Positions 1 through 45,651 of a stretch of 45,651 bases of DNA are shown here, piece after piece. Under the pieces are notes generated by a model, which saw nothing but the letters and a program-made list of their open reading frames with translations, made no database searches and was not told where the DNA came from. How positions within the stretch are numbered: position 1 is the first letter of the stretch; each line of letters opens with the position of its first letter. The DNA is from a virus (taxonomy: Duplodnaviria; Caudoviricetes). The translations under genes and the position numbers were made by a program. The stretch spans positions 1 to 45,651 of IMG/VR virus record IMGVR_UViG_3300020183_003709. One strand, written 5' to 3'.

Positions 1-557
1 TCGAAGTTCCTAAGGTAATTTCTGTAAGATACAGATGCAAATGGATCCGCAGTACCCGAACAATAAATCATTTCAATTGAATCCGAAAATGTTTCTTCCA
101 TTTCTTCAATTGTAGTGTTTATTCTTTTAATTGACGATGAATTAGCAACAATCATATCTACCCTACAGGAAGGACATTTATAGTTACAAGTTCTGTCAAA
201 AGACATTTGTAAAATTGTTGGTCCATAATCAATCTTTGTTTTTTTCTCGAGTACGTTATCTTTTATATAATCAGGTAAATCTTGAATTCTTTTTATTGGT
301 CCAAAAATATCCATATTATAGTTCAAAAGTTGTGATAAAAATGGACATTGTTTTTTATCACAAAACCTATAAGATCCGTCCATAACAGACTCCCTTATTT
401 CCATAGCCTCAGTACTATTCCATAATTCTTTTAATGGTACGTTTCTTGGTAGTTCCTTTTTTAACCAACTCGCACAACACATAAAGTTTCGAGTTTCATG
501 TATTTCTAATGCTTGAAATGGAACAGTACAAACGTAGTCTTTCAAATCTATAATCAT
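1..557 (-). CDS. Radical SAM protein with N-terminal SPASM/twitch-like Cys domain (truncated by window edge; absent from ORF track)
   Basis: Hand translation from ATG at 557 (ATGA overlap with upstream stop): MIIDLKDYVCTVPFQALEIH...MCCASW...ELWNS...IRESVMDGSYRFCDKKQCP...FDRTCNYKCPSCR (CxxxCxxC)...IYCSGTADPFAS; open to position 1. Confidence 0.88.
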   Translation of the reverse strand, partial: MIIDLKDYVCTVPFQALEIHETRNFMCCASWLKKELPRNVPLKELWNSTEAMEIRESVMDGSYRFCDKKQCPFLSQLLNYNMDIFGPIKRIQDLPDYIKDNVLEKKTKIDYGPTILQMSFDRTCNYKCPSCRVDMIVANSSSIKRINTTIEEMEETFSDSIEMIYCSGTADPFASVSYRNYLRNF

Positions 558-1207
558 ATTAATCCGCTAATTTTTTGATTTATTCTAACCTTTTTATATG
601 GTGAGTTAATCCATTCATCAATACATGTTTGATTGTGTGATATTTTTAAATACTCTAATAACTTGTCTAATGTTGGTCTATCTTTTCTAATAAATAGATT
701 TTCATATGTAACCAAAGGATAACCCCTTTTTGACATATTTTTTAAAAATTCTGACTCATTCTCTAAGTGTTGGGATATCCCAAAAATTTCCTCTTCGTCC
801 TCTTTTTTCAAATCATAAAATTTTTGTTTATGCCAAAGTGGGGATATGGTTCTATTTTTTGATAATTTTAAATGATAGAATAGACTTTCAGCTTGTTTTC
901 TTTTGTCTTCTCTCTCTAATATTATAATTTTATCAAAATACGAATACACCCACACTAAATAATCTTCAAAACATTCAAATGATTCGTATGGGTAATTATC
1001 CCTATCTATAAAGGTTTTGACTAAAACATCATTCGTATTAATAAATTCTTCTATAGTTTTAGGTTTACTCTCTTTATCAATATTGAGGTAATTAAATGGT
1101 TCAAAAAAAAGTTTATGGTTCTTTTTTTCTTTTGTTAATAAACAATTAATGAGATAAAATAAGGATGTTGATCCACTCCTACCATTGCAAAAAATCACAA
1201 TTCTCAT
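554..1207 (-). CDS. Sulfotransferase-like protein (P-loop, Stf0-like)
   Basis: N-terminal PSB-loop-like GRSGST, FEPF, IILERED..QAES, VTYENL. Confidence 0.65.
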   Translation of the reverse strand: MRIVIFCNGRSGSTSLFYLINCLLTKEKKNHKLFFEPFNYLNIDKESKPKTIEEFINTNDVLVKTFIDRDNYPYESFECFEDYLVWVYSYFDKIIILEREDKRKQAESLFYHLKLSKNRTISPLWHKQKFYDLKKEDEEEIFGISQHLENESEFLKNMSKRGYPLVTYENLFIRKDRPTLDKLLEYLKISHNQTCIDEWINSPYKKVRINQKISGLI

Positions 1208-1749
1208 AATAATTTTTTATTGGTGTCTGATTTATAATATTTAAAATCAGTATTAGTTATCCAAATATTAAGAGCACATCTGATACCTTCATTAACCGGC
1301 ATTACACCATGATAAATTTTACTACCATCAAATGAAATACATTCACCAATTTCTAATTTATACTTTTCACATTCCTTAATATTTTTTGGTTTTTCTGAAA
1401 GTACAAATCTCCCATCAGAAAAGTTTTTTGATAATACTATGACCGTTGTTAATTGAGAAGTCGAATCTAAATGTAGGTCTAACCACCTTCCGTCGTAATA
1501 TTTGGTAAGGCTTATGTTAGAGTCTTTAATATGAAAATTGTTTAAATCAAACCATAATTTAAACTCTCCTGAAATGTATTTTTCTTTTAATTTACTTATG
1601 ATTTTTTCTTTAAATTCGTCAACATAAACTCTCTTACAATCCCATGTTTCGGATGAATGATATGAGAATTGTGTTCCATTTTCTTCACAAAATTTAATTA
1701 TATCATCACATTCCGACTCATCAAAAAATTTATTTACTGAAAAATTCAT
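1204..1749 (-). CDS. 2OG-Fe(II) oxygenase (prolyl-4-hydroxylase-like)
   Basis: HLD...HGVMPV..G.R facial triad and 2OG-binding Arg. Confidence 0.85.
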   Translation of the reverse strand: MNFSVNKFFDESECDDIIKFCEENGTQFSYHSSETWDCKRVYVDEFKEKIISKLKEKYISGEFKLWFDLNNFHIKDSNISLTKYYDGRWLDLHLDSTSQLTTVIVLSKNFSDGRFVLSEKPKNIKECEKYKLEIGECISFDGSKIYHGVMPVNEGIRCALNIWITNTDFKYYKSDTNKKLL

Positions 1750-2582
1750 ATTATTCGTTTATTTATGTCTTTAGTAATATAATTTAATATATTTTTCTCT
1801 AAAATCCAATGGTATAATTCTTTTGCAATTAATTGATAACCAAATTTATTTGGATGTTTTCCACCATAATGATTATCATCCCATAATTTTTTGTCTTCCC
1901 ATACCTCTTTTTTATTTGTTTCACATAAATGGTCTTTAAATGTTTTATTTGAAAAATTCCAATAATGATTTTTATTAATGTAATCGGTTTTATCTATTTC
2001 TTTCAAAATATTCTTCTTTATCATAGTATCAAATGCATCACAAAAAACATATCTAACACCAATTCTATCGAACATAAACTGAAGATACAGAATATAATTT
2101 TGATTTATAATATTATAATACTGATCAGAAAAGAGATTTTCTAAAAAGAATTCTTTGTAATCTTTTTTTAGATTTATATTTATGTGTGAGTCAGTATTAT
2201 TTAATTTGGTTGTATTTACGATGAATTGGTAAACGTGTTTTTTATTTAAGTATCTTTCCCCCCAAAAATGCCAAGGATTATCATCAGGAAAAAATGGTAA
2301 AGAATCTCTTAGAGATGAAGACCACATAATAACAACTAAATCATTTTTAGAAAAAGTTTGATTATGTATTGAATGGGAAACCACATCAAATATTGTTTTA
2401 TTTGATGATGCGCCCATTCCGAAATTACAAAACTCTATTTCCAATAAATCAGATAGATACTTCGGCCAACAAAAATTTTGTCTAATTTTAGTTCTCTCCT
2501 CAGGTGTGTTTGTTTTTCCCTCTTCAATTAAGTCACCGCCAACACCTTCAGTCCAACTATCTCCAAATGTAAACAACTTCAT
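1746..2582 (-). CDS. SGNH/GDSL hydrolase-like protein
   Basis: FGDSWTEG block I, NFGMGASSN, C-terminal HPN..GYQLIA. Confidence 0.7.
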   Translation of the reverse strand: MKLFTFGDSWTEGVGGDLIEEGKTNTPEERTKIRQNFCWPKYLSDLLEIEFCNFGMGASSNKTIFDVVSHSIHNQTFSKNDLVVIMWSSSLRDSLPFFPDDNPWHFWGERYLNKKHVYQFIVNTTKLNNTDSHININLKKDYKEFFLENLFSDQYYNIINQNYILYLQFMFDRIGVRYVFCDAFDTMIKKNILKEIDKTDYINKNHYWNFSNKTFKDHLCETNKKEVWEDKKLWDDNHYGGKHPNKFGYQLIAKELYHWILEKNILNYITKDINKRII

Positions 2583-2588
2583 AATTCA

Positions 2589-2729
2589 TTATGAAAGATG
2601 TTTTTCCTTTACCTTGTTAATAAAACTTTGAAATGCGTTAGAAACCTTTACCTTTAACTCATTTGATAAAGGTACGATAGTCGGTTTAATTGTTTGAATT
2701 GGTCTTTCTACTTTTACGTTGTTTGCCAT
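2589..2729 (-). CDS. 46-aa hypothetical peptide (below ORF-track cutoff)
   Basis: ATG at 2729 to TAA at 2589: MANNVKVERPIQTIKPTIVPLSNELKVKVSNAFQSFINKVKEKHLS; fills the gap between two co-oriented genes. Confidence 0.7.
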   Translation of the reverse strand: MANNVKVERPIQTIKPTIVPLSNELKVKVSNAFQSFINKVKEKHLS

Positions 2730-2751
2730 TACTACTTATTTTTAATATTTT

Positions 2752-4242
2752 TTATAATTTTGGTGATGGTTGACATCCTCCACAGGTGTTATCATAACAA
2801 TAGTTTCCACAGAATGACCAAGGACACCAACAACCGTTGTGCATAACAGTAAAATCACCATCACCAATATCAACTAAAAATAAATCTGATGGTTCAAAAT
2901 CTAATCCGTAAATGGTCATATTTGCATGTTCCATTTGTAAATTGGTTATTTCTAATGTTGTGAGTTCTTGTGTGTTTGAATCGGTGATTACTAATTTATC
3001 ACCAACATACATTTGGTTTAATTTTTCAAACTTTGTTGATAATGAACCTGATTCCTCTATATAGTACGTACATGACGGCGAATCAACCCAAGATTTACCG
3101 TCGGCGGTTGTTACTCTAATATAAATCGTATCAATTGATGCGGATGTAATTGTTTGTAAAGATGATGAAACTTGAGTAAGTGTTTGATTACTTTTTGATA
3201 AAGTACTGTCCCAACCTAATACGTCCATTTTACCCTCTTCAAAATTTGCGGCATGATTATCGTTAAAATCAATAAAGTCTATCGATCTTATATAGTCACC
3301 AATTTGAATTGTATTTACATCTTTTAATGAACCGGTATAATCTAAAATCACAGAGTCTTCATCGGTATGATAATTATTTACCGGATGTTTTTCTTTAATA
3401 CCCACCTCTTTTGTTATAAATCTATGTCTACTTTTTCTATTTAATATTGTAGTTCCCTCGATAAATTCATTATTAAAGAAATTAACAGGTACAACAGTGG
3501 ATTGTTTATATCCACCAAGATTTATTACATCTAGATTTGAACCATATACAATGTCGATACCTCTTATTATTGCATATTTTCCGTCCACCAAATTATCATT
3601 TGAAAAAATAAATTCTTGTATCAAATAATCCTCTGGTAAATTTGTTTTTAAATCATTTAACTGAGATGAATTCGATAAAACATGTATTTCAGGGTATAGA
3701 GATAAATCGTAATTTGGTATTCTTGATTTTATAATTGCATTAGGATTTTGAGACTGGTAGTCAACGTTAGTTAAAGTGTCTACGTTTCCGTTAGATGAGA
3801 CAAAATATGTATTTGGGACGTATGTACTTCCACTCATTAATGAAAAAAATCCAAATTTATCTGCACAGTAAGTATCATCAATAAGTGCGGTCGTATCATA
3901 TGACTGTCTCAAAATAAACTTGTTGGGGGCATCTTCAATAAACGGTACTGTAACAGAATTAATAGGAACAGGATATTCATTGAACGATATGTTGTTTTCC
4001 ACACATTTTTCTTGTAATTTTTGTTTAAAAACAAACGGACCATTTATTGGTGTATATGACTCTAGTTCGTTATAAATAAAATGAAATTCTGTTATGTTTA
4101 AAGAATTTAATGTATTAAATAACACGTCATAATCGAGAAACGACGCCCCGTCAGAATATATCGTTGTATTTGTGTTTGTCTCTAATATCTTAACGTCTCC
4201 GTTAATTTCTAATAAATCGGTACCTAGAATTACACCTCTCAT
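2752..4242 (-). CDS. Circularly permuted ATP-grasp-like domain + Hint (intein-like) domain + C-terminal 27-aa Cys-rich peptide
   Basis: N-terminal GTDLL..ILETN (ATP-grasp D...ExN motif moved to the N-terminus), ADKF..VPNTY, IIKSR, LIQEFI; Hint-like HTDEDSVILDYTGSLKDVNTIQIGDYI ... IRVTTADGKS ... MYVGDKL ... IYGLDFEPSDLFLV ... VMHN; tail GCWCPWSFCGNYCYDNTCGGCQPSPKL. Confidence 0.75.
   Translation of the reverse strand: MRGVILGTDLLEINGDVKILETNTNTTIYSDGASFLDYDVLFNTLNSLNITEFHFIYNELESYTPINGPFVFKQKLQEKCVENNISFNEYPVPINSVTVPFIEDAPNKFILRQSYDTTALIDDTYCADKFGFFSLMSGSTYVPNTYFVSSNGNVDTLTNVDYQSQNPNAIIKSRIPNYDLSLYPEIHVLSNSSQLNDLKTNLPEDYLIQEFIFSNDNLVDGKYAIIRGIDIVYGSNLDVINLGGYKQSTVVPVNFFNNEFIEGTTILNRKSRHRFITKEVGIKEKHPVNNYHTDEDSVILDYTGSLKDVNTIQIGDYIRSIDFIDFNDNHAANFEEGKMDVLGWDSTLSKSNQTLTQVSSSLQTITSASIDTIYIRVTTADGKSWVDSPSCTYYIEESGSLSTKFEKLNQMYVGDKLVITDSNTQELTTLEITNLQMEHANMTIYGLDFEPSDLFLVDIGDGDFTVMHNGCWCPWSFCGNYCYDNTCGGCQPSPKL
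2836..3369 (-). other. Hint auto-processing domain lacking the Cys/Ser-1 nucleophile, ending His-Asn
   Basis: Blocks A, B, F and G recognisable by eye; terminal HN codons at 2841-2836. Confidence 0.75.
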
Positions 4243-4267
4243 TTTTTAATTTAGTTTTACATTAATA

Positions 4268-4296
4268 AATATAACCAAATATAAAAACTTTCTAAA
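4268..4296 (-). promoter_or_regulatory. Putative sigma70-like promoter for the ATP-grasp/Hint gene
   Basis: TTTAGA-N17-TATATT in an 89-bp intergenic gap; overlaps a TATTTAT 7-mer. Confidence 0.4.
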
Positions 4297-4331
4297 TAGT
4301 TTTTTAAATTTTTATATATGTATATATCTAT

Positions 4332-4622
4332 TTAAATTATCGTTTTATTGTTTTTATTCTCCAATTTTTCAATAAATTTTACATCCACTTCCTTCCATTT
4401 TTTTATTGGACATGAATTATAAAATTTTGAGTATACCTTTTTACTTAGTGGACAACCGCATAGTTTGCAAATTTCGGACCATCTATTGTTTTTAAATAGT
4501 TCTTTTCTATGTTCACAACCTTCACAAATATTTAATCTTTTTTGAGCCAATATCTTTTCATCAGTACTTGGATTAATATAAGTAACCCAAGCATCAAATA
4601 TTTCCTTAAAATTAGGTATCAT
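4332..4622 (-). CDS. Small Cys-rich putative metal-binding protein (DUF6171-like)
   Basis: KRLNICEGCEH...CKLCGCPL..K.....CPIKKW. Confidence 0.65.
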   Translation of the reverse strand: MIPNFKEIFDAWVTYINPSTDEKILAQKRLNICEGCEHRKELFKNNRWSEICKLCGCPLSKKVYSKFYNSCPIKKWKEVDVKFIEKLENKNNKTII

Positions 4623-5380
4623 ATTAGTGTTTTTTTATTTTTTGGCAAGTCATAGTAGTCATAAATACTATTATATTTATTTTTAAATTCATCATTTAAC
4701 TCTAAATTAACTTTAATATCTGAACGTGAATTTACGTGTTTTAATATAAATTTTTTACCAGTTATATTTGAAACCCAGTCTTGTAATTTAGAGATTTCAT
4801 CAATATTAAACCATGTTATATTTTCATCATTATTATGCCAAATAGATTTTGGTGTAATTAGTATATTAAATATATTAATAAGATAACATTCGCGATTTAA
4901 TCGAGTTGTCCTTGGTGGTATCCTAACATATTTTTCTATAAAACCATTTTTTATCATATATTCATTTATAACCTTCCACCGTTTATCAATATTTGTTAAA
5001 TCATTGGAATTAAAAAAGAATAATTCATCTATTGATATTTTGGATAACCAATCTGATATATTATCCCACCCGGTTCGTTTGAGGTCAAAAACGACATGCT
5101 TGTATAATGAAAAGAAAGAATCATGCCTATCCCTATTCACTGCAATTACTGGTAAGTGATTTCCAAATTTTTCTTTTAAATCCATAAGTGATTCATGCCC
5201 ATGTGCTATTAAATCCATTATTTTAGATTCGTCTATATTTTTAAAATCAATTGAATCATTGTGTTCATCCCAAATGTTCAAATTTTTAACATCTAATCCA
5301 CTAAGTATACATGAATAATGAAATGAAGTGGAACCACATCTAGGTAAAGAAACATATAAAAATTTATTATCTACTAACAT
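4619..5380 (-). CDS. Sulfotransferase family 2-like protein
   Basis: FLYVSLPRCGSTS PAPS loop, HGH, VNRDRHDSFFSLYK, terminal HVNS. Confidence 0.7.
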   Translation of the reverse strand: MLVDNKFLYVSLPRCGSTSFHYSCILSGLDVKNLNIWDEHNDSIDFKNIDESKIMDLIAHGHESLMDLKEKFGNHLPVIAVNRDRHDSFFSLYKHVVFDLKRTGWDNISDWLSKISIDELFFFNSNDLTNIDKRWKVINEYMIKNGFIEKYVRIPPRTTRLNRECYLINIFNILITPKSIWHNNDENITWFNIDEISKLQDWVSNITGKKFILKHVNSRSDIKVNLELNDEFKNKYNSIYDYYDLPKNKKTLI

Positions 5381-6003
5381 TAAACTAAACTTTTAAATTC
5401 ATTTTTAACCTTGGCCGCGAAATTAAAATTTATAATAAATCTGTCTTCGGATATTGGGTAATTTGCATGATGTGCAAACCTTCCATCAAAAACCAAACAA
5501 CGTCCTTTTTTTGGTGATACTTTAGTTAACAACTCATATGAATTTAAATCAACTTTGTTAAAGTTTCCCCGATATGTTTCTGCGTTATTACCAAATTTAT
5601 TATTATATATATGTGTGTCTCCTGTTGAATCGTTTATATAATAAACCACAGCTATATGTTCAGTAATTCTATCATAGTGTAATAAATCCATTGGGTTATA
5701 TTCATGATTTAGTGGTTCCGTCCAATTTATTTTCCATCTATAATTTTTTACGAATTCCAAATCAAGTTTTTTACTTACTATAATTTGTATATTATCTATT
5801 AAACTTCTTATACTATCGTTTTTACAAGACATCTGAGGATGTACCTTGGCGGGGAAAAGATGAGTTTCTTTTTTTCCACCGTATTCACCGGTTATATTTT
5901 TCAAATCTTCCCACCTTATTGTTTCATCTTTAACATAATTGTAAATTACATCCTGTTCTTCTTTCGATAGTATGTCATCAAATACGTAATAATTGTGTTT
6001 CAT
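5380..6003 (-). CDS. 2OG-Fe(II) oxygenase
   Basis: HYD, YYINDSTGDT, PKKGRCLVFDG..HHA...RFIINFN. Confidence 0.85.
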   Translation of the reverse strand: MKHNYYVFDDILSKEEQDVIYNYVKDETIRWEDLKNITGEYGGKKETHLFPAKVHPQMSCKNDSIRSLIDNIQIIVSKKLDLEFVKNYRWKINWTEPLNHEYNPMDLLHYDRITEHIAVVYYINDSTGDTHIYNNKFGNNAETYRGNFNKVDLNSYELLTKVSPKKGRCLVFDGRFAHHANYPISEDRFIINFNFAAKVKNEFKSLV

Positions 6004-6007
6004 ATTT

Positions 6008-6667
6008 TTAAATAAAACTTTTTTCTTTTTTTATAAATTCAAAACCCACATTACCCGCCATAACTACTCTATCTATAGTTGCTTTTGGTGCATTATTTGG
6101 TGCATGTGGTATCGACCCTGGCATTATTATAAGTTCGTCTTCTTTTGGTCTTATAAAATATTCTTTATCGTTCCAACCTTTTATATATAAAACACCATCT
6201 TCATTTTCCATTACATCTGGCATTTGTATATAATAAACAAAAGTGTAATTTGGATAGAATTTTTTTTGGCTTTGGTTTATTTCAGTATGCGTATGAAATT
6301 TATCAACACCTTTTATTTCTTCATGTTTAAATTGAATTTGTATGGGATTTTTTGACCTTACTATGTTTATCCAAGCATCCGTATTTATTTTATTAAATTC
6401 TTTTTTTACATCATTTTCATAAATTTCTTTACAGGCGTTTATACCTTCTTGATGAATTAAGTCTAAATTATTTTTAATGTCAATTTTACCTATAAAATTA
6501 ATGTTTTGTTTCCACTCCTCTCTGTATCCGTAACCGTCTGTTTTAACGGTATCTTTTTTCGAATCTACTACAATATAAGACTCTCTTAATATTTCACTTT
6601 TTAATTTTACTAAATCCAAAGATTTAATCCAAATATATGTTTTATCATCAAAAAATATTTTTTTCAT
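6008..6667 (-). CDS. Putative 2OG-Fe(II) oxygenase (HxH type)
   Basis: HTH, FVYYIQMP, ELIIMPGSIPH, RVVMAGN. Confidence 0.75.
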   Translation of the reverse strand: MKKIFFDDKTYIWIKSLDLVKLKSEILRESYIVVDSKKDTVKTDGYGYREEWKQNINFIGKIDIKNNLDLIHQEGINACKEIYENDVKKEFNKINTDAWINIVRSKNPIQIQFKHEEIKGVDKFHTHTEINQSQKKFYPNYTFVYYIQMPDVMENEDGVLYIKGWNDKEYFIRPKEDELIIMPGSIPHAPNNAPKATIDRVVMAGNVGFEFIKKEKSFI

Positions 6668-7920
6668 TATATTAAACTTTTTGATATTCCTTTTTTATTT
6701 TTTTTAAATATGGTATTATAATTCTGTACAAAAAATGTCAACTCATTCTCTTTCCAATCATATAGTTCAAATGCACTTATTAAATCGGTATCATTTGTAA
6801 CCGAAATTTTATTTGTTTCATCTAAAATTAATTTTAATTTATTTGGTATCGGTGCGTTATATGCGTCTTTCCAAAATGGTGTGTTCATTCTTTCATTTAA
6901 ATAATGATATCGAATAAACATCATGTTTTGCTCATTTGTTTCTCTACATATTTTATTAAACGTGTCTTTATATGACACATCAAAATTATTATCGATTAAT
7001 CTTTTCAATTGTATAATAGTCGACATAAGTGAAGTTGCCTCCAATGGTTCTAAAAAACCATATGATAAACCAATAGAAATACTATTGCCTATCCAACTTC
7101 TCGTATGTGTTCCTGCTTTAAAATCAAATACCTTTTCTGTTTTTATTTCGTGTCCTAAGTATTCTTCAATTTCTTTTTTAGCGTCTTCAACAGATGTATA
7201 TGAATCGTTAAAAACATAACCACACCCCCAACGATGTTTTAATGGTATTTGAAACATCCAACCCGATTTCATAGCATGCATATAAGTATGTGTGAGGTCT
7301 TTATTTGTCAATTGTTTTGTTTGTGGTAAAAAGTAACCAAGTGCTTTATTGAGTAGTAGATATTTTGAATAATCTATCCATTCCTCTTTATGTACCCCTT
7401 GAATTATTAATCTAGCAAAACCACTACAATCAAATATAAAATCTAAATTAATTACGGTTCCGTCTGTTAATTCGATATTATCTATATTTTCTGACGTATG
7501 ATTTATTTTTTTAACTTGTCCATCTACCCATTTAACCCCCCTATCTATTGCGGTTTTTTTAAAATATTCAGAAACACGTCTGGCATCAAAATGAAACGCG
7601 GAATATTTTCTTATGTCATTTGTTTGTTTATTGATTTGATGAAATAGATGTTCGGATTGACTACCGACATGTGTCCAATTTATCAGTTTAATTCCATCTT
7701 TTGTTGTTGATCCTGTTTTTTTCGTAAAATCTTCAATGTTAATGTCTAATAATTTCAAAAACAAACCAAAATTAGAGGTTCCTCCTTCTCCTGCACCTAA
7801 TATTCCAATTTTAGAACTTTCAACTAGAGTGACATCCACATTTAACCAATATTTTTGTACAGATAATGCCGTTGCCCATCCAGCAGTACCACCACCAATT
7901 ATGATTACTCTTTTATTCAT
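6667..7920 (-). CDS. Flavin-dependent halogenase (tryptophan halogenase family); start corrected to 7920
   Basis: IIGGGTAGW, GAGEG, catalytic-Lys-like TKDGI, FHFDA, DCSGF, GWMFQIPL (WxWxIP variant), FLEPLEATS; ATG 7920 overlaps upstream TGA. Confidence 0.85.
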   Translation of the reverse strand: MNKRVIIIGGGTAGWATALSVQKYWLNVDVTLVESSKIGILGAGEGGTSNFGLFLKLLDINIEDFTKKTGSTTKDGIKLINWTHVGSQSEHLFHQINKQTNDIRKYSAFHFDARRVSEYFKKTAIDRGVKWVDGQVKKINHTSENIDNIELTDGTVINLDFIFDCSGFARLIIQGVHKEEWIDYSKYLLLNKALGYFLPQTKQLTNKDLTHTYMHAMKSGWMFQIPLKHRWGCGYVFNDSYTSVEDAKKEIEEYLGHEIKTEKVFDFKAGTHTRSWIGNSISIGLSYGFLEPLEATSLMSTIIQLKRLIDNNFDVSYKDTFNKICRETNEQNMMFIRYHYLNERMNTPFWKDAYNAPIPNKLKLILDETNKISVTNDTDLISAFELYDWKENELTFFVQNYNTIFKKNKKGISKSLI

Positions 7921-8477
7921 ATTAAAGTGTTTACAAAATTTTCTTTTGGTTCTAATTGAATCCAATTAACTAAAGAATATCTGACCCCTTCGGTCACTGG
8001 TGTTACTCTATGTAATAAATTAGAGTAAAATATAAATAAATTACCAATACCTTTTTGTAATTTTACTATATTTTTCTTCCCACTATCTATGCTTATTTCT
8101 AAACAACCTCCTTCATATTCATCATTCAATTGTAAAACTATTGATACGAATCTATTTTTATAATTATCTGATGAGTCGGTGTGCCAGTTATAAAATTCAC
8201 CAACCTTATATTCTGTAAATTGATACGGTCCTAATCCCGTAACTTTAAAACCTTTAACTTTTATTAGTTCTTCTAATTTAGTTTTAATTTTATCATCTAA
8301 AATTTCAATGTTATCTATAAACCCAACCGAAGACTTTCTTGCAAGTTCAGAGGATACATCAACCCCATCAATAGTTACTTCCGCCTTTTTTAATTTTAAT
8401 TCTAATTTATATTTTTCTAAAATGTAGGAAGATTCTTCAACCGTTAGAAAATTATTAATAATCCAAAATCTGTCCAT
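7917..8477 (-). CDS. 2OG-Fe(II) oxygenase (PKHD/P4H-like)
   Basis: YNWHTD, YEGGCL, HRVTPVTEGVRYSLVNW. Confidence 0.9.
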   Translation of the reverse strand: MDRFWIINNFLTVEESSYILEKYKLELKLKKAEVTIDGVDVSSELARKSSVGFIDNIEILDDKIKTKLEELIKVKGFKVTGLGPYQFTEYKVGEFYNWHTDSSDNYKNRFVSIVLQLNDEYEGGCLEISIDSGKKNIVKLQKGIGNLFIFYSNLLHRVTPVTEGVRYSLVNWIQLEPKENFVNTLI

Positions 8478-9047
8478 TTAAATAAGTGTTTTAGATTTTA
8501 TTGATGTAGGCCACGCATTTATAGAATACCTATTTCCTAATTCTATTACGTCAACAAAGTGGGATATATTAGAATCAAATAAAAAAATACTACCTCTTTT
8601 TTTTGGTAGAGTATTTTCAACTCCATCAATTAAATATTTAACATATCCACCTTCATAATTATCATTTAATTGAAGAATAATTGTAATTGTTGCCCCACCC
8701 ATTATTTCATGTTTATCCTCATGCCAATTTAAAAAATCACCATTAGAATATTTGTTAAAAGAATATTTTAGAACATTTTCATATTTTATAGATTTAAATG
8801 GTGTTGTGTTATTTGAAATATTAATTATTTTATTTGTTAAACTAATAATAAATTCATCCTCTAATGTTTCGTTAATAAAATAACAACCTTTTCTTTTATT
8901 ACCAACATACTCTAAATTTTGATTTATTATTTTTTCATTCAAAAATTTAGAAGACTTCATATCAATGAGATTTTTTGATTCACCTAATTTAATTAGATAA
9001 TCACATTCTTCTTTTGATAAAAATTCCTCTATAAATTTTGTAAACAT
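8478..9047 (-). CDS. 2OG-Fe(II) oxygenase (P4H-like)
   Basis: WHED, LNDNYEGG, HFV....GNRYS. Confidence 0.88.
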   Translation of the reverse strand: MFTKFIEEFLSKEECDYLIKLGESKNLIDMKSSKFLNEKIINQNLEYVGNKRKGCYFINETLEDEFIISLTNKIINISNNTTPFKSIKYENVLKYSFNKYSNGDFLNWHEDKHEIMGGATITIILQLNDNYEGGYVKYLIDGVENTLPKKRGSIFLFDSNISHFVDVIELGNRYSINAWPTSIKSKTLI

Positions 9048-9259
9048 TACATTTTATTTTTTAAACCATACTTAATCCAATTATACCAAACTCTTTCATG
9101 TAAAAAGTATATCAATGGTTTAATTACAAGTTCCCCTAAACCAACCATTCCTGCCCACTTCAATGGTAAACCCGCTGATACGGTTAATATAATTGTTGTT
9201 AATGTTCCAATAAATCTATAACTAATACTTTTAGCTATGTGTCTCTTTACCAGTGGCAT
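9047..9259 (-). CDS. DUF2061-like small membrane protein
   Basis: RHIAKSISYR, two hydrophobic stretches, YFLHERVW. Confidence 0.8.
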   Translation of the reverse strand: MPLVKRHIAKSISYRFIGTLTTIILTVSAGLPLKWAGMVGLGELVIKPLIYFLHERVWYNWIKYGLKNKM

Positions 9260-9596
9260 CTATTTCTCCTTTTCTAATTTTAGTCCCACTTATATCGGCG
9301 ATTTCTTGTGGGGGTTCGTGATAAATTACTTCATATCCAACACCTCTACCATAATTTACAGATTCGATATCGGGTATAATACTCAAGAATATTTTGTCAG
9401 AGTTATCTGTAAAAAATTTAGTGTTTGATAATTCCATTAAAATATCGTGTGCTTTCTTAGGGTTATTTTCGTCTTTAGGAACATCTCTGATTGCCACCCA
9501 AACGTTTTTTCCCTTATCTAATTGTTGGTTTATTAACCATTCATGTCCTTTGTGCCAATTTTGCCACCTTCCGATGTACAATGCATATTTTTTCAT
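9231..9596 (-). CDS. Minimal HIGH-family nucleotidyltransferase (possible ATP sulfurylase surrogate)
   Basis: GRWQNWHKGH (HxGH), YGRGVGY, ISGTKIR; adjacent to APS kinase. Confidence 0.75.
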   Translation of the reverse strand: MKKYALYIGRWQNWHKGHEWLINQQLDKGKNVWVAIRDVPKDENNPKKAHDILMELSNTKFFTDNSDKIFLSIIPDIESVNYGRGVGYEVIYHEPPQEIADISGTKIRKGEIDATGKETHS

Positions 9597-10030
9597 AAAT
9601 CAATAAATTTAATTAAATCGATGAATGACTCGTCATCTCTTTTGTTAGTGGTATCTAAATCAACATAATTTTCAGTCGGGGGTTCGTAATTATCAACGTG
9701 ATATTCTTCCCTTCCTCTTATGTCTTTTGTATGTACATAAATTTCAATTACGTTATTATCTTTTTTAAAACTATCTCTCATGTCTTTGTATGGTGAAACA
9801 AGTGATACCACAACTGAATATCCCTTTTCACTCATAAAACGAGCAATGTCTTGAGCTCTTTCTATATTCCTTCTTCTACCTGTTTCAGAATAATCTTTAT
9901 TGTTGAAGATTTTACGTAAATCATCTCCATCAATATGGATAACTCTCTCGGTATTACTCAAATAAGATTTTAAATGTTTTGCTATGGTCGTTTTCCCCGA
10001 TGCGGGTTGACCTGTAAACCAGTATATCAT
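9593..10030 (-). CDS. cysC: Adenylyl-sulfate (APS) kinase
   Basis: WFTGQPASGKTT, IDGDDLR, YSETGRRRNI, VSPY, YEPP. Confidence 0.92.
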   Translation of the reverse strand: MIYWFTGQPASGKTTIAKHLKSYLSNTERVIHIDGDDLRKIFNNKDYSETGRRRNIERAQDIARFMSEKGYSVVVSLVSPYKDMRDSFKKDNNVIEIYVHTKDIRGREEYHVDNYEPPTENYVDLDTTNKRDDESFIDLIKFIDL

Positions 10031-10037
10031 AGATAAT

Positions 10038-10066
10038 AATATACTAAATTACAATGATAAAGTCAA
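10038..10066 (-). promoter_or_regulatory. Putative sigma70-like promoter, near-leaderless, upstream of cysC
   Basis: TTGACT-N17-TATATT, 7 nt before ATG at 10030. Confidence 0.6.
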
Positions 10067-10647
10067 ATGGTCTTATATGTATTTCCTTCTGTGACAATGT
10101 CTGATTTAGAAATCTTGGGGTTGGGTGTTTTCCCGAAATTATTTTGTTCTGTATGGATAACTTTAAAATCTGAAGGTAGTGAAACTAACTCCCAATCAAT
10201 GCTCCGTTTAAATCCATTTTTTTTAAAATGGTTAATCAATTTTTTTGCACCATATGGCTTTATTAAATAACAATAACAGTTTGGAAACCATTCGGTTATA
10301 TTATTTAAAAAACATATATCAAAGTCTTTTTGAAACAACTCTTCCAAATTAAGAGTTAAATCATTAATTAATTCAATATCGTCTTCAAAAACACATATAT
10401 TTTTATTCTGATTGAAACACTCTTCCCAAATCATTATGTTTGAAAGTGCAACCGCTCTCACGCAGTTTGGGTCGACATTCCAAAGATGATAGTCAGATTC
10501 TATAAATAAATCTTCGGGTATATAATTTGTTTTACCGTCTAACGCATCAAAAAAACTAAAAGGATATTTTTCCCCAATTAAATTGGTGATATATTCTCTT
10601 CTGTCTTGTCTTCTTTTTAATGATAAAACTTTAACCTCGTAATTCAT
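10063..10647 (-). CDS. Glycosyltransferase family 25; start corrected to 10647
   Basis: LSLKRRQDRR, FFDALDG, VFEDD, CYLIKPYGAKKL, IDW. Confidence 0.85.
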   Translation of the reverse strand: MNYEVKVLSLKRRQDRREYITNLIGEKYPFSFFDALDGKTNYIPEDLFIESDYHLWNVDPNCVRAVALSNIMIWEECFNQNKNICVFEDDIELINDLTLNLEELFQKDFDICFLNNITEWFPNCYCYLIKPYGAKKLINHFKKNGFKRSIDWELVSLPSDFKVIHTEQNNFGKTPNPKISKSDIVTEGNTYKTI

Positions 10648-11308
10648 ATTGTAATTTCCAGCCTTTCTTAATTTGGTTATCAAAAAACTCGAACATATTA
10701 AATCTAAAGTTTTCGATATTTGATTCCCACAAAGATTCAGGACCCATTCCGTATTCCCAACCTTTTATACTTCCCCATATAGACTTATCATTTTCAGGGT
10801 GTGGAGGTAAGAATGTATTGATACCCCTTTTTTGTAGTTGATAGGAAAAATTCATATCCTCACCACACAACCAGTATTTTGAATCGGGTATCTCTGACCA
10901 ATAATATTTTAACCATTCCTTTTTGAAGAACCAATTGTGAACAACATAATCAACTTGCATAATTTTTTCATTTGGATTTACCCAACCGAATCTTTGATAA
11001 TTGTCTTGGTATCTTTCATTTGAATTAAACACATATCCACAAGTTCCATATAAACCTTCTTGCATTATAAACGAATTTAGACAATTTTCTAACCATTTTA
11101 TACCTGGTATTGTGTCGTTGTCTATAACACAAACAAACGGATTTTTAGAATGTAGTGCTAAAGAAAATCTACCCCACACTCCGGTGTTTTGTTTTGTATT
11201 ATCACAAATAAGAATTTCATCGACTGGTATTGTTTGTGATAAAATAGATTCATATTGCTCCTCAAATAAATTCTCCCTTTTGTGTTTAGTTAATATAACT
11301 GTTATCAT
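10631..11308 (-). CDS. GT-A fold glycosyltransferase (GT2-like)
   Basis: ITVILT, SILSQT, VIDND (DxD), GEDMNFS. Confidence 0.75.
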   Translation of the reverse strand: MITVILTKHKRENLFEEQYESILSQTIPVDEILICDNTKQNTGVWGRFSLALHSKNPFVCVIDNDTIPGIKWLENCLNSFIMQEGLYGTCGYVFNSNERYQDNYQRFGWVNPNEKIMQVDYVVHNWFFKKEWLKYYWSEIPDSKYWLCGEDMNFSYQLQKRGINTFLPPHPENDKSIWGSIKGWEYGMGPESLWESNIENFRFNMFEFFDNQIKKGWKLQYELRG

Positions 11309-12635
11309 TTGTTATTTCTTTTAGACGGTCTAAATTTATTTCACTTGTCTTCACAATATCTCTTTGGTCGGGATGAAACAAGTGTATTATATAACCTGTC
11401 ATTCTTTTAAATCGAAACCCATTATTAATTAATCTATGATGTCTTTCGTCATCCTCTCTTCCCCAACCAACAAATCCCTCATCATTCATACCTACATCAA
11501 TAAATTTTTTTCTATTAATAATAAAAATACCGCCGACACATTTCTTTCCCCAAGGTTCCCTTGTTTTAAAATCGGGTAAATCAAAACATTCAGTATACGG
11601 TAAACAATAATCAATTTCATCCATAAACATTTGTTTTAGGGATGTGTATATGTTATAGTAATCCAACAAAATAATGTCACAATCAATTACACAAACGTAT
11701 TTCTTTTTTGATAATTTAATACCATCGTTTATACATTGTGATTGATTATGTGGTAAATCCTTTTTTCTAAAAGTATACTCGAATCCGTCTGTTTCAATGG
11801 TTGATTCAGTACCCTGTTCGGAAATTATAAAATTCGTATCCTTGAAATGTTTTTTATAATAGTCAACTACTTTTAATAGATTTAATTTTCTTTCCTCACT
11901 ATCTTTTCTATATGGTATTATAATATCTAATTCGCTTAGAATTGGTTTTATTATATCATTGTCATAGGTGTAATTTGATGCAATAATATTGGTGGATATT
12001 TTTCTGAGGTCTTCGTTTATCTGTATTGGTGTGTTTGATAGTTTTGAAGCAATTACTATTGTGTATCCTTCTTGATCACCAAATCGGTCACTCTTTCTTA
12101 TGCCTTTATCAAACTCATGTTTTATATCAGTTAGTTCATGATAATAATCGAAGAATTTTTTACAATCTATATTATTTAAATTAAAATATATAATATCTTC
12201 CCAAACAGATTGTATTAAATTTAAATTTTCTAAATTATATTTTTTTATGGATTCTTTGTATACATCCAAATTTATATCACCTATAAATTCTTCTAAATTT
12301 TTTGATAGTCCGTTACGGGTATATGAAATACCATCTTCAAATTTGATATCTATCAATAGATTAAAAAAAACATCGTCGTTGATAATTAAATCAGCGTCGA
12401 TTAGTAATATTTCTTTATAACCTAAGTCGTGTAGTTTCTCTACAGCAAAAATTTTATGGTGATATGAAAATGTATTTTCTTCATAAGAAATTACATTGTG
12501 CCCGATAAATTGGTTTTTTTTCTCAGTATACACAAAGGTTTCATATCCGTTTTGTTTAAACTTAGATAACAGTTTTGAACCAAATTTCACATAAGTTTCA
12601 TCACCATATATGAACGTCAAAAAGGCGGGTTTCAT
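11286..12635 (-). CDS. Two-domain glycosyltransferase: N-terminal GT-A-like + C-terminal GT7/GT2-like
   Basis: N: KIFA..LLIDAD...GDQEG; C: IIIPYR, IDCD, GGIF, GWGREDDE, HLFH. Confidence 0.8.
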   Translation of the reverse strand: MKPAFLTFIYGDETYVKFGSKLLSKFKQNGYETFVYTEKKNQFIGHNVISYEENTFSYHHKIFAVEKLHDLGYKEILLIDADLIINDDVFFNLLIDIKFEDGISYTRNGLSKNLEEFIGDINLDVYKESIKKYNLENLNLIQSVWEDIIYFNLNNIDCKKFFDYYHELTDIKHEFDKGIRKSDRFGDQEGYTIVIASKLSNTPIQINEDLRKISTNIIASNYTYDNDIIKPILSELDIIIPYRKDSEERKLNLLKVVDYYKKHFKDTNFIISEQGTESTIETDGFEYTFRKKDLPHNQSQCINDGIKLSKKKYVCVIDCDIILLDYYNIYTSLKQMFMDEIDYCLPYTECFDLPDFKTREPWGKKCVGGIFIINRKKFIDVGMNDEGFVGWGREDDERHHRLINNGFRFKRMTGYIIHLFHPDQRDIVKTSEINLDRLKEITNDNSYIN

Positions 12636-12640
12636 TAAGA

Positions 12641-12760
12641 TTAGTGTTTATATATAAAAGGATCACGTTTTCTTAACTCCTCTAATTTTTTTTGAAATTC
12701 TTTTTTCTTTTTTCTCTCCTTGAGTTTATTTTTAACCCAATTAATTAATTTAGTTATCAT
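12641..12760 (-). CDS. 39-aa basic peptide ending DPFIYKH (below ORF-track cutoff)
   Basis: MITKLINWVKNKLKERKKKKEFQKKLEELRKRDPFIYKH; begins 3 nt after the carbamoyltransferase stop. Confidence 0.75.
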   Translation of the reverse strand: MITKLINWVKNKLKERKKKKEFQKKLEELRKRDPFIYKH

Positions 12761-12763
12761 AAT

Positions 12764-14392
12764 TTATTTTTTAAAAACTATAAAATTTCCTAATACCAAA
12801 ACATCCATTTCAGTATCTAAGAAAGTTATTATTGCATCTTCAGGTGTTAATACCATTGTTTTATCTTTAATATTAAAAGATGTGTTTAGTAATATGGGAT
12901 ATCCCGTTTTCTCTTGAAACTTCTTTAATAATCTATAAATAGGATTCATTGGTATCACTGATTGAATTCTAGCCGTACCATCAACGTGTGTCACCGCGGG
13001 TAGTTTATCCCTGTATTTCTCTTTAACCATAACTACCTGATTCATATAAGGAACATATTCCTTTGACTCGAAATATTCACTTTGGTTCTCAAATGAAACC
13101 ATAGGTGCAAATGGTCTGAATCCTTCCCTTTTTTTGATAACACGATTTATTTGGTTTTTCATTTCAGGATGAGTTGGGTCAGCAAGTATTGATCTGTTAC
13201 CTAATGCTCTTGCACCGAATTCAATCCTATCTTGAAACCATCCGATAACCTTACCTTGGGAAATATGATTCGCAACTCTTGTTAATAATTGTTGATGTTC
13301 TAAATGTTCATATTGGACCAAAAGTTTGTATTCATTTAACACTTTAGATATTTCTTTTGTAGTATAACTAGGTCCCAAAAAGGGGGTTGTTGATAGTTTT
13401 ATTTTAATATTTTTTATTTTTCTTAAATAGTATAAACAACTGCCTATCGCGTTTCCTGCGTCAGATGGTGCCGGTGGTATCCACAATTTTTTAAACATAC
13501 CCTTGTTAACTATTTTACCGTTGGCGGTTCCATTATATGCACATCCACCGCCCAAACAAAGGTTATCTGAGTTATATAATTCTTTAGAATTTTCTAATAA
13601 TTTAAAAAAAACTTCTTCATATTTTTCTTGTATAGAAGCCGCTAAATTTTTGTGTGATGGCTCAATCGCATCTTTTACGTCTCTCGGTCCTAAACCTATA
13701 ACATCTTCTAATTTATGATTAAACATTGTAATATCAGATACATCCCATGAAAAATAATCCATGTTACATATGATTTGACCATTTTCAAATTTAATCAACT
13801 TAGATACCTCGTCTCTATATTGTGACGGATCACCATACGAAGCTAAACCCATAACTTTGTACTCACCTTCATTCGGTTTGAATCCTAAGTATGCAGTCAT
13901 TGCGGAATAGAATAATCCCAAAGAATGTGGATACTCTATTGTCTTAATTTGTTCAACTAACCCATCTTTACCAATTCCAATGGACACGGTAGAAGTTTCT
14001 CCTACCCCGTCTATCGACACAACTAAAGACTCCTTAAAGTTAGATGAACCATATGAATACATCATATGAGACATGTGATGAGGAGTGTAAAATATTTTTT
14101 TACTTATTTTACCTAAATTGTATCTAACCTTTATATTATTGACGAGTGATTTTAAAAAAGATTTTTTTCTTTTGAATCTCAATAGTGGATTTTCATAATA
14201 ACAAACACACTCAATGTCTTCTTTACTTAAATTATAGTTTTGAAAAACATATTTTAAAGATTCTTTGGGGAAAGACGAGTCGTGTTTAATACCTGTGAAT
14301 TTTTCCTCTTCACAAGCAAAAATTAAGTTACCGTCTTGAAATAAACAAACGGACGAATCGTGATAATATGCGGAAACCCCAATAGTATACAT
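12764..14392 (-). CDS. Carbamoyltransferase, NodU/CmcH family
   Basis: YHDSS, EEEKFTGIKH, HHMSH, DGVGE, EYKVMGLASYG, EFGARALGNRSILADP, KKREGFRPFAP, HVDGTARIQ, LLNTSFN. Confidence 0.96.
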   Translation of the reverse strand: MYTIGVSAYYHDSSVCLFQDGNLIFACEEEKFTGIKHDSSFPKESLKYVFQNYNLSKEDIECVCYYENPLLRFKRKKSFLKSLVNNIKVRYNLGKISKKIFYTPHHMSHMMYSYGSSNFKESLVVSIDGVGETSTVSIGIGKDGLVEQIKTIEYPHSLGLFYSAMTAYLGFKPNEGEYKVMGLASYGDPSQYRDEVSKLIKFENGQIICNMDYFSWDVSDITMFNHKLEDVIGLGPRDVKDAIEPSHKNLAASIQEKYEEVFFKLLENSKELYNSDNLCLGGGCAYNGTANGKIVNKGMFKKLWIPPAPSDAGNAIGSCLYYLRKIKNIKIKLSTTPFLGPSYTTKEISKVLNEYKLLVQYEHLEHQQLLTRVANHISQGKVIGWFQDRIEFGARALGNRSILADPTHPEMKNQINRVIKKREGFRPFAPMVSFENQSEYFESKEYVPYMNQVVMVKEKYRDKLPAVTHVDGTARIQSVIPMNPIYRLLKKFQEKTGYPILLNTSFNIKDKTMVLTPEDAIITFLDTEMDVLVLGNFIVFKK

Positions 14393-14403
14393 AATAATAA
14401 TTA

Positions 14404-15450
14404 TTAGTTTTTATAAACACCATTTTTTATTTTATTAATATTCTCCATTTGTGTTTGTAAATAATCCATATAATTTTCTGTTGATTCTAAACAATTACCG
14501 ACCTCATTAAATTTTCTATCTATTTTAATAACCTCATTTACCGCTCCGAAATCTTGTATTAGTTTTTGTTTAATTAAAAACATCAATTCTTTTATGGTTT
14601 TATATCCATTTAGATGAAAAAAACCATTGAAATTATAAGAAATATTTTTAAATATGTCATCCCTATTCTTAATATTTAAAATTTGTCTGTTCGATTCAAT
14701 TATAAATGGATACATTTGTTTCTTTTCCTCGTAATGAATTAAAGTGGGGTTTTTATCAAAAAAGAATGTAAACAATTCACTATCTGTTTTTCTTGCTGAT
14801 AGCTTACTGTTAACCATATACCTTACTGCTGATGGAATAAATAGTTGTTCTATGATACAAGAATAATAATAGTCAGAATCGAAGAATTCCTTGTTTTTAT
14901 TATATATTTCTAAACAATATTGAGACGCTCTTTTAATTAAGGAAAAATTATAACCACCAAATACACACATATTCATTACATCTTTGAATTTAACAAACTC
15001 TAAAAATTCTTCGGGCACGTCGTTTTGTATCTTGAACGCTCCTTGTAGGTATGTTGTGAAAAAATTTGTTGTGTTTTTTGTATATCCAATATATTCACCA
15101 GAACCCTCTGGGTAACAACCCCAAATAGTGTTCCTATCTAATTCAGGAAGTTTATTGAATAAAAAGGTATCTAAATCTATATGTATAAAAGGTTCTTCTT
15201 GTAATGAATATACCATTAATTTGGGTATTGAGAAGGTGTCGACATTTACGTCCTTCAATACCTCAACATTAATATTTGTGTATGGTATTCCTATTTCTCT
15301 TACAATATCATGTATTTCTTGATTACAATAAAGTTCTACTCTTTCATAATGTTTTTTAGCCAATAAAACAGATAATAACATAGAATAGGCGGTGTACTCA
15401 TTAAATCCGGTACCATTCTTAGTTTTGATATATGTGTGAACAATTTTCAT
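14404..15450 (-). CDS. DUF6734-like protein (probable GT-A glycosyltransferase)
   Basis: SIPKLMVYSLQEEPFIHIDLD, NMCVFGG, IIEQ. Confidence 0.6.
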   Translation of the reverse strand: MKIVHTYIKTKNGTGFNEYTAYSMLLSVLLAKKHYERVELYCNQEIHDIVREIGIPYTNINVEVLKDVNVDTFSIPKLMVYSLQEEPFIHIDLDTFLFNKLPELDRNTIWGCYPEGSGEYIGYTKNTTNFFTTYLQGAFKIQNDVPEEFLEFVKFKDVMNMCVFGGYNFSLIKRASQYCLEIYNKNKEFFDSDYYYSCIIEQLFIPSAVRYMVNSKLSARKTDSELFTFFFDKNPTLIHYEEKKQMYPFIIESNRQILNIKNRDDIFKNISYNFNGFFHLNGYKTIKELMFLIKQKLIQDFGAVNEVIKIDRKFNEVGNCLESTENYMDYLQTQMENINKIKNGVYKN

Positions 15451-15460
15451 TTAACTAAAT

Positions 15461-15994
15461 TTAAGTGGTACTATACAATTGTGGATATTCCGCAATTAGA
15501 TGTATACCTCCATTATTTATTGCATTCTCATACGTGGCTCTAATATCTTTCACTTCCAATAATTCATGTATCTGTATGTTGGGACACATAGTTTTAAATT
15601 GATTGATGTAATTACCCTTATGTTGATGTCCGGGGTCTAATGGTACGTCTGATCCTTTACCTACCCTTATAATCATATTTGGTAACCACTTATTATTACT
15701 CATCAGTTTTATTTTATCAACATGATTTACAAGTTGATTCGTTGCACAAATTAGGAAATCCCATCTTGGGTAGAAGGTTACCACATGATATCCATTCATA
15801 GACATACCCAAAGACATACCCATTTGTGTGTCTTCCATAACCGGTACTTCTATTAATTTTTCTTTAGGTACACCATCAAGTGTAGAACTCATAGGATTAC
15901 CAGGAAACAGGATTTGCTGACCAATAAAAATTGTTTTATCAATTTGACCAATCTTAGTCATCATTTGTGTTAATTCTTCTTTATAACTTGTCAT
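15461..15994 (-). CDS. ThDP-dependent E1-beta/transketolase pyrimidine-binding subunit (short)
   Basis: FIGQ, EVPVMEDTQMGMSLGMS, DFL..ATNQLVN, GHQH. Confidence 0.8.
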   Translation of the reverse strand: MTSYKEELTQMMTKIGQIDKTIFIGQQILFPGNPMSSTLDGVPKEKLIEVPVMEDTQMGMSLGMSMNGYHVVTFYPRWDFLICATNQLVNHVDKIKLMSNNKWLPNMIIRVGKGSDVPLDPGHQHKGNYINQFKTMCPNIQIHELLEVKDIRATYENAINNGGIHLIAEYPQLYSTT

Positions 15995-17184
15995 ATTAAA
16001 CTTTTAAAAAAATTATAATCTTTTTTATCGTTTACGATATTTTTTATTCTTTTCATATTCGATTCAAATCTTTTCTTATTTTCTGAGAAATATTTTTTAA
16101 AGTCAATTTGTTTAAGTTTTTTGACTTGCTCAAAATATAAAAATAACCTTTCTCTATTGTCTTTTTCTTTATCAAATGAATAATCGATAATATCCTCAAA
16201 CATATCTAATTGATATTTTTCTTTGAATCTTTCATTATGACCACAACTACCTAATATTAATCCTATTTGAGAATAATAAAATGGAATTAAAGATTTTTCT
16301 GTTATATGAATTACTTTCTCACTATGATAACTTGTTTCGGTAACTAAATTTACATACGAATGTTTATATGGATTCATTTCATAAGATTTATAAAAATCAA
16401 TAAAATACGGAGGCTCGTCTATTTTGTAATCGGTTTCATTTATACTATTTTTAATACCATAATTTACCAAATAATCAATATGTTCTTTATATTTTTTTAT
16501 ATCATCTTTATCTAATACATCTAAGAATAAGATATAAGAATATGAACCATCTAAATTGATGTATCTTTCTTTTATTTCATTACCTCTAAGTAGTGACCAA
16601 TCAATTTCATCTAAAATACCTTCATTCCTTAATAATACCAATAAAGCAAGTCTGTGACATTTATTCATTCTATTAAAACACATAAAAGTATTTTTTCTAT
16701 TTTCTTCAAAATTATACTTAAATGTGTTCATACCTTCCACCGCAACCAATGGTAATCTATTTGATGTGTGTACCTTTATTTTACTATTTGATTCTGACAC
16801 CAACCCATCAATAATTTCATTTCCATTTATTAAAATAATTTGTTCGGTATTTAAATTTTCATTTTTTGATTGCTCTTCTAAACAAATTATCACTCTATCA
16901 TTATCAGATTCATGTTCAGACAAAAAAACCGAAAAAACATTTTTATGTTTTCTCATAAGGTTTTTTGTCTTATGTGGTATTGGTAACGATTTATAATTTA
17001 AAAAATAAGGTTCAATATAAAAACCGGTTACAAGAATTGAATAATATTTTTCAGACTCATTTATTACAATATCATTGATATCAATAAACTCGATTTCCTC
17101 AATCTTGTAACCATACATCGTATTTACAATTAAGTCTTTATTACCCTCAACAGAACTATCGTATAAAACATTAAATTTTCTCAT
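15991..17184 (-). CDS. Putative GT-B glycosyltransferase of the [TS]EK[TS] family (paralog 1)
   Basis: FMCFNR...HR, YVNLVTET, HITEKSLIPF, IDYSFD. Confidence 0.55.
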   Translation of the reverse strand: MRKFNVLYDSSVEGNKDLIVNTMYGYKIEEIEFIDINDIVINESEKYYSILVTGFYIEPYFLNYKSLPIPHKTKNLMRKHKNVFSVFLSEHESDNDRVIICLEEQSKNENLNTEQIILINGNEIIDGLVSESNSKIKVHTSNRLPLVAVEGMNTFKYNFEENRKNTFMCFNRMNKCHRLALLVLLRNEGILDEIDWSLLRGNEIKERYINLDGSYSYILFLDVLDKDDIKKYKEHIDYLVNYGIKNSINETDYKIDEPPYFIDFYKSYEMNPYKHSYVNLVTETSYHSEKVIHITEKSLIPFYYSQIGLILGSCGHNERFKEKYQLDMFEDIIDYSFDKEKDNRERLFLYFEQVKKLKQIDFKKYFSENKKRFESNMKRIKNIVNDKKDYNFFKSLI

Positions 17185-18157
17185 TTATTTCTTTGTTTAT
17201 CCATTGATATGTTTTTATTAATCCCTCATTTAATGGTTTGTTTGGTTTCCAATTTAAAACCTTTTCAATTAATCTATTATCACTATTCCTACCTCTAACA
17301 CCTTGTGGTCCATTTACATTCTTAATTGAGATGTCTTTACCACTTATATTGATAATTAATTTTGTCATGTCGTTTATGGAAATCATTTCTTCGCTACCAA
17401 TGTTAATTGGTTTATCATAATCTGACTCCATTAGTTTTAAAACGCCGTCCAAACATTCATCAATATATAGAAATGACCGAGTTTGTTTACCGTCCCCCCA
17501 TATTTCTATGATACCACCATTTTCACATTTGGATACTTTTCTACAAATTGCCGCAGGTGCCTTTTCTTTTCCACCATCATATGTTCCATTTGGTCCAAAT
17601 ACATTATGAAATCTTCCTATCCTAACATCCACACCATAGTTTCTTTTAAAAGTTGTATATAATCTTTCACTAAATAATTTTTCCCAACCATATTCACTAT
17701 CTGGATTCGCGGGGTACGCTGACGATTCTTCGCAAACAGGTGCATCAGGATTCAATTGATTATGTTCATTGTATACACAAGCAGAGGAAGAAAAGAAAAA
17801 TTTTTTTACTTTTAGCTTAGCACCTATATTCAAAACATTCAGATTTATCAACATAGAGTTATGAACAACTTCTGCATCATTTTCTCCTGTGTTGATATAC
17901 CCAGCACCACCCATATCAGCAGCCATTTGATAGACCTCGTCAAATGAATCGTTATCATCCGGTGAGAACAATACTCTTTTAACAAAATTTGGTTCACGTA
18001 AATCACCCAAGAAAAACTCATTACATAATTCTTTTTCTTGGAAATATTCGTGTCTTTTTATGTCAACCGAACGCACATAGTGACCTTCATCTTTTAATCG
18101 TTTTGAAAGATGTCCACCAATAAATCCTCCACCACCTAAGACAACTATTTTTTTCAT
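17171..18157 (-). CDS. NAD-dependent epimerase, GDP-mannose 3,5-epimerase-like; start corrected to 18157
   Basis: GGGGFIG, AADMGGAG, SSACVY, YGWEK, KEKAPAAICRK, GVRGRNSDN. Confidence 0.88.
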   Translation of the reverse strand: MKKIVVLGGGGFIGGHLSKRLKDEGHYVRSVDIKRHEYFQEKELCNEFFLGDLREPNFVKRVLFSPDDNDSFDEVYQMAADMGGAGYINTGENDAEVVHNSMLINLNVLNIGAKLKVKKFFFSSSACVYNEHNQLNPDAPVCEESSAYPANPDSEYGWEKLFSERLYTTFKRNYGVDVRIGRFHNVFGPNGTYDGGKEKAPAAICRKVSKCENGGIIEIWGDGKQTRSFLYIDECLDGVLKLMESDYDKPINIGSEEMISINDMTKLIINISGKDISIKNVNGPQGVRGRNSDNRLIEKVLNWKPNKPLNEGLIKTYQWINKEINEKI

Positions 18158-18158
18158 T

Positions 18159-18788
18159 TTAAAATACCACAAATTTTCCTGTACCATAATGTGGCCATTG
18201 TTTATTGTATTCATAATAAACAACATCATTAGGTATATCCGATTTTTTATTCCATGTTTCTATTGTTGGTGTATTCGTTGATACGCCGTTGTCTTCAACT
18301 ACAAATCTAACTGGTAAATTAAAATTCTTTACGTACTTATAGTTTTCCATAAATGTACCGGTTTCAAATGTCATGTCACCAACAAAACACCATACGATAT
18401 TGTCTTTATTTTCTCTTTTATTAATCATCGCAACTCCTGTTGCTATTGGAATAATACCACCCACTATTGCCGAACTATAAAATTTTTCTTCTTGATTGAT
18501 TATTGTTATTGACCTACCTTCTACTATTTCTTGTTCTAACCATTCAGAGGGTACACCTTTTAATAGAGCATGATAGTGAGATCTCCAAGTTGAGAAAACC
18601 CAATCTGTTTTTTTCACTCTTTTGAATATTTCAATAAGGTGTTTTTCATTTCCTCCACTTAAATGAACAGGTCCTCTTATCCTACCTGACTCCCAATGGT
18701 CGGCGATTTTTTTCTCAAAACCAATTAATCCGTATGTGTCCCATAGAGGTTTATTAACAATCGGATATTGTTCTAAATTTTTAATCAT
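18159..18788 (-). CDS. ThDP-dependent E1-alpha-like subunit (short)
   Basis: GPVHLSGGNE, STWRSHYH, SAIVGG, GD...DN ThDP motif. Confidence 0.85.
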   Translation of the reverse strand: MIKNLEQYPIVNKPLWDTYGLIGFEKKIADHWESGRIRGPVHLSGGNEKHLIEIFKRVKKTDWVFSTWRSHYHALLKGVPSEWLEQEIVEGRSITIINQEEKFYSSAIVGGIIPIATGVAMINKRENKDNIVWCFVGDMTFETGTFMENYKYVKNFNLPVRFVVEDNGVSTNTPTIETWNKKSDIPNDVVYYEYNKQWPHYGTGKFVVF

Positions 18789-19339
18789 TTATCTCTTTTT
18801 TGTAATATTGGATTATTTGTTGGCCATTCGATATTAAAATTATTATCATCCCATTTAATTACTCCTTGTTGATTTTCGTCAACATATTCACCATTATAAA
18901 AATAATTGTAATAAAACATACAATCAGTAACTGCATAATGTCCGTTTGCAAAACCTGGTGGTATTAAAACCTGGTCTCTTGTTTTTTCAGAAAGTAAGTA
19001 AGATTCCCATTTACCAAATGTGCTCGAACCATTTCTAACATCTAAAACCACTAAATAAATTTCACCTTGGATTGCTTGTATTAATTTCCAACTCTTCTTG
19101 TCATAATGTAAACCCCTCAAAACACCCTTGTGGGATTTTGAAAACTTAGTATGAAAATTAATTTCATTTATGTCATAATGAATATTAAATAAAACAGGAT
19201 GTTTTTGTGAATGAAAAGTTGAAAATATTTCTCCTCGATATTCTCTATAAATTGATGGTGTAAAGATTGGTACTTCACATCCGAATGTTTTCAAATAAGA
19301 AACATTCCATTCATCCCATTTTTTATCTTTATAACTCAT
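18785..19339 (-). CDS. rmlC: NDP-4-keto-6-deoxyhexose 3,5-epimerase (RmlC cupin); start corrected to 19339
   Basis: RGEIF, GVLRGLHY, VVLDVR..SSTFGKW, IPPGFANG, IEWP. Confidence 0.85.
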   Translation of the reverse strand: MSYKDKKWDEWNVSYLKTFGCEVPIFTPSIYREYRGEIFSTFHSQKHPVLFNIHYDINEINFHTKFSKSHKGVLRGLHYDKKSWKLIQAIQGEIYLVVLDVRNGSSTFGKWESYLLSEKTRDQVLIPPGFANGHYAVTDCMFYYNYFYNGEYVDENQQGVIKWDDNNFNIEWPTNNPILQKRDK

Positions 19340-19340
19340 A

Positions 19341-19949
19341 TTATTTATTAAATGACACAATACTGAATCTTGGATTATTTGCGTATGGTTGAACAGTACT
19401 TACAAAATGCGGTTGTCTAAAAACCTGATTGTTCAATAACACCACTCTATTGAATCTCGGAAAAATTTGTTTATTAAACTCGTAATCAACATCAGAACAT
19501 ATGTTTAACATTCCACCCCAATCCCAAACCCAATCTTTGTTAACATAATAAATAGCATTTATTTTACCAGCATAATCATCCATATGAGTCCTATAATGAT
19601 CACCCTCATCTAATTTATAACATCTAATATCAAAATCATTTAACTCAAATGGAGACACATTTTTTAATAGGTTAATAAAATTATTATTGAATAATTTTAA
19701 TATTTCATCATTTGACTCTAGTTCTTGTGACCTACTAAAACTTGATGTATAAATTTCTCCATTTTTTGGTAGATATGGTGAATTTGATTTAAAAACATGT
19801 GAATAGTGTTCCTCTCTTTTTTGAATACTTTTTTCCCAACTATTATTGTCGACAAACAATTTATTCAATTTAATTGCATCTTCTAATTGAAGAAAATCAT
19901 CAATAATCGAGTATCCTAATTCAACAAGCTCTGTTTTAATGTTATTCAT
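19341..19949 (-). CDS. 2OG-Fe(II) oxygenase; start corrected to 19949
   Basis: [27 protein letters not shown]....RFS. Confidence 0.85.
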
Positions 19950-19956
19950 AAATTTT

Positions 19957-20367
19957 TTATTCCCAACTAATTCCCCAATCTTTAAATTCGGAGGCAAGAC
20001 AATCTGTTTTATAGTCTTTTCTACCCCCAACAATTTCTTGAATTTTATTTTTGGCGGCGTTTCTGACACCATTTAGACCGTGTGTTAATTCTAAGTTAGT
20101 ATCTTCTGTTTTACCGTATTTTCTATAGTTGGATTCATTATGCCAAATATGTAAATTGGTTTGAGCTAATACAACAATTGCCCTTATCGTCTCGGCCATT
20201 ATTAATTCATCACTATTTTTTAATATTAAATCAATATCATGTTTAATATCTCTAATTTCTTGAGCATACTCCTCTTTATGTTCAGGTATGAACTGTTCTT
20301 TTAATTGAGAAATACTCATTCTGTCAATTAATTCTGCTAATGTTGGTAAGTACTTACGTTCTGACAT
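19957..20367 (-). CDS. Helical hypothetical protein (DUF4254-like)
   Basis: [27 protein letters not shown]; lies among NDP-sugar genes. Confidence 0.5.
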
Positions 20368-20371
20368 TATT

Positions 20372-21379
20372 TTATCTGTTTAAAAATTTACGACCGTTAT
20401 TTATTCTTAATCTCCAATAATCCAATAGGTCTTCCATTGTTTTATTATAAGGTATTTCTGGTTCCCATCCCGTATGGTTTTTAAATTTTGTTGTGTTAGG
20501 TATCTGTAGGTTAGCATCAATTGGTCTAAATCTATTCATATCTAATACCACTTCAATATTTGACACTTTAGATTTTGATAAAAGATATTCTAATGTTTCA
20601 CCAACACTACAGGTAAAATTACCTCCGATGTTGTAGTATTCACCCGATATTGGGTTTATTGTTAATAGCAACCAATATGCCCTAACAGCGTCTCTGACAT
20701 CCGCATATGTTCTAAGTGAATTAAGATTACCTACCAATATTTTTGGTTCTTGTAGTCCCGATTCAATCATTGCAATTTGTTTTGCAAAAGTCGATTCGTG
20801 AAAAACATCTCCTCTTCTTGGTCCTGTGTGAGTGAACATTCTTGTAGTCATGATTTTCATACTATAAGCTTCGGCGTAATATCTACCAATAAGATCAGTA
20901 CCAACCTTAGATATTGCATAAGGTGAAGCGGGATGTATACTACATTCCTCATCAATCGGTAATTTGTGTTCAGGTACTCTACCAAAAATTTCACTTGATG
21001 CACAAACATGTATTAAAGCATCTTTATATTCCGATTTTCTAATTGCTTCCAAAAGATTAGTAGTCCCAATAATATTTGTCTGTAATGTTTCAATTGGTGA
21101 ATCAAAACTTGTTTGAGGGTAGGATTGTGCTCCTAAGTGAAAAACATAATTAGGTTTTGATTTTTCTATTGCACATTGTATTGATGCGTAATCATTTAAA
21201 TCCCCATAAATTAGTTCGACTCTGTCTTTTTTATTTATCACTTCGGTCAAATGTTCAATGTTGTCCATAGATTCATTCCATCTACAGAATCCATAAATTT
21301 TTATGTTTGGTTTTTCTAAAAGAAAATCCAACATATGTGAACCAACCATTCCTAAAACACCTGTAATTAATACATTCAT
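20372..21379 (-). CDS. gmd: GDP-mannose 4,6-dehydratase-like SDR
   Basis: ITGVLGMVGSH, HLGAQSY...SF, SSEIFG, SPYAISK, GNLNSLR. Confidence 0.8.
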   Translation of the reverse strand: MNVLITGVLGMVGSHMLDFLLEKPNIKIYGFCRWNESMDNIEHLTEVINKKDRVELIYGDLNDYASIQCAIEKSKPNYVFHLGAQSYPQTSFDSPIETLQTNIIGTTNLLEAIRKSEYKDALIHVCASSEIFGRVPEHKLPIDEECSIHPASPYAISKVGTDLIGRYYAEAYSMKIMTTRMFTHTGPRRGDVFHESTFAKQIAMIESGLQEPKILVGNLNSLRTYADVRDAVRAYWLLLTINPISGEYYNIGGNFTCSVGETLEYLLSKSKVSNIEVVLDMNRFRPIDANLQIPNTTKFKNHTGWEPEIPYNKTMEDLLDYWRLRINNGRKFLNR

Positions 21380-22542
21380 TGATATATTTCTTTGAACATT
21401 TTTTCAGTTAAACTCCAATTATTCGGTAACCCGAAAGATTCAGCATAGTTAGCATCGAAATCACGAAGTAAAATTTTATATTCTTCTCGGTTTTCACCAA
21501 CTAAAGATTTTAATATACTTGGTATATATTTATCATAATAAACAATTCTAGTCGCTGTGTAAATATTTGCTTGGGCGACCCCGAGAATGTGGTCTCTAAT
21601 TTCGTTGTAATTTTTATCTTTGATGCCAAACAAATTATCTATTATTCCTAAGCATCTTAATTTTATAGAGTCACTATCATCAAAATCATAATTGAATATT
21701 TTACTATACAATCCTATACCATATTTTCTCAGATTGTCATTTTGATTTCGATTACCTAAAACTAAAAAGGGATTTCCAAATAAAATACTTCTGAAAGTTT
21801 TTTCAGTATGAAACATATATTCTGTGTTTTCCCCTCCACGACTCACCGTACAACCGGGGGCAGTCTCACTCACGATATCAATCAGATTTCCAGCATTGAG
21901 TAATTCTGAAGAAAAAACCTGATGAGTCTGCCTTTCATCTTTATCAATTTCAAAGGTTAATTTTCTCGGAGTAAAATATTCAAAATTCCATGGAGCGTCT
22001 GGGTAATTCCACGTGTTTATCCCATAATCAAACAATCCATATTTACAAAGATAATCCATCAACATACATCGATGATTCCTATCGTGGTTGTTCAAATTCA
22101 AATAAAGTTTTTTAATTACCTTTTGAGGGTCGAATAATTGTGCGGGTTCTTTTTTATAAAAAGATGTCATCCCATAAAAAGTATAATGCAACAAAGCGGT
22201 GGGCCAAAAAATGACTTCAAAATTTTTTATGGGATTGGTGTTAATATTTGAATAGGCTTCACTATAATCACATCCAACTAAAAGATAACATTGTATATTA
22301 TTTTTTACTAATGTATTTTCGAAATATTGGTATTTTTCAAGATGTTTTTTGTTATCTTTATAATTATACTCTAAATAATCCAAGAATCTTTCATCGAATG
22401 CCTCCCAAGGTTGCCAAATAATTATATGACCACTTGGTTTGATTTCTTCAATGAGGTCAGACACATCCTTAAGATTTTGTGTAGGGCCTGGCGGATTTAT
22501 TAAAAGTACGTTTTTGTAAAATCTATAGTTGACCATATTCAT
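21376..22542 (-). CDS. Putative GT-B glycosyltransferase of the [TS]EK[TS] family (paralog 2)
   Basis: YLNLN...HR, IDIVSET, FHTEKTFRSI..GNPF, FNYDFD. Confidence 0.55.
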   Translation of the reverse strand: MNMVNYRFYKNVLLINPPGPTQNLKDVSDLIEEIKPSGHIIIWQPWEAFDERFLDYLEYNYKDNKKHLEKYQYFENTLVKNNIQCYLLVGCDYSEAYSNINTNPIKNFEVIFWPTALLHYTFYGMTSFYKKEPAQLFDPQKVIKKLYLNLNNHDRNHRCMLMDYLCKYGLFDYGINTWNYPDAPWNFEYFTPRKLTFEIDKDERQTHQVFSSELLNAGNLIDIVSETAPGCTVSRGGENTEYMFHTEKTFRSILFGNPFLVLGNRNQNDNLRKYGIGLYSKIFNYDFDDSDSIKLRCLGIIDNLFGIKDKNYNEIRDHILGVAQANIYTATRIVYYDKYIPSILKSLVGENREEYKILLRDFDANYAESFGLPNNWSLTEKMFKEIYQ

Positions 22543-23482
22543 TATACCATTTTAGAGTTTCTTTTATACCTTGTTCAAAAGTATATTTAGGTTCAAACCC
22601 TAATTCATTTTTTATTCTGTCTGTATTAACAGCTCTGAAGGGAATTGTAGTTGGTTTTGAATTGTCCCAATTAATTTCGGGATTTTTACCTGTCACTTTT
22701 AATATTGTATCTAATATTTCACCAATTGTGATACCACCACCATATCCTAAATTATATGGTCTCATTGATTCCCCCTTTTCTAATATCAACAATGCACCAT
22801 CTACCACATCTTTAACATACAAAAAATCTCTAACAACGTCAGGACTTCCCCAAGCGGTAAAAGGATTTTCATCACTTAATACTCTTTTAATCAGCGCCGG
22901 TACGACATGACAATTTTTCAAATTAAAATTATCGTTTGGTCCGAATATTGCTGTACATCTTGCAAGTGCGATTTCTAATCCTGAAAATTTGGAAACGTGT
23001 TCCATTAACTTTTCACGATACCTTCTCATCCACCCATATCCGTAATATGATTTATATGGTTCATCAACCCAATATTCATCTTCAGTTATTGGTCTTCTAA
23101 TATCAGGATATCCAGTAGAACTGTTTAAATCTAGAAATCTTTTAACACCATTTTTTGCACAGGCTTCAAGTACATTACCAATTAAATTTAATTGTTTAAG
23201 TGATATTTGAACATCTGTTGGTACTGATGATGGATGAGCAACTTCACCGGCACAATGAATTACATAATCGGCACCTACTGTCAATTTAATACAATCATCA
23301 AGAGATAATAAGTTAATACCACTATAAACGATGACTTTATCTGTGTCAAATTGTAATAATGATTCATTCGTTGATGTCCTTACTTTAGCACCTCTATGAA
23401 CTAATTCTTTGAGAAAGTGTGTACCTATAAAACCTGAACCACCAGTGACTACAACTTTTTTTCCTTTTAAAAAATTTTCCAT
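22523..23482 (-). CDS. NAD(P)-dependent sugar epimerase/reductase, GDP-fucose-synthase-like
   Basis: TGGSGFIG, FGPNDNF....HVVPALI, RDFLYV; catalytic motif reads YGWMR (Lys replaced by Arg). Confidence 0.8.
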   Translation of the reverse strand: MENFLKGKKVVVTGGSGFIGTHFLKELVHRGAKVRTSTNESLLQFDTDKVIVYSGINLLSLDDCIKLTVGADYVIHCAGEVAHPSSVPTDVQISLKQLNLIGNVLEACAKNGVKRFLDLNSSTGYPDIRRPITEDEYWVDEPYKSYYGYGWMRRYREKLMEHVSKFSGLEIALARCTAIFGPNDNFNLKNCHVVPALIKRVLSDENPFTAWGSPDVVRDFLYVKDVVDGALLILEKGESMRPYNLGYGGGITIGEILDTILKVTGKNPEINWDNSKPTTIPFRAVNTDRIKNELGFEPKYTFEQGIKETLKWYNEYGQL

Positions 23483-23483
23483 A

Positions 23484-24458
23484 TTAATGATTTACAAATG
23501 GGTTATATCTTTTATCTAAAATTTCTTTATTGTTTAAAAACCATTCTGTCGTTAGTTTAATACCTTCCTCTAATGATATTGTTGTTTCTAATCCGTACTT
23601 TTTCATTCTATCCACACTCATTAGTCTTTTACTATCTCCACTTGGTGCATCAGTTAACCATTTTACCGGAATATCTCTACCTGAATATTTTAAAACCAAT
23701 TCAACTAAGTTTTTAATACTATAACCACCACCTGAACCTAAGTTAATCGGGTCGGTTATTTTATTCTCAACGACATGTAACATACCTCTTGCAACATCAT
23801 CAGAATAAATAAAATCGCGAATAGGTGAACCATCACCAAAAACTTCAAGCACATCACTTTCCTGTGCCTTTCTTATGAGTGACGGTACCACCATCGCATT
23901 ATTTGGGTTAAAATTATCATAAGGACCATAAACATTTGCGGGTCTTACAATTGAAATTTTATCCCATCCATATTGTTTACTATATGTTTCTGTTTGTAGT
24001 TCACCAATTCTTTTTGCCCATCCCGCATATTTGTCATTTGGTGAGGGGAATGTTTCCCAAACACTCTCTTCATAAAAAACTTCGGCGGGTGAATAAACAC
24101 CAACTGAACTCGTATACAGATACCACTTAACATTAGATTCAAATGCTGCTTGTGTCATGTTTGTATTAAACTGTAACATTGGTACCATAAAATCCACTGG
24201 CTGTTCAATACACATCTTTGGGGATCCTTTAACTCCGGCTAAATGAAAGACATAATCTTTTCCTTTACATATATCTAAACAATTATCAAAGAACCTCAAA
24301 TCGACTTGTGTGAATTCTACACCTTCGGGTAAGTCAACGGGTTTAGTCAAGTCGGCAATTGTTACAATTGCACCTCTTTTTAATAATAAATTTACGAGTG
24401 ACCTACCAATCATTCCTGATCCACCGGTTACTAATACTTTTTGATTCTCAAACATCAT
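23484..24458 (-). CDS. NAD(P)-dependent sugar epimerase/reductase, Fcl/ColC-like
   Basis: TGGSGMIG, VDLR, AGWAK (A in the usual YxxxK Tyr position, Tyr one residue earlier), RPANVYGPYDNF, RDFIY. Confidence 0.8.
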   Translation of the reverse strand: MMFENQKVLVTGGSGMIGRSLVNLLLKRGAIVTIADLTKPVDLPEGVEFTQVDLRFFDNCLDICKGKDYVFHLAGVKGSPKMCIEQPVDFMVPMLQFNTNMTQAAFESNVKWYLYTSSVGVYSPAEVFYEESVWETFPSPNDKYAGWAKRIGELQTETYSKQYGWDKISIVRPANVYGPYDNFNPNNAMVVPSLIRKAQESDVLEVFGDGSPIRDFIYSDDVARGMLHVVENKITDPINLGSGGGYSIKNLVELVLKYSGRDIPVKWLTDAPSGDSKRLMSVDRMKKYGLETTISLEEGIKLTTEWFLNNKEILDKRYNPFVNH

Positions 24459-25635
24459 TTAATTTTTTTACTAAGTTTACAATTTGTTCGTCGGTTAAAT
24501 CCGTGTGGTTACCAACGTACAATGAATTGTTATGTATATAATTTACGTTATCTAATTCACCAACAACACGATAGTCACATTTTTCTAAGTATGGTTGTAA
24601 AACTTGATTTCCACCTCCTGAAGTACCTAATCTATATTCAACTCCACTTAAAAATAAAATATCACAAACGCCAGTATAATCGTCATTAATCTTAAATCTG
24701 TCAATATATTCGGGTCTCATAATTAACGGTAATGCAAAATTACTGTTACCAATTAAATCAAATTCAGTTATGAATTTATTTTTATCTAAGTGATTCAACC
24801 ACACATTTAAATTATGTCTTCTTTTTTCAATATTACTATCGATTCTTTTCATTTGTTCAATACCTAATACAGCATTCATCTCAGTGCTCCTTAAATTAAA
24901 ACCAGGCACAACAAACGTAAAAAGAGGATTTAAATGAGGATATTCTTTTTGATAGTAAATTTGTGTTTCTTTGGATACTTCTCTTGTCATTCCATGTGAT
25001 CGAAAAAGTTTTGCCAATTCATTTATCTTATCGTTATTTGAGCAAATAATTCCACCCTCAACTGTTGTGATATGATGTCCAAAGAAAAATGAAAAAATAG
25101 ACATGTCACCAAATGTACCTACCTTTTTATTGTTATATGTTGCACCATGAGATTCACAACAATCTTCAATCAATAAAATGTTTTTTTCTTTCACTATTCT
25201 TAATAATTCGTCATCAATTGCGTTAAATCCCAAACAATGAACTATAACAATTGCTTTAGTCTCATTTGTTATTGCCTTCTTAATATTTTCGGTTGTGATT
25301 GAAAGATTGGAAAGGGAAATGTCAACAAACACTGGTTTCATTCCAAGTTGAGTAATAGAGGACACATCTGAAACCCATCCCAACGGAGAGACAATTACTT
25401 CTCCAATTCCCATTAATTCTTTTACTATCGCAATTGAAATATAATTACCAGATGATCCCGAATTAACCATTGTTGAGTGTTTAATACCCAACCAGTTAGA
25501 CCATATATTTTCAAATTCTCTTACTTTTTCACCATTAGTTAATCTTTTATTTAACAATAAAAAATCACTTAAAGCCACCCTATCTGATTGTGAAATATTA
25601 TCATTTATAAGTGGCCATTTATATTGTAAATCCAT
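24448..25635 (-). CDS. colD: PLP-dependent DegT-fold enzyme, GDP-4-keto-6-deoxymannose 3-dehydratase (ColD)-like
   Basis: VNSGSSGN, EDCCESHGA, SFFFGHHITTVEGG (His at the Schiff-base Lys position), RSHG, GFNLR. Confidence 0.8.
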   Translation of the reverse strand: MDLQYKWPLINDNISQSDRVALSDFLLLNKRLTNGEKVREFENIWSNWLGIKHSTMVNSGSSGNYISIAIVKELMGIGEVIVSPLGWVSDVSSITQLGMKPVFVDISLSNLSITTENIKKAITNETKAIVIVHCLGFNAIDDELLRIVKEKNILLIEDCCESHGATYNNKKVGTFGDMSIFSFFFGHHITTVEGGIICSNNDKINELAKLFRSHGMTREVSKETQIYYQKEYPHLNPLFTFVVPGFNLRSTEMNAVLGIEQMKRIDSNIEKRRHNLNVWLNHLDKNKFITEFDLIGNSNFALPLIMRPEYIDRFKINDDYTGVCDILFLSGVEYRLGTSGGGNQVLQPYLEKCDYRVVGELDNVNYIHNNSLYVGNHTDLTDEQIVNLVKKLNDV

Positions 25636-25642
25636 AAATGAT

Positions 25643-25671
25643 AATATATAAAAAAAATATCTTAATTTAAA
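25643..25671 (-). promoter_or_regulatory. Putative sigma70-like near-leaderless promoter upstream of colD-like gene
   Basis: TTTAAA-N17-TATATT, 7 nt before ATG at 25635. Confidence 0.45.
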
Positions 25672-26398
25672 TATTATTCAAGGAATCGTTTAAGATTAAT
25701 TCCAACAAATGGTGTGGGATATTAATTGGGTTATGTAAACCAAATGGTTTTGGGTGGTATAAATTCTCCACACTGAATCTCATTGCGGTTTCTATATTAG
25801 GTAATTGATTATCATTCAACCATTTTACAAAAAATATATCTTCCCATCTTGGTTCGTAATCTTTGTGTTTGTTAGAAATATCTAACATCACTTCTTTTGT
25901 TCTAAGAGATAGTCCACCATTACCTATAAACTTATTTTCTTTTGGTTTAGTCCACGGTGCCCCTATGTAATCAAATTTTAAAAAATCGTCAATACCACAT
26001 CTCATAAGTAGGGTGTCGGTTTGAAATGTTAGAATTTTTTTACCTTTAACCTGTTTCCAAAATTCATAAGACTTCATATATTGATTGTATTCAATTTTGG
26101 TGAAGTCTTTAACTCCCGTATTTACAAAATCAACATTTTTAATATCTTTTAATATGTCATATGTAAAATCTTGATTATCAACTCCATGAAAAACTTGTAA
26201 TCCCCATTTTATATTTGAATCATTATTATTTAAAAAATATAAATGATTTATTATTATAGATAACATTTTAGGGTTAATTCTGGGTTCCACAATTACAGCG
26301 TAGTAATCACTATTATTTGGTAAGACAGGATTATATTCATTTATTTTTTTTATAAAATTTTCTAAATAGTTCGCTAATATGTATTCTTGAGCCGTCAT
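25667..26398 (-). CDS. DUF5672-like protein (putative glycosyltransferase)
   Basis: FQTD, DYIGAPW, GNGGLSLR, EDIFF, FSVE, PFGLH. Confidence 0.8.
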   Translation of the reverse strand: MTAQEYILANYLENFIKKINEYNPVLPNNSDYYAVIVEPRINPKMLSIIINHLYFLNNNDSNIKWGLQVFHGVDNQDFTYDILKDIKNVDFVNTGVKDFTKIEYNQYMKSYEFWKQVKGKKILTFQTDTLLMRCGIDDFLKFDYIGAPWTKPKENKFIGNGGLSLRTKEVMLDISNKHKDYEPRWEDIFFVKWLNDNQLPNIETAMRFSVENLYHPKPFGLHNPINIPHHLLELILNDSLNNI

Positions 26399-27015
26399 AT
26401 TTTATCAATTATTTTATTGTAAATGAAATCGGCTATTATTTTATATCCAATTAAATTCGGATGATAATCCCCTTCCCAAAAATTTTTATTGTCATTCCAA
26501 ACACTTCTACTTTCATATTCCCATACTGAAATATCGTTTTTGATTTCGTATTCTTTTAATACTTCAGAGATACATGTGTTAGGATTTATATAACTTTCGG
26601 GTAATTTTGAAATATCAAAATCTTCTTCCTTAAACATTGGAAAAAACGAATTAAAATAAAAATGTTTATAATCTTTTAATATTTTTTCAACTTCCCAAAA
26701 TAATTTAACCACGTCATTATCGTCTTTTATATATCTATATGGATATGAAAAGATTACGATAATAATATCTTCTTTTTCTAAAAAATTATTATTAACACAC
26801 TCTGTAATATCTTTTAGAATGTATGAATTACCGTAACCGCAAACGCCCATATTAACATATTCAACTGACATTCTCTCTGCAACCCATCTTGGCCAAGAGT
26901 TTTGATTTCTAAGTTTTTGAATAAAGATTGGTGGATGAGCAATTTTTTTAAATTGACTATCTTTTTCAATTCCGTGACCCGCAGTCCAACTATCACCAAA
27001 ACAAATTAATCTCAA
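26395..27015 (-). CDS. SGNH/GDSL hydrolase-like protein (paralog of 1746..2582)
   Basis: FGDSWTAG, NMGVCGYGN, DYHPNLIGYKIIA; shares R.(Q)N.SWP and VWE....W motifs. Confidence 0.7.
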   Translation of the reverse strand: MRLICFGDSWTAGHGIEKDSQFKKIAHPPIFIQKLRNQNSWPRWVAERMSVEYVNMGVCGYGNSYILKDITECVNNNFLEKEDIIIVIFSYPYRYIKDDNDVVKLFWEVEKILKDYKHFYFNSFFPMFKEEDFDISKLPESYINPNTCISEVLKEYEIKNDISVWEYESRSVWNDNKNFWEGDYHPNLIGYKIIADFIYNKIIDKI

Positions 27016-28322
27016 GACATTAAAGATTTAAAAAAATTATAATCGTCTAATTTATCAGGAATCTTACACACAATTTCACGATTCTTTTCAAATCTATCTC
27101 TATTTTTACCATAAAAATCAATAATAAATTCTTTATTATTGTTTAGTCTTATAATCTCACTTAAAGCACCGTTTATTCTTTCCCTAAGTTTTGGTAATTC
27201 ATCGTAACTATGATTTATTAAATCGTCAAAAAAATCAAATCCAAATTCCTCTTTCATCTTTTTTATGTGGTTCTGCGTTGATATGATTATTGGTATCTGA
27301 TAAAAGGCAAATGGACGAAACGATTTTTCACTGATATGAATAGTATTATTTTCGTCCATAAATTCAGTCTCGGTCACTATGTTTATATATGAATTATTGT
27401 ATGCTATACTATGTTCAGGTAACATCATTCCACCTGATTCGCCAGCAGATCCACCCAATTCGGGAAATCCGTCTCTATTAATGTCTCCGTTTCCAATCTT
27501 AAACCATTTTGAATCTTCAAAATCACTAATTTTAATTTCAATATTATAAAAATAATCAATTTCTTCTTTTAGTTCGTCTATTTCTTTTTCATCAAAAATA
27601 CAATCAAGAAATCCCCAATCGTCTTTATTTCTCTTTTGACCAGACGTTAATGACCAATTTGTATTGTCTAATATATTATTTTTTTTCAATAAGGATAAAA
27701 CTGCATATCTATGAGCCTTTTGTGATCTATTTTGACATATAAAAAATTTTCCGATTTTATTTGTATTAAATTCTACTTTTACTTCAGAAAAAACACTATT
27801 ACAAGTTAGTGGTATTAGATTTAATCTGAATGTATTAATATCTGATTTAAACTTGAATTTATAGTTGTTTAAATTACTATTATTATTTAAAATATAAAAC
27901 TGTTTCTCATTCAAAGATAAATTTTTAATTACATTTAATAATGTTATAAAACTCTGCTCTTTGTCTCCTTCATGTTCAGATAAAAATACCACATTTAAAT
28001 TAGGACAATCTTTCAAACATTTGATAACCTCATCAGAAAATGAAGATTCTTTATGTTCGAATACTTCATCAATGCCAATAGATATTTTTATAAAATAATA
28101 AAATTTTTCTTGTGGGGATTTATAAACGTCTTCAATCTTATTTCTTTTTATTGGTAAAGAATTTCTTTCAAATTTGTGTCTAACATGAAAATATCTCTCA
28201 TAAAAATCAAAAAATCCAGACTCATCCCTAAAACTATTCGAACCTAAAGTTTCATGTAAATTAGGATATGGGTAATTTTTTTCATTATCCCATTTATCAT
28301 ATACTAAATTAATTTTCTTCAT
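27012..28322 (-). CDS. Putative GT-B glycosyltransferase of the [TS]EK[TS] family (paralog 3)
   Basis: FLSEHEGD, FICQNR...HR, YINIVTET, HISEKSFRPF; closely parallels 15991..17184. Confidence 0.55.
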   Translation of the reverse strand: MKKINLVYDKWDNEKNYPYPNLHETLGSNSFRDESGFFDFYERYFHVRHKFERNSLPIKRNKIEDVYKSPQEKFYYFIKISIGIDEVFEHKESSFSDEVIKCLKDCPNLNVVFLSEHEGDKEQSFITLLNVIKNLSLNEKQFYILNNNSNLNNYKFKFKSDINTFRLNLIPLTCNSVFSEVKVEFNTNKIGKFFICQNRSQKAHRYAVLSLLKKNNILDNTNWSLTSGQKRNKDDWGFLDCIFDEKEIDELKEEIDYFYNIEIKISDFEDSKWFKIGNGDINRDGFPELGGSAGESGGMMLPEHSIAYNNSYINIVTETEFMDENNTIHISEKSFRPFAFYQIPIIISTQNHIKKMKEEFGFDFFDDLINHSYDELPKLRERINGALSEIIRLNNNKEFIIDFYGKNRDRFEKNREIVCKIPDKLDDYNFFKSLMS

Positions 28323-28329
28323 ATATTAA

Positions 28330-30501
28330 TTAAATCAATTTTCTATTTAATGAATTATATATTTCGAATATTTTTAATTGTACCTCTTTTAAACCATTAC
28401 CAACTTCACCATCGAATGTATATTTATCACGTTGCATTTCTATAAATCTATATCTATTGTGTTCACATATTTTTTTCATCTCTTCTCTAATTTGAATGAG
28501 TTCTTCAACCGTCTTATTTTTAATTGACTCAATTATATTGACTATTATTTCGACTTTTTCTTCTAAACTTTCGGATACATCATATGATTCATCAAACCAA
28601 TTATCAAATGTCTTAAACCCATTTTCTTTTAAAAATTTTAAAGTACCAGTATTACCAAGAATAATGAATGGGTGTCCAAGTGCTATGGGCTTCCATGTCT
28701 TTTCAGAAATAAATAATGTATTTTTATCTACTAATGTCTCTGTGACTATCGATACAAAAGTTTCCTCATAATCATTTAATGTTAAATCATTTGCCCAATT
28801 TATTTCTAATGATTTATCAATTATTATTGGAGTAAAATTATTTAAGTTAGATGCTAAATCATACCAAGTTTCATTAATAAATCTTTTTTCATCAAATTTT
28901 TGACAACTGACTTTACCGTATTCTAATAGATTATTTTGACACAATCTTGAAAGTAATAAAACTCTGTGTCTTCTTGGGTTTCTGTTATATGTTAAAAAAT
29001 GAAATTTATCTTTTTTAGGTTTAAATTCTATAGTGTTATAATATTTAACATCAATGTAATTTAACCAAAAATCGAATGATGATATTCCGTGACATTTGAA
29101 TTTTAAATTTTTGATTTTTCTAATTTCGTCAATAAGTAAATTACCTGAAAAATAGTGCACATTGCTATGTGGTAAATTAGATTGTTCTATCCATTTATTT
29201 ATAATTTCTAAATCATAATTATTATCAATTCCGCTATATCCCTCCATAATATTCATCATAATAATTGCGGATTTATATTTTCTAATGTCGTTCATATATT
29301 GTTCAGAAATACATTTAAATCCGACTTCTAAATTGTTAACGAAAAAAGAAGGATCATAAATATTTATAAAATAAATGTGATCATTGTCTCCTAATTTTTC
29401 TTTAGTTAAAAGCTCTACACAATCCTGATAAAAAGACGGCGTAACTAACTCTTTGAAAACACTTTGATTAAATAATTTATTATTTTTTTCGGTATTGAAA
29501 ACATTCCAATTACCCCACATTTTTGGTATAGTCATTGTACCCGTTTCCTCTAAGTACCATGTTCTTGATGACCCATTTGGTCTATGATAGTTTATTATAC
29601 TATCCCAATCTTCCAAACTGAATATCAATTTTTTACTGAAATATAAATTGAAAATACCATGTGAATATTTTATAGATATAAAATTCATTGGTAATAATTT
29701 TTTTAAAAGACTAAAATCAACAACATATGATCTACTATCTTTTGTTTCGTAGTATGATACTTTAAGTTTTTTATTTAATGATTTTTCAATTTTACTTATT
29801 AGTTCTTTTTTTGTTATGTTTAATTCATTAAAACCAACATTTATTATTTTATTATCAAAATCAAATGACATAACATATAAAAATAATTCAATACAATCAC
29901 TTATATGTAAGTGAGGTCTACTTGCATTTGAATCAAAAATTTCAATTTTTTTATTATTTCTATAACAATCAACTAAATTATTAATTAGAATATCATTTCT
30001 TAAAATATCTCCTTCTCCATATAATGTCGATAATCTAAGAATGACATAATTTAAATTTTCATATTTTGATATTAAATTCTCTGATTCTATTTTTAGTTTT
30101 GAATATAAACCTGTGACCATAACAGGTGAAGTTTCGTTTACATAATTTTGTGTTACTCCGTAAACACTGCAACTACTAGTAAAATAAAAATGTGTATTAT
30201 CCCTCACTAAATCTAAAACGCCCTTTAAATTTTTTAATTCTACCTCAATTTGTTTTTCATCTACAATTTCATCTAATCTTGGTGAGATTAAGTAAATAAT
30301 TTTATCAACGTCTTCAAATAAGTCTCTGTGAACATTAATATTTGCAATATCATCTTCTATGATTTTATCAACAAATTCAACTTTTAATGGATCATTAAAT
30401 TTAAATGAATCATATATTGTGATATTATTATCATTATCTTTTAATTTTTTACATAATTTAGTACCTATGTAACCAGCCCCACCGAATATTATAATTTTCA
30501 T
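28330..30501 (-). CDS. Fusion: N-terminal NAD-dependent epimerase/dehydratase + C-terminal [TS]EK[TS]-family GT-B-like domain
   Basis: N: FGGAGYIG, SSCSVYG, YSKLK, RPHLHI, DSRSY; C: FLTYNR...HR, VSIVTET, ISEKTWKPI..GHPF, FDESYD. Confidence 0.75.
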   Translation of the reverse strand: MKIIIFGGAGYIGTKLCKKLKDNDNNITIYDSFKFNDPLKVEFVDKIIEDDIANINVHRDLFEDVDKIIYLISPRLDEIVDEKQIEVELKNLKGVLDLVRDNTHFYFTSSCSVYGVTQNYVNETSPVMVTGLYSKLKIESENLISKYENLNYVILRLSTLYGEGDILRNDILINNLVDCYRNNKKIEIFDSNASRPHLHISDCIELFLYVMSFDFDNKIINVGFNELNITKKELISKIEKSLNKKLKVSYYETKDSRSYVVDFSLLKKLLPMNFISIKYSHGIFNLYFSKKLIFSLEDWDSIINYHRPNGSSRTWYLEETGTMTIPKMWGNWNVFNTEKNNKLFNQSVFKELVTPSFYQDCVELLTKEKLGDNDHIYFINIYDPSFFVNNLEVGFKCISEQYMNDIRKYKSAIIMMNIMEGYSGIDNNYDLEIINKWIEQSNLPHSNVHYFSGNLLIDEIRKIKNLKFKCHGISSFDFWLNYIDVKYYNTIEFKPKKDKFHFLTYNRNPRRHRVLLLSRLCQNNLLEYGKVSCQKFDEKRFINETWYDLASNLNNFTPIIIDKSLEINWANDLTLNDYEETFVSIVTETLVDKNTLFISEKTWKPIALGHPFIILGNTGTLKFLKENGFKTFDNWFDESYDVSESLEEKVEIIVNIIESIKNKTVEELIQIREEMKKICEHNRYRFIEMQRDKYTFDGEVGNGLKEVQLKIFEIYNSLNRKLI

Positions 30502-30502
30502 A

Positions 30503-31513
30503 TTAGTCTCTTAATAATTCAGTTGTGACACAATGAAAAGAACCACCAAGCGTTCTTGAATGTCTAATTTTACAATCCAATGTTTCTATTTTATATTTTT
30601 TTAATTCTTTGATTAATTCAATTTGTCTATTGTCAACAATTACGGTCTTATCATCTATAGACAAGAGATTAACCCCAATCCAAATCGATGCTCGAATTGT
30701 TTTATGATATCCAATATCTACCATTGGAGGGCACCATATTTTATCCCATGATTTAAGAAATTTGGGTATGTTATTTTCATTTACTCTTTCTGGATTTAAT
30801 AAACACAAACCCTCTCTTAGTAGTGCAATTGTTGAATCAATATGTATGTAAGAATAAACATTCTCTATGGTATGAACTTTATATTCATTACCTAATAAAT
30901 TTTGTAACCATTTAGCGCCTTTCAAATTTCCTGTGTTAGATACTAAATATAAAATGTCATTATTACATCTTAATATATTTGCAGCATCAAAAACAGGTTC
31001 ATTATTATTTAAAGTAATCTTTGATAAATCATCTCGTTGATACATTGAATTTAGTAATCTTGGTTTTGGTGCTGCAACCCAAGTAAAACCCTCTTCCATT
31101 TTTTCTATAAAAATATCTTTAAAACAATCTGTTTCAAATTGTCTTGATCGTAATGACATAGGTGATTCAATTATTTTATTACCAATTACGGTCACCGTAT
31201 CACGAGGACAAAAAGTATAATATTGGGTGGTCTCCCAATACCCATTTGAAATCACTTTTTGAGTATCAATTTGCGTTGGTCTATAGACTTTTACTCCAAT
31301 ATTTTTTAAAATATTTGTCAGATTTTCTAAATCTTCATAAGTCTCATCATAAACATTTTTATCCCAAAACCCCAATTCGTCATGTGGTATTTGATTATCG
31401 GTAGCATAATTAATACAGTGTAAATCTTTACCGTGTGTGGGCATATTAGCGTTTTCAACAGATCCAACAATTACCTCTCTAAGTCTACCCCATTCGTTGT
31501 TAACTGATACCAT
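30503..31513 (-). CDS. Amidinotransferase (glycine / inosamine-phosphate amidinotransferase family)
   Basis: NEWGRLREVIVG, CPRD, FDAAN, HIDST, terminal GGSFHCVT. Confidence 0.92.
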   Translation of the reverse strand: MVSVNNEWGRLREVIVGSVENANMPTHGKDLHCINYATDNQIPHDELGFWDKNVYDETYEDLENLTNILKNIGVKVYRPTQIDTQKVISNGYWETTQYYTFCPRDTVTVIGNKIIESPMSLRSRQFETDCFKDIFIEKMEEGFTWVAAPKPRLLNSMYQRDDLSKITLNNNEPVFDAANILRCNNDILYLVSNTGNLKGAKWLQNLLGNEYKVHTIENVYSYIHIDSTIALLREGLCLLNPERVNENNIPKFLKSWDKIWCPPMVDIGYHKTIRASIWIGVNLLSIDDKTVIVDNRQIELIKELKKYKIETLDCKIRHSRTLGGSFHCVTTELLRD

Positions 31514-31542
31514 TTTTAATTTATATAATTTTAAACATTAAT

Positions 31543-31571
31543 AATATAATAAAATTTTTTTTAATATTCAA
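31543..31571 (-). promoter_or_regulatory. Putative sigma70-like promoter upstream of amidinotransferase
   Basis: TTGAAT-N17-TATATT in 70-bp intergenic gap. Confidence 0.55.
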
Positions 31572-31583
31572 TTATTGTAAAGA

Positions 31584-32438
31584 TTACATTTTATTATTAC
31601 ATCTTAACAAAATGTCATTCTTTAATTCATTTACAATTATATCTTGATTTAAATGGCCGTTATGTACACAATCTCTTGCTTTAACTTCAGTCATTTCGTG
31701 TATTATTTTATAATCAATATTGTGTGAAAATATTTCTTTATCCTTATTTTTAAAATTATCACCATAAGTCCAAAAATATACAGGTACACCTAACATCTCC
31801 CACATATTTTTACAAATAATTAGTGACAAATTAGATTGTTTTATCATTTCACCTTCGTTTTCAACAAAACTGTGAAAGTACCATAATCCATAAAATTCAC
31901 AAGATTTAGGATAAACCTCAACAGGATAGGTTGCGGAAAATAATTCTAAAGAGAGTGAAGGTTCATCATTATCTTTAAACGAATAAAAAGTCCTATGATT
32001 AAAACTTAACTGATAAACAACAAACTTAGGTAATCTTTTTTTATTATTTCTTAGATAGTCAACTAATAAAATTGTATTTGTTGTTGAAAAATCTACTCCC
32101 GTTCCTCCTTGTGCTAAATTGAATGAATCAATATCTAATTCTTTTGATAACTTGTTAACCCACATATTTTCCTCGGCCAAACCGATACCTTCAGTAAATG
32201 AACAACCAAAAGAAACGAAATAATCGTCTTTCAAATCATCAAATTCATTTGTCCTATAACCCCAAGAATTATATTTGTATTTGATTTCTTTATCATAATA
32301 ATACCATTCAGGACCTAATTCATTTTTATTTTTAGTATACAATTCTTCGGTATCACAAGAAACAAAATTTAAGGTTTTATTTGCTTTAGTTATGTTTTGT
32401 ATTATTGGACAATTTTTATGTATTTTAAATTCAGACAT
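31584..32438 (-). CDS. SGNH-like protein (GCS variant)
   Basis: YNSWGYR, FGCSFTEGIG, NLAQGG, RDCVHNG (DxxH). Confidence 0.6.
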   Translation of the reverse strand: MSEFKIHKNCPIIQNITKANKTLNFVSCDTEELYTKNKNELGPEWYYYDKEIKYKYNSWGYRTNEFDDLKDDYFVSFGCSFTEGIGLAEENMWVNKLSKELDIDSFNLAQGGTGVDFSTTNTILLVDYLRNNKKRLPKFVVYQLSFNHRTFYSFKDNDEPSLSLELFSATYPVEVYPKSCEFYGLWYFHSFVENEGEMIKQSNLSLIICKNMWEMLGVPVYFWTYGDNFKNKDKEIFSHNIDYKIIHEMTEVKARDCVHNGHLNQDIIVNELKNDILLRCNNKM

Positions 32439-33117
32439 TTTTGTATAAAGTATTAGTTCTCAAATCTTTATAAGATTTATGATTATGAGAATCTTCATTA
32501 ATTTCCGAAATTTTACTCATTAATATAATTCCTCTAGCAGCATCTTCAGGTGTCATATACATATGCCAACCAACCATATCAATATCATCATCCAAATAGT
32601 TCTTTTCTATATCACGACCATCATAACAAGATTTTTTAAACCATTTGTACGAATCGTAATCGTCACATAAAATCATACCACCTCTACCTATCGGTAATCT
32701 TTTTTTTATCTGAAAGGATAATGCCATAAACCCACCTTCATACATATTTTTGGTCCATCTGCCAGCAGCGTCCCATACATCAAATGGTTCTAATTTGTAA
32801 ACACCTGACCATTCCTTTTCAATAAATTCAAACTCATAACCAGCATGTGAAATTTGCATCGGAACAGAAACATATGTATGTGAAGGTATTTGTATTTTCT
32901 CTTTTTTGTTTATGTATTTTAGTATTAAAAAAATCGAATTACTACAACAATCGACCGCCACCGCAAATTTTGAACCACAAAAATTCGCAACCTTGGTTTC
33001 AAAAATATCAACAATTTCATTTGGGTTACTCCAAGTGTACCCCATTTCTTTTAACTGAGATAGTTCCGATCTCCGTAATTCTTCGGGTAGTAATCCTAAT
33101 GGCCATTCTTTATACAT
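32431..33117 (-). CDS. Short DegT/DnrJ/EryC1/StrS PLP aminotransferase
   Basis: FE..VANF, AVAVDCCS, DAA, SFQIKKRLPIGRGG; only 228 aa. Confidence 0.8.
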   Translation of the reverse strand: MYKEWPLGLLPEELRRSELSQLKEMGYTWSNPNEIVDIFETKVANFCGSKFAVAVDCCSNSIFLILKYINKKEKIQIPSHTYVSVPMQISHAGYEFEFIEKEWSGVYKLEPFDVWDAAGRWTKNMYEGGFMALSFQIKKRLPIGRGGMILCDDYDSYKWFKKSCYDGRDIEKNYLDDDIDMVGWHMYMTPEDAARGIILMSKISEINEDSHNHKSYKDLRTNTLYKNV

Positions 33118-34219
33118 ATTTGAAGATTAGTGAGTATAGGTTTTTTATTTTTTCTAAATCTTCGGTTACATAAACGGATGGTTGATTTCTATGATATTTT
33201 GCAAATTCACTCCAAGTGGACTTATTCGACATAATTAATAATCCGCAATAACTCAAAGTAAATAAATCAATAACATTTTCAATAACATTCCCATAAGTTT
33301 TCATTTTGTAAACATCATGATTAGAGTCAACCAAGAAGTCTGTTATTATTTTGGTAATATCTGTATTATCTAAAATATTATCACCATATTTTTCATAGAA
33401 ATGATTTAAATACTTTCGTGGTAAGTCACTGCTTATATAAAATTTTTGTTTTGAATTTACTTGCAAAATTTTATCAATTATGTTAAAATAAAATTCATCA
33501 CCATAATAACGATATGCATTATGTGAGGAATTAGTTTTTTCAATATACTTTTCGTAATCTTCTCTAATATTTTCAGGAATATTTTGTAAATCTTCTTTAG
33601 TTACACAAACACCATTATGTCTTCTTATGTGAATCCCGACAACTTCTTTTGCAAAATTTTCTAATAAAACTCTAACAAAACAATACTTTATATTAATTTT
33701 TCTAAGAGGCCTATCCTTTAAATCATTTATTGGTAAATGATTTTCTAATTTTGGATTTTTATCAAGGTTCGTTAATCTTATTAAACTATCATATCCAAAA
33801 GCAGAATGTATATGATTCGATAATTTAAAATCCTCATTTGTAAACATTCTTTCGATATCGGTTTTTGATATTGGTTCACTCATACTAACCTTCATTTTTT
33901 CAATATCAAAAACTGTCATAAATTTTAAACAATTAAATTCCATGGGATAGTTCAATCCAAAAGAATATTTGTCCATCCTTACCAGTGAGGTGTATGGTAA
34001 TTCTAATATTTCCAATTCAGGCCAATACATATCCTGTAATAAGATTCGATATTTAAAATTATTTTTTTCATTTAAATAATAAGCAATTTCCCAATGAAGT
34101 ATCCTATTACATAAACCTGTGTCCATCCCATATTCAGGTTTAACATAATCAAAGAAAAAAGAATGGTTTCCCCATCCACCGAATGGTTCTAACCATCTTA
34201 AGGTTTTATCGTAATACAT
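33110..34219 (-). CDS. Fucosyltransferase-like GT-B protein (GT11/GT23/O-FucT-like)
   Basis: GLCNR, GIHIRR, FYISSD, DLFTLS, STWS. Confidence 0.7.
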   Translation of the reverse strand: MYYDKTLRWLEPFGGWGNHSFFFDYVKPEYGMDTGLCNRILHWEIAYYLNEKNNFKYRILLQDMYWPELEILELPYTSLVRMDKYSFGLNYPMEFNCLKFMTVFDIEKMKVSMSEPISKTDIERMFTNEDFKLSNHIHSAFGYDSLIRLTNLDKNPKLENHLPINDLKDRPLRKINIKYCFVRVLLENFAKEVVGIHIRRHNGVCVTKEDLQNIPENIREDYEKYIEKTNSSHNAYRYYGDEFYFNIIDKILQVNSKQKFYISSDLPRKYLNHFYEKYGDNILDNTDITKIITDFLVDSNHDVYKMKTYGNVIENVIDLFTLSYCGLLIMSNKSTWSEFAKYHRNQPSVYVTEDLEKIKNLYSLIFKYV

Positions 34220-35670
34220 TATTTTTTGTTATAATTCTCTTTATCTGAAATATATTCACCTGGTTCAAAATGTGTAATTCTACCGTTAGTAGTTTTAACA
34301 TCGGGTATTGTTTTATCGATTTCTAAACTATTGAACCATTCTGATAATTCAGGAAAAGTGTCGGTAAAACTCTTATTTCTTCTAATATCATATTGTACGA
34401 AAAAACTTTTGAAATCGTGATACTGCATCGTGTTATCCATTTCCGTACTGTTATGACCTCTGTTTACTACTTCAATATAATCAATAAGTCTTTGAATTTG
34501 TGCTTTTTCTCCAATAGTGAAGTATTCACTATTTTTATATTTCATAAACCAAAGTGATAGTTTACCATGTAATGCATATTTTACGTCTTCAGGTAAAACA
34601 AGTGGAGACATAAAAGCGGGCCACCTTAAGATATTCAAATCAACAATTGGTCTATGTGTACCATATTTCTTTTTTAGTACTAACATGTCATCTAAAAACT
34701 CAGTGATGCTAAATAAACAAAGACTATTAATTGTCATCATTATAACCACCTGTCTAAAGTTAGCGTTCTCAATAAACCTTATCAAGTTTGACCTCCACAA
34801 ATCATAATTTAAACCATCTCTAATATATTCAGCATGTGCACCAAAAGATTCATTGCTCGTATATAAATCAAATTCTTTAACTTGTAATTCTTTTGTTATA
34901 TCGATTAGTCTATTAAGAGTTTTTTCATTTAAACCCAAATTAGAATTAACTGCCATTCTAAGGTTAGGTGATGGATATTGTTTCATCAAATCGATAAACT
35001 GCCAAAAATTTCTACTTTGAGATGGTTCACCACCAGTTACTCTAATTTCCATTAATTTTTCTGAAAGTTCGGGCCACCATTCTAAAAATGCTTTTACATA
35101 TGGATTATTCTCATTGTATTTTCCATAAATTTCTGACCAAGATCCATCTGCGTAGTATGCACCAGCACTGGAAGTCTTAAACTTTTGATATGGTCCATTG
35201 TCTTTAATATCTTTACCCCAAGTTGTTGAATAACCTGAATTACAATATGAACATGCAAAATTACAGGTCCTATCGAATGAAACCTCAATTGTCTTTGGAA
35301 CTATGTCTTGATCCCACGGTATGTCTTTTAATTTAGCAATATCTTGTTCATCATATATAATACTTTTATATACCCTGTCAGCAATATTATTTCTACCAAT
35401 ATCTTCCATTTTCCAACAATAGGAACATTCAGCGGGTCTGATTCCCTCTAGCATCATTTTTCTGATTTGTTTTTTGAAATCAGTATTATGAAGGGCGGAT
35501 GGATTATTTTTAATTTCATCAACATCTATTGGGTGTGGTAAGGGTAAATGACACGAATTTGTAAAACCGTGTCCTAAATGTAAACTTACATTATACCATT
35601 TTGCAGCACAAAAACTACAACTTATTGAATTTAAATTCTTATCTCTCCAACTTGCTAATTCATCTGACAT
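34219..35670 (-). CDS. Twitch-domain radical SAM protein
   Basis: FCAAKW, SCH, ECSYCW, CNFACSYC (CxxxCxxC), TGGEP. Confidence 0.9.
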   Translation of the reverse strand: MSDELASWRDKNLNSISCSFCAAKWYNVSLHLGHGFTNSCHLPLPHPIDVDEIKNNPSALHNTDFKKQIRKMMLEGIRPAECSYCWKMEDIGRNNIADRVYKSIIYDEQDIAKLKDIPWDQDIVPKTIEVSFDRTCNFACSYCNSGYSTTWGKDIKDNGPYQKFKTSSAGAYYADGSWSEIYGKYNENNPYVKAFLEWWPELSEKLMEIRVTGGEPSQSRNFWQFIDLMKQYPSPNLRMAVNSNLGLNEKTLNRLIDITKELQVKEFDLYTSNESFGAHAEYIRDGLNYDLWRSNLIRFIENANFRQVVIMMTINSLCLFSITEFLDDMLVLKKKYGTHRPIVDLNILRWPAFMSPLVLPEDVKYALHGKLSLWFMKYKNSEYFTIGEKAQIQRLIDYIEVVNRGHNSTEMDNTMQYHDFKSFFVQYDIRRNKSFTDTFPELSEWFNSLEIDKTIPDVKTTNGRITHFEPGEYISDKENYNKK

Positions 35671-35694
35671 AGTAAATAATTTAATTTTTTTTCC

Positions 35695-36435
35695 TTATAA
35701 AACGAAATTTATTGGGACTTTTTCTAAGAAGTTTAGATTTCTTGATTCATCATAAATAATACCCAAGTTGTTTATGGTTTTGAAATCATAATAACATAAA
35801 ATGTCATCATAACATTTTTTTAATGGTAATAGATGAATTTCATTAGAAATGAGGTAATCTTCTATTAATTGTATATTAGTATTATTTATTATAATAGAAA
35901 ATAATTTTACATCAACCTCACCAAAATATCTATGTTTTTCAGAAACGCATTCAGGGCTAGAACAACCGATATATAAACTATTTTCAATATAATCTTCAAT
36001 TAGATTCCCATTAAATACAATTCTATTGTTTTCGATAAAGTTTTTATACAATATCATTTCATTTTTATCTCTAACAATCGTGATTGTTATTGATTTTTCT
36101 ATTTCATTTTCATCTGTATCTAAAATAGGTAAAAAATAAAATTTGTCACCTTCTTGTTCATCGGTCCAAAATTCATAAGCCAATGTTTTAGTTGAGTCAT
36201 TATACGATAATCCCAAGTTTTTGCCAGGTTTACCAAAGACCATAGATATTTCATCTTTTTTATAAATTTTCTTAATATTGAATGTAATTGTAATTGCATA
36301 TTCTGATTTTAATAAAAAATTTTTCAAATAAATATTCTCACTCTTATCAAAATTTGTTACATATTGATTATCATGATGTTCATCAATGTCCCAAGAAAAT
36401 TTAACCCAATATGGTTCTTTATATTTTATTTTCAT
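35695..36435 (-). CDS. Stand-alone LamG/concanavalin-like domain protein
   Basis: LYIGC, YFGEVD, YYDF..IYDES; paralogous to the N-terminus of 36432..38531. Confidence 0.55.
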   Translation of the reverse strand: MKIKYKEPYWVKFSWDIDEHHDNQYVTNFDKSENIYLKNFLLKSEYAITITFNIKKIYKKDEISMVFGKPGKNLGLSYNDSTKTLAYEFWTDEQEGDKFYFLPILDTDENEIEKSITITIVRDKNEMILYKNFIENNRIVFNGNLIEDYIENSLYIGCSSPECVSEKHRYFGEVDVKLFSIIINNTNIQLIEDYLISNEIHLLPLKKCYDDILCYYDFKTINNLGIIYDESRNLNFLEKVPINFVL

Positions 36436-38531
36436 AATAATTTTATTTTTTCAAAAAATTCTTTTAATTCTGGAAAATACTCATTTACATCTAAATTTCT
36501 CCTCACCTTATATTCATCGACAAAATTTAATAAATCTTTTTTATCCTTGTCGAAACTATTAGTGTCAGTATTATAATCGGCAGTAAATATGTCTTTTATT
36601 CTTACAATTTTTTCAATTTCTTGTGTTGAAAATCCTACATCTGAAACTATTTGTGTTTTATGAAAATTTAAACTTCTAAATGTTGAATTAAATTTCATAT
36701 ACTTAATCCATCTGTCGAATAGATTTACATTAATGTAATCTTTTAATAATCTAAAGCTCATAAACGGCGGATGTCTTAAGTATGAGGTATCCAATATTAG
36801 AGCGGTATTCCAATATCTCATATTATTAAAGTGTTTCAATTTCATCTTATGAACTTTTTTAATTAATAATTCATAAGAAAAAACACTAAAAATATTAAAT
36901 GTTGACATTATTACTACCGTCACTTTAGGAAGTTTGGTTAATATCTTATCTATGTTCTGAAATAACTTTTCAAAGTTCATACCATATCTGGTAAACTCGG
37001 ATTGTTTTCCGTACGCATCACAAGATGTAAAAATAATTAATTCATGTACCCTATTATCAAGAATAATTCTATCTAACTTTTGTATTAGATTTTCAATTAA
37101 TTCATCTGGTACACCAAGATTACTATTGATTGATAGTTTTAAATTTTTATTTGGTGATTCACTATTGATAATGTGGTCTAAAACCTTCCAAGTATCTTTG
37201 TGTAATAAAGGTTCTCCTCCCGTAATTCTAAAAGTATCGAGACTATCATATAGTTCAGGAAACCATTCCCAAAATGCTTCAACATAAGGATTTTCCTCAG
37301 AATGTTTATAAGGTTTAGTTTCTCGTTCCTCCATTCTTCTAGTACCATTATACTCATATGATAAATTATATGGTCCATATTGATTAATTTCTTCCATCCA
37401 CTTTGAGGAATATTCTGGTCCACAATATGCACATTTAAAATTACAAGTGTTTGAGAAACTTATCTCGGCGTATTTTGGGTTATAGTCATCTCTCCAATTA
37501 GATTTAGAAATTTCATGAAAATATGGTTCTGACCAAGGTTCTGAAGATTTGAAAACCCTGTCTGAAAAAGAATTAGAGTTGTCTTCCACATTCCAACAAT
37601 ATTGACACTCTGATGGTCTTCTATCTTCAAGCATTTCCTTCCTTGCTTGTTTTTTAATCTTACTGTTATGGAGAGCCGACGGGTTTCTACTTATTTCTTC
37701 CAATCCAATTTTATGTGGCTCAGGATGATGACAACTATGTGTTGTACCATTGTGTAGATGCATAGTTACTTGTGTCCATTTTGCTAAACAAAAACCACAC
37801 CCAACATTGTCTAATTTATCTTTAATCATGTCAAATCCTACTGTTGACATTTTGTTTTTTCTTTTTAAAAATGTCTTACCAATATTTTCCTCAATAATTA
37901 AAAATTCTTCATTTGTGTTCTCCAAATTGAATAATGCATAAAGAGTCTCATATTCTTTTGTGGATTTGATATCTATTTCATTTTTTACAATTTTTTCTAG
38001 TGTCTTTATATCAATTATTGATTTAAAAACACTGAAATGATTTACATCCATTTCAGTCATACACTTATGTTCTGATGTAATACTATCCATATTATGACAC
38101 CCAATATAAATTGGTTCTTTTTCATAATCTGAAATTAACTTTGTAGAAATATCTATGGTATCAAATAATTTGAAGTCTTTATATAGATAATATGTAAAAC
38201 CATCAAATTGAATGGTTATATTAATGAAATTTTTGAATGTGTTTGGGTCTATTGTGTCATATAAAAAATGATTAAATTTGCTTACTATTTCTCCATCATC
38301 ATCTAATATTTCTGTCCAAAACTCAAAGACAAAATAATTTACTTTATAATCATAACTTAATCCAAAATTTTTTCCAGGAATACCTAAAAACCCAATTTTA
38401 TTATCTTGCTTATAATTTTTTAAGACTCTAAAAGTTAGTGATATGGTATATAACCCATCTGATATAATATTTGTTTGGTCCTCAGTTGATTTTGGTTTTA
38501 AAAACCATGGTTTACTATATTCTATTTTCAT
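36432..38531 (-). CDS. LamG-like domain fused to twitch-domain radical SAM
   Basis: N: IPGKNFGLSY, FEFWTE, IYIGC; C: FCLAKW, SCHH, ECQYCW, CNFKCAYC, TGGEPLL. Confidence 0.88.
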   Translation of the reverse strand: MKIEYSKPWFLKPKSTEDQTNIISDGLYTISLTFRVLKNYKQDNKIGFLGIPGKNFGLSYDYKVNYFVFEFWTEILDDDGEIVSKFNHFLYDTIDPNTFKNFINITIQFDGFTYYLYKDFKLFDTIDISTKLISDYEKEPIYIGCHNMDSITSEHKCMTEMDVNHFSVFKSIIDIKTLEKIVKNEIDIKSTKEYETLYALFNLENTNEEFLIIEENIGKTFLKRKNKMSTVGFDMIKDKLDNVGCGFCLAKWTQVTMHLHNGTTHSCHHPEPHKIGLEEISRNPSALHNSKIKKQARKEMLEDRRPSECQYCWNVEDNSNSFSDRVFKSSEPWSEPYFHEISKSNWRDDYNPKYAEISFSNTCNFKCAYCGPEYSSKWMEEINQYGPYNLSYEYNGTRRMEERETKPYKHSEENPYVEAFWEWFPELYDSLDTFRITGGEPLLHKDTWKVLDHIINSESPNKNLKLSINSNLGVPDELIENLIQKLDRIILDNRVHELIIFTSCDAYGKQSEFTRYGMNFEKLFQNIDKILTKLPKVTVVIMSTFNIFSVFSYELLIKKVHKMKLKHFNNMRYWNTALILDTSYLRHPPFMSFRLLKDYINVNLFDRWIKYMKFNSTFRSLNFHKTQIVSDVGFSTQEIEKIVRIKDIFTADYNTDTNSFDKDKKDLLNFVDEYKVRRNLDVNEYFPELKEFFEKIKLL

Positions 38532-39955
38532 ATCATCTTTGTATTAATGAACATGGTGTTCGGATATTTATTTTCATCAATTTCTAACACATTTGTTACG
38601 TCCAAAATTTTATTAAAACCCTCTTCTTTGTAATTTATTTTTTTTTGTTGCATTTCTGTAACGAATCTTTTTTCATTTTTTGCGGTCGTTTCCCCCTTTA
38701 CCCATTGTCCATTTACATAACCTTCATCAGCATGAAACAAACAATCAAATACACCTTCTCTTCGATGAGGTAATATGTTTTCAATTATATGAATATCTTC
38801 TTGTGTGTATTCAACATCATGACTATCACAACCTAAATTTTTAATTAATTCAGTTTGTCCTTTAGTAAATTCATAATGTAATTTCAAATTTACATTTTCG
38901 TTTTCATCGAAAATACAATCGACATTTTCAAAAAATTTATTATAAATTTTAATCTCAGAAATTTGTCCTTTGAAATAAACTTTTTGATTATTACAGAAAC
39001 CAAACAAAAATACTTTCAGAGGATCATGTTTTTTTAAATCACCATCAATATGAAACGGTGCATTAGCTTTTATATCATTTAAATTCGTAATCAATTCGTC
39101 GTTAATAAAAAGATATTGTTTTTTTGTATTCATATTATATGACATAGTAACCCAAGTCCAAAGTTTTTCAAACCTTTTTGCCCAATTGTAATAACAAACG
39201 TTGTTATTATCATAGCAAACAGATGTTACTGATCTCGAGTTATTAAAAGATAAACCCCATGTCCAAGAACCATCTTTTCTTATTAGTGGGTATTCAATAA
39301 ATCTTCTATTTTTATCTCCAACAAGCCATATAGGAACTTTATTTTGTTGTTGCTCCGCCTTAAACAAAATAGAAATTGTGTGGTCTTCATTTAATGATTT
39401 ACTAATTTCTCTATCAGTTTCTGATGCAAAAACTGAACTATTACCATTAAAATTAGCAACTACTCTGTTTTTATAACTTTTATAAATTTTACCAGATGTA
39501 TATCCTTCATAATAACATCTCCAAAACAAGTCGTCATCTTCTTGTCCCCAATCCCAATAGTCGTTTGAATAACCGTTTGTATTTTCAACTTGTTCTTTTG
39601 TAAAAAGCACCACTCCCCCAAAATATTGATCGTAACCTAATCCATAATTATATTTTGATAACATGGTTGCGATATGTATAGGATTTTTTTTCGGATAAGA
39701 ATAATCACAAGAATTATCGTGTGGTATCATATCGACATCGTGCCATGCAATATAATCACATCCATCATGAAACGCATAATAAGCCGAAATATTTTTCATT
39801 GCACCCCTATTAAATAACTTATCGTCGACTTGATGGCCCACGTAAAATTTATGTGGAATACATTTTTCGTTTAAATAGTTTGTTAACTTTGGTATTAGTT
39901 CTTCTATGTGTTCCTTTCTATTCCGATATGGTATGCAAATCCCTAATTTTTTCAT
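38528..39955 (-). CDS. GT7 (beta-1,4-galactosyltransferase-like) with inserted LamG-like domain
   Basis: IPYRNR, FNRG, HDVD, YFGGV, NGYSNDYWDWGQEDDD; insert FNGNSS...FKGQISEIKIYN. Confidence 0.85.
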   Translation of the reverse strand: MKKLGICIPYRNRKEHIEELIPKLTNYLNEKCIPHKFYVGHQVDDKLFNRGAMKNISAYYAFHDGCDYIAWHDVDMIPHDNSCDYSYPKKNPIHIATMLSKYNYGLGYDQYFGGVVLFTKEQVENTNGYSNDYWDWGQEDDDLFWRCYYEGYTSGKIYKSYKNRVVANFNGNSSVFASETDREISKSLNEDHTISILFKAEQQQNKVPIWLVGDKNRRFIEYPLIRKDGSWTWGLSFNNSRSVTSVCYDNNNVCYYNWAKRFEKLWTWVTMSYNMNTKKQYLFINDELITNLNDIKANAPFHIDGDLKKHDPLKVFLFGFCNNQKVYFKGQISEIKIYNKFFENVDCIFDENENVNLKLHYEFTKGQTELIKNLGCDSHDVEYTQEDIHIIENILPHRREGVFDCLFHADEGYVNGQWVKGETTAKNEKRFVTEMQQKKINYKEEGFNKILDVTNVLEIDENKYPNTMFINTKMI

Positions 39956-41373
39956 ATACCAACAACAATGTGATTTTCGTTTTTATTTTTTGCGTACGAA
40001 TGTTCAACATATTGACAATCATTTAGACCATCTTTTTTAAAATCTGTAGAGCCTTTCAGAGTCTCATTATAAAATCTTAATTGATTGTATCTGGTCAATT
40101 TAGTTTTCCAGCCATTTAAAACATATCCATTTTCCTCATGTGGAATCAATCTAAATGTTGATTTTCTTCTATATGGTATTTCTATTTCAATAGTATTTTC
40201 AAATGATTCACCTACAATTTCACAATTGTGTATTTCACCGTCATTACCATTCCCACTTAAATCAATTAATTTATAACCTTTAATAAATTTTGCGTCATAA
40301 TATAATATAACTCTATGATCTGATTTATAGTTTCCGAAGTTTTGTGTTAATCCGAAATACTTATTATCCGAAATTTCTTTGATTTCGTCATCATTTAAAA
40401 TATCAGAAAAAACCGCAAAGTTAGATATGGTTCCCTTAAAGAATTTTTGATTGTTTTTTCTATTAGGGTTACTACATCCTAAATAAAATTTTTTATCCTT
40501 AGTATAATAATCTCTTAATTTTTTTATTTTTTTACTATCCACTAATATACCATCTTGATACATCTTTATTTCTTTTTCATATGTGTCAACAGTTAAAGTG
40601 ATATTAGTTTTATAATTTGTTGTTATATTAGATTCTAAATGAATAATATTATCACCAATATCAAATATTTGAACCACGTATCTTGAATATGAATTAAATC
40701 CGATTAAAAAATCATAACCAGGTACACCAAAAGATGCAAACATATCTTCATCTTTATCATGATCTAATGTTAAATCATCAGGATTAAAACTAATAAAAAT
40801 TGTATTTTTATATTTGAAATCGAATATGTTGTTTCCCTCAACATAAGCATCTATGCCATTAAATCTTAAAGACACTCCGTTACCACCTTTTAAATTAATT
40901 TCTTTTGTGTCTAATGGGATTTTAGACACTCTACATCTATGTAAAAGTTCGGTGTCTTCATAACCCCATCCCCAATATTTGTTTGAGTAACCATTTACAA
41001 GTTCGAACATTTCGGTTGGAAAAAGTGTAACTCCTCCAAAATATTCATCAAATACTATTCTTTTAAATTTATCTGTTGTTATGAAATCAGTTGCCATGTG
41101 TAATGGTATATCATAATATGAATAATCAACATCATATGGTAACATGTCAACATCGTGAAAAATAACGTAGTCACATTTTAACTTTTTGGCATATAAAAAA
41201 CCAATATTCAATAGTTTTCCTCTATTGAAAGATAACCCGTTATCTTGTTCAATTATAATTACTTCATAGTCAATATCAAATTTTGATAACCAATTTTTTA
41301 ATGATTTTTTAAATCGAACAAGTTGTTTATAACGGTCTCTGTATGGTATAATTATACCAAGTTTATGACTCAT
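39952..41373 (-). CDS. GT7 (beta-1,4-galactosyltransferase-like) with inserted LamG-like domain
   Basis: IPYRDR, FNRGKLLN, HDVD, YWGWGYED; insert LRFNGIDAYV...FFKGTISNFAVFS...DLSGNGNDG; terminal DGLN. Confidence 0.88.
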   Translation of the reverse strand: MSHKLGIIIPYRDRYKQLVRFKKSLKNWLSKFDIDYEVIIIEQDNGLSFNRGKLLNIGFLYAKKLKCDYVIFHDVDMLPYDVDYSYYDIPLHMATDFITTDKFKRIVFDEYFGGVTLFPTEMFELVNGYSNKYWGWGYEDTELLHRCRVSKIPLDTKEINLKGGNGVSLRFNGIDAYVEGNNIFDFKYKNTIFISFNPDDLTLDHDKDEDMFASFGVPGYDFLIGFNSYSRYVVQIFDIGDNIIHLESNITTNYKTNITLTVDTYEKEIKMYQDGILVDSKKIKKLRDYYTKDKKFYLGCSNPNRKNNQKFFKGTISNFAVFSDILNDDEIKEISDNKYFGLTQNFGNYKSDHRVILYYDAKFIKGYKLIDLSGNGNDGEIHNCEIVGESFENTIEIEIPYRRKSTFRLIPHEENGYVLNGWKTKLTRYNQLRFYNETLKGSTDFKKDGLNDCQYVEHSYAKNKNENHIVVGI

Positions 41374-41615
41374 TATTTTTTAGTATTTTTCCTAGTTGTC
41401 ATTTGGTCATCTTCACCCACATTTTTAACCATTTTATTGTGGAATTCAGCCAAATAAAATTGAATTCTGCTACTCCATTCATCCTTATCAATTTCTTCGA
41501 ACCACACAGTAAGTGCGTCTAATGAATTTGCGATTTTTTCGAGTGCTTTAACTTTTCTTTGTTCAACAATCAACAATTCTTCATCTGTCTGATTGGTTTT
41601 TTTAATTTGTGTCAT
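41373..41615 (-). CDS. Hypothetical small helical protein
   Basis: In-operon ORF overlapping both neighbours; no motif recognised. Confidence 0.7.
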   Translation of the reverse strand: MTQIKKTNQTDEELLIVEQRKVKALEKIANSLDALTVWFEEIDKDEWSSRIQFYLAEFHNKMVKNVGEDDQMTTRKNTKK

Positions 41616-42463
41616 ATTGATTTTATTTTATTAATCAAATTATTCCATATAGAGTACTCCCCATAATTACCTAATATACAATTTTTTTCAAATAAAAACA
41701 AGGGGTCGTCTATATTAATACGAAACTTATTTTTTCTTAAAGAATTGTACATAATTCCGTACTCATTTGAATAGGAATACTCTTGATTATTATCTGCGAC
41801 TGATTTAATTCTCTCTATCGATGTGGAATCCCATTTAAAATGGTGAACTTGAACGTGGTCTTTAGGATTAATTAATGGGTGATTCCATCCCTGCCATTTC
41901 CAAGTTGTTTGATTATCTATTTTTGCATAATGTTGCCCAGATGTAATTTCAACATACCCCTTCATAACACACACCTTATTTGGATTAGCATTACTTAAAG
42001 GATACCTAAAAAAACCTGCATTCGGATATTGTGAGAATATATCTTCATCTGTATTTAATACTGAAAATTCTCCATTCGGTCCAATCCTATCTATAAAACC
42101 TCCTCTTACTATATCCCACCCATTGTTCTCACAATTATTTATGAGTTTTGTAAGATTATCATTTGGATATAAATGAAACTCATCAATATCAGCAATTACC
42201 CACCAATCATTAGGTTGTTTATTTGTGATAAAATTATATAACTTTGTTACCCTTTCCCAATCAAATATCCTATCATAATGTGTCCTAATTACTTTTACAT
42301 TATGAAATTTTCTAATAATATCTTTAATTTCATCAGAAAGTTTTGGTCTTTCATTTGTATTGTAAACTATATAATTAATTTCATCAACATATTTCAAGTA
42401 GTGTCTAATGTGATGGGTTACTAAATTGGTTCCGTGTCCTATCACAGTAAGTAATCTTATCAT
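41612..42463 (-). CDS. GT2-like glycosyltransferase (Glyco_tranf_2_4/GT92-like)
   Basis: HIRHY, WWVIADIDEF, GQH, VHHFKW. Confidence 0.75.
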   Translation of the reverse strand: MIRLLTVIGHGTNLVTHHIRHYLKYVDEINYIVYNTNERPKLSDEIKDIIRKFHNVKVIRTHYDRIFDWERVTKLYNFITNKQPNDWWVIADIDEFHLYPNDNLTKLINNCENNGWDIVRGGFIDRIGPNGEFSVLNTDEDIFSQYPNAGFFRYPLSNANPNKVCVMKGYVEITSGQHYAKIDNQTTWKWQGWNHPLINPKDHVQVHHFKWDSTSIERIKSVADNNQEYSYSNEYGIMYNSLRKNKFRINIDDPLFLFEKNCILGNYGEYSIWNNLINKIKSI

Positions 42464-43200
42464 TTTTTTCGATTTATCAACGTAACACCGCTTGAGGTTG
42501 GGATTGTTGAAAATTTACGAAAATTAAAAAGATTAATCAAGTTCCAATTTGGATTTTCTTGTAATTCTTTAATAAGTTTTGATGGTCCTTTGAAACTATC
42601 GTGATTTTTTTTATTATCCTCTGAAATTATTAATGTTTCTTCATAATCATCATCTGTATCGTGTATAACTATTATACCATTAACTGTAAGTAATTTAGAG
42701 TATAGTTCAAAATCTGTTTTGACTCCCTCATATGAATGATCACCATCTATAAACAATAAATCAATTTTAATATCTTGTCTAACAAAAAAATCATGGTAAG
42801 CATCTACTGATTTTGCTTTTATAAATCTAGGATAATAATTACCTCTAAAAAATGAATTTTCGTCTTCAAGAATTGTTGGTCCGCCTATACCATTACAAGC
42901 GTCAACCAAATAAGTGGTGCCTATATCACCCCAATTATAGTCGGGATTACCCTCAAATATTTTTTGTTTATGTAAGTCAATTCTTGCCTGAGTCATAATT
43001 CTTGGAATGTAACCACCGCCAGAACCAATACAAACACACGTCTTTGACCTCATATGTTGAATCAAGGAATATATCAATAATCCGTCACCCATGTGAAATT
43101 TAGTACCTCCGTGTGTCCACAAATAAGGCACAGGTTCACCATTGTCTGTGGTTATATTATTCTCGATAAATTCTTGATTTAAAATTGTTTTCTCATACAT
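42460..43200 (-). CDS. Class I SAM-dependent methyltransferase (Methyltransf_24-like)
   Basis: CIGSGGG, IDLLFIDGDHSYEGV..DF, GIIVIHD. Confidence 0.88.
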   Translation of the reverse strand: MYEKTILNQEFIENNITTDNGEPVPYLWTHGGTKFHMGDGLLIYSLIQHMRSKTCVCIGSGGGYIPRIMTQARIDLHKQKIFEGNPDYNWGDIGTTYLVDACNGIGGPTILEDENSFFRGNYYPRFIKAKSVDAYHDFFVRQDIKIDLLFIDGDHSYEGVKTDFELYSKLLTVNGIIVIHDTDDDYEETLIISEDNKKNHDSFKGPSKLIKELQENPNWNLINLFNFRKFSTIPTSSGVTLINRKK

Positions 43201-43244
43201 AACTTATTTAATATTTGAATTTTTATAAAGTAATTAACCTGATT

Positions 43245-43889
43245 TTATTTGTTTACACCATACGCATAAAGTCCCATGTGTTTTATTTCAGAACTTAATA
43301 GTGTATCGATATATACTTCGTAACCGACATCTCTAAATTTAGTCATTAAATTAAAATCCTCACCTAACCAATCATCAGACTTTTCATTATATCTAAATTC
43401 AAAATATGGTTTTTTTATTTTTTTAAAAATTTCAGTCTTCATCAAAATACATCCCATACCAACACCCTCTACTTTTATTAATTTATCTTCTACAATTAAT
43501 GGTAGGTAACTATCCCAATCACCAATATTTTTATACGCCACAGGTTTTAATGGTTTAGTTCTTTTAAGATAATTACATCCCACAATATCTTTATTGTGTT
43601 TCAATAATCTGAGTGCTGATGTTGATGGAAATACCATATCACTATCTAACCATAGAACGTAATCCGAATCTATTGCCTTAGCTTCTTCAATTAATTTTTC
43701 TCTTTGATTTAATAATATACTACTTGAGTCGAAAAAGAGATATGTGTCAATTACCTCACTTGTTGTTTTATATAATTGTGATAAACTGAATGCGAAATGT
43801 GTGTGAACCATTTCTTTTGTGGGCACAAGAATTGAAAGTTTTATATTTCTACCATCCCATAGTGATCCACTATACATATTTTTTCTCAT
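43245..43889 (-). CDS. GT-A glycosyltransferase (GT2-like)
   Basis: VLWLDSDM, DIVG, GMGCIL, GEDFN, IKHMG. Confidence 0.8.
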   Translation of the reverse strand: MRKNMYSGSLWDGRNIKLSILVPTKEMVHTHFAFSLSQLYKTTSEVIDTYLFFDSSSILLNQREKLIEEAKAIDSDYVLWLDSDMVFPSTSALRLLKHNKDIVGCNYLKRTKPLKPVAYKNIGDWDSYLPLIVEDKLIKVEGVGMGCILMKTEIFKKIKKPYFEFRYNEKSDDWLGEDFNLMTKFRDVGYEVYIDTLLSSEIKHMGLYAYGVNK

Positions 43890-44332
43890 AATCCTGGTGT
43901 ATTGTTAGATACCGTGTCTTCTTGATTTGTCAAATTTTTTGCTAAGGAAATTAACTCCTGAATTCTTTTTGAGAATAGTTGATAGTCCTTAATCGGTAAA
44001 TGACTTATTATTGAATAAGTTTCTTTAGAAAATGTATTAGTTGTAACGATTTCGATGGCACCGATTCTAGCCCATTTTTCAATTATAGATAATCTTGAAA
44101 TGTTTTCATCATTATCTAAAATACCTCTAATTGTTTTTTGATTGAAACTATTAATTAGTTCAATCAAAATTTCATATTCTTCTTTACAATTTTTCGAAAA
44201 AAAAGATAATATTTTTAATTTCTTTATTCTCTTTATTAATTGAATGAGTTTATCTTTATCATGGTCAATATTTGACCATTTTATATAGAACAAATCATAT
44301 TTAGATGGAAATGGTTTATAACTCAAATTCAT
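43886..44332 (-). CDS. Hypothetical protein
   Basis: In-operon ORF with ATGA overlap; no motif recognised. Confidence 0.7.
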   Translation of the reverse strand: MNLSYKPFPSKYDLFYIKWSNIDHDKDKLIQLIKRIKKLKILSFFSKNCKEEYEILIELINSFNQKTIRGILDNDENISRLSIIEKWARIGAIEIVTTNTFSKETYSIISHLPIKDYQLFSKRIQELISLAKNLTNQEDTVSNNTPGL

Positions 44333-44338
44333 TGAGTT

Positions 44339-44367
44339 AATATAATAAAAAAAATTGAAATTGTAAA
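44339..44367 (-). promoter_or_regulatory. Putative sigma70-like leaderless promoter at the head of the glycan gene block
   Basis: TTTACA-N17-TATATT, 6 nt before ATG at 44332. Confidence 0.55.
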
Positions 44368-44371
44368 TAAG

Positions 44372-44605
44372 TTAACTATACGCCTGTGGTGTATCCAATC
44401 CTCCAAAATCTGACGACTCTTGTGTTTGTGAACCTGATGTTATACTTGAGATAACAGTAGAAGCTCGGTTTCTACCGACACCCAAACTAGAGTTTAAACC
44501 AATATTTTGACCGGCGGCGGCGTTAGCTGAGCCCGTAATTAGACCTAAAGCCGCCGCGACTTTACCTATACTTATTTCTGAACCGGTTGCAGGAATTACA
44601 CCCAT
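44372..44605 (-). CDS. Small Gly/Ser/Ala-rich protein, probably virion/fibre-associated
   Basis: MGVIPATGSEISIG...SSDFGG resembles the P.SG.IS...SDF.G pattern of small phage fibre-tip proteins; directly after the tail fibre. Confidence 0.55.
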   Translation of the reverse strand: MGVIPATGSEISIGKVAAALGLITGSANAAAGQNIGLNSSLGVGRNRASTVISSITSGSQTQESSDFGGLDTPQAYS

Positions 44606-44688
44606 TATTATAAACTAGTTTTTATATAAATACTTATGTTTTCAGTTTTATTTTGATAATATATCTGAAATTAATTTATAAATGAATA

Positions 44689-45651
44689 TTAAAGATTGTG
44701 TTTTTTCATTACGTTTTCTAAATCTTCAATTCTCTTTAATAATTCTTTATTTGTTTCAATTAATAATGCTACTATTTTATCATACTTAACCGCCTTATAA
44801 CCATTTTCTCTTGTTGTGACTATTTCAGGTAATACCCTTTCAATTTCTTGTGCTATTACACCAATATCATGTCCCTCATTTTCATGTACCCCATCAATAG
44901 GTAACCAATCAAAATAATATCCATTAATTTTAGATAATATATCTAATGAACCTGTAATTGGTTCAATATTGGTTTTTAGCCTTTCGTCCGAGCCAAAAAA
45001 TGCAATCACATCATTTGTTGCTCTTATTAGACCTACTGTTGTTGGGGTTGCGGTCCCCACGCCTAATGCACCTGTAACATGTGTGGTAGCAGACTGAAGA
45101 GCAATTGTACCTGATAAGTTTGTTAACGTAAATGTTTCATTAGGACTTATAATTTGTGTATTTGTTCCGTGTGCAACTAATTCAATATAATCTCTATCAT
45201 CTGATGTAAAATGTGGGCCAACTCTTAAAACTGCGTTTGAACCTGCAATATGAACAAGTCCACTTGCAACCGAACCAGTTGGGGAAGATGTAAAAATGCC
45301 AATGTTTGTTCCATTATCAAGTATTTGTGTATTTCCAATTGTGGTTGCACTAGTGAATTTAACCACTGTGTTATTGGTTCCTGAAACTGAAACTGATGTT
45401 CCTGATGAACCACTACTTCCACTTGATCCAGAGCTACCCGAACTACCAGATGACCCTGAGGTTCCACTTACACCTGAACTACCGGAAGAACCTGATGAAC
45501 CACTAGTACCGCTTGACCCACTACTTCCACTTGTACCCGCTGTTCCTGACGATCCAGAAGTCCCTGAAGTTCCGCTACTTCCTGAAGTACCACTACTCCC
45601 ACTACTACCACTACTTCCACTTGTTCCACTACTTCCACTTGAACCACTACT
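44689..45651 (-). CDS. Tail fibre protein with Gly-Ser/Thr repeat and C-terminal Peptidase_S74 intramolecular chaperone (5' end outside window)
   Basis: Frame open from 45651; SDERLKTNI, GVIAQEIERVLPEIV, KAVKYDKIVALLIE..KEL coiled coil. Confidence 0.9.
   Translation of the reverse strand, partial: SSGSSGSSGTSGSSGSSGSSGTSGSSGTSGTSGSSGTAGTSGSSGSSGTSGSSGSSGSSGVSGTSGSSGSSGSSGSSGSSGSSGTSVSVSGTNNTVVKFTSATTIGNTQILDNGTNIGIFTSSPTGSVASGLVHIAGSNAVLRVGPHFTSDDRDYIELVAHGTNTQIISPNETFTLTNLSGTIALQSATTHVTGALGVGTATPTTVGLIRATNDVIAFFGSDERLKTNIEPITGSLDILSKINGYYFDWLPIDGVHENEGHDIGVIAQEIERVLPEIVTTRENGYKAVKYDKIVALLIETNKELLKRIEDLENVMKKHNL
45394..45651 (-). repeat. Coding 9-bp-period repeat encoding (G-S/T-S)n, about 28 triplets in window
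   Basis: SSGSSGSSGTSGSSG...; Gly at every third codon, synonymous codons varied. Confidence 0.92.

Follow-up and report, generated by a model that had tools for sequence, protein, structure and literature searches.

A C-terminal tail shared by unrelated tailoring enzymes in a phage gene island and its association with an ATP-grasp/Hint module

A gene island at one end of a 45,651-nucleotide stretch of viral DNA (the window) encodes enzymes of unrelated families that end in the same short tail, with the consensus K-[T/S/K]-[L/I]-[I/L]-COOH preceded by a flexible, basic linker. Judged by comparison of sequences across relatives, the tail is selected as protein and tracks one module, made up of an ATP-grasp/Hint protein and a 46-aa ORF. 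Our preferred reading, to which we give a probability of about 0.45, is that the tail may act as a strictly C-terminal label on unrelated tailoring enzymes of an uncultured T4-like jumbo phage, likely read non-covalently by this ligase module. Terminal addresses common to a dozen unrelated enzyme folds are known from organelles and microcompartments, but we know of none in a phage or organising a tailoring pathway, and no paper on this tail was found. Such a tag would explain the swapping of enzymes in the island, as a gene could join by gaining a short tail. The present results reduce the search for its reader to a candidate pair of proteins, open to test with synthetic peptides. The module is also common, as the ligase family comprises 360 clusters at 50% identity.

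The island and its tagged genes

The ten C-termini from which the original prediction drew a K-[ST]-L-I-like tail were all read from the ORFs as claimed, together with the two outlying cases further into the window (Table 1). The ATGA overlap, the TAATG overlap and the 89-bp gap are likewise there, and the two proteins named as exceptions, the 496-aa Hint precursor and the 46-aa ORF, indeed lack the tail. Seven consecutive genes end in S or T followed by two hydrophobic residues ([ST]-Φ-Φ), a pattern found in 7 of 12 island ORFs versus 1 of 41 other minus-strand ORFs, and two hydrophobic residues end 10 of the 12 island genes. An eleventh tagged gene, of the twitch-type radical SAM kind, starts at position 557 and continues beyond the window edge; all 185 residues of the fragment are identical to the copy in virus record L001, where the complete protein ends in IEKTLI.

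Table 1. Positions of the island genes, their C-terminal tails and associated features in the window.
Feature	Tail	Coordinates	Strand	Match or remark
Twitch-type radical SAM gene, first 185 codons		1..557	-	NF033640 E 4e-13, below cut-off
Protein of no known family	ISGLI	554..1207	-	no Pfam match
2OG-Fe(II) oxygenase	NKKLL	1204..1749	-	PF13640 E 6e-8
SGNH/GDSL-like protein	NKRII	1746..2582	-	PF00657 and PF19547
46-aa ORF, predicted amphipathic C-terminal helix	untagged	2589..2729	-	constant partner downstream of ligase
Circularly permuted ATP-grasp ligase + Hint + Cys-rich peptide (hub gene)	untagged	2752..4242	-	structure matches
ATATTTAT motif, putative late promoter		4265..4272	-	23 nt before ligase start
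96-aa CxxC protein	NKTII	4332..4622	-	phrog_13558
Sulfotransferase-like protein (weak), 253 aa	KKTLI	4619..5380	-	heparan sulfate 2-O-sulfotransferase E 0.026
2OG-Fe(II) oxygenase	FKSLV	5380..6003	-	PF13640 E 5e-5, below cut-off
2OG-oxygenase-like protein (weak)	EKSFI	6008..6667	-	phrog_274 E 7e-6; no Pfam match
Flavin-dependent (tryptophan-type) halogenase, 417 aa	SKSLI	6667..7920	-	PF04820 E 1e-83
2OG-Fe(II) oxygenase	VNTLI	7917..8477	-	PF13640 E 1e-16
2OG-Fe(II) oxygenase	SKTLI	8478..9047	-	PF13640 E 1e-9
Outlying tagged gene in glycan island	FKSLI	15991..17184	-	no Pfam match for family
Outlying gene, epimerase fused to further domain	NRKLI	28330..30501	-	

Among the less certain assignments, the weak oxygenase-like protein matches phrog_274, the family also matched by the other oxygenases of the island, and the 253-aa protein gave many sulfotransferase rows, none at E<=0.001; its sulfotransferase fold stayed weak. 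In the protein at 554..1207 an N-terminal motif resembles sulfotransferase by eye. The CxxC protein occurs in shorter, untagged forms at island edges and in ligase-less relatives, and homologues of the outlying gene at 15991 are tagged only in some cases.

The only virion gene in the window is the end of a tail fibre, and the window matches virus records L001 and L002 at 100%. A 289-kb relative (G003) carries a Gp23 capsid protein, a T4 portal, tube and sheath, and is thus a T4-like jumbo phage. The available part of the Moraphage paper (PMC12619734) makes no mention of oxygenase, halogenase, ATP-grasp or C-terminal.

Selection on the tail at the protein level

The pattern [ST][LIVF][LIVFM] occupies 0.86% of internal positions, and its presence at 7 of 12 island ends has a binomial p of 3e-12, or 2e-8 under a 3% null. 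The genome-wide enrichment test proposed in the original prediction was run on four complete relatives, where the motif ended 23 of the 96 ORFs lying no more than 8 kb from the ligase and 8 of the 1178 farther away (p 5e-21). Within individual families, the tail is found in 51 of 54 members of the family of the protein at 554..1207 (family 5), and all of the best 120 halogenase homologues have two hydrophobic last residues, 89 of them ending in ELI. The tail is predicted to be disordered yet is conserved; in the 253-aa protein, residues 250-253 have pLDDT<50, and K247 and I253 are nevertheless at least 90% conserved. It is also strictly terminal: the motif closes the chain in 429 proteins, is followed by further residues in one and is missing from 61.

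A short shared ending could in principle be a by-product of A-rich translation starts and gene overlap in an AT-rich, SD-poor genome, and gene starts here are indeed A-rich and SD-poor, with 74-76% ATA among Ile codons at the last two tag positions against a background of 46%. However, such an ending is rare in core genes that overlap in the same way: the tail was found in 555 of 578 tagged-family genes versus 22 of 237 core genes over all overlap classes, and in each of five overlap classes its frequency was 93-97% in tagged families versus 3-14% in core families (core genes with a tail-like end numbered 7 of 49 for the ATGA overlap and 1 of 30 for the TAATG overlap). Tagged families keep the tail in 77 of 83 cases where the gap exceeds 30 bp, and the tag Ser codons come from both boxes (TCN 114, AGY 56). 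As the explanation from AT-rich codons and translation-start constraints was thus examined and did not account for the motif, a selected protein tag is supported. At the residue level these counts refute the by-product reading, which we consider extremely improbable, and DNA context appears to shape only the synonymous choice.

In its composition the tail departs in part from what had been proposed. S or T is not required, as the third-last position holds one of them in 63% of 556 tagged proteins and otherwise K, N, E or Y, with Lys preferred one residue further back and no Ala in the last two places. Apart from a slight F/M shift at the last position in one cluster, no change of the tag in step with ligase clade was seen, and it is unchanged between ligase clusters less than 50% identical.

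Co-occurrence with the ligase module and other candidate readers

For a test of loci independent of the ligase, loci were anchored on the CxxC gene. At least two strict tags were present in 38 of 39 such loci with a ligase versus 5 of 36 without, and, with relatives collapsed, in 22 of 23 ligase lineages versus 1 of 17 ligase-less ones; the one tagged ligase-less locus that was inspected contained spurious ORFs. In whole records, where those without a ligase are few and in part fragments, members of tagged families carry the tag in 52 of 72 cases with a ligase and 0 of 7 without, and three further CxxC genes in ligase-less relatives are untagged. Ends of the form K-x-[ST]-Φ-Φ were found in 33 of 1686 ORFs in ligase records versus 1 of 1021 in ligase-less ones, 22 of the 33 lying at most 8 kb from the ligase and 11 farther away. 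In one relative (G006) the flanks are the same as those of the island, the site is empty and the CxxC gene is untagged. With an HD-domain flank gene as anchor, the strict tag was present in 30 of 31 ligase loci and also in many of 49 ligase-less ones, the latter being mostly incomplete stretches, with a ligase elsewhere on the contig in 2 of 19 records checked. Two loci, L162 and L165, have one loosely tagged gene each and no ligase within the stretch.

The small ORF shares this distribution, with 81 distinct copies directly 3' of ligase genes. All 7 of 7 ligase records have it next to the ligase, no match better than E 0.05 was found in six ligase-less records, and the Atlas offered nothing usable for it. 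When only island families that recur in many loci are considered, ligase and small ORF are the constant untagged families, and in two loci (L267 and L268) both are present with no tagged neighbour. Since the tail comes and goes with the ligase and its small partner, it probably serves as an address by which interchangeable enzymes are plugged into the ligase module. The original prediction, which offered docking, compartment targeting, packaging or degradation as functions of a pathway tag, is therefore partly supported: docking on the pathway module is the best supported of the four, because the tag follows the ATP-grasp/Hint gene together with the small partner, and degradation is disfavoured because homologues in ligase-less relatives are untagged.

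Another protein of the phage might instead read the tail, for example in the fibre-linked glycan island, with the ligase a mere fellow of a late pathway. A large glycan island is present in all five complete ligase genomes versus none of four complete or largely complete ligase-less genomes, so that co-occurrence at the level of whole genomes fails to set the ligase apart; the same presence/absence pattern is shown by about 25 families, 63 of 118 scanned shared proteins have no Pfam match, and some glycan-island genes are tagged (those at 15991 and 28330, and others in G025 and G026). However, most glycan-island genes are untagged and the tags are concentrated around the ligase; in G002, G003, G025 and G026 about 40-65 kb separate the ligase from the genes of the glycan island. 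Further, no PDZ, TPR, protease-adaptor or shell-protein family was seen among the 118 proteins, and a MoxR-type ATPase also occurs outside the ligase genomes. We regard such a reader as unlikely.

Class I PDZ ligands have the form [ST]-x-Φ-COOH, and class I PDZ domains are usually tolerant at the second-last residue. The likeness of the tail to this pattern, pointed out originally, holds for the free hydrophobic C-terminus and for the frequent S/T two before the last residue, but the second-last residue is almost always L or I, and Lys is preferred one further back from the S/T position. With one Pfam model (PF00595), no PDZ domain was found in five phage records, three of them at least 90% complete, and the control was found in 14 genomes. 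The same likeness would suit a degron by which ClpXP, Lon or a tail-specific PDZ protease of the host would time enzyme turnover, as would a resemblance to ClpX C-motif 2, of which RRKKAI (MuA) and RAKKVA, given in a table of PMC9775585, also have basic residues before a non-polar end. All five C-motif-2 examples listed there carry Ala in the last two places, unlike the tail, which is moreover confined to a single set of enzymes and follows a module of the phage. The untagged homologues of ligase-less relatives, whose hosts are probably similar, speak against a degron as well, and periplasmic PDZ proteases would not be expected to meet tagged proteins, since only 3 of 556 have a hydrophobic N-terminal stretch. 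Both the PDZ and the degron readings thus fit poorly, and we hold the latter to be very unlikely. Comparable systems are peroxisomal PTS1 and the cargo peptides of microcompartments and encapsulins, in which a short terminal address on unrelated enzymes meets a single receptor; the tail shares this arrangement but has another sequence, and its candidate reader is an enzyme.

The hub protein and possible modes of action

The hub protein consists of an ATP-grasp ligase (residues about 1-280), a Hint domain (292-469) and a 27-aa Cys-rich peptide. The ligase has no Pfam or NCBIfam match, and its best fold matches over residues 1-280 are 7uka (YgiC; Z 9.3), 3k1t (9.1) and 2io7 (GspS; 8.9). With the ligases of the GspS, YgiC and glutathione synthetase type it shares the permuted ATP-grasp fold (Z 7.8-9.3, rmsd 4.3-5.1 Å) and conserved D/E/N, K and R residues, which we take from family knowledge to have metal- and nucleotide-binding roles, but identity is only 9-15% and the hub is phage-borne and fused to Hint. 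Among 125 representatives, E21, N23 and R112 are conserved in 125, R227 in 124 and D9 and K172 in 123. An ATP-grasp cluster in the Atlas, at 0.88, is a lead only. No relatives of the ligase were found in GTDB genomes (by a pattern scan of limited reach) or in INPHARED, nor any of the CxxC gene in INPHARED, and a scan with the distant ligase P0293 found nothing.

The Hint domain matches the bacterial intein-like (BIL) structure 2lwy (Z 16.2, rmsd 1.9 Å over 136 residues) and has the fold and terminal His-Asn in common with BIL and Hedgehog Hint domains, but lacks the first nucleophile, with His292 at position 1 and Gly470 at +1. Splicing calls for Cys or Ser at position 1 and Cys, Ser or Thr at +1. 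Since position 1 is His and the variable residue after the Asn is mostly G, S, P or A in homologues, splicing is not expected and only a C-terminal cut would take place. The Cys-rich peptide is hypervariable, and sometimes has 2-5 residues or is absent where tags persist. As a universal substrate of the enzymes it was rejected on these grounds: being short or missing in several tagged loci, it is dispensable and therefore not the substrate of all of them.

In the preferred reading of a non-covalent label, the ATP-grasp-Hint protein and its small helical partner would hold the tagged enzymes without a covalent bond. The module would be made late, together with virion proteins; Hint would cut only behind its Asn and free the Cys-rich peptide with a new amine, which the ligase might join to a carboxylate, most simply that of the small protein. 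An enzyme whose gene gains the tag would plug in and decorate the product or a virion surface glycan.

YgiC, GspS and glutathione synthetases activate the C-terminal carboxylates of peptides. With these as the nearest folds, the tail could itself be a ligase substrate, its terminal carboxylate being turned into an acyl phosphate and joined to an amine, which could belong to the peptide released by Hint, to the small helical protein or to a polyamine. The latter would resemble the peptide-spermidine ligase activity given for YgiC in the available part of a review (PMC11762307). The ligase residues named above remain 98-100% conserved even where the Cys peptide is missing, and the tag is long and flexible and permits no extension, all of which would suit a substrate. 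Non-covalent readers of a C-terminus also need a free carboxylate, however, and as a candidate substrate the small ORF is just as constant, accompanying the ligase even in loci that lack tagged neighbours. We consider this covalent version possible but rather unlikely. The same tentative standing is given to its fuller form, a reverse phage conjugation in which the four-residue tag would mark enzymes as acyl donors and the ligase would weld them late in infection to the self-released Cys-rich peptide or a small helical scaffold, giving a covalent assembly line of exchangeable enzymes for decorating the virion. If the link were covalent, the module would amount to a protein ligase of a new kind, directed by a tag of four residues.

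In its inventory of a Cys-rich peptide, ATP-grasp, halogenase, 2OG oxygenases, radical SAM and sulfotransferase-like enzymes, the island resembles RiPP clusters, including those of graspetides, in which a ribosomal peptide and modifying enzymes are encoded together and a recognition mark on the substrate is read by each enzyme. Here, in contrast, the enzymes themselves bear the mark, Hint joins peptide and ligase into one polypeptide, the ligase belongs to the permuted GspS type and the peptide can be dispensed with. Profile scans, which can miss them, gave no family match to RiPP leader-recognition elements in the island proteins. The small ORF, being nearly always present, could be a RiPP-like precursor.

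With regard to timing, the ATATTTAT motif lies upstream of 74 of 80 ligase genes, before the tail tube gene in 9 of 9 cases and before the sheath gene in 7 of 9, and never before polymerase, helicase or SSB genes; given that it is shared with tail-tube and sheath genes, it is likely a late promoter. The host-type promoter consensus TAnnTTTG precedes only 2 of the 80 ligase genes. Additionally, in a comparison that rests on two ligase clusters, with the peptide parse failing for some rows, the halogenase adjoins 25 of 30 Trp-containing peptides versus 0 of 9 peptides without Trp.

Selection on the C-terminal tail

On re-reading the window, the ten related C-termini, the two outliers at 15991 and 28330 and the mixture of ATGA overlaps, TAATG overlaps and an 89-bp gap were all as the original prediction had stated. 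The strict form of the tail ([ST][LIVF][LIVFM] before the stop codon) closes 7 of 12 island ORFs versus 1 of 41 other minus-strand ORFs in the window, and, with the motif at 0.86% of internal positions, the island excess has a binomial p of 3e-12. The tail sits on unlike proteins: 2OG-Fe(II) oxygenases account for four carriers, a fifth protein resembles them weakly, and the others are a flavin halogenase, an SGNH protein, a CxxC protein, a radical SAM enzyme and two proteins that are each weakly sulfotransferase-like. Additionally, homologues of four apparent paralogues outside this group (table) carry the tag in some copies only, and ORF 27012 ends FKSLMS.

A set of 1136 distinct proteins, taken from 100 loci that surround the 496-aa ligase gene, contains many families with the tail; core flank families are without it. 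We compared 14 tagged and 24 untagged families, picked after the tails were seen, which makes the overall tag level partly circular but not the comparison across overlap classes. Two hydrophobic residues ended 177/182 proteins of tagged families versus 7/49 of core families at ATGA overlaps, 133/140 versus 1/30 at TAATG overlaps, 120/123 and 48/50 versus 5/53 and 5/50 at short gaps, and 77/83 versus 4/55 at gaps >30 bp. The suspicion that AT-rich codons and translation-start constraints generate the tail is thus not borne out, as it is kept in every overlap class and with both Ser codon boxes (114 TCN and 56 AGY codons at the third-last position); the sole effect of DNA context is a bias of synonymous codons towards A, and a DNA artefact is highly improbable.

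Counted inward from the last residue, the tag profile (n=556) reads I 71% and L 27%; L 76% and I 21%; T 32%, S 31%, K 16% and N 7%; K 57% and N 15%. In ten of the tagged families, 429 proteins have the motif as their final residues, 1 continues past it and 61 do not carry it. In the 253-aa protein ending KKTLI, pLDDT is <50 over the last four residues, and K247 and I253 are conserved at ≥90% (67 sequences). The tail is real, widespread and selected as protein.

The ligase gene and its setting

The first part of the 496-aa protein has a circularly permuted ATP-grasp fold, with YgiC, GspS and glutathione synthetases as its nearest structural matches (Z 7.8-9.3), and the next part is a Hint domain matching 2lwy (Z 16.2). 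The window ligase is a 100% match to virus records L001 and L002. Of 125 full-length representatives, drawn from the best 150 of 360 ligase clusters, 123-125 share each of the residues D9, E21, N23, R112, K172 and R227. Since the Hint domain lacks the first nucleophile and retains His-Asn, it should cut only behind itself. The region that follows is hypervariable (Cys-rich peptides, peptides followed by S74 or by another Hint, Hints in tandem, or a few residues), and neighbouring genes keep their tags despite this variation, which makes the peptide dispensable. In three variants (table) a second, Cys-starting Hint or an S74 chaperone lies behind the peptide, which could thus be released on both sides; some such variants have tandem Hints and no peptide. 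In PMC12568646, Cp1B is described as an ATP-grasp enzyme of fungal origin.

In nearly all loci an ORF of 25-50 aa follows the ligase (81 distinct copies); L022, L035 and L158 showed none, and the sequence of L019 stops at that point. The profile of this small ORF matched beside the ligase in 7/7 ligase records and, in 6 records lacking the ligase, yielded no match with E below 0.05.

The motif ATATTTAT lies upstream of 74/80 ligase genes, mostly by 23-39 nt. In genomes G002, G003, G006, G007, G025, G026, G033, G036 and G037 it also precedes the tail tube (9/9), the sheath (7/9) and two unannotated head/neck-region genes (9/9 each), and it is absent before capsid (0/9), polymerase (0/8), helicase (0/10) and SSB (0/10) genes. 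With 15/64 structural-region genes versus 10/247 others preceded by it in G003, these positions suggest a candidate late promoter. We take the motif to resemble the T4 late promoter core in reverse complement.

Features of the window and of related records
Feature	Position	Strand	Remark
ATATTTAT	window 4265-4272	-	ahead of ligase gene
Thirteenth island gene, radical SAM protein	window edge		complete copy in L001 ends IEKTLI
APS kinase and 121-aa protein with HxGH motif (nucleotidyltransferase-like by eye)	window 9231-10030	-	both untagged
Glycan island, 34 kb	window 10063-43889	-	behind tail-fibre gene
Apparent paralogues (by eye)	window 15991-17184, 21376-22542, 27012-28322, C-terminal part of 28330-30501		no Pfam match
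Tail-fibre gene with S74 chaperone	window end, 44689-45651	-	long Ser/Gly/Thr repeats before S74
119-aa protein of no known family	L103:2608-2967; L126:4507-4866		outside island
Methyltransferase-like gene, alone	L267:14858-15394		untagged
Same, fused to oxygenase-like domain	L269:14869-15912		tagged KKTLI
Entire tagged island	G002:C1:172790-184270		inverted as one block relative to flanks
Ligase variants	L021:10001-11890; L193:1780-4077; L008:10001-11695		second, Cys-starting Hint or S74 behind peptide

Co-occurrence of tail and ligase

The proposed enrichment holds over whole genomes, strict tags closing 23/96 ORFs at up to 8 kb from the ligase versus 8/1178 at greater distances in four complete ligase genomes. 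So that loci were not selected by the ligase, the CxxC gene was used as anchor, giving 79 loci, of which 75 were new and analysed. At least two strict tags were present in 38/39 loci with ligase versus 5/36 without, or 22/23 versus 1/17 with near relatives collapsed. L344, the one ligase locus outside this pattern, carries tags of a looser form. Among the loci lacking the ligase, the exceptions are a 4-kb fragment of the standard island and a lineage in which, judging from L408 alone, the matches are antisense ORFs among virion genes. Further, in 13 whole records searched with family profiles built without tails, 52/72 members of tagged families bear the tag in ligase records versus 0/7 in ligase-less ones. 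Three CxxC genes, found in G006 and G007, likewise bear no tag, and G006 has an empty site between the same flanks. In two ligase genomes the 119-aa protein has the C-terminus KKTLI (G003) or KKLI (G002); in two ligase-less genomes it ends KKLKK (G007) or SKRSR (G006).

Other observations cut against the ligase as reader. The fibre-linked glycan island (GT2, GT7 with LamG, GT25, epimerases, DegT aminotransferases, a TPP enzyme pair, a carbamoyltransferase and two radical SAM proteins) occurs in 5/5 complete ligase genomes and in none of ligase-less G006, G007, G036 and G037, so that ~25 families match the presence pattern of the ligase at genome level; only spatial clustering favours the ligase. 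Two loci (L267, L268) have the module and no tagged neighbour, short untagged CxxC genes adjoin ligase islands, and an HD-anchored locus set is muddier owing to short contigs. A different phage protein as reader is conceivable, if rather unlikely.

Candidate readers of the tail

These results narrow the field of possible readers to the ligase module (ligase and small ORF) as the leading candidate. Our leading reading, at roughly 45%, is docking: the module, made late, would bind the free tail and assemble whichever enzymes the phage encodes, for decoration of the peptide released by the Hint domain, of that peptide once joined to the small protein, or of the virion glycan. In G031 the module is isolated and five strict tags are spread over 89 kb, an arrangement compatible with a trans-acting reader. 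A covalent variant, which is the novel case, fits the ligase fold family as well as docking does, and we hold it to be a less probable second. A host degron, or a PDZ protease that reads the tail through its likeness to a PDZ ligand, appears improbable. PF00595 is absent from 5 phage records, and no PDZ, TPR or Clp family was found among 118 scanned proteins (116 of 122 shared proteins, up to 900 aa, and two others), 63 of them without any match. Set beside PDZ ligands, PTS1 signals and RiPP clusters, the tail resembles no system known to us. A literature search, mostly outside subscription journals, found no description of tag or module; the papers that it turned up include PMC12568646, PMC9775585, PMC11762307 and PMC12619734.

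Counting only loci that extend 5 kb in each direction, the halogenase lies beside Trp-containing peptides in 25/30 cases and beside peptides without Trp in 0/9, counts that come from two ligase clusters with imperfect peptide parsing. The APS kinase and HxGH pair, adjoining the tagged genes on their upstream side, could be a source of PAPS, and the repeats at the tail-fibre end are a possible glycosylation target of the glycan island. The relative G003 is a T4-like phage of 289 kb whose capsid protein shares 52% identity with the one of Flavobacterium Immutovirus and 53% with the one of a record labelled Microcystis phage; together with SD-poor, A-rich translation starts, these capsid relatives point to a likely Bacteroidota host.

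Follow-up and report, generated by a model that had tools for sequence, protein, structure and literature searches.

A ligase, a Hint domain and a lysine-bearing peptide in one gene of large aquatic phages: a candidate protein-conjugation system

Introduction

Several described systems contain the parts that are combined in the phage gene analysed here. YgiC/YjfC and glutathionylspermidine (Gsp) synthetase share with it the circularly permuted ATP-grasp amide ligase fold, and YgiC is described in the searchable text of two papers (PMC11762307, PMC12568646) as a peptide-spermidine ligase, which joins a peptide carboxylate to an alkylamine; the NCBI label for YgiC is the same. Type A BIL domains have in common with it a Hint fold with a C-terminal His-Asn, and graspetides (microviridin, plesiocin) the pairing of an ATP-grasp enzyme with a ribosomal Lys peptide. 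In pretoxin-Hint polymorphic toxins a Hint domain stands before a variable C-terminal part, and S74 chaperones process phage tail proteins. Pup- and ubiquitin-type conjugation and the LysW carriers use ATP to join the C-terminal carboxylate of a protein to an amine through an amide bond.

PMC7824862 reports R2K ligases from jumbo phages and, from a cyanophage, a cluster of halogenase and oxygenase genes; the ligase-Hint gene is absent from its searchable text. The words intein, Hint and phage do not occur in the main text of PMC8939145. A full-text literature search returned no paper on a ligase-Hint-peptide architecture or on the tag described below, with the qualification that supplements and subscription papers (e.g. 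Iyer et al. 2009, on ATP-grasp amidoligases) may bear on novelty. The parts are known, and the ligase-Hint-peptide-tag system is apparently undescribed in searchable papers. Here we analyse the gene in a 45,651-nucleotide stretch of a Caudoviricetes record (IMGVR_UViG_3300020183_003709; the window), for which a preliminary description had been drawn up from the DNA letters alone.

Results

One open reading frame encodes a ligase, a Hint domain and a short tail

The gene, its parts and a motif in front of it are listed below; all are on the minus strand.

4242-2752, minus: ligase-Hint-peptide gene, ORF of 496 aa
3400..4242, minus: circularly permuted ATP-grasp ligase domain, aa 1-281 (confident structure model)
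2836..3369, minus: Hint domain, aa 292-469, predicted to cut only after Asn469 (confident structure model)
2752..2835, minus: 27-aa tail, aa 470-496, with six Cys and a single Lys, K495 (codon 2760-2758), then the stop (ORF translation)
4265..4272, minus: ATATTTAT motif, candidate late promoter, 23-30 nt upstream of the gene start

The 496-aa ORF has no match in Pfam, NCBIfam, PHROGs or the PDB sequences. Confident models place the ATP-grasp fold at aa 1-281 and the Hint fold at aa 292-469, in agreement with the preliminary description, which had put these domains (~1-285 and ~292-469) in one ORF that runs from the Hint into a Cys-rich tail and a stop, exactly as the translation has it. That anatomy stands, and to it we add the circular permutation, an invariant Lys, a tag on neighbouring proteins, a DUF6171-like gene and a 46-aa ORF.

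The family comprises 592 proteins at E ≤0.001 (120 of them listed) and 264 representatives at 50% identity (150 listed). Our working set of 367 distinct full-length homologues was drawn from the listed matches and from fetched loci, with 14 sister-clade proteins in addition. The contigs that carry homologues are viral or metagenomic and reach 334 kb, and the window's own stretch is also present in lake and freshwater metagenomes. No homologue was found in the GenBank phage records searched, and the prokaryote genomes searched gave one match, an incomplete gene at one end of a 5-kb contig from an archaeal MAG (L183) that is probably a mis-binned phage piece. Each of four searched phage records of 251-316 kb holds one full copy. 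The 289-kb genome G004 has terminal repeats and T4-like major head, portal, terminase and tail sheath proteins; the carriers of the gene are large uncultured aquatic phages. One homologue (L037:1324-2784) is broken into ORFs of 310 and 88 aa, apparently through a frameshift or an assembly error.

Upstream of G004 genes AGGA/GGAG is rare (62/377) and A-rich sequence lies near -3 and at -11 to -13, which is the Bacteroidota pattern. From this G004 pattern only, we infer a likely Bacteroidota host. The motif TA[TC]TTAT lies 5' of 140 of 155 gene homologues, as against 11.6 in shuffles, and ATATTTAT precedes 33/361 G004 genes (4.6 in shuffles), several of which are virion genes, tail fibre genes included. 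Expression late in infection is likely; the codon bias of the gene is average (rank 101/200 in G004).

The ligase domain is circularly permuted

The folds nearest to the ligase model are YgiC and Gsp synthetase. Its permuted topology is evident from full-length structural alignment to 7uka, 2io7 and 3kaj, whereas RimK and GshB align only from residue 49-51. Seven residues are near-invariant (D9, E21, N23, R112, D122, K172 and R227), and the metal-binding Asp, the E-x-N motif and the ATP-binding Lys are kept (D9 and K172 in 364/367 each, E21 and N23 in 366/367 each). The Arg of the R-x-D motif is absent, being Gly7 here and Gly in 64% of representatives. This Arg (R139) is required in Cp1B, a member of the same ligase group, according to the searchable text of PMC12568646; in the phage protein R227 may stand in for it.

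The Hint domain is predicted to release the tail

The Hint model is closest to BIL domains. Its C-terminal His-Asn is kept (His 358/367, Asn 364/367) to the same degree as the catalytic residues of the ligase, despite drift in the remainder of the active site. Position 1 is His in 243/367 and Ser in 24/367, with Cys outside the six commonest residues; block B10 is C/S/A/T, F4 is S/T/N/A/G/E, and the assisting His at F13 is replaced by Asp. A Hint domain without N-terminal catalytic residues is expected to make only the C-terminal cut, and since the first Hint lacks both Cys/Ser1 and the block B His, no thioester should form. The residue after the Hint (+1) is Gly here and takes 19 forms across 359 homologues, Pro among them (51/359). 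Inteins of classes 1-3 have a conserved Cys/Ser/Thr at +1, a block B His and an Asp or Cys at F4 (searchable text of PMC4031507). A +1 position open to any of 19 residues, and F4 and block B residues other than these, do not fit a splicing intein of these classes.

Beyond the tail, 33/367 homologues carry an S74 chaperone and 40/367 carry one to three further Hints. Pfam PF13884 (S74) matched in 3 of 40 homologues scanned, and Ser-Asp...Lys stands behind some tails. Cleavage after Asn469 is very probable, and the release of the tail by the Hint domain, which the preliminary description had claimed and which is predicted here too, is well supported by the conserved His-Asn and the domains on the far side. 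The His-Asn is missing in 8/367 homologues.

The tail keeps a lysine and an even number of cysteines

In 280 of the 367 homologues the tail ends at a stop (one of these is a mis-parsed S74 form), in 33 at S74 and in 40 at more Hints; six have long tails and eight lack His-Asn, and these last two groups are excluded from the Lys count. Lys is present in all 313 stop- or S74-ended tails, and exactly one in 253/280 stop tails. Across 67 tails taken from 50%-identity representatives, no Lys-less tail was observed where 16.7 were expected (0/5000 shuffles), and the frequencies of Arg, His, Gln and Asn in the same tails equal expectation. Where a Cys-rich tail precedes a second Hint (n = 12), none contains Lys and in 12/12 a Lys directly follows that Hint; across the multi-Hint homologues, Lys follows a later Hint in 35/40. 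As +1 Lys is usual after other phage Hints (31/50 sites, a set that includes sister-clade ligases), its presence after second Hints cannot count as separate evidence. A 419-aa virion-region protein of G004 (L192:10853-12112) has a Hint that keeps Cys1 and ends in His-Asn-Lys.

The tail is variable and Cys-rich, as the preliminary description had envisaged: in a set of 38 close homologues, identity is 41% at the non-Cys positions of the tail and 63-64% in ligase and Hint, and Cys counts are even in 72/72 distinct spacing patterns, ranging from 4 to 14. The even counts indicate disulfides, of which the freed 27-mer probably has three. No family match was found for the window tail, which has one Asp and one Lys. 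Asp and Glu are absent from 98/280 stop-ended tails, in which side-chain lactams of the graspetide type are therefore impossible; like the fused precursor and the permuted ligase, this does not fit a graspetide RiPP. As the +1 residue is variable, Pro included, the alpha-amine is disfavoured as an acceptor, and the Lys side chain is on balance the better candidate for the amine.

Neighbouring proteins share a C-terminal tag

The genes around the ligase gene are as follows.

1..557, minus: radical SAM protein with Twitch domain, cut by the window edge (NF033640, E 1.2e-8); family tagged in 20/21 full copies
554-1207, minus: sulfotransferase-like, C-terminus SGLI, downstream
1204-1749, minus: 2OG oxygenase, C-terminus KKLL, downstream
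1746-2582, minus: SGNH hydrolase, C-terminus KRII, downstream
2589..2729, minus: 46-aa basic, amphipathic ORF, directly after the ligase gene
4332..4622, minus: DUF6171-like six-Cys protein, 96 aa, C-terminus KTII (Pfam E 0.03, Atlas neighbours)
4619-5380, minus: sulfotransferase-like, C-terminus KTLI, upstream
5380-6003, minus: 2OG oxygenase, C-terminus KSLV, upstream
6008-6667, minus: 2OG oxygenase, C-terminus KSFI, upstream
6667-7920, minus: Trp halogenase, C-terminus KSLI, upstream
7917-8477, minus: 2OG oxygenase, C-terminus NTLI, upstream
8478-9047, minus: 2OG oxygenase, C-terminus KTLI, upstream

Across 841 proteins of the tagged families the C-terminal consensus is K-[TS]-[LI]-[IL]. Two large hydrophobic C-terminal residues end 9/10 of the other genes of ≥60 aa in 554-9047, compared with 5/39 elsewhere in the window; in G004 the same feature is found in 9/11 genes near the ligase and 24/366 elsewhere. 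Over 128 distinct loci it marks ~80% of genes within four positions of the ligase gene and 10-20% beyond eight. The tag does not require a stop-start overlap, being present in 410/427 overlapping genes and 113/121 with gaps >40 nt (control families 7/240); as the tagged families were chosen for tag richness, the informative comparison is the one across distances to the next gene. Its codons and stops are varied. Among genes within four positions of the ligase, 668/850 are tagged in Cys-type loci, 58/127 in Cys-less loci and 1/84 in the sister clade. All seven ligase residues are kept in 97/98 loci with >45% tagged neighbours, and in some loci an intact ligase has hardly any tagged genes around it, or none (L211 and L213 0/8, L102 1/8, L098 1/7). 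A 291-aa ligase homologue without Hint or tail (P0142) is tagged at its own C-terminus (SKLI).

An ORF of 25-70 aa follows the gene in 121/122 Cys-type loci, in 17/17 Cys-less loci (one looks unrelated) and in 1/14 sister loci (unrelated), and ends in His plus one to three residues in 121/139. The similarity of the 46-aa ORF to the GshB/YgiC helix is not significant; it is possibly a split-off helix that completes the ligase as a second chain, or an adaptor. The DUF6171-like gene lies ≤900 nt from the ligase gene in 90/101 Cys-type, 0/17 Cys-less and 0/7 sister loci. It tracks the Cys tail yet stays conserved while the tails vary, and its product may help the Cys peptide to fold or may bind it. 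A DUF6171-like Cys pattern recurs in shorter proteins without the tag that are encoded away from the ligase gene (L185:11728-11988 in G004; L208, L212, L250).

Adjoining the island at 9047-10030 are untagged DUF2061, cytidylyltransferase-like and APS kinase genes, a possible source of activated sulfate for the sulfotransferase-like genes. The stretch 10063-43889 contains about 35 sugar-nucleotide, glycosyltransferase, carbamoyltransferase and radical SAM genes, and most of the nucleotide-sugar enzymes there have no tag-like ends. Tag-like ends far from the ligase are found at 15991-17184 (KSLI), 28330-30501 (RKLI), 36432-38531 (IKLL) and 38528-39955 (TKMI). A 336-aa ORF at 30503-31513, with no Pfam match at E 0.02, presumably resembles an amidinotransferase, to judge by its motif. 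The end of a tail fibre gene (PHROG tail matches) and a 77-aa ORF lie at 44372-45366, preceding the enzyme region, which may therefore serve virion or surface decoration.

The enzyme families persist without the cysteine peptide

The preliminary description had proposed that the flanking enzymes tailor the Cys peptide, with co-occurrence of the two as the expected pattern. Enzyme families are indeed shared in most loci, but they also persist in 17 Cys-less loci, which retain 2OG, sulfotransferase, SGNH, radical SAM, methyltransferase and halogenase families beside a tail that frequently amounts to a stretch of one to eight residues with Lys at its end, set between tandem Hints. Tailoring of the Cys peptide is accordingly not supported as a general rule. 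A SET-domain family (Pfam E 2e-4, one member), mostly tagged, adjoins Cys-less tandem-Hint genes and is the first or second gene after the ligase in L204, L205, L206, L207, L210 and L214. The halogenase is absent in 4/4 Trp-less tails and also in the Trp-containing S74 clade; its presence follows clade, not Trp content.

The sister clade (L219-L243, 14 loci) has an N-terminally extended, partly degenerate ligase and two to four Hints. D9, E21, N23 and K172 are kept and R112, D122 and R227 are lost; the neighbours are 2OG oxygenases, four or five paralogous copies after the ligase gene, and a sulfotransferase-like gene, all untagged. The clade is very divergent and represents one evolutionary event. 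What stays constant in the family is an intact ligase, the predicted C-terminal cut and Lys; a Cys scaffold can be missing, and the enzymes do not rely on it.

Discussion

The proposed pathway and its alternatives

What has been observed here is the two folds, their conserved residues, a Lys that never varies, Cys numbers that are always even, the C-terminal tag and the way the genes co-occur. We tentatively propose that the ligase links the Lys, once freed, to the carboxylate at a C-terminus, probably that of the K-[TS]-L-I tag. One chain would comprise the permuted ATP-grasp domain, the Hint and the Lys-bearing tail; the Hint would cut after Asn469, the freed 27-mer would form three disulfides as it folds, after which the ligase would link the only Lys of this peptide to an activated carboxylate donated by the K-[TS]-L-I tail of neighbouring proteins. 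Because the nearest folds, YgiC and Gsp synthetase, join a peptide C-terminal carboxylate to an alkylamine, with YgiC described as a peptide-spermidine ligase in the searchable text cited above, the Lys side chain is proposed as acceptor and the tag carboxylate as donor; given a Lys acceptor, the tag is in turn somewhat the likelier source of the carboxylate. The same proposal is favoured by the Lys found in every stop- or S74-ended tail while other polar residues stay at expectation, by its shift behind the second Hint in 12/12 Cys tails, by a tag that is independent of gene overlap and written in varied codons, and by loss of the tag in the sister clade, which lacks R112, D122 and R227 though its oxygenases remain. 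Against it, this co-loss comes from one clade and a single divergent event, tagged genes are scarce or missing around some intact ligases, the R-x-D Arg is Gly7 and the F13 His is Asp, each precursor of average codon bias yields one peptide for ~10 tagged proteins, the Hint-less P0142 is itself tagged, and eight homologues lack His-Asn and six have long tails. In its fullest and more speculative form, a reverse-ubiquitin-like phage system, a polyprotein would give a ligase and a Lys-bearing disulfide miniprotein, the 46-aa helix would complete the enzyme, and any K-[TS]-L-I protein would be joined by an isopeptide bond.

Close to conjugation in likelihood, and likewise tentative, is a scaffolded RiPP-like pathway in which the tag is a non-covalent docking signal that lets interchangeable enzymes plug onto the ligase-Hint protein, modifying the tail or a group added to Lys by the ligase (a small acid, a sugar acid or a virion-protein carboxylate) before the Hint releases the product. 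The tailored-RiPP reading of the preliminary description is one of two readings of similar likelihood. It draws on the same folds, Lys rule and tag data; Trp, Tyr and Pro abound in the tails, with halogenase, sulfotransferase-like and hydroxylase genes alongside, a SET-domain gene adjoins several Cys-less genes, tagged P0142 fits a recruited enzyme, and intact ligases without tagged neighbours keep a role. Less easily accommodated are the five or more oxygenases that persist where the tail is one to few residues, a halogenase that follows clade and not Trp content, and the loss of the tag together with conserved ligase residues.

Release of an effector in the style of polymorphic toxins is unlikely. 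Here the Hint would free a disulfide-rich inhibitor or ligand, the DUF6171-like protein would serve it as chaperone or as immunity partner, and the ligase and the tag would belong to a separate process, the tag for example as a degron for a host protease; nonpolar C-termini do resemble protease degrons. A Hint in front of a variable C-terminus, the even Cys counts and a DUF6171-like gene that tracks the Cys tail (90/101 vs 0/17) all suit this explanation, which leaves unaccounted for the invariant Lys, the ligase fusion kept in all clades and a tag confined to the gene's neighbourhood (9/11 vs 24/366 in G004).

Similarly unlikely is self-contained macrocyclisation, the reading implied by the preliminary description, whereby the ligase would close the freed peptide head-to-tail, or from Lys to its own C-terminus or to Asp/Glu, and the neighbours would tailor it. 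The precise freeing of both peptide ends in S74 and second-Hint forms and the single Asp and Lys of the window tail are compatible with closure, but 98/280 tails lack Asp or Glu, both end residues vary freely with Lys frequently in the final or penultimate position, some tails have only one to five residues, and the enzymes remain where there is no Cys peptide. Least probable is an uncut protein acting as a covalent or non-covalent hub with the tail as its attached Lys-bearing arm, which the replaced F4 Asp and F13 His and the eight homologues without His-Asn would allow, but which sits poorly with a His-Asn as conserved as the ligase catalytic residues despite drift elsewhere in the Hint active site and with S74 and second Hints that add a far-side cut.

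A ligase that reads the four-residue tail would represent a new phage protein-conjugation pathway and offer a minimal tag-plus-ligase tool; a tail that acts as a docking signal would invert RiPP logic, the label lying on the enzymes rather than on the precursor. Either outcome would test why large aquatic phages hold clusters of 2OG oxygenases, sulfotransferases and halogenases. The family also amounts to a naturally occurring collection of 72 or more distinct even-Cys peptide scaffolds, predicted to be self-releasing.

Comparison with known systems

Relative to YgiC, the phage ligase begins at the strand matching YgiC residue 94 and lacks the N-terminal region; it differs from both YgiC and Gsp synthetase in having Gly for the R-x-D Arg, in its fusion to a Hint and a likely amine partner, and in its occurrence almost only in phage contigs. 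Type A BIL domains have an N-terminal Cys/Ser nucleophile with block B Thr/His, which is missing here, where an ATP-dependent ligase takes the activated-flank position. In contrast to the graspetides, the phage tail is fused behind ligase and Hint instead of forming a separate leader precursor, and the ligase is permuted. Unlike in the pretoxin-Hint toxins, the part freed from the phage protein would be a small peptide with an even number of Cys, or just a few residues, and an enzyme forms the N-terminal part. Compared with Pup, ubiquitin and LysW, the conjugation proposed here would be the reverse arrangement, in which many proteins share the C-terminus and one peptide gives the Lys.
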